Shown here piece after piece: positions 1-64,000 of a stretch of DNA of 64,000 nucleotides. The stretch lies in contig NW_005434528.1 of the NCBI RefSeq assembly GCF_000315625.1, forward strand, positions 98,230-162,229. Reading direction: 5' to 3'. Source of the DNA: Guillardia theta CCMP2712 (taxonomy: Eukaryota; Protista; Cryptophyta). The notes under the pieces are model-generated. The model was not told where the DNA came from and made no database searches. It saw only the letters and a program-made list of their open reading frames with translations. Within the stretch, counting starts at the first letter, position 1; the number at the start of each line of letters is the position of its first letter. The translations under genes were made by a program, and so were the position numbers.

Positions 1-299
1 GCTGATGACCTGGGACAAGACCGCACCTTCACGCAAGTGTGGAGCCAACCCCGACAACCGGGGCGATGGTCTCCATGCACCGCGGTCGCCATGGGGAAGG
101 ATGCAAGGGAGCCTCCTCAAAAGATCTCCGCTTAGTCAATGGCCTCGCCGCCGGCATCGGCTTTTCCCGCCATTGAGTTGGGGATGTGAATCGACAGAAG
201 AATACGCTGACGTGGGTCAATGCAGTCCAGTATGCCCTCGAGCTCTACCAAATTGCATAGCTCGCACTGGGTCATTGCGGCACTAGATCTCTTGGAACC

Positions 300-2600
300 T
301 TGAAGCGACAGCTCCAGGAGAGGTATCTACCGCCGAGCCTCTTGTCGCAGTTGGTTCTTCAACTCGATAATCTGCAACAGGAGCCTGCATGGTGTAAGAC
401 TCAATTCGACAAGCCGAGGATGGGGAGATATGACAATTTCATCAATTGCCACCACAGGCTCGAGCTCTCAAGGTGGCCGGAAGTACAAACATGGACGTGT
501 GCAGGTCCAAGGGAGAAGATCCTGGAAGGATGGAGGCAACAAGAATGGCGCCCATGATACAGGCTCCTTGTTGGGTTTTCCCTTGTCACGTGTCCTTTCC
601 CTGTTGCTTCCTAGCATCGAGAATAAACTCGATTGTGTTCACACCTGCTTCTTTATCTTTTGAGGTTTTAAGAGTATTCGTCTCTTGGCTGCTTAGACAT
701 AGACCTAGGGTGTAACGCGTCTTGGTAGTCGAAAGTTTTCATATTTACTTTGTGATGCAGCGTGGATTGATATCATGGTTTGAGGTAAACCATGCTTGCC
801 ATGCCTTGTGCTTGCATGTTGTCTGGATTCCATATTCAGGTTTGGATCGACGTTGGGTAACATAGACGCCAGCAGCAGTCAGACTGCTTTCTTGCACCTT
901 GCTGGGACTACCATGCACTTGTCAAAGTTTTTGAAAGACGATTTACGCAAAAAGCAGGCTAGTATTCATCGGCACAGCCTTCATGGTCAGGTGGAACTGA
1001 ATAGGTGATTCATCTCCTTGCTGGCCCTAGACAACGACCTTGACTCAAACGGCATCAGCTAGACATGGAGTACAGCTCCGACGGGTCTCCGATCAATGCT
1101 GACCTTTTGACATCACTGCTCGACTTGATGAACCACCCATCTGTCTCATTTCTCTAGACGATGCAATGGGCATACGGATCCAATTTGCTTGCTTCCAGCT
1201 CAAAAGATTCATTTCAGTATGCGTGACTTACCTTTGCTGTTTAAAATCAAAATTGAATTGGCACATTGGATTCGTCTCGAGATCCGCATATCGGTCTTGT
1301 ATGATCATAGATGTTATCATCGATTGCGTTTCGCACCATCATACCCATGTCGTAGAGATGTGCGTTGGAACTAACGATCTGTTGCAAGATCATTCACAAG
1401 TACTTCATCCTTGTCGGCCTAGAGCTACTGCAGCACCATTGGGCGTCTTTTGCTATCTGCTCAGACCGAGTCAGGTGAGTTGCCGCGCCTGACTCAGTAA
1501 CCCCTAAGCCCTCATCGGTCGGATTGAGATGGGCAGCTTGGTATCCTCCCACGAGCTAATGCTCAGCCGCTTCAATAACTCGAAAGAAGAAGCCAATGTC
1601 TGAGCCGAGAGGCAAATATTGCACAGTGTATGACAACGAGTCATGGATAGGACAGGTCAAGTACCAAATGCTCGCAAGTGGAGCCCATTCATTCAGCCAG
1701 TACTCTCCTGCTCGTTGAAGCAGCAGCCTGCAATCCAGTCTTGCACTTGCATGCAACATGTCCGAGCAAGTCGATGCGCCTCCTCACGCAAGCGCACTGA
1801 AGTCGTACGGCAGGGAACGTGCAGCTGACTCTTGACAGAGGAAGGGAAGGATGGTAGAGGCAGCAAGACCTTCAAGACATAAGTGTGCTTGAGAAAGCAG
1901 GAGGATGAGGGATTGCTAGGATTGGGCGAAGCTTGTTGGCTTTGGCGACGGAGTGCTAATTAGCACAATCGGTGCCAATTCATGGAAAAAACAAGAAGTA
2001 GGTTGTCACAGATCGCCACTTTCATCATGAAGAATTTCTCCTAGAGCTAGGAATGTTCATTGTGAGCCTTGTTTCGATGTGATCCACAGGGTAGGGATAA
2101 GACGAGGTGGGCTAACATTGATTCAACTGCGATGTACAGGATCTGAAACTCACTTGTTCTGAAGCGATAGGTGTGAGACAGCCTGTCAAAAGTTTGAAGT
2201 CAGCAGAGGAATCCTGATGGCCATGGGGTATGGGCCATAGGCAAAATGGTGCTTCGATGGGAGGCAGAAATCAGGACATCTTCAAAGTAGAGTACCTTAA
2301 TCATCGTGGCCCTTTGACATCTTGATCCTATCCTAGCATCACTGATCTTGCATTTGATAACAGGATGATTGATTGTCGTAGATCATAGGCATCGTCGATG
2401 ATTCGAGCTTTCTCTGACCCTAGCATCGTTGATCCCAGGACAAAGCATTGTTGATCGTAGCATTTGGTCACCTTAATCTCAGCATCTTTGATCCATGCAG
2501 CAGTCATAGGTTTCATCCTCCTCTGACAGCCTCTGCCCACCGAAGATGCTGCAGGCATCTTGCCATTCTTGCTGCACGTAATGCGCTCTCATGCTGACAG
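300..2600 (+). mobile_element. Highly degenerate Ty3/gypsy-like LTR retrotransposon relic
   Basis: Gag-like LKRQLQERYLPPSLLSQLVLQLDNLQQ near 300-380 and integrase zinc-finger-like GRDKT...DVQDLKLTC near 2090-2160. Many stops and frameshifts; no LTRs recognised; boundaries approximate. Confidence 0.4.
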
Positions 2601-3372
2601 TCCTTGGGCAAACCCCAGTGCGAGCTGAGTTGCACCTCAGGGTGAATCGAGCCGCATAAAGGTTTGAATGCGTTATAAAGGGGTGGGGGTGGGGGTGCCT
2701 CTGTAACCAGGTGGACAGGGTGAGCCGTGACGTGGTGACATGGGTGGATCGGACAGGTGGAGGAGGTGAGAGGGGGTGGAGAGATGAAGGTAGATTATTG
2801 AAGATGAGTGGGGTGGTGCGCCATCTCCTGTCACGGACCTCTTGTAAGGTTTCAAGGTTATCCGAAGCTAGCTACCCGTGGCCTGCCCCCAACTTACCCG
2901 GGTGAACAGAAGGGTGTGGTCGTCTCGATCAGGGGGTGGAGGTGGACGTTTGAGGGGTCCATGGGATGTTAAACGATCCTCGTGGTGAAAAATGACAGGT
3001 GGAGGTTGGGGGGGTTCGAGGTCCGAATTTACGGGGTAGGGACCGTCCGAAACAGCACTGGAAGAGGGGTCCATAGGGTCGGGGGTGGTGTGGCTTTTCA
3101 AGAATGTTCTTCTGACCCTTCAGTACCCCTGCGGTCTCTGGAGTTCCTACAGGTGGGCTGGTACCCCCCCACCCTCCCTTGGAAAATACCTGGCAATCAC
3201 CTCGATTACCGTCACATGAGGTAGGGTACCCTACCCTAAATGCCGATTTCATGTTCAAAGTTCGATGGCTCTGTCTTGATTTTTGAAATTATTGCGATAA
3301 ATTTCAGAGTTGCTACCACGAGAGAACCTTTCGACCCCCGCTGGATAGGTCCGCTGTGCTCAGGATCAGCGC

Positions 3373-6300
3373 ATGGGGATGGTGGGGGCTACGAGCATGC
3401 AGACGAGGGTTGCGGCGGTGTGGGGGAGGAAGACACTTGTATGGCATCTTCTTGTGATGTGCTCACTTGTACCTCTCACCTGCTCTGAGAGTGCTCCCTC
3501 GGAATCTTCTTTCATTTCAAGTACTCCAGCAATCTCCTCGTCCTCCTCCTCTACTCCAGCCTTCTCCTCCTCCTCCTCCTCTACTCCAATCATCTCCTCG
3601 TCCTCCTCTACTCCAGCCTTCTCCTCCTCCTCTACTCCGGTCGTCTCCTCCTCCTCCTCTACTCCGGTCGTCTCCTCCTCCTCCTCCTCTACTCCGGTCG
3701 TCTCATCGTCTACGACGTCGACTACTCCAGCCATCTCTTCGACTCCAGAAAGTACTCCGGTCGTCTCCTCCTCCTCGTCTACTCCGGTCGTCTCCTCCTC
3801 CTCGTCTACTCCGGTCGTCTCATCGTCTTCGTCTACTCCGGTCGTCTCATCGTCTACTACGTCGACTACTCCGGTCGTCTCATCGTCTACGACGTCGACT
3901 TCTCCGGTCGTCTCATCGTCTACTACGTCGACTACTCCAGCCATCTCTTCGACTCCAGAAAGTACTCCGGTGATCTCCTCCTCCTCCTCTACTCCGGTCG
4001 TCTCCTCCTCCTCCTCCTCTACTCCGGTCGTCTCATCGTCTACTACCTCGACTACTCCAGCCATCTCTTCGACTCCAGAAAGTACTCCGGTGATCTCCTC
4101 CTCCTCGTCGTCTACTCCGGTCGTCTCCTCCTCCTCCTCGTCTACTCCGGTCGTCTCATCGTCTGCGACGTCGACTACTCCGGTCGTCTCATCGTCTACT
4201 ACGTCGACTACTCCAGCCATCTCTTCGACTCCAGAAAGTACTCCGGTTGTCTCCTCCTCCTCGTCTACTCCGGTCGTCTCCTCCTCCTCCTCGTCTACTC
4301 CGGTCGTCTCATCGTCTACTACCTCGACTACTCCGGTCGTCTCATCGTCTGCGACGTCGAGTACTCCGGTCGTCTCATCGTCTACGACGTCGACTACTCC
4401 AGCCATCTCTTCGACTCCAGAAAGTACTCCGGTGATCTCCTCCTCCTCGTCTACTCCGGTCGTCTCCTCCTCCTCCTCGTCTACTCCGGTCGTCTCATCG
4501 TCTACGACGTCGACTACTCCGGTCGTCTCATCGTCTACGACGTCGACTACTCCGGTCGTCTCATCGTCTACGACGTCGACTACTCCAGCCATCTCTTCGA
4601 CTCCAGAAAGTACTCCGGTTGTCTCCTCCTCCTCCTCTACTCCGGTCGTCTCCTCCTCCTCCTCGTCTACTCCGGTCATCTCATCGTCTACGACGTCGAC
4701 TACTCCAGCCATCTCTTCGACTCCAGAAAGTACTCCGGTCGTCTCCTCCTCGTCGTCTACTCCGGTCGTCTCCTCCTCCTCCTCGTCTACTCCGGTCGTC
4801 TCATCGTCTACGACGTCGACTACTCCAGCCATCTCTTCGACTCCAGAAAGTACTCCGGTGATCTCCTCCTCCTCCTCCTCTACTCTAGCAATCTCCTCCT
4901 CCTCGTCTACTCCGGTCGTCTCCTCCTGGACTACTCCGAGCGTCTCATCGACTCCAGAAAGTACTCCGGTTGTCTCCTCCTCTTCCTCTACTCCGGTCGT
5001 CTCCTCCTCCTCGTCTACTCCGGTCGTCTCCTCCTCCTCCTCGTCTACTCCGGTCATCTCCTCCTGGACTACTCCGGTCATCTCATCGTCTACTACCTCT
5101 ACTCCGGTCGTCTCATCATCTGCGACGTCGACTGCTCCGGTCGTCTCATCGTCTACTACGTCGACTACTCCGGTCGTCTCATCGTCTACTACGTCGACGA
5201 CTCCGGTCGTCTCATCGTCTACGACGTCGACTGCTCCGGTCGTCTCATCGTCTACTACGTCGACTACTCCGGTCGTCTCATCGTCTACGACGTCGACTAC
5301 TCCGGTCGTCTCATCGTCTACTACGTCGACTACTCCGGTCGTCTCATCGTCTACTACGTCGACTACTCCGGTCGTCTCATCGTCTACTACGTCGACTTCT
5401 CCGGTCGTCTCATCGTCTACGACGTCGACTGCTCCGGTCGTCTCATCGTCTACGACGTCGACTACTCCGGTCGTCTCATCGTCTACTACGTCGACTACTC
5501 CGGTCGTCTCATCGTCTACTACGTCGACTGCTCCGGTCGTCTCATCGTCTACTACGTCGACTACTCCGGTCGTCTCATCGTCTACTACGTCAACTACTCC
5601 GGTCATCTCATCGTCTACGACGTCAACTACGTCGACTACTCCGGTCGTCTCATCGTCTACTACGTCAACTACTCTGGTCGTCTCATCGTCTACGACGTCG
5701 ACTTCTCCGGTCGTCTCATCGTCTACTACCTCGACTACTCCGGTCGTCTCATCGTCTGCTACGTCGAGTACTCCGGTCGTCTCATCGTCTACTACCTCGA
5801 CTGCTCCGGTCGTCTCATCGTCTACGACGTCGACTGCTCCAGTCGTCTCATCGTCTACTACGTCGACTACTCCGGTCGTCTCATCGTCTACTACGTCGAC
5901 TACTCCGGTCGTCTCATCGTCTGCTACGTCGACTACTCCGGTCGTCTCATCGTCTACTACGTCGACTACTCCAGTCGTTTCATCGTCTACGACGTCGACT
6001 ACTCCGGTCGTCTCATCGTCTACGACGTCAACTGCTCCAGTCGTCTCATCGTCTACGACGTCGACTACTCCGGTCGTCTCATCGTCTACGACGTCGACTA
6101 CTCCGGTCGTCTCATCGTCTACGACGTCGACTACTCCGGTCGTCTCATCGTCTACCTTCAGGACACCATCCTTGAGTTCTCCCGTGCCGACTTTTCAGTT
6201 GTGTGGCAACGGAGTTCTTGACCCTGGTGAGACTTGTGATGATGGAAACACAATCTCTGGCGATGGTTGCAGCTCGCTGTGTCGAGTTGAGCCATACTGG

Positions 6301-8340
6301 ACCTGCAGCAATCCGGTGGAGACCACGGAGGAGATCTTCTCGTCGCCTGTGACCAGCACACCTGTGCAAACAACGCCTGTACTGCAGATGACCGAGCATC
6401 TGTCTCTGTGTACATGGCTTGCTACTCCCCAGTGGACCGGACTCTCCGTGCTGAGCGGATCACAGTACGCAACGATGCTGAACCAGCTGACCATCTTGTT
6501 GACTTCCAACTTTCCTCTCAAGGTTGGAAGCAATTTCTCCATCATTGGTCTCAATGTCACTATCGACGGCAACCCCGACAATGTCTCAGTCTCAGGCAAT
6601 GACATATTGTCTTATGCTCTCTGGTCGGATACAGCGGGCAAGCTTACCGTGTTTGTCAAGGCTGAGGTCAACTCCACTTCCTTCACTGTGCAGGTCGTCA
6701 ACCCATCATACGGCAGAGATCCGATCACGCTTGGCGCTGTGTGCTCGGACTGTGTGAGCTTTGCTCCTTCCTATCTGGTCTACAATGCAAACCTCACAAG
6801 CGGCCTCGCCACGGTCGCCCTCGCACCCAGCTCTTGCGGGAAGGACGGCCAAGGGATCGCACTGTACGGCAGCGACTGTCAATACAAATGCTATGGTGTG
6901 GTCACAGATAAATATTGTGTCTGCAATGCGGGGCAGTTCGGGCCAGGCTGCTCTCAGAGTCTGGGAACTCCTTCTCAGGTGCAAACAAAGTCCATTCCGC
7001 CAGGTGAGGCAGCATCTATCTCAGGATCGGGCGGGCTCTCGGTGAGTCTTCCAGCTGGGGCTCTGCTGGGGTCTCAGACCATTAGCGTGGCGGTCTACGA
7101 CGTGTCAAATCTTAACCTATCTCAAGGAACTACGGAGACGCTTGTACCAGCTGGGCCCGTGATCATCTTTACTCCAGCTGGTCTGCGGTTCAAGAAGCCG
7201 ATAACCATCCGCATCCCGTACAATCCTGACAAGATACCAGCAAATCTTCGACCCTACGTGTTCTACTACAACTCATCGTCATTGAATCCGTGGGAGCGAC
7301 AGATTTCTACCCCAAGACCGAACGCGACTCCTCCGGTCTTGGAGGCTTTGATCGATCATTTTTCGGGGTTTACTCCTCTTGGTGCAAATCCTCCCTCGAA
7401 TAGCGATTCATCTTCTCCGGCTTCTTCGTCGACTGGTTTGACCACAAGCTCGACGATTGGCTTATCCACTCCATCCCCTCTCTCGCCCTCGCCCTCGCCC
7501 TCTCCTACTCCACTTTCTCCTATTCCATCTCCTTCACCTACTCCTTCTTCTCCTTCATCTCCTTCTCCTCCCTCTCCGAATGTTCCTCCACCACCGCCTT
7601 CTCCATCAGGAGGTGGCAGCGGTGGTGGTGGAGGCAGTGGAGGAGGAGGTGGAGGCGGCGGCGGTGGTGGAGGTGGAGGTGGAGCTCCAAGTCCGCCTTC
7701 AGCCCCAGCTGCTCCACCTACTTACACAGCCTCAAGCTCGGCCTCCGGCTTTGCGGTTCGATTGCAGGTCGTCTCGCCCATGTCAGACACCTTCTTCAGC
7801 TCCAACTCCGACCAGATCAAGCAAGCGCTGGCGGAGGGACTCAGACTCAACGTCGCCGATGTCAACAGCCCGACGGTCATCGGATACGTGCAACGACGGT
7901 CCAACCAATCTCTCTCTTTCTCGGCAGACTTGAAGGTGGACAACCCCTTGGGCTTTGTCGAGTCAGTACAAGCCAACGCATCTCAGACGTTGACGAGATT
8001 GAACGTGGCTTTCTCGCAGAGGAGCATCCCCGACGCTACATCTTTCAGCATATCATTGATACCGCCGCCTGCTCTGTCCTCGGGCGCGATCGCAGGGATC
8101 GCCATCGGGTCAGTGGGAGCAGGGCTGGTGCTGGTGGCTATCGGCTGGATGGTCTACAAGGAGAGGAAGAGAAGGAATGTGGAGAAGCGATACGCTATCT
8201 CTGAGCCGCCTGCACAACAAGCAGCTCCGCTTCCTGTTCAAGAGTCTCCAGTAAGTGCAGATGGCTTCAGCGTAAGCAGTCAGTTCGTTGTAGAACCGAC
8301 CTTTCAAAATCAAGGTTTTCACTACTACAGATGGAGCTGA
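3373..8340 (+). CDS. Mucin-like type I membrane protein, copy 1 (1655 aa)
   Basis: Uninterrupted ORF. Features in order: signal-like N-terminus, ~880-aa Ser/Thr/Pro array, CGNGVLDPGETCDDGNTISGDGCSSLC (Myxococcus cysteine-rich/DUF4215-type repeat), EGF-like Cys cluster, ZU5-like region ending in IDHFSGF, Pro/Gly linker, TM helix GAIAGIAIGSVGAGLVLVAIGWMVY followed by KERKRR. Confidence 0.9.
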   Translation: MGMVGATSMQTRVAAVWGRKTLVWHLLVMCSLVPLTCSESAPSESSFISSTPAISSSSSSTPAFSSSSSSTPIISSSSSTPAFSSSSTPVVSSSSSTPVVSSSSSSTPVVSSSTTSTTPAISSTPESTPVVSSSSSTPVVSSSSSTPVVSSSSSTPVVSSSTTSTTPVVSSSTTSTSPVVSSSTTSTTPAISSTPESTPVISSSSSTPVVSSSSSSTPVVSSSTTSTTPAISSTPESTPVISSSSSSTPVVSSSSSSTPVVSSSATSTTPVVSSSTTSTTPAISSTPESTPVVSSSSSTPVVSSSSSSTPVVSSSTTSTTPVVSSSATSSTPVVSSSTTSTTPAISSTPESTPVISSSSSTPVVSSSSSSTPVVSSSTTSTTPVVSSSTTSTTPVVSSSTTSTTPAISSTPESTPVVSSSSSTPVVSSSSSSTPVISSSTTSTTPAISSTPESTPVVSSSSSTPVVSSSSSSTPVVSSSTTSTTPAISSTPESTPVISSSSSSTLAISSSSSTPVVSSWTTPSVSSTPESTPVVSSSSSTPVVSSSSSTPVVSSSSSSTPVISSWTTPVISSSTTSTPVVSSSATSTAPVVSSSTTSTTPVVSSSTTSTTPVVSSSTTSTAPVVSSSTTSTTPVVSSSTTSTTPVVSSSTTSTTPVVSSSTTSTTPVVSSSTTSTSPVVSSSTTSTAPVVSSSTTSTTPVVSSSTTSTTPVVSSSTTSTAPVVSSSTTSTTPVVSSSTTSTTPVISSSTTSTTSTTPVVSSSTTSTTLVVSSSTTSTSPVVSSSTTSTTPVVSSSATSSTPVVSSSTTSTAPVVSSSTTSTAPVVSSSTTSTTPVVSSSTTSTTPVVSSSATSTTPVVSSSTTSTTPVVSSSTTSTTPVVSSSTTSTAPVVSSSTTSTTPVVSSSTTSTTPVVSSSTTSTTPVVSSSTFRTPSLSSPVPTFQLCGNGVLDPGETCDDGNTISGDGCSSLCRVEPYWTCSNPVETTEEIFSSPVTSTPVQTTPVLQMTEHLSLCTWLATPQWTGLSVLSGSQYATMLNQLTILLTSNFPLKVGSNFSIIGLNVTIDGNPDNVSVSGNDILSYALWSDTAGKLTVFVKAEVNSTSFTVQVVNPSYGRDPITLGAVCSDCVSFAPSYLVYNANLTSGLATVALAPSSCGKDGQGIALYGSDCQYKCYGVVTDKYCVCNAGQFGPGCSQSLGTPSQVQTKSIPPGEAASISGSGGLSVSLPAGALLGSQTISVAVYDVSNLNLSQGTTETLVPAGPVIIFTPAGLRFKKPITIRIPYNPDKIPANLRPYVFYYNSSSLNPWERQISTPRPNATPPVLEALIDHFSGFTPLGANPPSNSDSSSPASSSTGLTTSSTIGLSTPSPLSPSPSPSPTPLSPIPSPSPTPSSPSSPSPPSPNVPPPPPSPSGGGSGGGGGSGGGGGGGGGGGGGGGAPSPPSAPAAPPTYTASSSASGFAVRLQVVSPMSDTFFSSNSDQIKQALAEGLRLNVADVNSPTVIGYVQRRSNQSLSFSADLKVDNPLGFVESVQANASQTLTRLNVAFSQRSIPDATSFSISLIPPPALSSGAIAGIAIGSVGAGLVLVAIGWMVYKERKRRNVEKRYAISEPPAQQAAPLPVQESPVSADGFSVSSQFVVEPTFQNQGFHYYRWS
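3520..6160 (+). repeat. Coding minisatellite of mucin copy 1
   Basis: 33-bp unit ACTACTCCGGTCGTCTCATCGTCTAC(G/T)ACGTCG (TTPVVSSSTTS), about 30 copies from ~5100 to 6155. It is preceded by composite higher-order units containing STTPAISSTPE. Confidence 0.95.
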
Positions 8341-8471
8341 GGCCCTGACATGTCTTGAATTTTGAAAAACACAACAAAATCTAATAATCTTCTGTAACTA
8401 CAATGATGAACTGTGATTTGAAAGCAAATAGATTTAACATGAAACTCGACACACACATTCGCTTTTGTTCA

Positions 8472-9659
8472 TCAGACGATTACGTGTCCAAAACCAGGTG
8501 GGCGTGCAACAAGAAGATTATCCTCGTAAAACTTCAGCCCTTGTACGATCATGTCCAGAGAAACAGATGAAGCTCCATGTATCTGCTGTAGACTTCCACT
8601 GGCCGGTCCCATCGGCGGTCGGTTTGACCCTGACACTGCATGGAGATAAAGGCGGATCCTTGCAGCTTGTGGCTTGTCCTGGAGGAGGATACCAAGCTCT
8701 TGATCGGAGTTGATCAGGATCTTGTCGCCATCGTCATCTATGTAGCTTAGCTGCAAGCAGCTCGTTGGGAGGCCCTTGAGATCTTCACTAAAAGCGCTTT
8801 GAAGTCCTTCCATCACCATCCTGTAACCACCTACAGGATTGCCAAGATGATCGAAGTCAAAGCTCCAATTGAGATGTCTGAAGACAGCTTCTTTCTCTCT
8901 TTGTACAAGAGATACCTTGAAGTTCATCTCACGATGTCTCAAGGAGCTGGAAGTCTGCGCCCCTGACTTTGGCATGAACGAGTGTTCAGATGATAACCGC
9001 GTAGGAAAAGTTTCGTTCGATTCGACGTGCGCGTTGCGACTCGTTCTGCGAGGCCTTGAGAGGCCATGACGCTTGATAAACCGAGAGTACCAGCCATGAG
9101 ACGCTTTGAAGTCTGACACCCCCATCTCGCTTGCCACGTTCATCGCACACTTGCAAATCTGTGACCTGCATCCCAACCCAAGACCGGCCTCTACTATGCA
9201 TTCATGGATTCGCTTCTCCAGTTCTAGATGTGAATCGTTGGGAGCATAGCGCTTGATGCTCGCATGAAGACCACAACCAGATATGTATTTCAGTCTGCAA
9301 ACATTCTCGGCCTTGAGAATTTTAGATATTGCGGATCTGCTCTTCCCAAACATCGTTGCGAGCTGGCCCTGGGTCATGAAGACTTCAGGGTTTGTTGAAG
9401 TATAGCACTTGATGATTTCCATCTTCTCTCCAAGAGTCAGGTTGCTCTTCTTGTTGTCAGCTTTCTTACATGAACCGCGGTCTGCCTTTGTCGTCTCCTT
9501 TGCTAGACTTGGCATGTTTCGAGCCCCTGACTCTGCAGATTCTTGTTGAAGAGGGGTTTGCTGAGCCATTGGAGGTGAGAAGAGACAAGGTTGCAGGTTC
9601 CCAAGGCCGCACAACTTGGCGAGAGTGTCGAAGTTCTTCACAGGCAGAAGTGTTTGCAT
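8472..9659 (-). CDS. CENP-B/pogo-type tandem HTH + PB1 domain protein, copy A (395 aa)
   Basis: LTLGEKMEIIK...TQGQLATMFGKSRSAISKILK (psq/CENP-B N-terminal HTH), LELEKRI...FKASHGWYSRFIKRHGL (HTH_Tnp_Tc5), and FKVSL...LSYIDDDGDKILINSDQEL (PB1 with OPCA motif). No DDE domain. Confidence 0.85.
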   Translation of the reverse strand: MQTLLPVKNFDTLAKLCGLGNLQPCLFSPPMAQQTPLQQESAESGARNMPSLAKETTKADRGSCKKADNKKSNLTLGEKMEIIKCYTSTNPEVFMTQGQLATMFGKSRSAISKILKAENVCRLKYISGCGLHASIKRYAPNDSHLELEKRIHECIVEAGLGLGCRSQICKCAMNVASEMGVSDFKASHGWYSRFIKRHGLSRPRRTSRNAHVESNETFPTRLSSEHSFMPKSGAQTSSSLRHREMNFKVSLVQREKEAVFRHLNWSFDFDHLGNPVGGYRMVMEGLQSAFSEDLKGLPTSCLQLSYIDDDGDKILINSDQELGILLQDKPQAARIRLYLHAVSGSNRPPMGPASGSLQQIHGASSVSLDMIVQGLKFYEDNLLVARPPGFGHVIV

Positions 9660-10460
9660 GGCTGATGAACAAGCAGCTGGTCCTACCCGCCCTCAGAGGA
9701 TAGGTCCACCAGACCACCCCACCCCCCTCGACCTCCTCGCTGCTTAAAACTAAACTCTCTGTAGTAAGAAACTCTTTCTTTTTCTTTTTTGGCAGAAGGT
9801 TCGCACTGCAGCATCGAAATGCCGCCGACAAATTTGAATATTTGTCTGCACCAAATTCTCAATGTGTCAAGATTTTTCGAAATATAAGCCATTTTTGCAG
9901 GTGTCAGATCGGATGTCCATGGGAATCTATAAAGCACTTTGGGAGGATATGAAGAAGGAAATATCCTACCGCTTTATACGGTCCCGCCTCAGGACGCATC
10001 AGATTGTTCTGAGGCGTGCCTACCGAGGCCTCCTACAGCTTATACCAACCAATTTTTTTCAATTTTTCCTACATCGCACACGACATGGGCAGGTGTCATG
10101 TTAATTACAATTGTAACCCGTTTAAGTCGAAAATATTTTGTAAATCCTTGCCGTTGAATACTTTGCCGTTGAAACTTTGCCGTTGCATTTGCGAACAGTT
10201 GCGTTTCAGTTTTCCGACGCCCTCTCCGACGCCCTTTCGGACTCCCCGAGTCCGACTCCTCGACTCGCCGCCGGTCAGCCTGCCCGGCCCGGCGCTCCGG
10301 TGTTGTAAGTATTTCAAGTTTGTAGTAAGTAGTAGTACTCCGTTTACTCAGAGTTAAGTTATCAAAAAATCAGTACGAGGACAATCAGGAGAGTTGAGGA
10401 GGCTTGACCTAAACCCAATCCTGCCAACTGCTGTTCCCCAAACTTAACTGATACCTTCAC

Positions 10461-10830
10461 TTAACAGCGCGCGGACCATTCGCCCGCGCCTTGAGACGCA
10501 TACCGGAATGCACCCGCGATGATGGCAGCGAAAGACAGGGAGGCCTTAAGCTGACGAAAGATCTTGGACCGGTTGCGTTTGTAAGTCGGATAACCTGAGA
10601 CGTCTGGCGAGGCCGAGAGGCCATCCAGCGCTGCCGTTTCCTTGTTCGCCGAGCGATCCGCCAGCCACCACAGAAAGCGCAACGCATCGTCCTGCAAGAG
10701 TCCATCAGTGCTGGCGATGATGGGAAGAAAGGCCTTTGGCGGGACGTGCTGGGCATATGCATTACGATGCTCTACTGACTGGCATGCCGGGCTCGTCGTC
10801 CCACTTTCCTCACGACATTGCCTCCTCCGC
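10461..10830 (-). mobile_element. 3' fragment of a CRE-like (restriction-like endonuclease) non-LTR retrotransposon
   Basis: Minus strand reads HRNAYAQHVPPKAFLPIIASTDGLLQDDALRFLWWLA, resembling the C-terminal endonuclease region of early-branching non-LTR elements. Confidence 0.5.
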
Positions 10831-11599
10831 TGGGTCTGGAGGAGGTTCGGGGAACCAAAGACCTCGGAAGCAGGCCGGATTTCATCGACCTACCTCCCAG
10901 AGGACACCCATCCATCAGCCTACAGTCAATCCCACATCCCCACCGCCCCCTCCTCATTCGGCAAATCTTTCGGCTTACTTTCACAATCTGCGTCCACAAG
11001 ACATGCCTTGTGGTATGTCGAATTGGCACAGAGCCCTCCCTATCTTTGCTCAACAGGGACCACATAAGCTTCCGGCGTGCGCTACAGTTTACGCTAGACC
11101 CGCTACAAGGTTACCCGGACTTGCATTGCGAGGAAGCTAAGATTATCCGGAGCTTGAACTTCGGACAAGCTTTTGCCAGAACTTCCATTCTTTCCTCGAA
11201 CAGTCTACGCCCTAAGGGAAAATGGAAATGGTGACTTCAGTTGCCTTCTTAGGATTGCCAGCTGAGAACGTCATTGTTGCACAGTCATAGTTGATCATGA
11301 TAACAGAGCGATGCTTCCCGTGAAGTTTGAAGATATCAATCCACTCAGGCTCGACAAGTTGAACAAGGCCGAGACAATGTGTCCCGCAACGCATGTTGCT
11401 ACCGTTTGCACGACAGAATCCTGGAGACAACAAAACTGTGGAACTGTCTGGGAAGTCAACAGGATCCTGGGTCCGCATTTCAGGCAATCTACGAGAGGTG
11501 AAGGAATTTATGTGCTGAAAGCTGAGATTGACCAGTCTGGGCAATCGCTTGTCATCGCAGCACAGTCAAGCAGCAGTCATTATACCGAGACGGCGATGC

Positions 11600-12110
11600 A
11601 GATATTCATCCACCATCTGAACGATAAAGCGATGTCGTATTGCAATATGCTTGAGGTTAGAAAATGCTCGACGGTCCTTGAACCGCTGCGTTGTCGACGA
11701 GAATGATGGTTGCATCGCGCTGTACAAACCCCAGCTCGAGCAGAAGAGATCGTAGCGTCCGTCAGTTGGAGCAACTGTACAACTCGGCTTCCGTACTCGA
11801 TAAGCTGACGACTTTCTGTAATTTGCTGGAGAAGTTAACTGGACTGCCGTTGAAAGAGATCACGATTCCCCCTTGAGAACGACGAGTGATTGAATCTGTT
11901 CCCCAGGTGGAATCGCTGCTATCAGAGTGTTGTGATAATATTGCTGGTTGAAGAACGTGCCCGATTGGGAGAACGTCAAGCCTTGTTCACGAGTATTGTA
12001 AACGAATTGAGTCAAGTGAATGACTGCCTTGACGTCGCTAACCCGAGGCTGTTTGGCAAACCGACTCAGCAGGCTGACCGCGAAACATATACGTGGTCTT
12101 GTTGCGGCGC
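11600..12110 (-). mobile_element. Ty1/copia RT C-terminus and RNase H relic
   Basis: TRPRICFAVSLLSRF, SQGGIVISFNGSPVNFSSKLQKVVSLSSTEAELY and KHIAIRHRFI match copia RT/RNase H motifs. Frameshifted. Confidence 0.8.
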
Positions 12111-12699
12111 GGTGCCAGGAGGGGCGGTGTATGATCTCGTTCAGGCTCTGCCTCATCTCCCTCTTCTAGAAGATCACGTTCTCCCGCAACGCAGTGGCGA
12201 TTCCCTTGACGACGAAGTGGCAGGGGTGGCAGGGGGACGGCGCCAGGAAGAGGACGAGCAGCACCAGCGCCACGCTCGCCGACCTCAGGCTCCCGCTGTC
12301 CCCTTCTCTGCCCGGTCGTGCCCGTCCCGCATAGCGTCGTATTCGCGCCGCGCGGGCAGCTCAGTGTGGTGGAGGTGAGGCTCGCGCGCTCAGTGCCCTC
12401 CCTGCCCTTCAACCCGACCAAACGCGCTGGTGACGGTGGAGGATGCGCGCTGGGACTGTGCGGGTCGGTGCTTCCTTGGATCTGGCATCCGATACGACGC
12501 GGTTGTCCGCGAGGTCATGTTTTCGGAAGCGGCTGAGGTCGGGGATCGGGAAGCCTAGCGCCTGCAGCAGCGACCGGGACTCGCAGGTCTTCTGGGCGAG
12601 TGGTCTAAGGGCCTTACGACGACCTGGGCCAGAGCTAGCCTTCTTCCACCTGCCGGAGAGCAGCTTCGAGATCCACAACATGAAAGGCAAGTTCCGCGC

Positions 12700-13260
12700 C
12701 TAGTCGAACTCTTGTCCCTGATAAAGTTGCCATGGAGAGAGGCCGTCCCGATTCGTCAGGTTTGGTAAACTCAGTTGAAAATCAGCGTTGCTTGTTGGAC
12801 CGAGAAATGCCAGAAACGCTGCGGAACTTGCGCCTGGTACGAGATTGCTCGATGGATCGTGGTTACTGTTCTGATCGCCCTCTCTGCTCGCCCGTTGGCA
12901 GCACTTGTGTAGTCCGGCGTAAAATTCCAGATAATATTTGCAAACTCCGATCCATTGTCGCTGACTACTGTCATGACCTTGGGTAGATCAAACTCTGCAT
13001 GACTTCCTTGGTTTCGCCTTTAGATGTCAGAGGAATAGTTATGATAAATCCACTGTACGACCAAGACGCGGCTACTTCTAAGATATCGATATCCGCCTTG
13101 GGCTTTGAGAAGTAGCTTCGCAAATTTGCTTGCACGACAGACATGACAAGGGCTCGCTGTAAGATGACACGGTTGAACTAAATGTGACCTTATTGTTACC
13201 AACATTCTTTGGATCCTGTTCGATGGATGTCCGAGCCTGAGATGCCAGACCACAGAAGGC
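12700..13260 (-). mobile_element. Ty1/copia GAG-pre-integrase and integrase relic
   Basis: WHLRLGHPS...PCHVC, VVSDNGSEF, TPDYTSAANGRAERAIRT and VPQRFW...ATLIFN. Confidence 0.8.
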
Positions 13261-13969
13261 ACTGGGCAGTATGGAATAGATAACATGTCCTCGCTGCTCA
13301 ATGATTTCAGTGTACAACGCCGCAGACATCTTAACGAAGATCTGCCCGGTCTCCAAAATTCGACAGCTCGCTCAGTTCTTGTTTGGCAACGACATGTCTC
13401 GGATCGACAGTTGAGCGACGCTGCTGCGAAGTCATGGAAAGTCATCTGAGCAACACTGATGACATTCGGAAGGGTTCACTGAATGTACAACTTAATCAGG
13501 GAAATTTTATATCCACATCGTATATCTGAATACTGAACTTCATGACAGGCTGAACCTCTGATAACATCTGATGAATGACATCAGCATCGAGCCTCGCATC
13601 ATCCCTATGTCAAGTGACATGGACGAGTCACAGGGATCCCCCAAGCAGAGCCAGGAGTCGCACATGATGACGACGGGGCCACAAGACAGCTCTCCCACCA
13701 TGATAAGTGCGGCAAAGAAGCTGTGGGGTGACAAGAGGAAAAAGTCGATGATGGAGGGATCAGTCCTGTTCAAAGCTCTGAATGTCAAAATTGACAAGAG
13801 CTGTTTTCAGGAGAGGAACTACCTCAGAATTCCGCTGGTCGAGCGCCGCGATGTTGATACAAGCCGCACGGCAGATGCAAGGGAGGTTGTGAAGACCGAG
13901 GAAGGAAGACGTCCCTGAACCTCAGAGTACAAGCCATGGCATATTACGATGGCAACCTGATGACATGAA

Positions 13970-14175
13970 TCGCGTGCAGACGTCGGCTGTGTATTCACTG
14001 TTGTACGAGCCGGATGGGCACTCCACGCATACCGCGGGCGCGGCGGTGTAGTACCCTGGCACGCAGAGACAGTCGCTCTGGTTGGTCGAGCCCGGGGCGC
14101 TCCAGGAGTTGGCCGGGCACCTCGTGCACTGCGCGTCCCCCGTGCTCGCGCGCGGTAGCGCCCCGGGCCGCACAT
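13970..14175 (-). pseudogene. Isolated Cys-rich repeat (GCC2/GCC3, ephrin-receptor-like) gene fragment
   Basis: CGPGRY / STGDAQCTRCPANSWSAPGSTNQSDCLCVPGYYTAAPAVCVECPSGSY. One frameshift; a GC-rich patch among TE debris. Confidence 0.65.
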
Positions 14176-14820
14176 GCAGTTGAGGATAGTGGTGCTCCCC
14201 TCTGGGCCCTTGTTTCCTTCGTTGGGGAAGCGAGTGCAGGGCTCGATACCGGCCGATGCAGAGATGAAGAAGCAGCCGATGAAGTCATACCTTCGATCGA
14301 AGTTATGAAATGATGCTGCCAGGAGTGAAGGAGGTTCCAGATGGGAAGAAGTCAGGAGGCTGATTGCATACTATGATGGAAGGAGGAATATCCAGCATGA
14401 GCAAGAATAATGCAGCTTCGGGCAAGACGACCAGAGACCCAGCATGACTTCACCTTGATGCCAAGCAGCAAGCTTCCGAGGCTACTCTATGCAAGGGAGA
14501 GAAGACTGGGGGACGACGCGCGAAGAGCCAACGGTGGCAAGTCAGTTGAAAGGTCTAGTCAAATTTGACAAGGACTTCGACGGGTTGGAGGTGCAAAGAG
14601 GCAACTGATCAGAGCAAGCCTCAGCTCAGGTCATGTCAATTAGTCGATGTGGCTCTGTGCACAAGCTCACGGAAAGGACAGCAACAGGTACAATAGGGAC
14701 GACGTAGCAGGATCACGAAGAAGACAGCAAGAACCTAGGACCCATGGATGGCAGCAGGTGATAAGCGAGTCAGCTCATATCAGTCTGCGACAGGACAGCA
14801 AGTGACAGGAATTATGGCTA

Positions 14821-14960
14821 GTGGGAAGTTGGAAGTATCACCCCTGCCAGTCATGGACATTGAAGGACAAGGGGTTCGATCAGAGAAGACTGAAGGCACG
14901 AGACCACCTCTCAGTAGGTTGCAGGGACACACAGCTTCTGTCAAGGCCAAGGGAGCAACT
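14821..14960 (+). mobile_element. Possible copia RT N-terminal relic in the opposite orientation
   Basis: SWTLKDKGFDQRRLKAR resembles the copia W-x-x-K-x-K...KARLV motif. Confidence 0.3.
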
Positions 14961-15110
14961 GTGTCAACTCGACAGGAAGCGTTGGATGAGAATCGAAGAC
15001 CTCGTCATGTCAAGCCTATGACTCTCTCTCAGGAAGCCTTCAGGGTATGGGGCTAGGACTCGGACCGGTCGAAGGATCATACCGCGGATACGAAGCGTAG
15101 AGTACCGGTA

Positions 15111-18100
15111 GTGGTAGTTCCTAGGACAAAGGAGAATGAGGTGAAGGGTCTCTGTGAGACTGGATTGCTTGAAGTAAATAAGCTTGAACATCTGTACCAA
15201 TCTCCCATCACCTCTGTTACTTCTCTGAATCCTGATATTATTCCTGCGCGGCCATCGGTGATCGCAAGTATCACCACTATAGATAGTGCCACGTCAAAGT
15301 TCGAGATCACTTGCGCGGGAAGCGGATACTACTTCAACGGAGTTTTCTTGTTGTCTGGAAACGCAGGGGTAAGACGCATTGAGGTGACGGTACAGGGAAA
15401 CAACTGCCCCTTAGGAACTACTGTCAATATCGAGTCTCCGAACCCAGCTGGAGCCTACATTGATGGTTTGACAGGGTCGACCTATGCGGGCCAGCAAGCC
15501 TCTGCGATTGTCTACCTGAATGGAAACAGTGTGTCTCAAGTGGTACTCCAGAACGGAGGTAGTGGATACATATCAACTCCTTTGGTTACTTTTCCGGCTA
15601 CGTGCAATGCTCAGGCGAGGGCGCACATCTCCCAGAACTTCTCGTCGAGCATTGCGATGAGATACGAAACAGGCAACACCTTCTTGTACGACTGGAGCAG
15701 AGACCAGACCGACACCTTGACGGGCCTTTACTCGTCTGAGTTCTCGTCTGTCTGCTTGTTCTCTCTCGAGACGGCGGCGAGCGGGTCAGCAGAGATAAAC
15801 TCTGGGTATGTGGCATCGATTGCCATTACCCACGCTGGTACAGCCTGCATGACCCCTACAATTACTGTGTCCGCACTGTCTGGGGTGTCAGTAGCTGCAC
15901 AAGCGAAGGTCAACGTGACGTACGGCGGGTATGGATACACGTCAGCACCATCACAGGTTGCGGAGGCGCGACTGCGCAGGCCTTCTTGAGCTACTCCAAC
16001 GTCGATGTGCTTGTCGGAGGATCAGCCTCGTTCTCCAGGTAGACTCTCGCAGAGAGGACGAGGTACTACTTCGCTACCTCGCTGCCGGTCAAGAGCTCGT
16101 ATGTGAAGGGATATGGAGTGTCGGGGATGGTAATCATCGGCGGTACGCTCGCGGGAGACTGCTACAGCTTTCCTTACGTGGTATCAGCTCTGCAAACTTC
16201 ATGGAAAAGCTACAACTGTATCCCATCAGTTCAGCGCTGTGCCCGACGTCGAGTTGCTATCCCATACCTTTACAGAGCATTGTTATAAACTATGAGCACG
16301 TATTGCAATTCAGTCTTTCATCAAGCCTCCTGACTGGGATGAGTCATGTTGAGTTTTCAATATACGACTCCAACGGCCTGTGGCTGCAGAAAGTAACCGC
16401 GGAAGTGCCTCATGACTCTCTTTCCATGAAGTTGTTGAGCGCTGAGTTCTGTCAGGTTTGCAATGCTAATTCAGTCTGTGCCAGTAACGGCGTTTGTGAC
16501 GATGGAGCTGTCAGTCTGCAGTTCTCCGAGTATCAGGGGATGAGGACGTTGGTTGCTCCAGCCATCGCAACGAGCACCGTCACGTTCACTGTAATGTACC
16601 ACGAGGCGATGCAAAGCAATTACGAGCTGTCGTTCGATGTCAAAGTTGGGCAGTTCTACCTGAATGTTATCTTCTGGAAACAGATCAGTGTGAGCGAATG
16701 GAAATTAGCAGCAAGAATACCCCAGTCATTGATTCCAGGGTTTCACCCCTGTGCCATTCACTTCCTTTGGGTTGATCCTGTTTACGCAAGAAGTGACGTG
16801 TATCAGTGTTTGCAATGGAGAGAGCCAGGTCACATTTAGCGTCCAGAACCTTCCGAGTGCAAGTTCATTGTCATACAACTATGAGCTTGACCGGGTTCGC
16901 AAGCAAGAAAGTCTTCATTTACACGTATAGTCGAGGTCCAAGATCTCCAAGGCGATCTGTTCGTCTACAGGATCGAGCATGCAGCTAACTTTCGATCAAG
17001 ATGCCACTGAATACGTTCCCTCGACTTGGTTTTCTTGCAGCAAATCTCTATCGTTCACTCCTGCTGCTGCCTCTACCTGTCTTCTCACTGGCAATCAGAG
17101 CGTGTTTGTTAACTTCAGTAATGCGCAGCCCTCGCTCCCCGGAGATGGTGTCCAGGTGCTGTCGTCTGCATCCTTGACAGCACCCAACGTCGTCAGCAAG
17201 GTAGAGTTCTCCTCAAGGCCAATAGGTGGGAACTACCTGCCTGTCATCCTCGGTCCCTCAACGAATGATTTCTGCACATCGCTCCGCCTGCTAGCGTCTG
17301 TTGAAAGTAGGAGGATCTCGAGATTCTTCTGGTCCTGCTCCAACAACCAGCAGCTGGACCAGCTCCTGCGCCAGAATCAGACGGACACGATAGACTTGAG
17401 CTTGGACGAGTTGACATTCATAGGGTATCAGCGCCAATACAACATCTCAGTTCAGGTAGTCGATGTCTTTGGTGTTGCAAGTGAAGTCGCACAACATGTT
17501 GTCTGGCAAACTCTCTCCTCTTCGATCTCTGCGGTGATTTCGGGACAAGCTGTCTACATGATGCATGAGGAAATACATCTGCGCGCAAAACTGTCTCCTT
17601 CCTCATGCTTGCAGCAATTTGACGATGTGATCAACACAACTCCAGCTGACATCTTTAATGTCACCAACCGTGTCGACTTGCAAATTCCTGCGTTTGCATT
17701 GCAAGTTGGATCTTACCAGGTGGAAATGACTGCATTCTTGTCCAACCGTCCATACTTGACGGGAGCTTCATCCTTCAGATTCGAAGTCAGGCAGAGCAAT
17801 GCCTACATGTATGTGTTGGGAGGCTCTCCAGTTGAGGCCTCTGTAGATCAATGGTTCAGATTGAACATGATGCAGATTAATCCTCAGCAAGCTCCTAGCA
17901 CGGCGACAACTTTCTCGTGGGTCTGAGTACAGCATGTTGCTGGCAATGCCCTTCCCTGCATCGACCAGAACACGTCGGCGTGATGTTTTCAAGCTCACAG
18001 ACTTTGTATCTGGGCATCAACAACATTCTGCTTGATCATGAGAAGATACAGGAAGGGATGATCATAGTCAACGCTATCGACAGGCTATCCTTCCAGGCGC

Positions 18101-18640
18101 TGCTGTCAAACTCGACAGGCGTCAGTTATGAATGGAGCATACCGATGAGCCAGTACACCCTCAGCAACCTTCCAGTAGGATCAAGTTCAAACCTCTTTGC
18201 GTTTATCCCCTCGGGAGGCATGTCTTTGAGAGAAGTGGCAGTCTACTCCATATATCATTGACAGCTGTTCGCGGTGCAGTCCGTGGATCTGCGCAGATGG
18301 AGACTACATTGATGGACGTTGACGTGCCGCCGTTGCCCGGTTCCTGCTCGTACTGCCTCAACACCACCTCCTCCAACATCAACCCGCTAGTGGACGTGCT
18401 TACTGTTTCTTGCGGCAACTGGACTGATGAAGACCCTCCCTTGCGTTACAACTGATTTTTGGCACGAGCCGACATTGATTTCATACATGACCTATGTGCT
18501 TGCCTCTGGATCGCAAACCATCCTGACCTTTCAGCCCAATTCGGCTCTAAGTCACTTCCAGCTATTGTACACAAATGTACTTCTGGTTTCACAGACCGAT
18601 CTTTGCACAGGAGACAGTAACTTGAAGCATCCAGGCTGAT
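15111..18640 (+). pseudogene. Fragmented surface-protein pseudogene: paralogue of part of the 4127-aa protein followed by a REJ/PKD-like region
   Basis: GVFLLSGNAGVRRIEV, AHISQNFSS and RDQTDTLTGLYS align with GVFMLEGQRSGIERIEI, AHLSHNFTS and RDHFDSLTGLHS of the giant ORF. Downstream frames give RFFWSC, LQIPAFAL, SYEWS and PPLPGSC...VSCGNWTDEDPPLRY (REJ-like). At least six broken frames. Confidence 0.7.
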
Positions 18641-19118
18641 CAGCAAGGCATGGCCTCGCCGCTTGAAGTGACGTGGAGCCAGCATTCGTTTCCTGTGCCA
18701 CAAGTCTCGTATTCTTCAACACACAGAAGTTGGATACAGGGCTTCTGCTGAGTCACCCTGTGTTGAGTCCCACCCCCTTGTTTCTTTACTCAAAGTTTTA
18801 AGTTAACCTTGCTGGTACGGGACGTTCCACCCCCCGCAGCAGGCTTCTCATGTAGGAGTCGCTCCCTACACGGGTGGGGTGGGGGTGGTCCAGTGCCGCC
18901 TCCTGCCGCCTATGCGCTTTAAGTGAACGACATATGTAAGGTTGCTGGAAGGTATTGCCATCGCTGCTCCTCGATCCTCCTGCCTTCCTGAAGACTATCA
19001 GATGAACCCTGCCTCTTTACCAGCTCGATTCAAACCTCCTCATGTCTTCCTGCCTTGTCTTCCTCTCCCTTCTCTTAAAGTGCTCTGTGCATGTTTCTGT
19101 ACTGATTCTTCATCAGCC

Positions 19119-20273
19119 ATGCGGGCTCTTTTATCCAAGGAGAATCGCGATAATTCATCAAAGTCAAGTGGACCTTCAAATCTTCGACCTTGTCTCTTCT
19201 CCAATCAGATTGTTCAGAAAATTCCTCCCCAACAAGAAGCTACAGAGTCCGGTGCAAGAAGCACAACGTCAAGGTTAAGCGATAATGCGATGGCAGAATG
19301 CGCTGACATGAAGCGCAACCTGACTCTTGGAGAGAAGATGGAAATCATCAAGTGCTATACTTCAACAAACCCTGAAGTTACTATGACCCATAGCCAGCTC
19401 GCAAAGATGTTTGGGATGAGCAGATCTGCTATTTCTAAAATTCTCAAGGCCGAGAACGTTTGCAGATTGAGACACATTACGAATTGTGGTCTTCATGCGA
19501 GCATCAAGCGCTATGCTCCCAACGATTCACATCTAGAACTGGAGAAGCGAATCCATGAATGCATCGTAGGGGCTGGGCTTGGATTTGGCGGCAGGTTGGA
19601 GATTCGCCAATACGCTATGGAAGTAGCAAGAGAGATGGGGTTGTCAGACTTCAAAGCGTCTCATGGCTGGTGCTCTCGGTTTATCAAGCGTCATGGTCTT
19701 ACAAAGACGAAAATCTTGGGTCGAGACGTGTATGTGGAAACAAACAAAACTTCGCTTACGACTGTATCATCTGCATCATCGCTGACGCAGAAGTCAGAGG
19801 CGCAGACTTCCAGCTCCTTGAGACATCGTGAGATGAACTTCAAGGTATCTCTTGTAAGGGGAGGGCAAGAAGATGTCTTCAGACAGCTGAAGTGGAGCTT
19901 TGACTTCGATCATCTTGACAATCCTGTAGGTGGTTACAGGATGGTGATGGAAGGACTTCAAAGTGCTTTCAGTGAAGATCTCAAGGGCATTCGAACGAGC
20001 TGCTTGCAGCTAAGCTACATAGATGACGATGGCGACAAGATCCTGATCAACTCCGATCAAGAGCTTGGTATCCTCCTCCAGGACAAGCCACAAGCTGCAA
20101 GGATCCGCCTTTATCTCCATGCAGTGTCAGGGTCAAACCGACCGCCGATGGGACCGGCCAGTGGAAGTCTACAGCAGATTAATGGAATTCAACCTCTTCC
20201 TCTGGACATGCTTGTACAGGCCTTGAAGTCTTACGAGAACAATCTTCTTATTTCAACCCTACCTGTTGTATGA
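19119..20273 (+). CDS. CENP-B/pogo-type tandem HTH + PB1 domain protein, copy B (384 aa)
   Basis: Same motifs as copy A. Start placed at ATG 19119 because both copies share the context TTCATCAGCCATGC. Confidence 0.85.
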   Translation: MRALLSKENRDNSSKSSGPSNLRPCLFSNQIVQKIPPQQEATESGARSTTSRLSDNAMAECADMKRNLTLGEKMEIIKCYTSTNPEVTMTHSQLAKMFGMSRSAISKILKAENVCRLRHITNCGLHASIKRYAPNDSHLELEKRIHECIVGAGLGFGGRLEIRQYAMEVAREMGLSDFKASHGWCSRFIKRHGLTKTKILGRDVYVETNKTSLTTVSSASSLTQKSEAQTSSSLRHREMNFKVSLVRGGQEDVFRQLKWSFDFDHLDNPVGGYRMVMEGLQSAFSEDLKGIRTSCLQLSYIDDDGDKILINSDQELGILLQDKPQAARIRLYLHAVSGSNRPPMGPASGSLQQINGIQPLPLDMLVQALKSYENNLLISTLPVV

Positions 20274-20962
20274 AACATGTTGGTCTGAAGAAAGAGTCAA
20301 ATTGCGCAAACAAGGCTCCTCGCTCAATTTTGCATTGGGGAATACTAGTAAATAAAACATGGTAACCATTCGAACTCCTCAATCGCTCTTGATTGCAAAA
20401 TTGTTGTAAATGTTCACATAATGTTATTACTTCATTTGGTTGCTGTCAAAGCAACATCTAAGACATACTTCAAGTTTTGTGCATAGTGAAGAGAGTATAC
20501 TTGACCTCTGACTTGCCACTTGTATTCGACCCAACGACCTATGACAATACATCCTGTCCTGATGCTGAGATCTTGTCGGGGGGGTCGTCATTTGTAAAAC
20601 TCCATTCAAACCATGTTTCAACAACGGAAGGTCGATCTCCCCTTACGGTAGGTACAGGTTGTTTCCACATGTGTGCTGATCAATGGTGACCAAAAGATTT
20701 CCTTGCATGTCTGCATCGGATGCATCGGATTGCTGCTGATCCAAAAAGCTTGATTGTACACAGTGAGTTATAACAACCATCATCCAAGATTGCGCTTCCA
20801 TCATCAATCACAAACCAGGAAGCATGGAGAATTTCAAAATTGTGTACAAGTGACATCAATAGTTGGCAGCAGGATTCTGAAAGTAATTGAATTAAGAGCA
20901 ATTGTGCTGCAAACAATCAAGAGATGATCGAATTCTTGAAGCAGAGGAAAAAAGAAGGAAAA

Positions 20963-21113
20963 ACTTGAAACGAAGGAAGATTCCCAGGGAGCACTCTCAG
21001 AGCAGGTGAGAGGTACAAGTGAACACATCACAAGAGGATGAAATAAGAGAGTCTTCCTCCCCCACATCGCCGCAACCCTCGTCTGCATGCTCGTAGCCCC
21101 TACCATCATCCCC
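20963..21113 (-). pseudogene. 5' remnant (signal-peptide region) of a third mucin-like gene
   Basis: MVGATSMQTRVAAMWGRKTLLFHPLVMCSLVPLTCSESAPWESSFVSS is nearly identical to the N-terminus of copy 2; homology stops where the repeat array would start. Confidence 0.85.
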
Positions 21114-22149
21114 ACCCCAATGCATCCCATCGAAGCTTCGAATGCCTCAAGTGAGACGTTTCCCGTGAGTCTTGTGGAGTACAACCCATTAGAAGCAGCC
21201 TGCTGGCATGCGAGGACCGGTTTCTCTTCCCTGCGAGAGAGTGAGCAAGGTTTCCTCTCGAAGAGCTGACGGGATGTTCAACATCTAAGGAGGAAAGCTT
21301 GTCAACTTCCAAGGAGAGATCACCCCTACTTTCCTCAGCCAAGAGACGGGTACGCCTGTCTCCTTCCTCGAAGGTATAAAAGGATCATCCTCGTCAGAAC
21401 CAGGTGGTCTTCTTTTTTTCGTGTGTGAGCAAGATCTGCCGTGAGGTTCTGGGAGGATATTTCATAGATGTCAGCATCAGGCGAACTTAGTCTCGTCGGG
21501 AACCAGAGCAACACTTAGAAGACAAATAGATGCATTGTAGGGCATTCAAAAACAAATACATTGCAGAAAGATGCAATGAAGATACTTCTTAACACTCATC
21601 CTCTCCTACTGCCTCCATTTCCCTTCCCCTCTCCCTCTCCCCATATCCTCCACTTATCATTCGTTTCCGATTTCTGTATTGACTGAAAAAGAAAGGCAAA
21701 CCGGAGCGAGTATACTGCATAAATCCGACAAACCCGCCTCAATAAAATACTAGGAAACGAATGAGGCAGCGAAAACCGCTACACCAACCACGCAAGCGAC
21801 GGCATGCATGACAAGCGGGGAAACAAGGATCAGGACAACGTATAACATGAAGAAGACCAGCCGTACCTGCAGTGAAGGGAAGAAAGGCCTTTCTTCCCTC
21901 GAGTCGTCCGAAGGAGGGGCTCCAGGGGGAACGGGCGGCTCGTCCGCTTGACGGAGGGTACCATCCAGCCGAGAGAACAGAGGAGGGGTCGAGAATGTCC
22001 AGGTCTGCACACAGGGTAGTAGCGCTCCATAGTTAGAAGCTGGCCGAGGCGATGTAATAAGCTGATAGACTAACTCCTGCTTGAGGTGTGAAACCATCCC
22101 CGCCCTCCCCAGCGGAGACAAGAAAGAAGAGCTGGCCTGGCCGAAGTCA

Positions 22150-22560
22150 ACGTCCGAGCCTCCGTCCGACACGGGCCCATCAAAAGCCTTGCCCAGCTCC
22201 AGAAGAACACTCTGGTCGAAAGCAGCGCATGCATCAGTCACCATTTCAGTATCGATGCCCCGTAAGAACTACTGCAAAGTTGGGAGGTGAGTAGCACGGA
22301 TAAGGTGTTTACATGCGAAGGGGTGTAAGGTACTCAGCGATCCCAGCTTGTGGAGGTCATCGTCAAGAGCCGCAGCTTTTCCTGAAGCCAGTGTCTGATG
22401 AAGCCCCTAGAGCCCAAAGGTATGCCTCCTAGCACCACCCCCTCCATCTCGACCGAGAAGCTCCGCAAGTGCGCGAATTCTCGCTTGATGAAGGCAATGC
22501 TGTTCGGCCCGCAGGGTGTCGATACGTTTGCATTGTTGGTTGGCAACAAAGTCCCTTCAC
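22150..22560 (-). mobile_element. CRE-like non-LTR retrotransposon RT relic
   Basis: EGVVLGGIPLGSRGFIRHWLQEKL followed by DACAAFDQSV resembles the post-YxDD G-x-x-x-LG-x-P-x-G and A-x-x-FD motifs. Frameshifted. Confidence 0.5.
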
Positions 22561-24942
22561 GAGGGTCCAATCTCTTTCAAGCACCCAAACAGATCTATAA
22601 AAATTCAAATTCTGAAAGAGCATTGCTGAGACCTTTGAAACTTCAAACTCGGCACGGGAGTACACAAGGATGGTGTACTCAGAAGGCTGAAGAGATCGGA
22701 GTAGAGGAGTAGGAAGAGGAGACAGGGGAAGAGGAGGAGGAAGAGTTTTATTCCCTTTTATTCCCCCCTGAGATGCCCAGAAGCTGTCTTGGGCTGTCCT
22801 TGATGTGCTTGCCCAGCAGACTCTGAGCTCTGCAAGCAGTATCCTGTCAAAATCTGAGCTCACTGAAACTCCCTGGAGCTGCAAATGATGGACATTGCTT
22901 TCGGCTTGTTCCCGCCGCATGACGTCACCATCACGTGCCATGGGACTTGGTCAAGTATCACATACGACGATACTAGAACCCTGTGGCGGCTTCCTTTGAG
23001 CCATTGTCTCATGCGCACAGACACGCAAAGAACGTGAGAGGTGGACGATCTTCTCGCATCGGATGAGCTCGAGGGAGAGGAAACAGGGAGGGTAAGAAAC
23101 CTGGCTCAAGCTCCTCTCACATGATACAAGTCTCCAGCTAAAGCTGCTCAGCTAGGCTGCACCTTCCCAGCTCACCTCAAGGATCATCCCATTGGGTGGC
23201 TTGACAAGAGTCAGCGCAGCAAAACTCGAGGACACGCAGCCGGCAGTCAGAGGCTTGCAGGGTGAGCTTATAGAGGTCGTAGGTGACCGACCGGATCCCT
23301 CGCTGACTCTGAGGACTCGAAGTCTCCTTCTAGCCATTGTCATGAAGCTCTCAAGGAAAAGTCGGGGGTCAGTCACGTGACTGAGAGGGAAATGGGGGCT
23401 GTGGGTGGGCAGGTAAGGACTGTCGAGAAGGATAGGGGTTATGCAAGTACGGTCATGTGACTCGAGAGCGTCAGAGCAGGGGCTGATGTAGAGCAGGAAC
23501 TTGCAAGATAACCAGACGCGAGAGAGGAAGGGGACGAGGGAGAGAGAGGAAGGCAGAGGTGTGGGAGAGGAGCAGATATCAAGACGAGCTTGACGAGTGT
23601 GGGACAACCTCGCACTTGCTGGATTACTTGTACATTCATGCCTTAATTCGTTATCTGTTCATGCATCTCTATCATTTCGATCTGTCAGGTGTTCCCCACA
23701 CGGAACACACCTGACGGCTGAGGACCTGCAAGCTTGTGGTTGTGAAGGGTGGTGCCAGCAAGCAGGAGAACAACCGGGTCTCAAGCCTCTCAAGGACCCA
23801 CCTCAGGACCTCTAAGACTGCCACGTTGTCTCCTTGGGTTGCAACATCACTCGGACCCTACCTGGTCTGTTGCAGAGGAAGGTACGGGTCTACTTCCTTC
23901 TTGTTGCCGAGGAGGCATGCAGAGCAAGACATCTTACATCGGAGAATCGTGTAAGAAGGATCGAAGGGGTGAGACTGAAGGGTCTCTGCCTCCACGCTTG
24001 CGTGTGCCCTCCTCTCTCCGCTGCTTCCTAGCATGACCTGAGAATAAACTCCTTTGAGTGCAGACCTGTCTCGTTGATGTTCGAGGTTTAGTGAGCATTC
24101 GCTCTGTGGCTGCTCAGACGTTGACCTGGGGTGTAGCACGACCTCAGCTGTTTGTATCATCTCTCGGACAACCTCTGCCGAGCTCCCTCCTTCGCCAAAG
24201 GTCCTGGCTTGGCTGGGATCTTGAAAGGTCGAACGAGCGTAATATTCACATGCACCGCTCTAAGAGTCTATCATCAATGTTGAAGTCGTATCTGCCATTC
24301 AAGAGTCTCTCCCCCTTTTTCATTCTTGTTGAGCTTCTCCTCTAGATTGGCATACACTGAGGCGTACCCTCTCCTAGGAGAGTCAGCGTCTTGGCTTCCT
24401 CCATCGGTTTCAGAACCACTCTCTGGTTGCTTCGTTCTAGCCAGTCATCGATTGTTCTGGCTTCTGCTCAGGGGCTGGACCTGCCCACTTGGCAAGCAAG
24501 GGGCTCGCTTCCCTGCCTCTTGTTCTCACTGAGTCAGTTTCAGCGCCGCACTTCTTCCAGCCCCTTGCTTGCCAAGTGGGCAGGTCAGGTGAATGTCAGC
24601 GAGAGCCATGCGGTGTGTAGACTTAGATAGCTGTAAACTTGAGCTAAGTACCTTGATACGATATGTAAGGGCAAGTCAAGTCTACCCCACCCACTAGTAG
24701 ATGAGCTCCTGCATCTACTAGTGGATAAAACCACGAGTAGTCAGATCTGATTTCTTCTAGATTGCTTTACCTTACTTTGCATTCTCCTTGCTTCTTTCAC
24801 ATAGTACTTGTCGCTACAGTCTTGCAAAAGCTCAGCAAGTTCGCTTTTATTTCTTATCATTCGATAAAGAGGATGGCTCGTGTAGAGCTCTATAAGGCAG
24901 ACAGCAGCTACTACTGCCTGCCGGATCATCAAGTAGCCGCGC

Positions 24943-27900
24943 TCACGACATGCCGTAAGCCATGGGCTGCTGGCCGTACGTTGCAACATTAACCGGCATG
25001 GGAGCAGCGGCTGAGTAGGGCTGAGGCAGGTAGACAGGCCCCATCTCCTCTTGTACCTTCTTGCCTGCGAGCTTCGGCGCGAGGAGCTTGTAGGCGAGCA
25101 GGCCGAGCAGAGCTGCTCCTACCACGCCCCCGATGACGCCTCCGATGATGGCTCCGATGTTCTGACCTCCTGCTGGAGTCGTCGACGAGCTCGCGCTCGC
25201 TGGTGTGGACGCTGCTGACGAGGCCCCAACGAGCACGGCAAGCTTGCGCGGGTCTGTCTTCCATGCAAACATCCTGCTGCTGGCAGATAGCAGAGCAGTC
25301 TTCTGACCGTTGGAGTAGGAGCCCGCAATGGTGTCGTTGAGGTACATGTCGGCTGTAGTAGCTGACGACGTCGACACGATGAGCAGGGCCGGGCTGCTCC
25401 AGGTAGAGTCCAGCACGGACGGTCGGCTGGTGATGGAGTAGGAGTACGCGCCGCCATCTGACACCGACAGGCTCTGCTGGGGTACAGCCTGATCGCCCAA
25501 TATCTGACCGAAGGAGTCCAGCACGAACACGGGCGAGCCTGGCTCGTGAGGGATCGGAGAGCTGGCGTTGATGGCGTTGGAGCCGTTGGTAGGAGACAGC
25601 AGTGAGCTGTCTGAGCTCGGGTCATACCCGTCCATCCTGTCCTGGAAGTAGAGAGGGTCTGCTGGGAACCTCCAAGGCTGGTACGTCACGGGGTAGTTGA
25701 GGTTGGCTCTGATCAACCTCTGTGTGAACTTGTCCGTCAGGTCGACCCCGAGGTAAGTCTGCTGGACCAGAGGGCGGTAGGAGTAAGTCGCTCCTCCGAC
25801 CGCCTCTCCTTGCGCATTGTTGTCAATGAACCTGTTGAGACTCAGCTGGAAGGATGGCCGACTTGTCACCCCGGCTCCTCCCGACAGCACGTGGACGCCA
25901 GACACTGCGATCACTCCAGCCGCGTTCATGCTGTACACAGGCAGAGCTGTGAAGCCCGACGAGCCCAGCAGACTTGACCTGACGTTGAGCTGCCAGGAGA
26001 AGAAGGCGTTGGGGATGTTGTAGGGCGTGTTGGTCACGTGAGCAGCCGCCGACGTTCCTCTCAGTCTGCGATCATCCGCGGGGACGGTGCCTGAGGCGGG
26101 CTGCCGGATCATGATGATCTCCTCGTCGAGCTGTGCCCAGACGTCTTGGTAGCTGCTAGGGGCCTGCAGGATCGAACTGGGAAGGGCGATGGAGCCCAGC
26201 TGGGAGATGTACCTCAGTTGGTCGCTGCGTCGGGTCATAAGAGTCACAGAAGACGTTTGCGATGATGTCGTTGGGGTAGGAGAAGTCCATGTGACTGATG
26301 CTGCGAGCTTGTGAGGGGCAGGATCAGTGCCTGCTTGAGCTCGAGAGACTTGGAGGAGGTTGCCGTTGATGTTGTCTATCCTCATAATCTCGTTGTCGAT
26401 TACGAAGCTGTCGCCGGCTCGGAACCCGGAGGCGTCGAAGAGGATGATGCGCGTAACCGTCGAGTCAATGTCTAGAGCAAGCTTTGACCTGGCGTAGCTC
26501 TTCTTGGAGACTGGTAGCAGCTGAAAGGTGTCGTACACGTCATACAAGTAAGAATCACCTTCACCTAAGTTTGGGCTATATCCTCCTGACGTGAACTTGA
26601 GGCGGACTTCGTTCTCAGAGGATGAGATGACTTGTGCCGTCCCGCCTTCTTGATTGCCGTTATACCACGAGAACAAGACGCTGTCACCGGGAGATAGTGC
26701 GGTACCGTTGATGACGTCAAACCTCTCGTACTTGTACAGGGCTGATGTGTCTTTTTTGAATTGAAATTGAATCCAAGAAGAAGTGAATAGAGTCACATCA
26801 AGATAGTAATTTCCGACGACCTGCACTTGAAACACTCCATATGTCTTAGTTTCCACATCAATGATATACACGAAGTCTCCAGGGGAATAGAAGTCCGAGA
26901 CTTGAGTGGACAAGTATATGGTATAGGTAGCCCATAGATCAGTCATTTCATAAGTCGAGTTGAGGCGCCTCAGACCTTCAGTTTTCACAAGGTAATCTTT
27001 ATAACCTGAACCGCAAGATGGACTTTGATGATCAGGTACATCAGGTATTACAAGTTCTACGGTGATGATACCTGCATTGATTCCTGTAATTTTGAAAATT
27101 GTGCCCCAACCATTCACGATGTCTCCAACTACAAAGTCTGAAGTCCTTGTCATGGTCAGCTCTAAACCACTAGCACCAGTGCAATACGGAGGGTTGAGGT
27201 AAGCTGGCTGAGCAATGGTCTGCACAAGCGCTCCAGCTGAGACGCTGCGTGCCTGTGGATTCCCAAGCCACTTAGGGATCAATTCTCGACGCACACTGCC
27301 GTCAGACTGATACTCCATCACATCTATGTACTCCATTCCGGCTTGGCTATCATAGTTGATGGCCCACAAGAGATCTCCAGCTTGAAGTCCGTAAGTGTTG
27401 GAGAAGTTCGCGTTCGTTGCGGTCGAACTGATATCGTGCTCGAGGACGCGAGGGTTGAATAGAAGATTCACAGATACTCCTGTATAAAATGTGGATTGAC
27501 CCTTGTTCGACTGGAATTGAGCTCTTTCAACCGTCAGGTTCTGATAGAGATGCTGCGATACGTTAGCCGTCTCAGTGCTCAACACCAACATCGCCTCAAA
27601 ATTGGAAAGATAGTAATCATATATCAGCAGATAGTCGCCTGGTTGAAAGCCTGACGACTGTGTATCCTTCACTGGGTCCATGACACGTAGAACAGTGTCT
27701 TGAGATGTGAGATCTTCCAACAATATCATATTCGATCTGTAGATGGAAGGGATTTCACTCGAGTCAAAAGGGGTGGTGCTTGCTGATCTCATTGTTAGCT
27801 TCACCAGCACTCCCGTCGGGTACGATGACGCAGATGTTCCTACCTGCGCTCGCTTGACGGTAAGTGTATTGCCGGATATCGAAGTGACTGTCATGGTCTC

Positions 27901-30900
27901 GCCCAGCACCTGGATGAAGGCCCCCAGGTAGAGGAGGCTCGCGTCTGACACAGAGAAGGTGGTTTGACTGGCTGTCACGGCTTCCAATAGAACAATGGGA
28001 TACTGTTGCAAAAGAAGGACGTAGCCCACCGCCTTGTACGCCACGTGACTACTTGCGATCGTCCCTCCTTGTGCTCGTAGGACAGTCAGCGACGAGGCTC
28101 CTACGGCAGTGACGTACATGACCTCCTTCTCTACCTGGATGTATCTGCCCGACGTGAACTTGCCGGCGTTCGACACGTCAATGCTGGTCGCGTCCCTTGC
28201 GACGCTCTTGAGCAGCACGGAGCCCGGGTTGAAGGTCCTGACAACGGTGCCTGCGGCGAAGGTCGAGGCTATGCTGGAGTTCAGCGCGCCTCGAGTGACC
28301 GTGAGAGTGCTCTGCTGGACGCTGATCGCGTCCACGAGCAGGACTTCATCTACGAGTCGGATATAGTCGCCCACCTTGAAGCCCGACACTGATTGCACCT
28401 CCAGCACAGCCGACCTGGAGCTCTGCAGGAGCCGACGAGCCGCCTGGTCTCTGAGAGCCACAAGAGTCGTGACAGGGAAGTTGCTGAACGAGCCGTAGAC
28501 TGCGTTGATGAAGCCGGGTCTGAACAGATAGTCCACTCCGGTAACCTGGCCCGCCAGGTTGCGGACAGAGCTCTGATCGAAGGACAAGTCGCCCGGCCAG
28601 TAGAGAGGGCCCGGCTGAAGGGCGTCTGAGCTGGGGCTGTCGGTGAAATAGAGTAGAATCTCCGCGCACGGATACGCTTGTCCGGCATCCGAAGGAAACT
28701 CGAGCCTCAGCGGGTTAGGCGTGCTGGGAGAGAAGCCGAAGCCCGCGTTGAGCAGGACTGGCTGCTGGGTCCGAGCATCCCACCCGATGGCTGCCAGCGC
28801 CTCATCAGCGACCACGCTCGACAGCGAGGCATCAAGCACTGTCGACAGGTAGGAGGGACAGTTGTCGGCCGCGCAGGTGCGGGCGGAGCAAGGGAACGTA
28901 GCACATGCGCTGCACTGCGAGGAGCCTGAGCAGGAAGGCAGCGGGTTGAGCTCTGCTTGCGAGTAGGCGCTGGTGCAGAGTTTGGAGCCCGGGCAGAGAG
29001 ACTTGACAACAAACGACCCGCTGCTGCAAGTCGGCTGGACGTTTGCGGCCCCCTGGTTGAGCTCTGGCAGCGAGACGTTCCTCACGAGCTCGACCCGAGA
29101 CGCGACCATCCCACTTCTCGGGTAAGCGCCGAGAGTGGGAGCTGGGCATGCCGGCAGCGACCCAGACGAGGAAACGAGCTTGATGCTCGGAGCGGTCAAG
29201 TAGCCGGATCCTGCGTTGATGACTTTGAGCACGTACTGGTAGGGAGCAGCGTCGGCAGCGAAGCCCTTGCTGGCTGCTGTCGAGCTCGCAGACGGGCCGT
29301 TGGTGTAGGGGTCCGCGCTGGTGTCGATGTAGTCGAGCAAGACCTCTGCCTGCACTCCGCCTGAGGGGGGAGGCTCCACGAGGACGCGCGGGGGCTGACA
29401 GAGCGAGGCGGACGCGAACGTCTCGTTGCCTGTGATCTTGAAGATCAAGGAGCCTCGCGGGCCTTGGAAGCCCTGGCTGCGTCTTGCCGTGTAGACGTTG
29501 CTGGAGGAGTACGCCGACGGCCCGCTCGACACGCGCATCTGCAGCGTCTTGCGCGTCCTGTAGTCTCCTGCTGCTCCGTCCGCCGGCGAGCAGACTTGCA
29601 GCCCGTCGCGGTTGCTGGGCGAGAAGAAGGCGCTGCTCGCTACCGACTGCTCGCACGAGCCCGAGCACTCTCCGCTCACCGTTGCCTCCACCTGAAGCTC
29701 TGAGGCAGTGCACACCTGGTTGGCGATGGAGTTGGCGTTCTTGTCAGCACAGGCGCTGCTGGAGCATCCGCTGCAGCTGAAGGTCGCGATGGGTCTGGAG
29801 CCCGAGCTCTGGTATCCGTATCCCTCGTGGGTGATGAGAGCTCCGTCGAGAGTCAGGCCTGTCTGCTGTGCCACAGTGCCTGAGGCTATGACGAAGCCCG
29901 AGTAGACGTTGGTGCCCTGGTACGCCGTGTTGAGCGAGAAGAAGGAAGGCTTGCAGAGCGTCTGCTGGCTGCTGCTGAGGTCCGCAAAGTCTTGTCGGTA
30001 GCTCTTGACCGCCCCTCTGACGCTAAACTCCATGTCGACAACGATGGGGATGTTGGCGTACCCTTGACCCTGCTGTACGATCTCGTAGCTCGGAAGGCTC
30101 GCGCCCGCAGCTTGGGAGACTTTGATCTTGAGCACCTGCCCTCCTGGCCGCTGCGGAGAGCTGAACACCAGCACCGACCCATCGCAGCTGAAGAGATTAG
30201 TCACGGTCGTAGGCCCGTTGTAGTGCACTACCCCATCCTCACCGCTTACAAGCCTCGACCCCGAGACAGGAAAGGACCAGGTGGGGACCGCCACGGCGTT
30301 GGCATGAGCGTCGACCAGACCTTTGGCGTTGATAGCTGACGGGCTTATCTTCACGCTTGTGAACCCGAACGCAAACCCCGACACCCCCTGCTGGGGGACC
30401 GTCACTGCTGTGACTCGAGAGCTGTTCCACGAGCCGCCTGCCCTCAGCATCGTCTGCGTGACTGCAGTGCTGCAAGCCTTGTTGAAGCCGACCACCACCG
30501 GCGAGTCCATGGTAGAGTGGAAGGCGGGAGCCTTCGACGATGACGTCAGCAGCGCCGACTGCATGCCAGTGTACGAAGAGGCTCTCGAGCCGGCCATGTG
30601 AACGTCTGAGGTCGCGAAGCCTAGGATCGCCCGGGCGCTGCCGTCTGTGCACGGCAGGGTCACAGCTGGCGGATACTCGTACCCGGACCCTCCGTCGATG
30701 ACCTCGATCGAGGTGACGCCGCCGTTGGCAGCTGTTTGAGCCCTCGCGGTCCTGCCCGAGGGCGGAGGCTCGATGGTGATGGGTCCTGTGCAAGACGACG
30801 ACGGTAGAGACGTCACGACTATCGCAGCCACGTATCCTGTTCCGACCTCAGCGTTGGACTTCCTCGCATCATATCGCTTGTAGAGAGCGACCGCGGGGAA

Positions 30901-33900
30901 GACGGTCGAGTGCAGGCCAGTAAGGGAGTCGAAGTGATCTCGCTGGGGGTGGTACATCATCAGGTTGGAGTCTGCTGTCACCCGCAGACGAGAGGTGAAG
31001 TTGTGAGACAAGTGCGCTATGGCAAAGGCGTCACAAGGCGTGTTTGAGTTGAGGTTCGTAAGCGTCACGGTAGGCGGGAAGAAGTACCCTCTGCCCGCGC
31101 TGGTGAGGGAGATGCTGGTGATGGACCCTCTGCTGACAGTCGCGATTGCCATAGCCTGAGAGCATAGAGAGCTGTCGGACGAACAGACCGGGGTGTTGGT
31201 CAGCCCATCAGTCACCCCGTCCTTGTCGGGACTGGAGATGGTGACCTGGACGTTGGCGCTGCAGCTTGTTCCTGGAGTCACGATCTCGATCCGCTCGATG
31301 CCTGACCTCTGCCCCTCGAGCATGAACACGCCCGACAAGCTCCTGCCAGAGGTGCAGGTGCCGTAGAACCTCCCGGGTCGGAGATAGCCCGTACCCCAAG
31401 TAGAAGGAGGAGCAAACACAGGCACGCTCCCTCCGACGCTTGTCATGGTCTCAGCATGGTTGACCGTCACCCCGTCGGACGCCTGGGGTCTCTCGATGTC
31501 GCTTCCCTGGATGGTGCAGGTGTCGCCTGACGACATGGCACCGCCGAGCACAAGCATCCGCGAAGCAGCAGAGCCCGCTAGCCTGACGTTGCGAAAGCTG
31601 ACGGGCGTCGCGAACTGAAACCTCGTCCTCTCTCGGATGGTCTTGGAGGCGTCATCTGTAGAGGGAGTGACGAACGCGTTGGGGTTGCTGGGGACCGACT
31701 TGAACCGGTAGCCGGGGATGCTGATGCTGACGCTCTCGCCCTGTCGGATCCACTTGCCCTTCGCCACCTGCAGCTGCAGCTGCGTGTAGATGGTGTAGGG
31801 CTTGTTGGCCAGGTCGATGCTTCTAGGCTTGTTGCCCTTGAGGTCTGCCACCCAGTAGACGCCGCCTGCTCCCTGCTTGATGACGTACTCGCTGGACCCG
31901 ATCATCGCTGTCATGCCGGTGTACCGACCGACCTGCTCCTTGGGCACGACCTGACAGTCGCTCAAGAAGGAAGTCGGAAACTCTTCCGCCACCACAAAGC
32001 ATTGTCTAGCTGGGTTGTAGTCGAGGATAGACTGGGTGACAACGGTGCTCGTCACGTTGGTCAAGGAGACGTCAAACACTGGAAGCTCAAGCTGCTGGAC
32101 TGTCGAGGGCAGGCCGACACTTGGCTTGAGCGAGGTGGTGATGGTGGGGATGGACGTGTATCCGCTGCCTTGAGACGTGAGGCTGGCACTCGCCACAGAG
32201 ACAAGCACTCGCAGCTGGGTGTTCTTCCCGGACACGGTCGCATACGGATATCCGGAGTACAGCCCGGGGGCAGTGACATGCACAGCTGGGCTGGTGCTGT
32301 AGAGAGAAGAGATGGTAGCATTCGCCGGCAGGACTTGGTAGGTAGCATCGAAGACGATCGTGTCACCAGCTGCCAACAAGCTGCCTGACACGTACTGGAC
32401 TCCCACCACCTGGTACAGCAGCGTCCCTGTTGCCTGATCGGTCGCGCCAGATGCCACAAACGTCGGCGCGGCTCCTGATACTCCCGAGCTCTCCGAGTAT
32501 CTCCCGCTGATGACCACAAGGCCCCCGTGCCGCACTCGCACGCTTGTGACCTGACCGCCGGCTGTCACCGTGTGCTGATTGTTGCGGCACTTGAGCTGCA
32601 TGCCGACATAGTCCGACGGTTGAAGGAGGTTGACGCTGGTGTTCCTGTAGCAGATGTCCTGCGTGTACCCTAACGACGACGAGGCTCCGTTGGTCACCTT
32701 GGTCAGCACCAGCGTCTTCGATGGACCCCCGAAGGTGATGTCGCTGTCCGGAAGGCCCCACGGGCAGGACACGCGGCTCCAGCACAAGTCCTTGTTCTTG
32801 TTGTAGCCATCGTCATCCCGCGACAGCACAAACAAGCCGTCCACGTCTCCGTCTCCTGACCGATGCCTGTTCCCGTCCGCCACCCAGCCGTTGCTGATGT
32901 ATGCTCGAGCGCGATCTTCCTGGTAGTAGTTGAGCTCCCACTCCAGCTGCGTGGTGAAGGTGGTGAAGGCCGGGTTGGGCGACGACGTCACGCCGAAGAT
33001 GGGACCCGTGACAACGTCGTAGGCAGGCAGGTTGACGAGGAGCGTGTCGCCTTCGTAGAGGTTATGCTCGGGAGTGACCGTGAACACGACATCTCTGCTG
33101 GGCTGCTCCTGGAGCTGCATGCTGGACTTTGCTCGGACCTCGTAACCACTGTCTAGCGTCGCAGACACAAATGATAAACCCGACGTGACCGTCAGAGCTT
33201 GAGCGCTGGCGGCAGTGCCCTGGTTGACCAGCTGCAGCTGGACTGTGTAGATAGAGTGATCGTAGACGATCGCTTCTGCTTGCGCGCCGCTCCCGGAGCC
33301 CGAGGGGTCGACGATCAAGACTCGAGGACGCATCGTGTAGCCTGAGCCAGGCGCTGTCAGGCTGATGGACGTGACGGCACCGGAGATCACGGTCGCGGCT
33401 GCTGAGGCAGAGCTGCCGGCAGCAAACACTACCCCAGCAGCTGTGCATGTCGGCTTCGTCCAGAACTCAGCTCCAGGCGTAACGTCGCATATGATCACAC
33501 TAGCATACTGATACCCCGACCCTCCCGCTGTGACCTCCACCTTGTACAGGCCCTTGGATCGGCGAGCATTGACGTTGTAGAACGGGTCGTAGACGGAAGA
33601 TGAGTACTGCGTTGACGCCCCGGTGTACGAGATCTGTATCGTGTTGTCGAGGTACTTGCATACGCTGTTGAACACAGCCGCAGGCGCTATCCCGTTGGCG
33701 CGATGCTTGTTGGTAGCGGCATTGACAACCTGGCCGTTCCTAGCTATCGTACATGGGATGTCCGATGATCCAGCGTTCTTCATGCTGACAAACGATCCGA
33801 CTGTGATAGTCTGACCCGAGGTGAGAGGATAGTTAGGCTGTAGCTCCATCGTCAACCAGACTGTGCTGCCTGTCACATTCGATCCCGACCTGATGTTGGA

Positions 33901-36900
33901 CGATATGAACTTGCGATCTGAGATGTAGCCCGCACACCCTGACGGCTCAGACGTGTAGCCGGCTACCTTCCTGGTCACATCATTGTTGCAGAGATACGAC
34001 TGAGCTCCTCGGTACACGGCAGGTGCAGACGGTGAATCTACTGTCAGCGAGACCTGAGGGCAGGTCGCTTGTCCTGTCTTGACGTTGGTGAGCTGGAAAC
34101 AAAACTTGTACTTGGAGTTCTGCTGCAGCGACTGTGACGGGCCCAGCTGAAACTGTATCGTTGACTTGTCATACGTCGCGTAGTTGTCTTGCGGGCTAGC
34201 CCCAACTGTCTGGAACAGCCCGCTGGTAAGAGGCGATACCCCATACTCATCGTACAAGGCTACTTTGGTACCGGAAGAGAACATGTCCAAGCCCGTCAGA
34301 GTGAAGGTCGTCGGCGCATTGATAGACTTGCTGGGTCTCAAGGTAATGCAAACAGGGTTGACAGCTCCAGGAGCCGGACTCAACTGCCCGATGTCATACT
34401 TGTTGAGCAGCTGCCTCGTCAAGTAGAGAGCGTGCAAGTCTTTGCGCATCGGTGACGCCATAAGCTGTGGGCTCGACAGCTTGTTCTCAGCAAACTGACA
34501 TGACACGGAGACAGAAGGGCTGGCCTGCTCCGTCACGCCATTCGTCAAGGTGTAACTCCATGCATATGTCCAGCCAGCATGCATGCAATTAGACGGTCGA
34601 CCCTTGACAGGCAGCTGGCAAGCTCCTGGAGCAAGAGTGACTACGAGCACTCCTCGTGCTTTGTCCCAGCTCGACTTCTGGATGTTGGGGAAGTACTGGT
34701 CTGTGATGGCAGCAGCAGACAAGGACGTCACGGCTGTGTCGGCTCCTGTGAGACCAGAGATGGTGATCTGAGGACTGTAGACGGAGCTCAACAGGTCCAT
34801 GTTAGACCTCAAGGTGACGGTAATGACGTTCTTCTCCTGCACGACCGAGGTTGACTGGGCGATAACTCGAGTCAGGAAGCTGTAATCGTACGTCTTGAGC
34901 ACGCACACGTCTCCGTCTGTCTCACCGTCCTCGAGGGCTCTATCGACACGGTTCTGCACCATGTTGACCGTCTGCGTGACCAAGCGGTTGCCAGGGCCAA
35001 CACCAGAGAAGCTCATGGTCACTGATTGACAAGGGTTGGAGACCTTGGGGTTCTTCAGCCTGAGAGCGAACACAATGTCCTGCTGCTGAGGGATCGAGTA
35101 GTACATCTGACTCGCAACATCGTCCTGGTTGACGGTCAGGACGGCTGATCCAGACGACCAGCTTGTCGTATGATGGAGTGTACCTCCCGTAATCTGGTCG
35201 ATGAAGTGAGCTGTTGGCGGATCAGACTCGGGCTGTAGCTGCATCAAGCTCCAGTCGTATGACGGACAAGCCTTCACGAACAGCGCGGTTGTCGTTTGAG
35301 ATCCCTGTAGGCCTGAGATAGTAATCTGGGCCAGGTTGTTCTGACCTTGGGTGTTGGAGAGCGTGGAGACACGAAAGTTGCTTCTCAGCGTCACGCAGAT
35401 GTAGTTGGCAACGTCAGGACGGGTAGTCGATTGTCCGATCTTGTACTTGATAAACCCAGGACTCAGCACCGTGCCGACTGTGTTGCCGATGTTCTCCACA
35501 GCCTCCGCGCTCACCACGTCTCCTCCTTTCTGCATACTGACAGTCATCGAGCACGCCGGGTGAGCCAAGTCCAGGTTCCGCCAAGTCCATGACAGAGCGT
35601 AAGTACCGCGAGCAACGAGACTCAAGCTGCTCGCCACAGTGATCTTGAGAGGTCCCCCGCCACTCCAGTCCAGCCTTGAGCCTGGCCAGTAGTCGGCAAG
35701 GTCGACCTCGCTCGGGTTTCCAGTACATGTGTCGGTCAGCGGCGTCCCGCCGTTGAGCCTGTTGCTGACTAGAGAGACATAGGCTGAGTTGCTCTGGGAG
35801 CCACAGAGGCCCTGAATGCTGATGACCGACCCTACCTCGACGTTGAAGTTGGGCCGGAGCGTCACAAAGAGGTTGGTCAGTGAGCCAGGGTCGCTTGAGC
35901 TTTGAAACATCGACACCCTCAGCTTCTTGCCCACCACCTCCAAGATCCTCGACGACGAGTCAAACGAGGTCGGCGCAACCGTGATCGCTACAGACTTGGG
36001 TAGCGTACAGAAGTCATTGGTCAGACACGCCTGCCCGGACATTGACACTTTGAGGTCTCGAGACGACTGAGGGTTGCCACCCGTCACAAGACTGAAGGAG
36101 AAGGTCAGCACCTCTCCAGCTTGGATGTAATGCCCGGGTATGAGCTGAAAGGTCAGGGTCCCGTCAGCCTTGAAGTCTGCTGAGCCGACGGTGTTGGCGG
36201 TGGTGGACGTTCGAAACCTCGCAGGCATCAAGTCCTGCACGGGGCTTGAGCCTTGGCATTGACACTTGTTCTGAAAGAGCCGCACGGGCTGACTGGTGGT
36301 AGAGGCTCCCGTCAGTCCGGTGAGAGTGATGGTGGTGGGATTGACGCCAGCCGAGTAGAGGGTGGCCGAGCTGATCAGAGTGACGGTGATGCAGACAGCT
36401 TGATTGGGCCCATCGTTGTTGCCTGACGCTGCCGCATAGACGAAGGCTGGAGGAGCTACGGTGCCGACGGCTCCTGCTCCTTTCCTGGTAGGGATGGGAG
36501 GCAGGTCCGTACCAAACCTCACTGAGCGATACTGGTCGAAGGGAACTTGATACACCAGGAGATCGCTAGTGCAAGGCGTCGACGGAAAGTCACTGATCGC
36601 CCTCACCGCACAGCCTCGTGAAGATCCAGATGCCTGATACACGGCCACATTCGCTAGCTGATACCAGTGCTCGTCTATCCCTCCGATGGGCGGGAGAGGG
36701 CCCAGCCCGTTCTGCTTGCCGTGAACGTCATAGTTCTGATACAAGGAGACCTTGCTGATGTACACGCCTGTGATGGGCTGGGATGAGGACATGAGGAGAC
36801 GGAGCGTCTCTTTCTGTGAGTCCCAATGACACATGGAGAAGGAGTTTGCTTGGAGCTGCTTGAGATCGAAAGCGTTCGACGAAAGGTCCTGGGTGATCCC

Positions 36901-37326
36901 AAAGCATCCTCCCACTCCCGGACCAGCCTCGAGCGAAGACTGGCTTGACACAGGGAGACCTGCAGCCCATGGCTTGGACACGCTCTCAGATATGGTGACG
37001 ACTTGACCTTGCTTCATCCACATGACGCTTGTCTCTGCGCTGCCAGATCTGTATGCGCCGAAGAGGTTTGATCCTCCTGAAAAGCGCGGGAGATAAACTT
37101 CGATGACGGTATCCGATGCAAGAATGTCACTCCCTTCGCTCCAAGCTCCCAGTGACCCCCAGTAGATCTTGAGGTCTGTCGCTTTGAGGTCTGACGCGCC
37201 TCCTTCCATCTGAAGCTGAGCCGTCTCTGCGACTGTGTACTTCATCCCAGACTGCGAGACGACAGCAGCATGCGCAGGACAGCTGATGGAGAGGACAAGC
37301 AGCAAGATCGCCTGAGAAATTGTCAT
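24943..37326 (-). CDS. Giant intronless type I membrane/surface protein (4127 aa)
   Basis: 12,384-bp open frame with signal peptide MTISQAILLLVLSISCPAHA, three classes of internal repeat, C-terminal TM IGAIIGGVIGGVVGAALLGLLAY and a short Pro/Tyr-rich tail. Confidence 0.9.
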   Translation of the reverse strand: MTISQAILLLVLSISCPAHAAVVSQSGMKYTVAETAQLQMEGGASDLKATDLKIYWGSLGAWSEGSDILASDTVIEVYLPRFSGGSNLFGAYRSGSAETSVMWMKQGQVVTISESVSKPWAAGLPVSSQSSLEAGPGVGGCFGITQDLSSNAFDLKQLQANSFSMCHWDSQKETLRLLMSSSQPITGVYISKVSLYQNYDVHGKQNGLGPLPPIGGIDEHWYQLANVAVYQASGSSRGCAVRAISDFPSTPCTSDLLVYQVPFDQYRSVRFGTDLPPIPTRKGAGAVGTVAPPAFVYAAASGNNDGPNQAVCITVTLISSATLYSAGVNPTTITLTGLTGASTTSQPVRLFQNKCQCQGSSPVQDLMPARFRTSTTANTVGSADFKADGTLTFQLIPGHYIQAGEVLTFSFSLVTGGNPQSSRDLKVSMSGQACLTNDFCTLPKSVAITVAPTSFDSSSRILEVVGKKLRVSMFQSSSDPGSLTNLFVTLRPNFNVEVGSVISIQGLCGSQSNSAYVSLVSNRLNGGTPLTDTCTGNPSEVDLADYWPGSRLDWSGGGPLKITVASSLSLVARGTYALSWTWRNLDLAHPACSMTVSMQKGGDVVSAEAVENIGNTVGTVLSPGFIKYKIGQSTTRPDVANYICVTLRSNFRVSTLSNTQGQNNLAQITISGLQGSQTTTALFVKACPSYDWSLMQLQPESDPPTAHFIDQITGGTLHHTTSWSSGSAVLTVNQDDVASQMYYSIPQQQDIVFALRLKNPKVSNPCQSVTMSFSGVGPGNRLVTQTVNMVQNRVDRALEDGETDGDVCVLKTYDYSFLTRVIAQSTSVVQEKNVITVTLRSNMDLLSSVYSPQITISGLTGADTAVTSLSAAAITDQYFPNIQKSSWDKARGVLVVTLAPGACQLPVKGRPSNCMHAGWTYAWSYTLTNGVTEQASPSVSVSCQFAENKLSSPQLMASPMRKDLHALYLTRQLLNKYDIGQLSPAPGAVNPVCITLRPSKSINAPTTFTLTGLDMFSSGTKVALYDEYGVSPLTSGLFQTVGASPQDNYATYDKSTIQFQLGPSQSLQQNSKYKFCFQLTNVKTGQATCPQVSLTVDSPSAPAVYRGAQSYLCNNDVTRKVAGYTSEPSGCAGYISDRKFISSNIRSGSNVTGSTVWLTMELQPNYPLTSGQTITVGSFVSMKNAGSSDIPCTIARNGQVVNAATNKHRANGIAPAAVFNSVCKYLDNTIQISYTGASTQYSSSVYDPFYNVNARRSKGLYKVEVTAGGSGYQYASVIICDVTPGAEFWTKPTCTAAGVVFAAGSSASAAATVISGAVTSISLTAPGSGYTMRPRVLIVDPSGSGSGAQAEAIVYDHSIYTVQLQLVNQGTAASAQALTVTSGLSFVSATLDSGYEVRAKSSMQLQEQPSRDVVFTVTPEHNLYEGDTLLVNLPAYDVVTGPIFGVTSSPNPAFTTFTTQLEWELNYYQEDRARAYISNGWVADGNRHRSGDGDVDGLFVLSRDDDGYNKNKDLCWSRVSCPWGLPDSDITFGGPSKTLVLTKVTNGASSSLGYTQDICYRNTSVNLLQPSDYVGMQLKCRNNQHTVTAGGQVTSVRVRHGGLVVISGRYSESSGVSGAAPTFVASGATDQATGTLLYQVVGVQYVSGSLLAAGDTIVFDATYQVLPANATISSLYSTSPAVHVTAPGLYSGYPYATVSGKNTQLRVLVSVASASLTSQGSGYTSIPTITTSLKPSVGLPSTVQQLELPVFDVSLTNVTSTVVTQSILDYNPARQCFVVAEEFPTSFLSDCQVVPKEQVGRYTGMTAMIGSSEYVIKQGAGGVYWVADLKGNKPRSIDLANKPYTIYTQLQLQVAKGKWIRQGESVSISIPGYRFKSVPSNPNAFVTPSTDDASKTIRERTRFQFATPVSFRNVRLAGSAASRMLVLGGAMSSGDTCTIQGSDIERPQASDGVTVNHAETMTSVGGSVPVFAPPSTWGTGYLRPGRFYGTCTSGRSLSGVFMLEGQRSGIERIEIVTPGTSCSANVQVTISSPDKDGVTDGLTNTPVCSSDSSLCSQAMAIATVSRGSITSISLTSAGRGYFFPPTVTLTNLNSNTPCDAFAIAHLSHNFTSRLRVTADSNLMMYHPQRDHFDSLTGLHSTVFPAVALYKRYDARKSNAEVGTGYVAAIVVTSLPSSSCTGPITIEPPPSGRTARAQTAANGGVTSIEVIDGGSGYEYPPAVTLPCTDGSARAILGFATSDVHMAGSRASSYTGMQSALLTSSSKAPAFHSTMDSPVVVGFNKACSTAVTQTMLRAGGSWNSSRVTAVTVPQQGVSGFAFGFTSVKISPSAINAKGLVDAHANAVAVPTWSFPVSGSRLVSGEDGVVHYNGPTTVTNLFSCDGSVLVFSSPQRPGGQVLKIKVSQAAGASLPSYEIVQQGQGYANIPIVVDMEFSVRGAVKSYRQDFADLSSSQQTLCKPSFFSLNTAYQGTNVYSGFVIASGTVAQQTGLTLDGALITHEGYGYQSSGSRPIATFSCSGCSSSACADKNANSIANQVCTASELQVEATVSGECSGSCEQSVASSAFFSPSNRDGLQVCSPADGAAGDYRTRKTLQMRVSSGPSAYSSSNVYTARRSQGFQGPRGSLIFKITGNETFASASLCQPPRVLVEPPPSGGVQAEVLLDYIDTSADPYTNGPSASSTAASKGFAADAAPYQYVLKVINAGSGYLTAPSIKLVSSSGSLPACPAPTLGAYPRSGMVASRVELVRNVSLPELNQGAANVQPTCSSGSFVVKSLCPGSKLCTSAYSQAELNPLPSCSGSSQCSACATFPCSARTCAADNCPSYLSTVLDASLSSVVADEALAAIGWDARTQQPVLLNAGFGFSPSTPNPLRLEFPSDAGQAYPCAEILLYFTDSPSSDALQPGPLYWPGDLSFDQSSVRNLAGQVTGVDYLFRPGFINAVYGSFSNFPVTTLVALRDQAARRLLQSSRSAVLEVQSVSGFKVGDYIRLVDEVLLVDAISVQQSTLTVTRGALNSSIASTFAAGTVVRTFNPGSVLLKSVARDATSIDVSNAGKFTSGRYIQVEKEVMYVTAVGASSLTVLRAQGGTIASSHVAYKAVGYVLLLQQYPIVLLEAVTASQTTFSVSDASLLYLGAFIQVLGETMTVTSISGNTLTVKRAQVGTSASSYPTGVLVKLTMRSASTTPFDSSEIPSIYRSNMILLEDLTSQDTVLRVMDPVKDTQSSGFQPGDYLLIYDYYLSNFEAMLVLSTETANVSQHLYQNLTVERAQFQSNKGQSTFYTGVSVNLLFNPRVLEHDISSTATNANFSNTYGLQAGDLLWAINYDSQAGMEYIDVMEYQSDGSVRRELIPKWLGNPQARSVSAGALVQTIAQPAYLNPPYCTGASGLELTMTRTSDFVVGDIVNGWGTIFKITGINAGIITVELVIPDVPDHQSPSCGSGYKDYLVKTEGLRRLNSTYEMTDLWATYTIYLSTQVSDFYSPGDFVYIIDVETKTYGVFQVQVVGNYYLDVTLFTSSWIQFQFKKDTSALYKYERFDVINGTALSPGDSVLFSWYNGNQEGGTAQVISSSENEVRLKFTSGGYSPNLGEGDSYLYDVYDTFQLLPVSKKSYARSKLALDIDSTVTRIILFDASGFRAGDSFVIDNEIMRIDNINGNLLQVSRAQAGTDPAPHKLAASVTWTSPTPTTSSQTSSVTLMTRRSDQLRYISQLGSIALPSSILQAPSSYQDVWAQLDEEIIMIRQPASGTVPADDRRLRGTSAAAHVTNTPYNIPNAFFSWQLNVRSSLLGSSGFTALPVYSMNAAGVIAVSGVHVLSGGAGVTSRPSFQLSLNRFIDNNAQGEAVGGATYSYRPLVQQTYLGVDLTDKFTQRLIRANLNYPVTYQPWRFPADPLYFQDRMDGYDPSSDSSLLSPTNGSNAINASSPIPHEPGSPVFVLDSFGQILGDQAVPQQSLSVSDGGAYSYSITSRPSVLDSTWSSPALLIVSTSSATTADMYLNDTIAGSYSNGQKTALLSASSRMFAWKTDPRKLAVLVGASSAASTPASASSSTTPAGGQNIGAIIGGVIGGVVGAALLGLLAYKLLAPKLAGKKVQEEMGPVYLPQPYSAAAPMPVNVATYGQQPMAYGMS

Positions 37327-37809
37327 TGTTTGCTTTCAATGCAATCGAAACAAGAGCACCTCTCGCACACGAATATTGGCCAGCATGGGTACAAGTGCAG
37401 CACACTCGTGAGAAGCGTGTGATTCCTTTCTGCGTTGAGATAGAATCAGTGATTCATTGCCTGAGGTAGAGGGACCCATGTTACATCCTTCTCCCTTTTT
37501 CTTCTTGTGTTCCAACCATCACAACATTTCAATGATTTTCTAATAGCATCCTCACTCATAGTTTCATTCTTATCTCTCGGATGATACCATCAGCCTAGCT
37601 CCTGAACTCGAACAAAGCTTAGAGTTCAGTCTTACATCCTAGATCGCCTGCACTCTTGACTCTACCTCATGACTCATGTACATTCTCCTTGTCTCCCCCA
37701 CACACACATGCATTCCCAACCCGGTACCCTGCTTATAAGTAGGTCCGGCTCCCCATCCGTCCGAAATGGTCACTGTAAAAAATGTAACCGAGACCCCTTC
37801 AACCCCAGT

Positions 37810-38294
37810 GATTTCTTAAGTGACACACCAATTGAAATCGCCCTAGGTGTGTCCCCTGCATATCCAGCGCAACGGTCCTCTGTCTACTTCTGATGTTACT
37901 TTCGCTGGCCCGGTGAAGAAAATCCTAGGTGACTATCTCATGCGATTTCTTAAGTGACAGACTAATTGAAATCGCCCTAGGTGTGTCCCCTGCATATCCA
38001 GCACAACGGTCCTCTGTCTACTTCTGATGTTACTTTCGCTGGCCCGGTGAAGAAAATCCTAGGTGACTATCTCATGCGATTTTATAAGTGAGAGACTAAT
38101 TGAAATCGCCCTAGGTGTGTCCCCTGCATATCCAGCGCAACGGTCCTCTGTCTACTTCTGATGTTCGCCGTGATGTAAAAAACAGAAAAAAAACAGAGGC
38201 AAGTAGACAGAGGACCGTTGCGCTGGATATGCAGGGGACACGCCTAGGGCGATTTCAATTAGTCTCTCACTTATAAAATCGTGTGAGATAGTCA
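37810..38294. repeat. 134-bp tandem repeat (units start 37810, 37944, 38078) plus a 94-bp inverted repeat (38064-38157 / 38201-38294)
   Basis: Read directly from the sequence. The inverted arms differ at 3 of 94 positions and enclose a 43-nt A-rich loop. Confidence 0.95.
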
Positions 38295-39412
38295 GCTCTG
38301 TTCAGCGATATCAAAAAACAGAGGGGGGTAATAAATGACCACAGTAGATGTGCGCGGGACCCAAACAAAGTAATTGTTGGAGGCAACGAATATGTGGCTG
38401 ATGGAATTGTAACGAATGCACCTTTGTAGAGATCTGTTCACCCGGTGGCGGCGCTACACAAGATGAACTTCAAGAAACGTCTTTCAGATGTGAAGTACCA
38501 TACATTTCAGATATTAAATAGCTTACGAGTTGAAGCATCAAAGAATTATGAACCTTTTCCCTGGTTCAACCAGATATAAGAGTGATATAGACACATGCAG
38601 CGAATGTGATCTTTAGCTTCATCTGAATATTAATTCAGCTTAGAGGGAAGATGCTGTTAATGACATTGACGCAACACGACTCTCGCCTCTTCTCTTCATG
38701 AGATCGTTCAACTGAATCACCATTGAATCCCCAGATCGGAGATCAGGTCAGGCTTTCAACAGCTGGATCATTCAAGAGTGCAGAATTGTGTCCGAGTGCG
38801 ATCTACATTTTCAGATTGATCTCAACAACTGGAGTACTGCGACTACGACATCAAGTCACTTCGACCTCAAATGGATCGAGACTCCTCCTACGACATCGTC
38901 GTCGCCCTAGAAGCATAGCACACTCATCACCAGGGACTCGAGCAGGGAGCTGAGAAAATCCTTGCCAAGCGCACCCATTTACGTGGTCCCCTACATGTGC
39001 GGGCACGGTGTGCGGTATGAGCCTTTGGTAATATACAGGGGCTCAAGTGTTTAGAGGACAATCTTTTTGTTGCAAACCCACCTGTATTTGTACACGTAAT
39101 CTACAAATGAACGAAAGCTAAGGTGTGAGTATTCTAGAGATTGGTATAAAGGAACACTAGGAACTCAAATCACTATACCATGAAATCTTGTCTCAAATCA
39201 CTATACCATCAATCACTGTACCATGAAATCTTGTCTCAATCCTTCTAGATCCCATGAAGTCTTGCAAGGTACGCAATTTGTAGTTTGGGGAAACTATTCG
39301 AGTTTGATGTCAGGATGCAAGTTTCTTTATTTGCCTTCATAGAAACCTAAAGAATACATTAAAATGTCTCTTCACCATTGTTGTCCTTCAAAATTCAAGA
39401 CACGTCAGGGCC

Positions 39413-42400
39413 TCAGCTCCATCTGTGGTAGCCTAAACCTTGATTTTGAAAGGTCGGTTCTACTACAAACTGACTTCTTACAGTGAAGCCATCTGCACTT
39501 ACTGGGGATCCCTGTACCAGAAGCGGAGCTGCTTGTTGTGCAGGCGGCTCAAGGGTGACATACCTATTCTCCTCATTCCTTCTGTTCCTCTCCTTGTAGA
39601 CCATCCAGCCGATAGCCACCAGCACCAGCCCTGCTCCCACTGACCCGATGGCGATCCCTGCGATCGCGCCCGAGGACAGAGCAGGCGGCGGTATCAATGA
39701 TATGCTGAAAGATGTAGCGTTGGGGATGCTCCTCTGCGAGAAAGCCACGTTCAATCTCGTCAACGTCTGAGATGCGTTGGCTTGTACTGACTCGACAAAG
39801 CCCGAGGGGTTGTCCACCTTCAAGTCTGCCGAGAAAGAGAGAGATTGGTTGGACCGTCGTTGCACGTATCCGATGACCGTCGGGCTGTTGACATCGGCGA
39901 CGTTGAGTCTGAGTCCCTCCGCCAGCGCTTGCTTGATCTGGTCGAAGTTGGAGCTGAAGAAGGTGTCTGACATGGGCGAGACGACCTGCAATCGAACCGC
40001 AAAGCCGGAGGCCGAGCTTGAGGCTGTGTAAGTAGGTGGAGCAGCTGGGGCTGAAGGCGGACTTGGAGCTCCACCTCCACCTCCACCACCGCCGCCGCCT
40101 CCACCTCCTCCTCCACTGCCTCCACCACCACCGCTGCCACCTCCTGATGGAGAAGGCGGTGGTGGAGGAACATTCGGAGAGGGAGGAGAAGGAGATGAAG
40201 GAGAAGAAGGAGGAGTAGGTGAAGGAGCTGGAATAGGAGAAAGTGGAGTAGGAGAGGGCGAGGGCGAGGGCGAGAGAGGGGATGGAGTGGATAAGCCAAT
40301 CGTCGAGCTTGTGGTCAAACCAGTCGACGAAGAAGCCGGAGAAGATGAATCGCTATTCGAGGGAGGATTTGCACCAAGAGGAGTAAACCCCGAAAAATGA
40401 TCGATCAAAGCCTCCAAGACCGGAGGAGTCGCGTTCGGTCTTGGGGTAGAAATCTGTCGCTCCCACGGATTCAATGACGATGAGTTGTAGTAGAACACGT
40501 AGGGTCGAAGATTCGCTGGTATCTTGTCAGGATTGTACGGGATGCTGATGGTTATCGGCTTCTTGAACCGAAGACCAGCTGGAGTAAAGATGATCACGGG
40601 CCCAGCTGGTACGAGCGTCTCCGTAGTCCCTTGAGATAGGTTAAGACTTGACGCGTCGTAGACCGCCACGCTGATGGTCTGAGACCCCAGCAGAGCCCCA
40701 GCTGGAAAGCTGACCGAGAGCCCGCCCGATCCTGAGATAGTTGCTGCCTCACCTGGCGCAATGGACTTTGTTTGCACCTGAGAAGGAGTTCCCAGACTCT
40801 GAGAGCAGCCTGGCCCGAACTGCCCCGCATTGCAGACACAATATTTATCTGTGACCACACCGTAGCATTTGTATTGACAGTCGCTGCCGTACAGTGCGAT
40901 CCCTTGGCCGTCCTTCCCGCAAGAGCTGGGTGCGAGGGCGACTGTGGCGAGGCCGCTTGTGAGGTTTGCATTGTAGACCAGATAGGAAGGAGCAAAGCTC
41001 ACACAGTCCGAGCACACAGCGCCAAGCGTGATCGGATCTCTGCCGTATGATGGGTTGACGACCTGCACAGTGAAGGAAGTGGAGTTGACCTCAGTCTTGA
41101 CAAACACGGTAAGCTTGCCCGCTGTATCCGACCAGAGAGCATAAGACAATATGTCATTGCCTGAGACTGAGACATTGTCGGGGTTGCCGTCGATAGTGAC
41201 ATTGAGACCAATGATGGAGAAATTGCTTCCAACCTTGAGAGGAAAGTTGGAAGTCAAGAAGATGGTCAGCTGGTTCAGCATCGTTGCATACTGTGTTCCG
41301 CTCAGCACGGAGAGTCCGGTCCACTGGGGAGTAGCAAGCCATGTACACAGAGACAGATGCTCGCTGACTTGCGCAGGAGTCGTCGACGGAGAAGACATGT
41401 CCGGAGTAGTTTCCGGAGCAGAGATAGCTTCAGTAGCCGAGGGAGAAGAGACGACTGGACTGCTTGAGGAGGAGGAGATTATTGGAGGGCTAGAGGAGGA
41501 AGACATCACCGGAGTAGAGGACGAGGAGGAGATGATCGGAGTACTTGAGGAAAACGCTATCTCCGAGGTACTGGAAGAGAAGGATATCACCGTGGTCTGG
41601 AAAGGTGCAGGCGTTGTTTCCGCAGGTGTGCTGGTCAGAGGCGACGAGAAGATCTCCTTCGTGGTCTCCACCGGATTGCTGCAGGTCCAGTATGGCTCAA
41701 CTCGACACAGCGAGCTGCAACCATCGCCAGAGATTGTGTTTCCATCATCACAAGTCTCACCAGGGTCGAGAACTCCGTTTCCACACAACTGAAGAGTCGG
41801 CACGGGAGTACTCAAGGATGGTGTACTGAAGGCTGACGAAGAGATGACGGGAGAGCTGGAAAAAGTCGATGAGACGACCGGAGTAGTCGACGTAGCAGAC
41901 GAAGTAGACGATGAGATGACCGGAGTTGTGCTCGGAGCAGAGGAGATGATCGGGGTGGTGGTGGAGGAGGACAAGACCGGAGTAGGGGAGGAGGAGGAGA
42001 GGACCGGAGTAGAGGAGGAGGAAGAGGAGATGACTGGAGTAGAACCAGTGAAGGAAGAATTGACCGGAGTGCCTGAAGGAAAGGGAGAGATGACCGGAGT
42101 ACCTGAAGGAAAGGGAGAGATGACCGGAGTAGAGGAGGAGGAAGAGGAGATGACTGGAGTGGAGGAGGAGGAGGAAAGGACAGGGGTAGAGGAGGAGATG
42201 ATCGGAGTGGAGGAGGAGGAGGAAAGGACAAGGGTAGAGGAGGAGGAGATGATCGGAGTAGATGAGGAGGAGGAAAGGACAGGGGTAGAGGAGGAGATGA
42301 TCGGAGTAGATGAGGAGGAGGAGAAGACTGGAGTAGAGGAGGAGATGATCGGAGTAGAGGAGGAGGAGGAAAGGACAGGGGTAGAGGAGGAGATGATCGG

Positions 42401-42922
42401 AGTAGATGAGGAGGAGGAAAGGACAGGGGTAGAGGAGGAGGAGATGATCGGAGTAGATGAGGAGGAGGAGAAGACTGGAGTAGAGGAGGAGGAGATGATC
42501 GGAGTAGATGAGGAGGAGGAAAGGACAGGGGTAGAGGAGGAGGAGATGATCGGAGTAGATGAGGAGGAGGAGAAGACTGGAGTAGAGGAGGAGATGATCG
42601 GAGTAGATGAGGAGGAGGAAAGGACAGGGGTAGAGGAGGAGGAGATGATCGGAGTAGATGAGGAGGAGGAGGAGATGATCGGAGTAGATGATGAGGAGGA
42701 GGAGGAGAAGGCTGGAGTAGAGGAGGAAGACAATGCTGGAGTAGGGGAGGAGGAGGAGGAGATGATCGGAGTACTTGAAACGAACGTAGATTCCCAGGGA
42801 GCACTCTCAGAGCAGGTGAGAGGTACAAGTGAACACATCACAAGAAGATGCCATACAAGTGTCTTCCTCCCCCACATCGCCGCAACCCTCGTCTGCATGC
42901 TCGTAGCCCCCACCATCCCCAT
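39413..42922 (-). CDS. Mucin-like type I membrane protein, copy 2 (1169 aa from the homologous ATG)
   Basis: Near-identical to copy 1 outside the repeat array. Start set at 42922 by homology (GGATCAGCGCATGGGGATG in both copies). Confidence 0.9.
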   Translation of the reverse strand: MGMVGATSMQTRVAAMWGRKTLVWHLLVMCSLVPLTCSESAPWESTFVSSTPIISSSSSPTPALSSSSTPAFSSSSSSSTPIISSSSSSTPIISSSSTPVLSSSSSTPIISSSTPVFSSSSSTPIISSSSTPVLSSSSSTPIISSSSTPVFSSSSSTPIISSSSTPVLSSSSSTPIISSSTPVLSSSSSTPIISSSTPVFSSSSSTPIISSSTPVLSSSSSTPIISSSSTLVLSSSSSTPIISSSTPVLSSSSSTPVISSSSSSTPVISPFPSGTPVISPFPSGTPVNSSFTGSTPVISSSSSSTPVLSSSSPTPVLSSSTTTPIISSAPSTTPVISSSTSSATSTTPVVSSTFSSSPVISSSAFSTPSLSTPVPTLQLCGNGVLDPGETCDDGNTISGDGCSSLCRVEPYWTCSNPVETTKEIFSSPLTSTPAETTPAPFQTTVISFSSSTSEIAFSSSTPIISSSSSTPVMSSSSSPPIISSSSSSPVVSSPSATEAISAPETTPDMSSPSTTPAQVSEHLSLCTWLATPQWTGLSVLSGTQYATMLNQLTIFLTSNFPLKVGSNFSIIGLNVTIDGNPDNVSVSGNDILSYALWSDTAGKLTVFVKTEVNSTSFTVQVVNPSYGRDPITLGAVCSDCVSFAPSYLVYNANLTSGLATVALAPSSCGKDGQGIALYGSDCQYKCYGVVTDKYCVCNAGQFGPGCSQSLGTPSQVQTKSIAPGEAATISGSGGLSVSFPAGALLGSQTISVAVYDASSLNLSQGTTETLVPAGPVIIFTPAGLRFKKPITISIPYNPDKIPANLRPYVFYYNSSSLNPWERQISTPRPNATPPVLEALIDHFSGFTPLGANPPSNSDSSSPASSSTGLTTSSTIGLSTPSPLSPSPSPSPTPLSPIPAPSPTPPSSPSSPSPPSPNVPPPPPSPSGGGSGGGGGSGGGGGGGGGGGGGGGAPSPPSAPAAPPTYTASSSASGFAVRLQVVSPMSDTFFSSNFDQIKQALAEGLRLNVADVNSPTVIGYVQRRSNQSLSFSADLKVDNPSGFVESVQANASQTLTRLNVAFSQRSIPNATSFSISLIPPPALSSGAIAGIAIGSVGAGLVLVAIGWMVYKERNRRNEENRYVTLEPPAQQAAPLLVQGSPVSADGFTVRSQFVVEPTFQNQGLGYHRWS
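41830..42775 (-). repeat. Coding minisatellite of mucin copy 2
   Basis: Alternating STPIISSS / STPV(L/F)SSSS units, different from the copy 1 unit. Confidence 0.9.
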
Positions 42923-45799
42923 GCGCTGATCCCGTCGGAGCGGACCTATCTCCTCAGTCATTGGGCCCAGGCAGATTTCGAGGTTAAATGCCCGACCAGT
43001 CATTGAAAGGGCAGCCATCAAAGGGGTAGGGTGGTGGCTTTGAGGTCCCCTTCTCCACCCACGAGTTGCACCTAGATACCAGGGGTCCTATCTGGTCGAA
43101 TTGCATCTGGGAGGGGTGGTGTAGAGGTAGAGGGTGACTTCTATCACGGTTGGTAGTCCTCAAGAGGGGACCAGGGGTGGGTACCGGTAGGTACTCGCTG
43201 TTAAGTTGGCGCTGGTTGATGGGGGGTGGGGGTGGAGAGGCGCATTGTTGGAGTATGCGAAGAGTCATGATGACCCCACCCCCTCAACCCCCTCCTCAAA
43301 TGCGCCTCAAGCATCGAAACTTCGACCCACCTACCCCTCACTTGAGCCTTCACAGTCAACTTTACAGTCACGGAGTTGTGCTCAGTGAGGGGTAGGGTCG
43401 GGGGTCGCTCCCGACCCTCTACCACCCCCCCTCCTCCTCAACTTTGCTTCTATGATGATCCGTTGTGGCCCCAGACCCTACCCCCTCTTGTCCACCTCAA
43501 CTGTAGGAGCCCCACCCCCTCCATGACAATCCCGAGCCCCCTGGCACCATGACCAGTCAATTTTCTCACGTACTCTTGCCAAGGACAAAGTCAGTAGTAA
43601 ATTTCTCCCTCCCCCTCTACCTGTGGAACGCTAGCGACTCCTGTCATCACCTGCCTCGAGCACCCACCTCGAGATCTGTTCTTGACAAGTACCGTGACAT
43701 CGCACAAGGGGTTAGCCGGAGCAGACGCCGGGCTGCAAAGCGGGCCAGGCCGAACTTCATGATCACTTCTCATACGACTGAGACAAGTGACTTGAGCGCT
43801 AGTGACCTCGAACTATTAGTGACAAATGGTTCTTCGATGGTTGACGCGGAGGCAATCAAAGTATATTTTCAGAGTTTAGATCACTTACTAGAGGATTCTA
43901 GCGAAGAGCATGTTTTAGACATCGGCATTGGGATAATCCCAGCCAGATCTGCTTCATTAGATAATGATAATGATAGATCACATTTGATCCCATCGCAAGA
44001 TACATATCATGAACAAAGTGATTCTTTTCTGACTTACGGGTGACATCTCGGGCATTCCGATGTAACACCATGCAAATCCCATATTTCAGCTGCTAGCAGA
44101 GACAAGCTCCTCCAGGCCCTCGACATGCCCCGGTCATCTGAAGCGCGACTCTTGTTTGATGATCTGCTGTCTCTGTACATTCGTCGGGTATGAAAATATT
44201 TGCATTCTCTCTACCAACTTGATAAGTACCATCAGCTGCTGCTGCATCCTGGTGGAACTCAAACATGGCACTACCTGCAAGCTCGATAAGAGGTGGGGGG
44301 CTGGCACTGTTCTTCACATTCCAATGCTGGGTAATCAACATTTGTTGCTGTATGCATGGTTGGATGTATGCAGTTCAACCTCCTGCAAATGCAGCAAGAA
44401 TGTGATCAGAATGCAGATCGTCTCGGCGCAACAGAAGTCCATGACGATCGTTGTGAAGTGCATGCTCCATCCTAGTAATCACGCATGGCATCGCAAGGAT
44501 GACACTTTTCGCATGTTCTCTCTTCAAGATCGTCCTGCAGGCACGTACGGTATTCGGCGCATGCTCTGTCAGCTCAAGGCGTCCCTGCCCTCCCCTGCCC
44601 TCGTCCTCCTCCTCCCCGCCCCCACCCCTTCCTGACCTTCCCCCGCCCTGTAGTAACTTTCTCAATAAACTTTACTCAACTGGGAAGACCTGAAGTGCCC
44701 GTCACATCTCCGTAATTTAACTCAACTCTCCGATTTCTTTGTAATTTAACTCAACTTTGAGTAAAAGGGCTGACGGTAGTACCGGACGATGATGCTTCGG
44801 AAAGATAATTACGGAGTACTGAACGGCTCCAGCCCCGGCCCGGGGGCCCGGGGGCCCGTCCCCGGTCCCTGCCGAAGCGCACCGGCCTCGGACTCGGGAC
44901 TGATAGCCACCTTGAGAAGAGACTGACATGACACTGATCTCAGACCTCAACTCGTGTCAGACTGGACCCCTCCTACTCTCCTTCCGTCTTTCCTAGCTCA
45001 CGTCCTCTGAGACTCATCATAACCTCAACCCCTGTCAACGTGTTCGATGTTCTCGGATGCCCGATTGACCTCTTGTGGGAGCTGGTGAAGTCCTGCTGGA
45101 GGAAGGACCCCTCCATCAGGCCCAAGTGCTGACTCAAACTTGGACCTGGTGTGACCTGCCGAGCTGCCCAAAAGGTTGGAGGCAGGTAGTTTGAAAACTG
45201 CAGCCAATGCGAGCAGAAGAAAAGCAAACACCAAGACGACATTCAACTTGATGAAGGGGCGCAGCGAGTTCAACGAGGCAAAGTCAGTGCATCTGAAGAT
45301 GGATCAATGTGCGGGTGGGATCTGCATAATTGTATTTCTTCTTTCTCTCCTCTTCTCCAACGATGCAAACATTATCCGAGATGTTGTCAACTTTGCTGTA
45401 AGGCAGCCATGGCAGCAAGACTGGCAATGTACTACATCTAAACAGCCAAAACTTGACAACCTCAACCAAAAGAATCAAGTACATCATGACTGACATCAAG
45501 AAAGATCCCAACAATCCTCCTCTAATACATTGCAGATTCCGAGAAATCATTCGAATGGAACCCTTGCCTCTCTTCTCGAAGAACCTACTTCACTTTAAAA
45601 GCACACAACCTTTTAAAAAACACGATGCAGAGACACATGGACAAAGAGCATGTCCAGCGTTCCTGAACTTGAGCAGGCCTCTGATTCATGGTTGTCCCAG
45701 GTACAGGAAACTGGCTGTCCGCTCAATCGAAAGGTGATTTGTGAGAGATTCTTCATATTACATTCTGTTTGTGATGATGACGCCTCTTCAGGATCACAT

Positions 45800-46640
45800 T
45801 CTCCATCAGCGAGGAAACAAGAGAATGGGACAGGAGTCGACATCACTCTGGATGCAGTAAAAATGCACTTGAAGTCTGTAACAGGTAGTCCTCTCATTGT
45901 TCAGACATGTACCTTAATACCTTGCAAAGGTTTGCGATCACTGTCTTGAGACGATCGCCACCCTGATTTTCAAGAGCGAGGAGAGCAAGATAAGCTTCGG
46001 TAATCCTGCAAATCCACAAAATCGACGATGTCGGAAAGATCTTAACTGCCATGCAGAGGTTTCGCACAGACAACGACGTCATCGCCAACTGCAGCCTGGC
46101 TCTCTCCAACATCGCGACATGCTGCGGCACATCGCGCGACTTCGTAGGTTGAGGTGGCATTCAAACTTTGCTTGATTGAATGACAAGATTTCCGTCTAAC
46201 GTCCTTGTCCTTTCTCGCGCTTGAAAAGCCATTGGGAACCTGGCGACTCAGCGAGGTTTCAAGAGAGCCTTCTCTCAGTGCGGGGTATTCGCGGCAGTCA
46301 TCCAGGGGATGAGGAACATGCTGGAAGTGCAGAAGGCTCAGATCAGCGGCTATCGCGCCCTCCTCAACCTTGCGTACGACGAGGAGAACAAACGGCTCAT
46401 CTTCGAGGACGGCGGTACAGACCTGATTCTGTCCTCCATGCAGCAGCACGCCGGCAGCACCAGGGTGCATATGTTCGGGTGTTTGGAGCTGCACCAGATG
46501 ATCTTCAAGAACGAGACGGTGAGGAGGCGCGTGCAAAGCAGTGGGGAAACGGAGTTGATCGCAAGAGCTGTTCAAGATCATGCGTAGGATTCTTCCCTGC
46601 TTGTATTGCCCTTGTATCCCTGTTTGCTGCGTAACGGTGT
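45800..46640 (+). pseudogene. Armadillo-repeat protein, probably decayed
   Basis: ILTAMQRFRTDNDVIANCSLALSNIA, GYRALLNLAYDEENKRLIFEDGGTDLILSSMQQH and VHMFGC; in-frame stops near 46150-46180. Confidence 0.55.
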
Positions 46641-47231
46641 TTGACAGGCTCTGTGCGTTCCTGCCCAACAAATTCTTGCACAAGCCTAGCAGCGACTTGT
46701 TGTTTCTCCCTTGTACTATCAGAAGCCCCTAACCTTATCTCACCCTGCCACTTTATCTTGTTCGCCAGCATGCTAATAGTAGTTAGAGGGCTCCTCTCCC
46801 AGTCTTATCTCGTCAACCACGCTCCTCTGAAGAGAGAGGGAGTCAGAGAAAGGGAGAGAGAGAAAGAGAGGAGGAGTTTTTTAGAGTAGGAGGGAGAACG
46901 AGAAGGAGAGAGAGAAAAAGGCAGGGGGTTGCGGAGGCAGTAGTGAAAAAGGGAGGAAGGGAGAAAGAGAGGGAAGGAAAAATTGGTTGCTCAGATTAGG
47001 GGAAAAGAGAAGGTAGAGGAGTGAGAGGAGAGGAGGAATGGAAATCTGTTGAGGAGATGAACGAAGGAGACAGAGATGGTTTCCTATCTCCTTGTCTCCC
47101 TCAAGCCTTCCACCCGCTCCCCCACCCCCTCTCTCCCCCCACAGTGCTGCCACAGTGTTCCACTTTCCGTCGTGACCCTACCCCTTCTTGATTACCCTAC
47201 CTGTCTTTAGAAATCAATTTGGTTTTCTCTA

Positions 47232-47792
<561 letters not shown>

Positions 47793-48140
47793 TCAAACAG
47801 ATCAACTTGTTTTGTGCTTTCTGAACAGAGTTGTATTTCTTCTCTCTGCCTTTCTTTCCTTCTATTCTCTTCACTTCTCTTCACTGCTTCACTCTTCCTC
47901 CCTTCTTCCCGCATTTACTTCTTTCTCTGCTCAGCGTCTTTCACTATCCACTCCGCTCCTTATTCCTCCTTGTTCCTCCTCCTCCCTCTAGGAGAGGAGG
48001 AAAAAGGAAAAGGGAGAGAGAGAGGAGGAAGAAGAAAGATAGGAGGAGAGAGGAGGAGAGAGGAGGTGGAGAGGAGGAGGAAGGATGAGGAAGGATGAGG
48101 GAGGAGGAGGAGCAGGGAGAGAAGGGCTTGGCACAAAAGT

Positions 48141-49451
48141 TCACGTGTTGATGTAATACCCAGCGATGTAGCTCTCGACAGCCCGATCATTTCCATACCT
48201 TATATTCATGACGGAGAGCACTTGATACTTGTACCCTTCGAGCAGTGTACTCTCTCTGCCCCATCTGCTCCTCAGGAACCTCAGAGCAGCAGCAACGAAC
48301 TGCTCGTGCAGTCGCTCTGGCAACACCTTGGCATCAAAGTCGACAGCATGGAGGTACGACTCAACACTGTCGTAGAAGATGGGGTCCATTGAAGCACTCT
48401 TGCTCCTCGTTTCCCTCTCCTGTGCTGATCTCACATCATAGGCCGAGCAGTCCTGCTCGCTCTTGACCGGAGCCTGCCAGCCGCCGAAGAACCCGCGGAA
48501 GTCCGGGTCCTTGAACGCCAACCATCCCTTGCCAGCCTTTTCGATGAAGGAGACGAGCCGCGGGCTGCTGTGGACCCTAGAGTTGATCATGGAGCAGAGG
48601 TACAAGCAGGCGAAGACCTCGTGCACATGCAGCGGGGTGTGGTAGAAGAACTCGTCGAACGAAGCCTTGAAGACTCTCCTTCTTGGTGGAGCGAACCAGT
48701 CTTGCAGCTCCCTGCTCTGCTCTCCGTCTTGGAATGCCGCCCTCACCATGCTCTCAAGTTCCTCTTGGTTTTCGAAGAGATGTGACATGGAGCACAGGGG
48801 GATCGAATGGCTCTCAATGAATTTGGACTCGAGAGAACCCCTCCGGATGGTTTGTACAGACTCGACTGAGCTTGTGCATAGATGTTCCTTTGAGCTGTAA
48901 TGAATCGTAACCATTCCCAGAGTCGGAATCTGTCCTCTGATAGTCTGGAACGAGGTAACGGTGAAGATATTACGAAGGCTCATGTTACACTGCAAGGCGT
49001 TCCAACCGTCCTTGAGCAGAGAGGACACAAGGATGCACCACACGTGAGTCTTGTGCAAGGAACCCTCTTGATTCAACAACTCGAGCATAGCGACAAGTGT
49101 CTCTAAGAAGCCGTAGAGGCTACATACCTTTGCTTCACGCAGCCAGTTCCGGTTCAACGTCAGAAAGCTGTATGTGTGGATTTGCCAGCATAGAGCAGGG
49201 CTCTGCTTGATTGCCTTATCCAGACATGCATTAAACTCCTCCTCATTCATCTTCAGGACGTTCCTTCCCAAGACGTCATAGAGGGGAATGTTCTTGAGGG
49301 AGCGGAGGGAAGCATCCTGGTCATGAGGCTTGAGGTGCTCATGCATCCAAGGATCATTGTGAACAAGACTGTCACGAGTCGCCTTCAAACCACACTTCTC
49401 CTTCAGCTTCTCCCCCAGGGAGGGCGAAAACTCTAACACATCCACCTGCAT
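48141..49451 (-). CDS. Hypothetical protein (436 aa)
   Basis: Long non-repetitive ORF with plausible composition; no motif recognised; ends could be altered by splicing. Confidence 0.55.
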   Translation of the reverse strand: MQVDVLEFSPSLGEKLKEKCGLKATRDSLVHNDPWMHEHLKPHDQDASLRSLKNIPLYDVLGRNVLKMNEEEFNACLDKAIKQSPALCWQIHTYSFLTLNRNWLREAKVCSLYGFLETLVAMLELLNQEGSLHKTHVWCILVSSLLKDGWNALQCNMSLRNIFTVTSFQTIRGQIPTLGMVTIHYSSKEHLCTSSVESVQTIRRGSLESKFIESHSIPLCSMSHLFENQEELESMVRAAFQDGEQSRELQDWFAPPRRRVFKASFDEFFYHTPLHVHEVFACLYLCSMINSRVHSSPRLVSFIEKAGKGWLAFKDPDFRGFFGGWQAPVKSEQDCSAYDVRSAQERETRSKSASMDPIFYDSVESYLHAVDFDAKVLPERLHEQFVAAALRFLRSRWGRESTLLEGYKYQVLSVMNIRYGNDRAVESYIAGYYINT

Positions 49452-51081
49452 TGCCAGCCCGGGAATCTGGAGGGCAACTTGCCAAAAGCGGTATGGCTAA
49501 GGCAGAAAAACGGTCCACTTACCAAACGGGAGTCCCGGAGTCCGGGCCTTTCAACTCGCCGAGTCGCCCGGACCTTGCCGCATGCCGGGCCCAGGACAGC
49601 CTCCACCAAATTGCTAGGTATCTCCTTAATTGGTATCTGCTGCCCCCAATTTTGACTTACCCCCCATCCCACTCGAGGCTCCTACCCCCCCGTTCACACA
49701 AAAAGTACCCCCTGTTTTCGCAGAGTCTTCTACCCCTTGTTCGAGGAAATTCTCTTTGGGACCTTGACTGAAAACTTTTACTCATCCACGATTCAAAAAA
49801 AAAGGTGTGCACCCCTCACTCCTTGGACCCCCATTCTGATCACCCCTACCCTCACCTTCACTACCCCCACCCTTTGTTTTTGAATCAAATTCAAATTTTC
49901 CATGGACCTACCCGTGATTCTAGCCAGTTACATGTTATGAAGCCACCCCTACCTGTGGCAATATTGCTGTGAACTGTACCCTACCCTGTCGACACTCCCT
50001 CTGAATCGTACCCCTACAATCCAACACCCCCACCCCACCCCATTGGGCACACGCTGCCTCCTCCCGCCCTTCCCGCTCCTCTTCCATGCTGCCGCTCTGT
50101 AGCTTGCAGCCAACTTCGCATGCCATCCTACACCTTCCGGAGAGGATCTAGAGCATCAGAACAGCTCCTTCATATTCTACTTGCTTCCCCCTCCTCCTTG
50201 ACCTCCTCCCTCCATTCTCAGCCCCTCCATGCTCCCATACCCCTAGCGCACTGCGGCTGGTTTGGTCAGGTTTTGAAATAGGGGAGAGGGAAATTCTGCA
50301 GGATTGCGCGAGGTTATCATGCGAACATCTTAATATTCTCTTGATTTAAACATCATTTCCATGTTTGCAAACAACATAGCATCATACAGCATGTTGTAAA
50401 ATATCCATTCACTTTCAAATTGCCATGCAGTTCAAATTTTTACGTGGTTTGTTTTGTACATGTCTTTGCGAAGTGATGATATTTTGATTCTTGCTCTACA
50501 TATTGATGATGTATATATTTTATGACCGTGTGTACTACTCATCTGCTTTGTTTTCCTACGCTATGTTCTAGTCCACCCTGTGATTAGCCAAATCCTTCGG
50601 CAGCATTTGGAGCGATGATGTAATTTTTACATGTTCACCAGCCATATTTCCTTGAAACCAGCTCGTGCTGTGTGGTTTTTCGTGAACAAAGCCAATTCTT
50701 CATATATTTCGGTTATGCTTCACTTGGAGTTGTAGCTTTCATACACAGACTGTGCTGTCCTTCATTTTACTCGCTTAATATCCGTCTCTATTCCGTGCTT
50801 TTCGTTTTTCATATTTTACAAGATTTGCGGACAAAGATTAATTTTCGATTGTATCATCATGTTGCTTCCATTCCTGATATCTCGTCTGAACAGACTCGCA
50901 AGTTCCCTAACCTGCAAGATTGTTCGAAGCAAACGCGCTGCTGTTCAGGGCTAGCTATACTCGCTTGTCAATGCCCCGCCACTGTGAGAGCCTGTTCGTC
51001 CGCAGATAGATAAGGCGGATCGGTGTTTTTCAAGGCAAAGGAGGTGGTTGAAAGGAGCAGCGCTCTTGCTGTGACCTGGCA

Positions 51082-54000
51082 ATGTCGTCGGAACTCGAGA
51101 AGCTCCTTGATTTTGGATCACCTCTAGATGTTGCCCTTCTCGATCAGGTCAGGCTGGACTCGTACTGGTTTCATATTCGAGATTTCTGAATCATGTGAGG
51201 ACAGGTGGTCATCGCGATGTACACTTGTAGGGATGAAGCTCAAAGGAAACAAATCAATGCCTTCATGACGGCATTTCAGGTTAGTTGACGGCCTCCTTAC
51301 GTTCTTGCATGGCATCGTTATGTTTTGCCTTTGTTGACGGATGATGGTCAGGAACATCCGCAGGCTTGGACCAGGGTTGACACAATCTTGGAGCAGACCC
51401 AGTGCGATCAGAGCCGATTCTTTGTACTTTGATGTTTTTATGATGACTTTGATCTCATGATGTGCACAGGCTCTTGCAACCCTCGAGACATGTGTGAAAC
51501 AGCGATGGAAGGTACCGGTTTTAGCTTGACCCTCCATCGCTTGACAATGTGGACAGGTGCTTCCACAAGATCAGCGAGAGGCCATCAAGGCCTACATTGT
51601 GAATGTGATTGTGAGGTGTGTTTCTCAATCATGTTGAACTCATGATCTTTCCACTCACTCGTGTACACCAGGTATTCGAGCGATGAAGCGACTCTTGTGC
51701 GAACAAAGACGCAGCTTGGAAAATTGAACTTGATTCTCGTCCAGGTGTGTTTCGCAAGGTGTGTCCGTTTTGGCTCACTCCATCCTTTTTTGTTGCAACA
51801 AAGATTCTCAAGCAAGAATGGCCCCACAATTGGAAGGACTTCATTCCCCAGATTGTAGAATCGGGCAAGACGAACGAAACTCTTTGTGGAAACAACATGC
51901 AGATTCTCAAGCTCTTGAGCGAAGAAGTTTTCGAGTTTTCCCTGAAGCAGCTCACCTCGAAGAAGATTGATGATCTCAAAGAAAGGCTCACACAGGAGTT
52001 CGAGTTGATCTATCAACTCTGCGAGTTTGTGATGCAGAATGCTAAGAATGTCATCACGTTGCAAGTAAGCAGAGGAAGTGTGAGGATGGCATGAACTCAC
52101 TCCATTTGTCCCAGACTACCTTACAGTGCTTCCTCCGATTCTTGTTCTGGGTTCCGCTCTACTACGTCTTTGAAACTCCCTTGATCGAGATGCTCCTGCA
52201 CAAGGTTGGATAGAATCTGTCTCGATGTCTCATGTCTGACGGGGAGGTTTCAAGTTTTTTCCACAACCGCAGTTCAGGAGCGACGCTCTGCAGTGTTTGA
52301 CTGAGATCGCCGTGATCGAGCCCAAGGGTATTGATCCACGCTACCACCCCAAGATCCAGAAGACATATGCCGATTTCATCACAAACCTCAGCAACATCGT
52401 TCAACCCAACGCAATCAAGCAATATTATGAGGAGGTAATCACGATTGAACCTGCTTGCCGTGAATTCTGACGTGGGATCCGTTACTCAGGGAGAATCTGG
52501 CGAGGAGTTCGTGCAGCGCTTGACCTTGTTCCTGTGTACAATTTTGAAGACGCACATTGGCATTCTGGAGACTCAGGAACTAGTTCCATACTTGATTCAG
52601 GGGTTGCAGTACTTGGTCTTCATCTCCGAGGTCGATGATGACGAGATCTTCAAGATTTGTACAGAATATTGGAACTTTCTTGCCGACGACCTCTACCACA
52701 AAGAAGTTCTCCTGCAGAGAATGCCCATCCCTACGTTCTGCCAGCTCATGCCGAACCAGAATCCACGTCTTCAGACATACGCTCCAATCCTCACTGAGGT
52801 GCGGCGCATCCTGATCGAGAGGATGCCGAAGCCCGAGGAGGTGCTGGTGGTAGAGGACGAGAACGGGCAGGTCGTCAAGGAGCATCTCAAGGACGTCGAG
52901 GTAGTGGCTCTGCACAAGACTGTCCGTGAAACCTTGGTCTACCTGACCCACCTTGACCACCAGCAGACAGAGGAGATCATGATCGAGAAGTTAGGGCTGC
53001 AGGTGCACCCGGCTCCGGGGGGCCCTGGGTGGTCACGTCAGGGCCTGAGCACTCTTTGCTGGGCGATCGGGTCGATATCAGGAGCGATGCGGGAGGACGA
53101 TGAGAAGAAATTCCTTGTACATGTGATCAAGGACCTGCTAGGGCTCTGCGAGATCGTCCGAGGGAAGGACAACAAGGCTGTGATCGCAAGCAATATCATG
53201 TATGTCGTCGGGCAGTACCCGCGGTTCCTCCGTGCGCACTGGAAGTTCTTGAAGACTGTTGTAAATAAGCTCTTTGAGTTCATGCACGAGACGCACCCTG
53301 GAGTCCAGGACATGGCGTGCGAGACGTTCCTCAAGATCTGCCAGCGCTGCAAGCAGCAGTTCGTCAAGCACCAGCCTCAGGAGCCAGCCCCTTTCATCGA
53401 CCAGCTCCTCATCGGCCCGCACTCCACGGTAGCTGACATCGGCTCGACCATCGCAGACCTTGAAGCGCATCAGATCAACATGTTCTACGAGGCCGTCGGG
53501 TACATCGTCGCCGCCGAGCTGACGCCGGAGCGACGGGACCAGATCGTGCAGGTGCTGTTCAAGATTCCGAACCAGCGGTGGACCCAGATCATTGGGAGCG
53601 CCATGCAGGATCCCAACTTGCTGCAGCAGCAGGAGACGATGAGGGAGATCGCCAAGGTGCTCCAGATCAACGTGCGGGTGTCAAGCTCGCTGGGGAACCC
53701 TTACATCATCCAGCTGGAGTACATCTTCGAGCGCATGCTGCAGGTGTACAAGATGTACTCGGAGCAGATCTCGCAGGCGGTCGTGGGCAACCCTCTGTCC
53801 GCCAAGACGTCCGGGGTGAGGCTGATGCGCGCGGTGAAGAGGGAGACGTTGAGGTTGATCGAGACGACGGTTGAGAAGAGCGAGGAGATGCCAAGGATCG
53901 TCGCCCACTTCGTTCCCCCGCTGGTGGACTACGTGCTGGCTGACTACCAGAGCAACCACCCGGAGACGAGAGACCCTGAAGTGCTGTCTGTCTTCGCTGC

Positions 54001-54959
54001 GATCATCCGCCGGGCCGGGGACTCCATCACCGATCAGGTGCCGAGGGTCCTGGGGGCCGTGTTCGAGTGTACGCTGGCGATGATCACGACCAACATGGAA
54101 GACTACCCGGAGCACCGGATCAACTTCTTCAACCTCCTCAAGGAGATCAATCATCACTGCTTCCGAGCCTTCTTCCAGGTCCCCGGGGAGGTCTTCAAGG
54201 TCCTCATCGACTCCATCGTCTGGGCCATCAAGCACAGGGAAAGGAACATCGCCGAGACCGGGCTGACGATCCTCCTGGAGATGCTCCGCAACCTCGACGG
54301 CCTGCAGGACATCGCTGCGCAGTTCTACGTCCAGTTCCTGCTGAACCTCCTCCACGAGATCTTCACCGTGCTCACGGACAAGGAGCACGAGCCAGGCTTT
54401 AAGCTCCAGTGCGCCATCCTGCAGCACATGATCTACCGGGTGATGGCTGGTGTCCCCAACACTCCTCTGTTTAACCCGTCGGAGTATCCGGGGGTCGCCG
54501 ACAACAAGTCCTTCGTCAAGCAGAAGCTGCTAGCGATGCTGTCGGAAGGGTTTTCAGAGCGCATGACGCAGAAGCAGCTGACCGAGTTCGTGGAGAACCT
54601 CTTCGGACCTGAGAAAGGTGAGCTTGCTACTCCCCCCTCCAACACACGCACGCACACCAGCGCTCCCCTCCCGCCATGTTCTAACTGTACCGCGCCAGAT
54701 ATCGCTGCTTTCCAGACTCTCGTGCGGGACTTCTTGATTCAGATCAAGGAGTATAGCAGCGACCAGTGGACCGACAGCTCGCTGGCGTTGCAGTTGGAGC
54801 AGGAGCAGAAGGAGGCTGAGCGCAAGCGGGTGACGCCATCTCGAGGCGCTGCTGCTTGGGCTGGCTGGCTGACCTCGTGGTGTGCAGGTTGAAGAAGCCA
54901 GGATGCAGAACGTCCCTGGCCTGATGCCTGTGATGCAGAGGGAGGAAGTTGACATGTAA
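51082..54959 (+). CDS. XPO1: Exportin-1 (CRM1), 11 short introns plus a possible 12th at the stop codon
   Basis: Manual splicing gives MSSELEKLLDF...QEHPQAWTRVDTILE...KLNLILVQILKQEWP. The long exon contains MPKPEEVLVVEDENG, LCWAIGSISGAM, DLLGLCE..RGKDNKAVIASNIMYVVGQYPRFLRAHWKFLKTVVNKLFEFMHE and DYPEHR. Confidence 0.97.
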
Positions 54960-55144
54960 GCGCTTGCCCTGACGGTGGTTGGCCCGCGTGCTGACATGCG
55001 GTGGTGCCCAGGTCGTGAGGGGGACGCGCTGGATGTCAAGGGGCCAGGGAAGGAGGATGGAGGAGGAAAAGCTCTTGCCTCCTGTAGCGCCTTGATGCCG
55101 CTATCGCAATCTCGTTTTGATGAATGAAGCCTGTAAGTATGAGC

Positions 55145-55625
55145 TGCCCCCGTCTCTCCCCCCCCCGTCTCCCCTCCTATCCTCCTTCAACTCCCTCCCT
55201 TCCCTACTTGCTTCTCTCTCCCTCCCTCCCTCCCTTTCTCCTTCCCTCACTCCCCCCCTTCCTCTCTCTCCCTTCCCCTCCCCTCCCTCTCTCCCTCACC
55301 TTCTCCTCCTTCCCACCCTTGCTTTGCCCTCCCTCTCTCCCTTCTCCTCCCCTCCCTCTCTCCTTTCCCTTCCCTTCCCCTCCCTTGCTCCCTCTCTCAC
55401 CCTTCCCCTGTCCTCCCTCTCTCCCTTTCCTTCTTCCTCCTTCTCTCCCTTACTTTCTCCTTCCCACCCTTGCCTTCCCCTCCCTCTCCCCCCTTCCACC
55501 TTCTCTCCTTCTTTCCATCCTTCGGATGAAGGGGGAGGGTCTGCAAGCACGAGAATCCCCTCCCCTCCCCTCCTCTCTCTTTCTCCTCTCCTATTTCATC
55601 TCCTCTCTTCCCCTCCCCGCCACTC
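55145..55625. repeat. Polypyrimidine low-complexity tract
   Basis: Nearly pure C/T on the + strand. Related purine or pyrimidine tracts lie at ~56330-56530, ~59027-59210 and ~62420-62700. Confidence 0.9.
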
Positions 55626-56330
55626 TTTCATCCTTTTCGAGGCATACCACTACCTCTTCCACAGAAACGGCACAGGCGCGAGGCGGTGGAGGAGGAAGGG
55701 AGAGGCAAGGCCGAGACAAGCATTTCATTGAGAGCTTCACAGGAGGTTGTGTACCGTTATCCACCTCATGTCTGATCACGACTCCGCTATCCTCCCCTTG
55801 CAGTAGAACCTACATCTCCCACAGTGTTGGATCCATCGTGTAGCTGTTCCAGCATGAAGGTCTTGCTGCAGATGCCCCTTCGACGTCATATGATGGATAT
55901 GGCGATTCCAGTTCTTGATAGCTGTACTTCCCTCTCTTTGTGAGCATAGCAATGACTACATCTCTATCGAGATCATAGAAGTAGCTCTCTCTTTCTACCT
56001 CATCATACCAGTATCTCGCTGTCTCTATCTCATCATACCAGTATCTCGCTCACCGTCATATCTGCTCTCCTCGTCCTCCCATTCCCTGTATAGTCGCCCT
56101 ACTCACCGCCTTCATAACGGTGGGGACCGTATATAAAATTGTTGCAGGTGTACGAAAGGTATTACCATTGTACATAATTTTAGGCAAATATATCCATATT
56201 TTATATAAAGTTTAAAACTATTTATACTATATATTTTATTATGTATGGAAATGAATACTTAAAATTATTCTAAGCGGTCACCATCGACCATCCTAGAGAG
56301 CACTTTGACAAGGACCTCTACCCCTTTCAA

Positions 56331-56409
<79 letters not shown>

Positions 56410-56615
56410 CTCGTCCTCGTCCTTGTCCTTGTCCTCGTCCCTTGCCTGCCCTTCCCTGCCCTGCCCTGCCCTGTCCTGCCCTGCCCTTCCCCTTTCTCCC
56501 TTTGCTTCCCTTCACTTCTCTCCCCTCACCTTCCATATTGATCGACTTGCTGTCGTCCTCGAAGATGAAGGGACCGTCGGAGGGAGGGCGGCGAGGGCTC
56601 GACGGTTTGACTAAA

Positions 56616-56826
56616 TCGAAAACCGGATCGTAAAGGATCTAGCCTGCTATCTTACTTGCAATCACAACAATCCCAATCATTGCATCATCATCGTTCTTAA
56701 CATGCCGATTTCAAAAGCTGCATCTTTGTCAGAATCGAACCATGTTTGCCGCAAGTCGCTTACGTTGCCATCGCATCGTGATATCTAGAATGCTGGTTAC
56801 TGTCGTCTTCTCATCCTGTCATATCA
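56616..56826. repeat. 211-bp direct repeat, copy 1
   Basis: TCGAAAACCGGATCGTAAAGG...TCATATCA recurs at 61694-61904 (offset 5078) with few mismatches. Confidence 0.95.
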
Positions 56827-57235
56827 CCTATCATATCTCGACATTGTTGTTATCCCTCTCTCCCTCCCTCCTCGTTCTCATCACCTCTTCCTCCTTCTCA
56901 TCATCATCATCATCATCATCATCACTCTTTTCCTCCTCCACCTTCTTTTCATCATCACACTTCCTCCTCCTTCTTCTCATCATCATCATCGTCAGCTCCT
57001 CCTGCTCGCAATCACTATTATCACCAGCTTTTCATTGACAATCATATGGTTGTCTGAGGGCAACATATCTAGAGCCGATTTGAACAATGCAATTAAGGAT
57101 TGTTCTTATGAAGCATTTGTTTCAATGCATGAAATAGATACATTTATCCCTGTACCCCGTACGTAAACTGATTCAGTATGGCACGTTGGCTTATTTTGGC
57201 GTGTATTTCAGTAATTTGCAGGCATCTAACTTCAT

Positions 57236-58176
57236 TCATTCTTGACTATTTCTGTACTTGAGATATTCATTCTGCAAGGTCTCGATACCCTCTCTGGGTA
57301 TGAGAACCGCTAATGTTTTCACACGCCACAACACATGATAATACTGCAACAGTACTCCGTATGTGCCGATACGATTCCAAAATCATGTACAAAGATCACA
57401 GATCTTGAATGTAACCAAGGCAAAATTCGTAAAGCACTGGCCACTCGAAACCTGCCATCAATAAGAACTGCATCTAATCTTGAGCCATTTGCTTGCAAAT
57501 GCTCGAGAATACCTATGTTTTGATCCACATACAGGTGAAACATTTCATCCACGTTTTGTGGTGGTACATTGCCAAAATCACCCATCGGAATCGTCGAATG
57601 AACGCATGAGTAGTTCAGCGCAGCTCTGTACATCAGGCATGAAACAACTTTCGAGTTTGTAATTTTCTCACACCATGGTGGGTAATTGTCCAATGCATAT
57701 GTATGACCGGACAAAAGTGGGAATATCGATGTGGATTTCCCAGAGCCCCACTCAAGGTAAATTCTAGGTTTGATGAGAAGCAAGATTTGAACGATTACGA
57801 GCACTTCATCTTTGTGCATCAATGGAAGGGACTCCTCAGTCGGCGAGGAGAACAAACATTCCGGGTGACGTGTATTTCGAACTATCTGGATATTGATCTG
57901 ATGTACATCGGCATTATTTACACAACGTATTTTCTTCAATTTGAAAATTGATTGCATTAGTGTCCCGTTCCATGCCATATCGCAAGGCAGCTGCATTTCG
58001 AACGCACCTACCTTCAATGGACTGTAAAAACGATTCCATCCCAGCAAATCACCTCTGATAGGATAAACTATGTATCTGAGCAAAGGAGAAATGCAAGATA
58101 ACAGCAAGACGAGGATTACTAGCTTGACGATGCTATGTCGCGAGCTCGCATTGCTGCTCAAACGAAAGTTGAGCAT
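57236..58176 (-). CDS. Type II membrane class I SAM-dependent methyltransferase-like protein with a 1-bp frameshift near the 3' end
   Basis: N-terminal TM, YLEWGSGKST and DAVLIDGRFRVA. Adding one T to the run at 57379-57382 restores VHDFWNRIGTYGVLLQYYHVLWRVKTLAVL and moves the stop to 57236. Confidence 0.75.
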
Positions 58177-59417
58177 GTCTCAGAACATGATCCACCGCTG
58201 ATCCAGAGATGGTGAACTATAAAAAAGTTTGTACCAAAGATTATTTTATAAATGTATAAATGAGAAAAATCAAGTACATTGTAGATATTAAAACTCTTTA
58301 AGAGCTTGAGCATATATATCGTAATAAATAAACGTGGTACCATTCTGGTACAAAATATTCATACCACTATTAGTTACTCAATAAAGCTGACCAGCCCCAA
58401 AAAAGAATTTTAAAACCTGAAGGAACTGAAGGCTTGTCAGTGACTTCCAGGCTGGCCGCCGCCGGGCGGCCCGGCCCTCCGAGGCTCAGCGGCCGACGGT
58501 TTCTAGTAGCCAGGTTTAGGCTGGAACTTATCATGTGGTGTTTATCATGTGGTGTAGTCTCACACACAAGTGGTGTAGTCTCACACGCTTGCCTTTCAAG
58601 TTGAAATCCGAGATCCACCCGGTGACCGGGGGGCCGTCTCAGTCTGGTCACCGTGTTGCCTCGGGCCCGGCACTGGCAGCAGTGCGGCCCGGCTGGTTCA
58701 ACGGTTACTTTCAGTTTCGGTCTTATATTTCGTGTGTTTGCGCCCGGCCGCGTTTGTTGCTGTGTTACGTACACCGCTTTCAGTTTTGTTGCTGTGTGCT
58801 CTCTGCCTGACGGTTTTGCTTGTTGCTGCTTTCTTCTGCTTCGGAGGCACCTTTACTGCGGCTTGAGGCACTTTTACTCAGACTGTTTCCGTCGGGCCGA
58901 GTTTAGAGCCGCTGGGCCCCGGGCCCGGAGAACTTGAAAAAAGGTCAATCAGGTAGAACGAGGAAAGAAGATAAGAAAGATGATGTCATGCTTTGAAATC
59001 AGCCTGCGAAGGCTGTTGAGGAACTGGAGGAGAGGAGGAGGAGGGGAGGAGGAGAGCAGGAGGAGAGGAGGAGGAGAGGAGGAGGAGAGGAGGAGGAGAG
59101 GAGGAGGAGAGGAGGAGGAGAGGAGGAGGAGAGGAGGAGGAGAGGAGGAGGAGAGGAGGAGGAGAGGAGGTGCGAGGAGGAGGAGAGGAGGAGGAGAGGA
59201 GGAGGAGAGGAGTAAGTAGGTAGGCCGATTATCGATGAGGCTCAGCAGTAGAGAGGCAGAGGAGGAGACAAGTTGGAACTATTCTTGCCTGTCTGACCTG
59301 TGCTGGTACAGAGCGACATCTGCACGGAGAGCCGGGGAGAATCGGACATGTTCAACAGTAGGTAGAAGTGAATTTGGACTCAAGAGACGTGGCAAGTTCC
59401 GATTCCTGTCAGACAGC

Positions 59418-60764
59418 ATGCTGTCTCGCCCAGGGCTCTTCTTTCTTTTGGCTTCTCTCGCCCTCGTTGTTCTCCCCATCGCTGTCTTCGAGTTGAGGAT
59501 CGCCCATTCTCCTACCACCAAGATTCATTCTCCCCTCCAGTTTCTCCGCCATAACGCGCGAGAGTGGCTGACCCATGCTCGAGCGCAAGATCAGGCGCTC
59601 CTCAAGCTGCATGGTGCGAATGAAACTGAGCGCAAGCAAACTCCGACAACAGTAGCGGGCAGGAATCAGGTAGGTACAGCTAGGCCTCGCGTCGATCAGG
59701 CTGAGTTGCACGCTCGATTTGCCGTGCCTGACAGCCTTTGGCCACCATCGAAAGCTGTGATCAACAACGCCAGCCTTGACTTGAAGCTGAGAATATCTGC
59801 CACCAAGCGCATGTACATCACGTATGGGCAGAACTGTTGCGTGAGCGCCAAGGATCGAGCTTGCAGGCACGCGAAGAGAGAAGGGAAGTTTGATGCCTGC
59901 AAAGCGTTTTCGCAGAGTGACATCGACCAGAGCTTCCAGCGAAGAAACCAAGAGATCTTCAATGTTGGCAGAGGAGCTGGGCTATGGCTCTGGAAGCCGT
60001 ATATCATCAACAAGACTCTGCACGAGGATCTCAACGAGGGGGAGTACCTTGTGTACGTCGACGCCGGCGCCGTCATCAAATCGCCGATCGATCCCATGCT
60101 TGCTTTCATGGAGGTTCAAGACAGCAAACTACAGGTGCTGGGATGAAAAGTTATCGACTTCAGCGATTGATCGCATCTGCCAGGGCGTCTTGACATTTGG
60201 AGTTGGATTTGAGCAATTCATGTATTGTAAACGAGACACTTTCATCATTCAGAATTGCGATACCTCGGTAAGCAAGTCCGACAACCTTGGTCGATCTTGA
60301 CTCGTCGCCAAGGAATGCCACGAGGCCATGCAGGTAGACGGCTACCTGAGCGTGTGGCGGAAGAGCCAACATGCGCTCGAGGTCGTGCAACAATGGCTGA
60401 GGTGAGAAATCAAACCCCCTCCTCACTTGATGGAACGCGTCGACCGTCAAGGTGACTGACGGGAGTGTTAGGGAGTGTCAAGACCTTCAGAGTCTGTCGG
60501 ATGATGAAAACGTCAAGGGTGAACCCAACCTTCCAGGTGAAGCTGCTTGCTTGGACCTGCAGAGACAGACTTGCTGATCAGGGTATCGGGCCCATCGGCA
60601 CGATCAAGCGATCCTCACCAACATCTTCACGCGCGAGAAATGGTGCTTCTGCTGACCTTGACGGCCATGATCTCTTAGTAACCAACGGTCATCTTGACAG
60701 GGGGAGGGAAACCCAGCACGGGCCCGTCCAGTTCATGTTCTCTCATGACCGAGACAAGACGTAA
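59418..60764 (+). CDS. Type II membrane glycosyltransferase-like protein, 5 short introns
   Basis: MLSRPGLFFLL TM, RGAGLWLWKPYII and LVYVDAG. Manual splicing (first intron 60135-60183) gives YCKRDTF...QWL.EC...HRHDQAILT...HDRDKT-stop. Confidence 0.75.
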
Positions 60765-61074
60765 GGGGACATGAAGTGACTCGGGTTCGAGCTTTGTGGG
60801 GCAGAAGCTGGCGACTCGATGATGACTCATTGGAAGAGGAGGAGAAGAAGCTCAGTTCATGATGACTGAGCGAAAGAGCTTAGAGCCTGGAATGAGGCTA
60901 CTGGAACAGATCACAAAGGAATTTCAGATGAGGAAACACTTGATCCCTTGAAGTGAAGAAGTTCCAATCAGTTTTGAATATCCACGAATTCTTTATTTCT
61001 CCTTCTTTCTTCCTACTCGGAATCTCGGCCTCGTTGGCTTGTACGGAGGCGTCTCGATAACAGAGACATTATCT

Positions 61075-61693
61075 TTATTTGTTCTTGATGATAACAGAGG
61101 CATTATTATCTTTATTTCTTCTGCTTTCTCCCTCTTTTCCTCCTTCAGCCTCGGGCGGAGGCGTCTCGATCACTCCCGTCGCCTTGTCACAACCTGCTGG
61201 GTTTCCCGGGTCGATTCTCAAGCAGATCTCTCGGTAGATTTGCATGTCCAGACGATTTCTACTTTTGATCAGCTCTCGGATCTCATCGCTTACCGCCGTT
61301 GTCTTTTGCGTGCTTTTGTTGTTCCTAACTTTCCCTTGCTGTCCCTCATACCCGAACTCCCGTGCAAACGCCTGGTTGGAGGCCTTCGGCCTATCCAGCA
61401 GAGCTATGAAGGAGAACGGTCCGCTGGCGCCTGGTTGGCTGCAGAGGTACTGTTGTTCATGCCCTCGAACGAGCCGTAATGCTCTTTTACCCATGAGATG
61501 ACATGTACTGCGTTGGTCATTACACACTCATCATGAACATACTTTCCATCATGCAGCAAGAAGAAAGCAAGCCGGTTGTGCGCCACGTTGTTCTCTTCGA
61601 GCACCCACTCTTTCAAGCTCGAGCTCTTCTGCTGAGAGAATGCTGCTGTCCACATTTTACGAGAGAAGTTCACAGTTTGTGACAATGCTCAAG
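61075..61693 (-). pseudogene. 5'-truncated, frameshifted sulfotransferase-like gene
   Basis: FSFIALLDR...ELIKSRNRLDMQIY resembles the N-x-x-D-x-x-x-Y C-terminal motif of Golgi-type sulfotransferases. It lies in two overlapping frames and lacks an N-terminal PAPS-binding motif. Confidence 0.5.
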
Positions 61694-61904
61694 TCGAAAA
61701 CCGGATCGTAAAGGATCTAGCCTGCTATCTTACTTGCAATCACAACAATCGGAATCATCGCATCATCATCGTTCTTAACATGCCGATTTCAAAAGCTGCA
61801 TCTTTGTCAGAATCGAACCATGTTTGCCGCAAGTCGCTTACGTTGCCATCGCATCGTGATATCTAGAATGCTGGTTACTGTCGTTTTCTCATCCTCTCAT
61901 ATCA
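61694..61904. repeat. 211-bp direct repeat, copy 2
   Basis: Matches 56616-56826. Confidence 0.95.
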
Positions 61905-63289
61905 GCTATTATCATTGCCATCGATTTATCCTCCTCCTCGTCCTCCTCGTCCTCCTCGTCCTCATTCTTCTCCTCCTCATTTTGTTTCTCCCCTCCCCTC
62001 CCCCCCGCCAACCATCACTCCCCCTCCTTCATATTCAAATTGATGATCGTGTCAATCCCCCAACTCTCCTCTCTTCTCTTCTCTTTTCCTCTCCTATCCC
62101 CATCCTTGCTTTCATATATTATCATACTCTCTTCCAACTCTACATCTTTCAGAATCTCTTTCAAACAATTCCTCTTCCTCCTATCTCCCTCCCGTGCCTT
62201 CCTGTCCTCCGCATCGTCATTGTTCCCTCCCTCCCTCCTCCTCCTCCTCCTCCTCAGAGGAAAAAAGAAAATTGTACGGGTCAAAATCGAACTCTCAAAA
62301 TATTTGAAATTTTATTTCATTAAAATTTGAAATTTCATACAACAATTACAGAATTTCAAGCCCCTCTAAGGACTGTCGGCCTTCGGGCTGAAAAGGCGCA
62401 GAGGACGTCGCCATGTCGTAGGGGAGGGGAAGGAGGAAGAGGAGGAGGAGGAGGAGGAGGGGAAGGAGGAGGAGGAGGAGAACAGAAAGATGGAAGGGAT
62501 AAGGAGGAGATAGAGACTGCAATACGATAGGACAAGCGATGGAGGAGGAGGAAGAAGGGGAGGAGGACGACGAAGGACGAAGGGGCGGGAGGGAGGGAGC
62601 TAGAAGGGAGGAGAGGAGCTCTTCGTTGAGAGGTGGGTCGTGATACCCTCGAGCATTGAGAGGAAGGGAGGGAGAGAGGAGAGACTGGAGGCATGGGAGA
62701 ATCAGAACATGCTAATTGAAAGTTTCAATGGTAAACGATATCACAGGACAAAGTTCGGAAAGATGGAAGAGAGGATGGGAGGAGGAGAGAAGAGAGGGAG
62801 GAGAGAGAAAATGAGAAAGAATAGATAGGAAAAGCAACATGTTGAAAAGGAAAACTGATGGCTGTCATCTCGTCTTCTCCTCTGGAGATGACCTTTTCAG
62901 TTCTTTTCCTCAAAAGATTGGAGGTAGAATGATATGGAGAAGATTGTATGAAGAACACCAACTATGGAGAACACCAAGTACAGATAGAGAAGGAGAACAC
63001 CAACTTCAGATAGAAAAAGCGCGAGATGAAATGAAGAGTGATCGGATTTAGTATCTTGTAAGAATCAAGTACAGATTGAGAGAAAGATCTCAGCACTCTC
63101 GTCCTTACTCATTGAAATTTTGCCACGCTCTCATTGGAATGTTGCTCTGTATTTTCAATCTCCTGACGCCCACTTTAGGTTGGAAGCCCAAGTCAAACTT
63201 TGAACCGTCGTGACTCCTCCTCCTCCTCCTCCTTCTCCTCCTCCTCGTCTTTCTCTCCCTCCCTCTCCTCCTGAAGCTCCCGGGCAGCC

Positions 63290-63829
63290 ATGGACCAGGG
63301 TGTCAACGTGACCGACTACCGTTGTGAGACGGTCAACGAGGAATGCGAGGGCTTCGCCTACAAGGCAGAGATGCGGAGGATCAGGGAAGAGAGCGTGCTT
63401 GCCGACTCCTTCCTCTTCACCTGGGGCGACGGCAACGACGGCAAGCTCGGGCACCAGAGCGAAGAGAGCCTCTTCGTCCCCTACAACGTGACGATCCTCC
63501 AGCGTATGAGGATCAAGTCCTGCGCCCTGGGACGGAAGCACAGCCTGTTCCTCTCTGCCGAGGGCACCGTCTTTGCCTGCGGGAACGGCCAGTACGGCCA
63601 GCTGGGAACGGGCGCTGTGCTGGACTTCCGCAGCACTCCAGTGCACGTGCAGGGTCTGCAGAGGGTGAAGCAGCTCTCAGCTGGGGACTATCATAGCGTC
63701 GCCTTGCTGGAGGGAGGGGCGCTGTATGCGTGGGGGAGCGGGTCGTGGGGGAAGCTGGGGCTGGCTACGGACAACAATGTGACTGCTCCGAGAGTGATCG
63801 CGGCGCTGACCACGAGCATCGTTGAGCAG
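63290..63829 (+). CDS. RCC1-repeat protein, first visible exon (partial; not in the ORF track)
   Basis: LFTWGDGNDGKLG, ALGRKHSLFLSAEGTVFACGNGQYGQLG and SAGDYHSVALLEGGALYAWGSGSWGKLG, followed by a GT donor at 63830. Confidence 0.9.
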
Positions 63830-64000
63830 GTTAGGAGGAGGAGGAGGAGGAGGAGGAGGAGGAGGAGGAGGAGGAGGAGATGGGATGCAGATGATGACGA
63901 TGATGATGAAGATGGAGGGGAAAATTCAGAATTGACATGGCAAAGTTGGACATTGGGAGAGAAATGGGAATTGGCGTGCTTGTTTGCTGAGTTTCCTGCC

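What the first reader, a model, noticed from the sequence alone, without database searches (positions are those of the whole stretch)
3373..21113. Co-duplicated cassette: mucin-like receptor facing an HTH-PB1 regulator
Seen: mucin copy 1 (+) ends 131 bp from the convergent HTH-PB1 copy A (-). About 10 kb on, HTH-PB1 copy B (+) again faces a mucin 5' remnant (-), the same tail-to-tail pair inverted. Inference: the two genes were duplicated as a unit and may be a receptor/regulator or surface-antigen expression module. I recall no description of such a pair. Simple segmental duplication is the null explanation, and mucin copy 2 has no such neighbour.
Basis: partly seen in the sequence, partly recalled or inferred. 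Interest (0 to 1): 0.75.

Follow-up and report, generated by a model that had tools for sequence, protein, structure and literature searches.

The report
Duplicated mucin / HTH-PB1 gene pair
In the alga Guillardia theta, a surface mucin-like gene and a neighbouring DNA-binding (HTH-PB1) gene were copied together several times on one chromosome piece. The copies then lost one partner or the other, which fits ordinary block duplication better than a working receptor/regulator unit.

Summary
The window is nuclear DNA of the cryptophyte Guillardia theta (contig C146).

**The four units.** The tail-to-tail pair occurs four times within about 65 kb.
- U1: mucin1 (3373-8340, +) and HTH-PB1 A (8472-9659, -), 131 bp apart.
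- U0: a 96-98 % identical full copy 26.55 kb upstream of U1, outside the window.
- UB: intact HTH-PB1 B (19119-20273, +) facing the mucin remnant. The remnant is more than a 145-bp 5' piece. It is a decayed, internally deleted mucin pseudogene (about 20480-21107, -).
- U2: mucin2 (39413-42922, -), said to have no neighbour, is followed tail-to-tail by the last ~70 coding bases of an HTH-PB1 gene plus spacer (39033-39130, +).

So "duplicated as a unit" is supported.

**Why a functional module is not supported.**
- The two genes lie 131 bp apart, so any block copy takes both.
- After copying, UB lost the mucin and U2 has no usable HTH gene.
- The diverged paralogues (HTH-PB1 on C2; mucins on C90 and C100) have no partner within 10 kb.
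- The region holds Copia retrotransposons and other duplicated surface-protein genes.

Best reading: passive segmental duplication with reciprocal decay and gene conversion. Expression and DNA binding could not be tested. Interest is low to moderate.

The parts
1328..9793 (.). Block U1: the segment that is duplicated 26.55 kb upstream as U0. It holds the mucin1 upstream region, mucin1, the 131-bp spacer, HTH-PB1 A and 134 bp of its 5' flank.
   Evidence: blastn of the contig against itself gives 95-98 % identity. Homology stops at 9793.
3373..8340 (+). mucin1, a 1655-aa type I membrane protein. Order of parts: signal peptide, about 870 aa of Ser/Thr-rich 11-residue repeats, DUF4215 Cys motif, beta-sandwich, EGF-like Cys block, ZU5-like domain with an HFS motif, Pro/Ser and poly-Gly linker, juxtamembrane domain, TM helix, about 60-aa tail.
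   Evidence: ORF and translation. Pfam: DUF4215 26.1 bits (just under the cut-off of 27) and ZU5 22.5 bits (cut-off 21). Repeats. Paralogue alignment and AF2 model, pLDDT 81.
8341..8471 (.). 131-bp spacer between the two convergent stop codons.
   Evidence: Identical (131/131) in U0. Partly kept and expanded to 305 bp in U2.
8472..9659 (-). HTH-PB1 A, 395 aa: CENP-B_N-like HTH, HTH_Tnp_Tc5 and a C-terminal PB1. No DDE transposase domain.
   Evidence: Pfam. 97 % identical to GUITHDRAFT_119416, which is copy A' of U0. PB1 beta1 Lys and acidic OPCA-type motif are invariant in the family alignment.
19119..20273 (+). HTH-PB1 B, 384 aa from ATG 19119. Intact. 72 % aa identity to A.
   Evidence: ORF. 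Pfam: HTH_Tnp_Tc5 39.7, CENP-B_N 25.0, PB1 28.1 bits. Ks 0.36 and Ka/Ks 0.47 against A, with Ka/Ks 0.24-0.32 in the domains.
20480..21107 (-). Mucin pseudogene facing HTH-B tail-to-tail. The signal-peptide piece (20963-21107) is 92-94 % identical to the live copies. The DUF4215 trace (about 20652-20806) and the beta-domain trace (about 20480-20595) are 68-77 % nt and 43-53 % aa identical, with frame shifts and a stop. The repeat array and the 3' 1.65 kb are missing.
   Evidence: blastx and blastn hits are collinear. 0 of 200 shuffles reach the scores. It matches only the mucin1/2 lineage, not the C90 or C100 paralogues.
39033..39130 (+). Truncated HTH-PB1 3' tail (equivalent to residues 372-394 of A, stop codon lost) plus 23 bp of spacer. 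It faces the 3' end of mucin2 across a 305-bp spacer.
   Evidence: blastn 8449-8519 <-> 39130-39060, 80 %, E 1e-14. blastx 70 % aa, 35 bits, against a maximum of 23 bits in shuffles. Alignment A3. No further HTH traces in 37327-39032.
39413..42922 (-). mucin2, 1169 aa, intact. It has a shorter and different repeat array. Its identity to mucin1 is mosaic.
   Evidence: Translation. Ks 0.045 over the C-terminal 650 codons, ranging from 0 to 0.19 along the gene. 5' part 81-96 %.
11605..15293 (.). Old fragments of a Ty1/Copia retrotransposon between the two inverted units. A young full copy of the same family lies between U0 and U1, upstream of the window.
   Evidence: 79-92 % matches to window coordinates -14600..-2100. 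gag_pre-integrase hit at 13020-13445. RVT_2, rve and identical LTRs in the upstream copy.
24943..37326 (-). Context only: a 4127-aa surface-protein gene lying between UB and U2. A diverged N-terminal fragment of the same family lies about 4 kb upstream of mucin1, in the same relative order and orientation.
   Evidence: ORF. tblastn 51 % over residues 32-251 at window -1364..-684 (+).

Best explanation
A chromosomal block holds two unrelated, convergently transcribed genes. One encodes a mucin-like type I surface glycoprotein. The other encodes a pogo/CENP-B-type HTH protein with a C-terminal PB1 domain. This block was copied at least three times within about 65 kb of one Guillardia theta contig by ordinary segmental duplication.

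**The three events.**
- An old inverted copy gave UB (Ks about 0.3-0.4).
- A copy that took the mucin, the spacer and only the last ~70 coding bases of the HTH gene gave U2.
- A very recent direct copy gave U0 and U1 (Ks 0-0.03).

**Why the two genes travel together.** Their stop codons are 131 bp apart, not because they work together. Afterwards the redundant copies decayed reciprocally: the mucin died in UB, and U2 has no usable HTH gene. Gene conversion patched parts of the surviving copies, repeat arrays expanded and shrank, and Copia elements inserted.

**Shown:** the four units, their boundaries, their divergences, and the lack of linkage among diverged paralogues.
**Inferred:** the order of events, gene conversion, and the absence of functional coupling.
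For: - **Four units, same tail-to-tail geometry:**
- **U0/U1 block:** bounded at 1328 and 9793. Spacer identical at 131/131 and HTH 5' flank at 134/134. No homology beyond 9793.
- **UB:** the decayed mucin traces are 68-77 % identical at nucleotide level, of the same order as HTH A-B Ks 0.36.
- **U2:** identity falls from 97 % in the mucin body to 90 % at the stop and 80 % in the HTH tail. Ks varies from 0 to 0.19 along the gene, which fits gene conversion over an older copy.
- **Reciprocal loss:** HTH-B is intact with Ka/Ks 0.24-0.32 in its domains, while its mucin is a pseudogene. mucin2 is intact while its HTH is a 23-codon stub.
- **Unlinked paralogues:** the HTH-PB1 on C2:452584-453792 (57 %; the copy whose orthologue is seen in Hanusia phi) has no mucin within 10 kb. 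The mucins on C90 and C100 (60-64 %) have no HTH traces.
- **Duplication-prone setting:** a young Copia element with identical LTRs lies between U0 and U1, and old fragments lie between U1 and UB. Giant surface-protein paralogues occur in the same order on both arms.
Against: - The adjacency has survived, at least as remnants, through every duplication seen. A cis-acting link cannot be excluded from sequence alone.
- The 145-bp signal-peptide piece of the pseudogene is far better kept (92-94 %) than the rest (about 70 %). This needs a special explanation, either a conversion tract or retained use.
- No flank homology could be found around UB beyond the two genes, so the extent of the oldest event is not defined.
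- Only one genome could be examined for synteny.
- No expression data were available.
Confidence: 0.75

Rival explanations
1. The pair is a cis-linked functional module. The HTH-PB1 protein would regulate the adjacent mucin, or the convergent transcripts, whose stops are only 131 bp apart, would overlap and interfere with each other. Selection would then keep the genes together and favour duplication of the whole unit.
For: - The same tail-to-tail geometry appears in all four units.
- The spacer is very short, so overlapping 3' ends are plausible (inference).
- HTH-PB1 has the makings of a transcription factor: two HTH domains and an oligomerising PB1.
- HTH A and A' differ by 10 nonsynonymous and 0 synonymous or flank changes. 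This could reflect adaptive divergence.
Against: - UB keeps an intact HTH gene beside a dead mucin, and mucin2 is intact beside a 23-codon HTH stub.
- The diverged paralogues of both families are unlinked.
- The mucin tail has no recognisable domain for a PB1 partner.
- Adjacency of 131 bp makes co-duplication automatic.
Confidence: 0.12
2. The recent U0/U1 duplication, or the whole repeated layout, is an assembly artefact such as collapsed or misjoined haplotypes or repeats.
For: There is a 100-N gap inside the mucin0 repeat array. The window ends at the contig end. U0 and U1 are 96-98 % identical.
Against: - The copies differ by substitutions and indels and have different flanks.
- A complete Copia element and other unique sequence lie between them.
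- UB and U2 are far too diverged (12-30 %) to be assembly duplicates.
Confidence: 0.05
3. The HTH-PB1 gene is carried by a mobile (pogo-like) element that inserted independently next to mucin genes. The adjacency would then reflect target preference rather than co-duplication.
For: The DNA-binding domains are of transposase type. A/B homology is confined to the coding sequence plus about 20 bp on each side. About 60 HTH-only relatives are scattered in the genome, several in tandem clusters.
Against: - No DDE domain and no terminal inverted repeats around either copy.
- Spacer and mucin sequence are co-duplicated with the HTH sequence in U0, U1 and U2.
- The decayed mucin beside HTH-B is about as diverged from the live mucins as HTH-B is from A.
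Confidence: 0.03

Closest known systems
Segmental (block) duplication followed by reciprocal gene loss and gene conversion among paralogues (general knowledge)
   Same: Neighbouring genes are copied together in direct and inverted orientation in a transposon-rich region. In each copy a different partner degenerates. Identity is mosaic along surviving paralogues.
   Different: Nothing in kind. This is an undescribed instance in a cryptophyte, with the unusual detail that all four units survive within 65 kb.
Plant transcription factors that join a DNA-binding domain to a C-terminal PB1 (NIN-like proteins with RWP-RK + PB1; ARF with B3 + PB1). From my own knowledge, not tested here.
   Same: A DNA-binding domain is followed by a PB1 that has both the basic Lys and the acidic OPCA-type motif. 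Homo- or hetero-oligomerisation among paralogues is therefore plausible.
   Different: The DNA-binding part here is of the pogo/CENP-B transposase type (PF03221, PF04218), not RWP-RK or B3. No function is known.
MUSTANG-B (MUG7/MUG8) domesticated Mutator transposases of plants that carry a PB1 domain (review PMC8616336)
   Same: A transposase-derived protein is joined to a PB1 domain.
   Different: A different transposon superfamily (Mutator against pogo/Tc1-mariner). PB1 is N-terminal in MUGB and C-terminal here. The proteins here have lost the catalytic domain altogether.
Membrane mucins and ZU5-domain proteins with HFS autoproteolysis (PIDD, UNC5-like). From my own knowledge.
   Same: Signal peptide, long Ser/Thr-rich tandem repeats, a juxtamembrane globular region, one TM helix and a short tail. 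A ZU5 Pfam hit ends in a conserved HFSGF motif.
   Different: The ZU5 score is marginal (22.5 against 21). Foldseek returned only generic beta-sandwich and weak GAIN-domain matches. In animal proteins ZU5 is cytoplasmic, whereas here it would be extracellular. Cleavage is untested. Relatives were found only within G. theta.

Membership tests
Co-duplicated gene pair (segmental duplication) | Both genes, in the same relative orientation, are present in each copy. | tested here: met
   - U0 and U1: both genes intact.
- UB: HTH intact, mucin present as collinear decayed traces.
- U2: mucin intact, HTH present only as a 3' tail.
Co-duplicated gene pair (segmental duplication) | Homology continues through the intergenic spacer. 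| tested here: inconclusive
   - U0/U1: met, 131/131.
- U1/U2: partly met. 8341-8371 and 8449-8471 are kept, with insertions between.
- U1/UB: not detectable. The 3' end of the mucin and the spacer are deleted or replaced there.
Functional regulator/target or receptor/regulator gene module | Linkage is conserved among diverged paralogues or orthologues. | tested here: not met
   - C2 HTH-PB1 (57 %): only low-complexity hits within 10 kb; its neighbours are unrelated.
- C90 and C100 mucins: no HTH traces above shuffle level.
- Other species could not be tested.
Functional regulator/target or receptor/regulator gene module | Both partners are retained under selection after duplication. | tested here: not met
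   The mucin is a pseudogene in UB and the HTH is a 23-codon stub in U2, while the respective partners are intact.
Functional regulator/target or receptor/regulator gene module | Co-expression, or binding of the regulator at the target. | not testable with these tools
PB1 domain (PF00564) | Profile score above the gathering threshold; beta1 Lys and acidic OPCA-type motif. | tested here: met
   A scores 28.4 and B 28.1 bits against a cut-off of 23.6. K248, D308, G311 and D312 are invariant across six family members.
pogo/Tc5 transposase (active element) | DDE catalytic domain and terminal inverted repeats. | tested here: not met
   Only the DNA-binding domains are found. PF03221 is above its cut-off in both copies; PF04218 is above it in B and just below in A. 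No flanking inverted repeats.
ZU5 domain (PF00791), in the mucin | Profile score above threshold; ZU5 fold; HFS motif. | tested here: inconclusive
   Scores of 22.5 and 21.8 bits against a cut-off of 21. HFSGF is conserved in the closer paralogues. Foldseek on the three-domain model did not return ZU5 structures. The domain was not folded alone.

The most novel reading that the evidence does not exclude
The convergent mucin / HTH-PB1 pair is kept together as a cis-regulatory unit. For example, overlapping 3' ends might couple expression of a surface coat protein to that of a PB1-oligomerising DNA-binding protein. The cluster of intact and decayed copies in both orientations would then serve as a gene-conversion reservoir for varying the surface mucins. 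The well-kept signal-peptide patch in the pseudogene and the mosaic identity of mucin1 and mucin2 would be traces of such exchange.
Probability: 0.08. Interest if true: 0.6.

Novelty: new member of a known kind. Interest (0 to 1): 0.25.

Why it matters
If the reading is right, this locus needs no new biology. It is a clear small example of block duplication, reciprocal gene decay, gene conversion and retrotransposon insertion in a cryptophyte nuclear genome. It also warns that co-duplication of close neighbours is not evidence of a functional module.

The two gene families are of more interest than their adjacency.
- The HTH-PB1 family is a transposase-derived DNA-binding domain joined to PB1. 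In the searches run here it was found in cryptophytes and in unattributed transcript and metagenome sequences.
- The mucin family combines Ser/Thr repeats with a possible self-cleaving ZU5-like domain on the outside of the cell.

Those were raised as separate findings.

Tried and rejected
- **Remnant as a lone 145-bp fragment or spliced exon.** Rejected: collinear decayed traces of two further mucin domains follow it. No convincing splice donor is seen at its end.
- **mucin2 without a neighbour.** Rejected.
- **Decayed mucin derived from a distant paralogue (C90 or C100).** Rejected: it matches only the mucin1/2 lineage.
- **Transposon carriage of the HTH gene.** No terminal inverted repeats and no DDE domain.
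- **Hidden partners beside the diverged paralogues.** Sensitive blastx with shuffle controls gave only low-complexity (poly-Glu/Leu, Gly-rich) hits near C2, and nothing near C90 or C100.
- **A larger ancestral unit, giant gene > mucin > < HTH.** The order, orientation and spacing agree on both arms. No nucleotide homology was found in the intervening flanks, so this stays open.
- **Rooting the order of events from the short tails.** Not possible: there are three lineages, no outgroup, and fewer than 150 bp.
- **Literature.** No paper joins Guillardia theta with PB1. The seven papers that hold both 'Guillardia theta' and 'segmental duplication' looked unrelated by title and abstract.
- **Fold search of the mucin's globular part.** Gave only generic beta-sandwich and weak GAIN-like matches.
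Full report
**Source.** The window is contig C146, bases 98230-162229, of an 87-Mb assembly in 669 contigs. The HTH-PB1 protein at 8472-9659 is 97 % identical to GUITHDRAFT_119416 of Guillardia theta CCMP2712, which lies on a contig of the same length, 162,229 bp. That protein is the upstream copy A' described below. The DNA is therefore nuclear DNA of this cryptophyte alga. It is not human, and nothing here concerns a pathogen.

**Checking the observation.** The stated features are all present.
- mucin1 is an open frame at 3373-8340 (+), 1655 aa. HTH-PB1 A is at 8472-9659 (-), 395 aa. They are 131 bp apart.
- Copy B is open from 18942 to 20273 (+). Alignment with A and relatives places its start at ATG 19119, giving 384 aa.
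- Both proteins pass Pfam's cut-offs for HTH_Tnp_Tc5 and PB1. B also passes for CENP-B_N, and A falls just short.
- A and B form an inverted repeat of 87-88 % identity, 8468-9454 <-> 20292-19306. Weaker homology reaches 17 bp beyond the start codons.
- At 20963-21107 (-) lies a 145-bp copy of the first 145 bp of the mucin reading frame, 92 % identical to mucin1 and 94 % to mucin2.

**The remnant is a whole decayed gene.** The 690 bp between HTH-B's stop and the 145-bp piece carry two further traces, on the same strand and in the same order as in the mucin. One is the DDGN..GDGC..C DUF4215 motif with the following ~30 residues (window about 20652-20806, 47-53 % aa identity). The other is part of the beta-domain (about 20480-20595, 43 % aa). 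They lie in different frames and include a stop codon. At nucleotide level the three collinear inverted matches to mucin1 are 68-77 % identical, with E from 8e-17 to 2e-4. None of 200 shuffles of the 690 bp reached the first, the second or the summed score. The traces match only the mucin1/2 lineage, not the paralogues on C90 or C100. The repeat array (2.7 kb in mucin1) and the last 1.65 kb plus spacer are missing. HTH-B therefore faces a dead, internally deleted mucin gene at about 20480-21107 (-).

**mucin2 has a neighbour after all.** mucin2 runs from 42922 to 39413 (-) and encodes 1169 aa, intact. Beyond its stop codon, at 39060-39130, lies sequence 80 % identical to 8449-8519, with E 1e-14. 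That stretch of U1 is the last 48 coding bases of HTH-PB1 A plus 23 bp of spacer. Read on the + strand, 39033-39101 encodes a 23-residue peptide 70 % identical to residues 372-394 of A, scoring 35 bits against at most 23 bits in shuffles. The stop codon is lost, and the spacer has grown from 131 to 305 bp by insertions. No other HTH trace is found between 37327 and 39032. Either the copying event broke inside the HTH gene's last 70 bases, or the rest was deleted later.

**A fourth unit lies outside the window.** Whole-genome searches placed a second full-length HTH-PB1 (97 % aa identity) and a second mucin (98 %) exactly 26,550 bp upstream of A and mucin1.
- Earlier first-stage notes gave the lead for this.
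- The shared block corresponds to window 1328-9793.
- Within it, the 131-bp spacer and the 134 bp upstream of the HTH start are identical. Homology ends abruptly at 9793.
- Between U0 and U1 lies a complete Ty1/Copia retrotransposon with identical ~0.85-kb LTRs and RVT_2, rve and gag-pre-integrase domains, plus extra LTR copies.
- Older fragments of the same family lie between U1 and UB, at 11.6-15.3 kb.

**Ages of the copies.**
- HTH A against B: Ks 0.36 and Ka/Ks 0.47. The N-terminal 66 codons are saturated. The PB1 part has Ks of only 0.08, which suggests a conversion tract.
- The decayed mucin in UB is 68-77 % identical to the live copies, which is the same order of divergence.
- mucin1 against mucin2: Ks 0.045 over the C-terminal 650 codons, but ranging from 0 to 0.19 along the gene. 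Identity falls to 90 % at the stop codon and 80 % in the HTH tail, and the 5' part is 81-96 %. This mosaic fits gene conversion laid over an older copy.
- U0 against U1: Ks 0.024 in the mucin and 0 in the HTH gene.

There were therefore at least three events. Two took both genes whole, and one took the mucin with a stub of the HTH gene. Their exact order cannot be rooted from the short tails.

**Is the linkage more than descent?** Outside this contig it is absent.
- The only other full-length HTH-PB1 gene is at C2:452584-453792 (57 %). It is the copy whose orthologue is seen in the Hanusia phi transcriptome.
- Within 10 kb on either side of it there is no mucin-family match. Sensitive searches gave only low-complexity hits to poly-Glu/Leu and Gly-rich stretches. 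The downstream frames are unrelated and include what looks by eye like a BRCT motif.
- The nearest mucin paralogues, on C90 (60 %) and C100 (64 %), have no HTH match within 10 kb, and none above shuffle level in their 3' flanks.
- Inside the cluster, the partners have been lost reciprocally while the other gene stayed intact.
- The mucin's ~60-residue cytoplasmic tail has no recognisable domain, so no PB1 partner is evident.
- There are no terminal inverted repeats or DDE domain to suggest that the HTH gene moves by itself.

**The proteins.** HTH-PB1 has two pogo/CENP-B-type helix-turn-helix domains and a C-terminal PB1. The PB1 beta1 lysine and acidic DxDGD motif are invariant in the family, so head-to-tail oligomerisation among paralogues is plausible. 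A precedent for a transposase-derived protein with PB1 is plant MUSTANG-B (PMC8616336).

The mucin has, in order: a signal peptide, 11-residue Ser/Thr repeats, a DUF4215 motif, a beta-sandwich, an EGF-like cysteine block, a marginal ZU5 hit ending in a conserved HFSGF motif, Pro/Ser and poly-Gly linkers, a juxtamembrane domain and one TM helix. A model of the globular part reached pLDDT 81. Foldseek gave only generic beta-sandwich and weak GAIN-domain matches.

**Verdict.** The simplest account is passive segmental duplication of close neighbours in a duplication-prone, transposon-rich cluster of surface-protein genes, followed by reciprocal decay and gene conversion (confidence about 0.75). 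A cis-functional module is not excluded (about 0.1), but it fails the two tests that could be run. Expression and DNA binding remain untested.

**Limits.**
- Only one genome could be examined for synteny.
- Two genome-search runs failed on a low-complexity query.
- No relevant literature was found on this pair.

Noticed in passing
window 8472-9659 against its upstream copy at window -18078..-16891 (L005): HTH-PB1 A and A' differ at 10 sites, all nonsynonymous. There are no differences at about 266 synonymous sites or in 265 bp of flanking non-coding DNA. The chance that all 10 fall on nonsynonymous sites is about 0.01 if the flanks are counted and 0.08 for coding sites alone. Most changes lie in the N-terminal and C-terminal linker regions, and one (N174K) lies in the second HTH. 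This may reflect diversifying selection after a very recent copy or conversion.
   Followed up: partly
window 19900-20100 (PB1 part of HTH-B) against 8650-8850: The PB1-coding part of A and B has Ks 0.08, against 0.28-0.41 in the rest of the gene. This is a likely gene-conversion tract between inverted copies 10 kb apart.
   Followed up: partly
window -14635..-5700 (L005/L006), upstream of the window: A complete Ty1/Copia retrotransposon with identical ~0.85-kb LTRs and open gag/integrase/RVT_2 frames lies between U0 and U1, so the insertion is young. Extra inverted LTR copies lie at -5176..-2086.
   Followed up: partly
window -1364..-684 (+), L006; and window 15297-15953 (+): Two diverged fragments of the family of the 4127-aa surface protein (24943-37326, -).
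- An N-terminal piece (51 % identity to residues 32-251) lies about 4 kb upstream of mucin1. This is the same order and orientation as giant > decayed mucin on the other arm, so the oldest duplicated block may have been about 20 kb and included that gene.
- A mid-protein piece (34 % identity to residues 1986-2221) lies in a string of broken frames at 15.1-18.5 kb.
   Followed up: partly
window 7300-7360 and paralogues on C90 and C100: A conserved HFSGF motif sits at the end of the ZU5-like hit of the mucins. It is the same tripeptide at which PIDD and UNC5-type ZU5 domains cleave themselves (from my own knowledge), but here it would be on the extracellular side.
   Followed up: partly
whole genome G000: About 60 further matches to the CENP-B/Tc5 HTH part alone, many in tandem or inverted clusters (C23:592-602 kb, C30:397-407 kb, C312, C82:213-217 kb, C2:1041-1047 kb). 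This is either an expanded domesticated family or a pogo-like element family. Not examined.
   Followed up: no
window 56613-56901 and 61691-61980; window -50320..-49111 and 59549-60758: Further dispersed repeats within the contig: 90-96 % direct copies 5 kb apart, and a 1.2-kb inverted match of 98 % between the far upstream region and the window's end. Not examined.
   Followed up: no

Follow-up and report, generated by a model that had tools for sequence, protein, structure and literature searches.

What kind of protein carries the DNA-binding head of a transposase and, in the place of a DDE domain, a domain of the sort that lets molecules associate with each other? The question is raised by an intact, intronless coding sequence at 8472..9659 on the minus strand of the window, the whole 64,000-nucleotide stretch analysed here, taken from the nuclear assembly of Guillardia theta CCMP2712 (scaffold C146:98230-162229). 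The gene, referred to below as copy 1 (C146:106704-107888), encodes 395 amino acids plus a stop codon in the order HTH-HTH-PB1. A sequence-only reading of this locus had taken the product to be a domesticated transposase DNA-binding module that converged on a polymerising factor of the NLP/ARF kind. We consider it likely that the gene is a host gene of a cryptophyte family encoding a sequence-specific DNA-binding protein, in which a pogo/Tc5-type double HTH is followed by a disordered linker and by a type-AB PB1 domain in the DDE position.

The domains of copy 1 are recognised by Pfam to different degrees. HTH_Tnp_Tc5 scores 30.5 bits (cut-off 22.2) at aa 166-202, and PB1 (PF00564) scores 28.4 bits (cut-off 23.6) at aa 282-340, with only profile positions 27-82 of 84 matched. 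CENP-B_N, at aa 69-118, reaches 20.5 bits, which is 0.7 bits below its cut-off of 21.2, and an NCBIfam scan of the protein returned only a sub-threshold ParB HTH match. Taken together with the profile match and the structural model described below, these scores uphold the earlier assignment of a psq-like HTH, a Tc5/CENP-B HTH and a PB1 domain, and the two motifs quoted with it, FKVSL (aa 247-251) and YIDDDGDKILINSDQEL (aa 306-322), are both found in the intact 395-aa frame. The CENP-B/pogo-type double HTH occupies 9051..9446 (aa 72-203), with the first HTH at about aa 76-114 and the second at about aa 142-197. It is followed by the disordered linker at 8937..9050 (aa 204-241; pLDDT <50), a fast-evolving segment with omega of 0.7-1.0, and by the PB1 domain of type AB at 8634..8936 (aa 242-342). 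Within PB1, the codon of K248, the basic-face lysine of beta-1, is at 8916..8918, and the OPCA acidic motif is at 8694..8744 (aa 306-322); all of these features lie on the minus strand.

The DNA-binding half matches a known structure over its whole length. A family profile built from six close homologues and compared with the PDB matches the entire CENP-B DNA-binding domain, 1HLV, such that aa 75-202 correspond to residues 4-129 of the chain (E 1.3e-8). In the AF2 model, which was built on the family alignment, the HTH module has a pLDDT of 80-93 and consists of two three-helix units with a helix between them. VIA-align superposes this model on 1HLV with Z 8.5 over 125 of 131 residues at an rmsd of 5.7 Å, a value that is expected if the HTH units take a different angle without DNA. 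The first HTH is thus supported by the 1HLV profile match and by VIA-align, independently of the sub-threshold CENP-B_N score. The Tc5 score, the 1HLV match and the homology to a resident pogo ORF described below all agree with the view that the pair is of pogo/CENP-B type. When membership in CENP-B proper was tested, only the N-terminal 129-residue DNA-binding domain was matched, and no DDE-derived central, acidic or helical dimerisation region was found.

The C-terminal half had been read as a PB1 domain, and to the Pfam score the model adds structural evidence for this identity. Residues 241-341 are modelled with a pLDDT of 85-94 as a ubiquitin-like beta-grasp of topology b-b-a-b-b-a-b, the elements being b1 242-252, b2 259-269, a1 278-289, b3 302-307, b4 313-316, a2 319-326 and b5 334-341. 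The best Foldseek matches of the model are p62 PB1 (E 7.6e-5), AtNBR1 PB1 and other PB1 domains. VIA-align superposes it on p62 PB1 over 82 of 82 residues with Z 11.6 and an rmsd of 2.0 Å; the Z scores are 10.7 for NBR1 PB1 and 9.9 for AtNBR1, and the PB1 domains of NBR1, PKC-iota, Cdc24 and MEK5 are all within Z 9-11. Judged by the Z scores of p62, NBR1 and AtNBR1, the modelled domain best resembles the filament-forming type-AB PB1 domains.

PB1 domains of type AB carry a basic and an acidic face, and both can be located in the family. A PB1-only profile compared with PDB sequences aligned the OPCA segment alone (E ~0.1), so the beta-1 lysine is not placeable from sequence alone and the register of the structural alignment was used. 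In this register, which is inferred from the range ends (model 244..342 = p62 3..102), K248 in beta-1 corresponds to residue 7 of p62; Lys7 of p62 is the lysine whose mutation, combined with that of D69, reportedly abolishes the polymerisation of p62. The OPCA segment, aa 306-322, sits on beta3-beta4-alpha2 of the model (strands at 302-307 and 313-316, helix at 319-326), and in the HMM alignment it pairs with p62 YRDEDGD..SSDEEL, nearly identical residue by residue. Across an alignment of 28 members the basic face shows K in beta-1 in 24/28 and R or K in beta-2 in 27/28, usually as an RR pair, and the OPCA positions are conserved in a similar range (Y306 in 27/28, D308 in 23/28, D312 as D or E in 27/28, D319 in 22/28 and E321 in 25/28). 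The basic lysine and the acidic OPCA motif are thus both present, as had been claimed by reference to type I/II PB1 domains, and the norm of the family is a two-faced, type-AB PB1 with both faces kept in most of the 28 members. Type-AB features do not guarantee polymerisation, and it is self-association that we infer from them.

That PB1 takes the place of DDE can be seen by comparison with transposase-type ORFs resident in the same genome. Pfam detects no DDE domain in copy 1, and the protein stops 50 aa past PB1. In the 87-Mb G. theta genome the same Pfam search found only two DDE_1 loci, both of them intact, single-copy pogo-type ORFs with a Tc5 HTH and DDE_1: an ORF of 563 aa on C16 (L011 1003-2694, minus strand) and one of 588 aa on C3 (L012 859-2625, plus strand), with DDE_1 scores of 88.8 and 79.2 bits, respectively. 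By hhalign, aa 72-203 of the family align with aa 13-144 of the C16 ORF (95.5%, E 1.6e-8, 26% identity). Past the HTH pair the homology ends, with DDE_1 beginning at aa 211 in the C16 ORF and, in the family, the linker and then PB1 from aa 242. Over these 130 residues the resident ORFs and the family have a homologous double HTH, but what follows it is DDE_1 there and PB1 here. The claim that PB1 lies where DDE would sit is therefore confirmed against the resident C16 ORF, by an alignment that covers aa 72-203 only. Around the two DDE_1 loci, an inverted-repeat search for clear TIRs gave only short, badly matched and differently placed pairs. Where the first catalytic Asp is usually found, inspection by eye shows the motif MDETG in one of the DDE_1 ORFs and IAETG in the other. 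At least one of the two, as its sequence is read here, may be a domesticated, inactive transposase itself.

The family joins two known kinds of protein, the transposase-derived DNA-binding protein and the DNA binder coupled to PB1. CENP-B, Jerky, TIGD and S. pombe Abp1/Cbh1/Cbh2 have the same N-terminal double HTH of CENP-B_N plus HTH_Tnp_Tc5 as the G. theta family, and in both groups a host gene unites a transposase DNA-binding head with a C-terminal self-association module. The CENP-B-type proteins, however, keep a DDE_1-derived and usually inactive central domain, whereas the G. theta family is wholly without DDE_1; and CENP-B dimerises by a helical domain of its own, whereas the association module of the G. 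theta family is a PB1 beta-grasp. The plant ARF (B3+PB1) and NLP (RWP-RK+PB1) proteins share with the family the design of a DNA-binding domain plus a C-terminal type-AB PB1. Their DNA-binding domains are unrelated to the HTH pair, as Pfam finds no B3, RWP-RK or GAF in copy 1, and the PB1 of G. theta is structurally nearer to p62/NBR1 than to ARF/IAA. ARF and NLP are proteins of plants and the HTH-PB1 family is one of cryptophytes. The likeness is a convergence of architecture and not a case of membership. The best structural matches of the PB1 domain are those of p62/SQSTM1 and NBR1, with an OPCA motif nearly identical to that of p62, a counterpart of Lys7 and an Arg in beta-2. In contrast, the cytoplasmic autophagy receptors p62 and NBR1 have ZZ and UBA domains and an N-terminal PB1, and the PB1 of G. 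theta is C-terminal to a DNA-binding module. The idea of a domesticated module that converged on an NLP/ARF-like factor thus stands as regards the domain identities, the behaviour as a host gene and the two PB1 faces, but the likeness to NLP and ARF is one of design by analogy and not a homology of DNA-binding domains.

The proposed mechanism is as follows. Like that of CENP-B, the HTH pair would bind DNA at a specific box, and the PB1 domains would pair front to back, the K248/R261 face of one molecule docking on the OPCA face (D308-E321) of its neighbour. Such pairing could occur between identical molecules and also between paralogues, and it would cause DNA to be bound as dimers or chains, possibly of mixed paralogues. 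Binding of this kind could in turn lead to cooperative occupancy of repeated sites or to the bridging of distant sites. The logic of this design would be that of plant ARF and NLP, and also of CENP-B, which dimerises by a C-terminal domain of its own. In this scheme the direction from transposase to host gene is presumed, the two PB1 faces suggest actual self-polymerisation, and the protein may act as a transcription factor. By analogy with CENP-B and fission-yeast Abp1, a role in chromatin or at the centromere is equally conceivable.

An alternative that deserves to be taken seriously, but that we regard as less likely than not, is that PB1 serves, in place of homopolymerisation, regulated hetero-pairing with other PB1 proteins, in which partners would switch the activity of the DNA-bound protein as Aux/IAA does with ARF. 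The partners could be paralogues with a single face or the product of an ORF on C9 (L013 2426-4342, minus strand; 639 aa), which has a C-terminal PB1 of the same subtype (hhalign 98%, 32% identity) and no HTH, an example of this PB1 being carried on another body. A tandem pair on C103 also points this way. Its ORFs (L014 2596-3534 and 1014-2036, both minus strand) are 313 and 341 aa long; one member has Leu for the beta-1 Lys with an intact OPCA, and the other is without the second HTH and has a Ser/Asp-rich stretch instead. From these features the C103 pair and the C9 protein are possible hetero-oligomer partners. Most family members, however, keep both faces, which is what self-association needs, and the models of hetero-pairing and homopolymerisation are not exclusive. 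A further ORF, on C43 (283 aa), has PB1 at 23.4 bits, just below the Pfam cut-off of 23.6, and its HTH signal is limited to a weak match with HTH_38.

It is also possible, but unlikely, that the protein is not a gene-specific transcription factor but acts on chromatin, at centromeres or in genome defence. It would then bind repeats such as satellites or transposon ends and cluster them through PB1. CENP-B acts at alpha-satellite and fission-yeast Abp1/Cbh1/Cbh2 at retrotransposons, so that host proteins with such an HTH pair do have roles of this kind, and CENP-B is built in this way, as a DNA-binding domain joined to a multimeriser. About 60 further loci with the HTH module in G. theta are in keeping with such a factor as well. 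On the other side, no result of the analysis connects the protein with centromeres or repeats, and transcription factors derived from transposases are equally well documented (PMC10027918). The roughly 60 further loci encode the CENP-B-type HTH module alone, and many of them are in tandem, with arrays at C23:592-602 kb (period of ~1.8 kb), C2:1041-1047 kb, C82:213-217 kb, C312:8-16 kb and C30:397-408 kb. They are a large lineage-specific expansion of short predicted HTH proteins.

To return to the preferred reading of a polymerising DNA-binding host protein, it can be extended, tentatively, to the evolution of the family. Cryptophytes may have evolved a regulator with DNA-binding and polymerising-PB1 halves independently, by grafting a p62/NBR1-like type-AB PB1 on a captured pogo head, and the family may then have diversified into proteins with both faces (AB), proteins with one face (the K-less one of C103) and PB1 partners without HTH (the C9 protein) that form a lineage-specific oligomerisation network on DNA, like that of ARF with Aux/IAA; we see this as a speculation worth stating more than as an expectation. 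The finding of the HTH-PB1 architecture adds PB1 as a domain partner to the routes by which the DNA-binding heads of transposases enter service as host proteins. It also provides, outside land plants, a second and independent instance in which a DNA binder is joined to a domain of the head-to-tail oligomerising kind, so that polymerisation as a recurrent solution for cooperative DNA binding becomes testable in a distant lineage. Cryptophyte nuclear gene regulation is almost unstudied, and the analysis flags in this lineage both a specific regulator family and an expansion of about 60 genes with CENP-B-type HTH modules.

Whether the gene belongs to the host or to a mobile element can be judged from its copies, its flanks and the selection acting on it. 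The sequence-only reading had counted two intact copies, which is correct: besides copy 1 at 8472..9659 (minus strand) there is copy 2 at 19119..20273 (plus strand), with 384 aa from Met plus a stop codon, 71% amino acid identity to copy 1 and the same architecture. The deposited model for copy 2 is shorter and carries precomputed PF03221, PF04218 and PF00564. In addition, a truncated remnant of a third copy, comprising only the last ~23 codons, lies at 39033..39101 (plus strand), and a search around this 39-kb remnant found no further gene sequence. A copy with 97% identity is located outside the window, 26.5 kb upstream (C146:80154-81338), and a 57% paralogue is on scaffold C2; the copy number in the genome is not high, with four close full-length paralogues, three on C146 and one on C2. 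No TIRs flank copy 1 or copy 2. The inverted-repeat search around them returned pairs that were short, poorly matched and inconsistently placed, and these were rejected as transposon ends.

At the DNA level copies 1 and 2 resemble each other only in the coding sequence, with a similarity of 83%. The comparison of dN/dS among homologues, proposed earlier as a check, separates the domains from the rest of the protein. Between copy 1 and the old C2 paralogue, omega (Nei-Gojobori) is 0.09 in the HTH module and 0.19 in PB1 but reaches 0.72 in the linker and 0.53 in the tail, values that are conservative because dS is saturated. The HTH and PB1 domains are, by these ratios of 0.09-0.19, under purifying selection and the linkers are not, and the N-terminus, linker and tail that are disordered in the AF2 model are the fast-evolving parts. 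The lack of TIRs, the similarity confined to the CDS, the constraint and the homologues in at least four further genera of cryptophytes are the behaviour of a host gene and not of a mobile element, as far as the sequence can tell. A rival view, in which the ORF would still belong to a transposable element (as an accessory or non-autonomous derivative of pogo) and its copies would be products of transposition, suits the transposase-type HTH pair, the several copies on one scaffold and the intronless gene. It is largely refuted and highly improbable in view of these same four observations, the genome-wide count of two DDE_1 loci and the spread of the 97% copy by segmental duplication.

In this duplication the 97% copy was carried along with the 3' part of the adjoining mucin-like gene, the shared segment being at least 2.9 kb long with 97.7% identity, and its divergence from copy 1 is equal in the CDS (0.84%) and in the flank (0.93%). 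The adjoining gene in the window is a mucin-like, Ser/Thr-rich ORF of 1655 aa at 3373-8340 (plus strand), which is tail-to-tail with copy 1. A second mucin-like ORF, at 39413-43021 (minus strand), is tail-to-tail with the third-copy remnant, and its 3' end (39387-39753) is 92% identical to 8000-8367. Elsewhere in the window, a single ORF of 4127 aa spans 12.4 kb at 24943-37326 (minus strand) and is GC-rich, with GC up to 0.63.

Between the 97% copy and copy 1 there are 10 nonsynonymous and 0 synonymous substitutions. Positive selection on the 97% copy was considered and set aside, as divergence is equal in CDS and flank and the chance of 0/10 synonymous changes is roughly 0.08. The 10:0 pattern, though unusual, is here taken as recent neutral divergence and is probably due to chance after a very recent duplication. 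With omega of 0.47 between copies 1 and 2, and the 10:0 pattern of the 97% copy, the youngest duplicates may be under relaxed constraint.

Divergence between copies 1 and 2 is very uneven. Over codons 307-336 (8652-8741), which cover the OPCA core, there are 0 differences in 90 nt; beside the core there are 5 differences in 90 nt, and at the N-terminus 35-38 in 90 nt. Over the same pair dS ranges from 0.09 in PB1 up to 1.47 at the N-terminus. This pattern suggests a putative gene-conversion tract between the two inverted paralogues.

Relatives of the protein were found by two kinds of search. A word-based search returned 17 homologues; an exhaustive profile search returned 1766 proteins at E <= 1e-3, and in about 17 clusters at 50% identity the match extends over HTH as well as PB1. 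Pfam detects PB1 in 9 of 18 homologues and in most of 10 further ones, and in ten HTH+PB1 homologues the Tc5 HTH and PB1 are detected together in 6. The named members that bear PB1 are all cryptophytes, namely Guillardia theta, Hanusia phi, Rhodomonas salina, Baffinella frigidus and Teleaulax amphioxeia. Judged on such named homologues alone, most homologues being environmental sequences, the family is apparently confined to cryptophytes. The homologues in other cryptophyte genera are mostly transcriptome records, and several relatives are therefore transcribed.

As for earlier descriptions, the G. theta proteins are named in databases only 'hypothetical protein' or 'HTH CENPB-type domain-containing protein'. 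A eukaryote-wide PB1 survey screened all MMETSP transcriptomes, Cryptophyta included, and the PB1 proteins it reports from Chromista are of the Kinase, NBR1 and CBS families, apart from single cases with TPR or EF-hand; an HTH-PB1 family is not among them (PMC7051960). Full-text literature searches found nothing on the combination of HTH and PB1. In the ESM Atlas there was no large cluster with HTH-PB1 architecture and a feature search gave no usable match; all structure rows had TM <0.35, the nearest neighbours being PB1 proteins and the nearest cluster NLP. Within the PB1 survey and the literature searched, the HTH-PB1 architecture is not described, and in these sources it does not coincide with an already characterised family. 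The profile search also matched very long animal proteins in which Tc5-type HTH stretches are repeated 5-10 times, among them a 2283-aa 'HTH CENPB-type domain-containing protein' of Magallana gigas; these proteins may be arrays or fused gene models.
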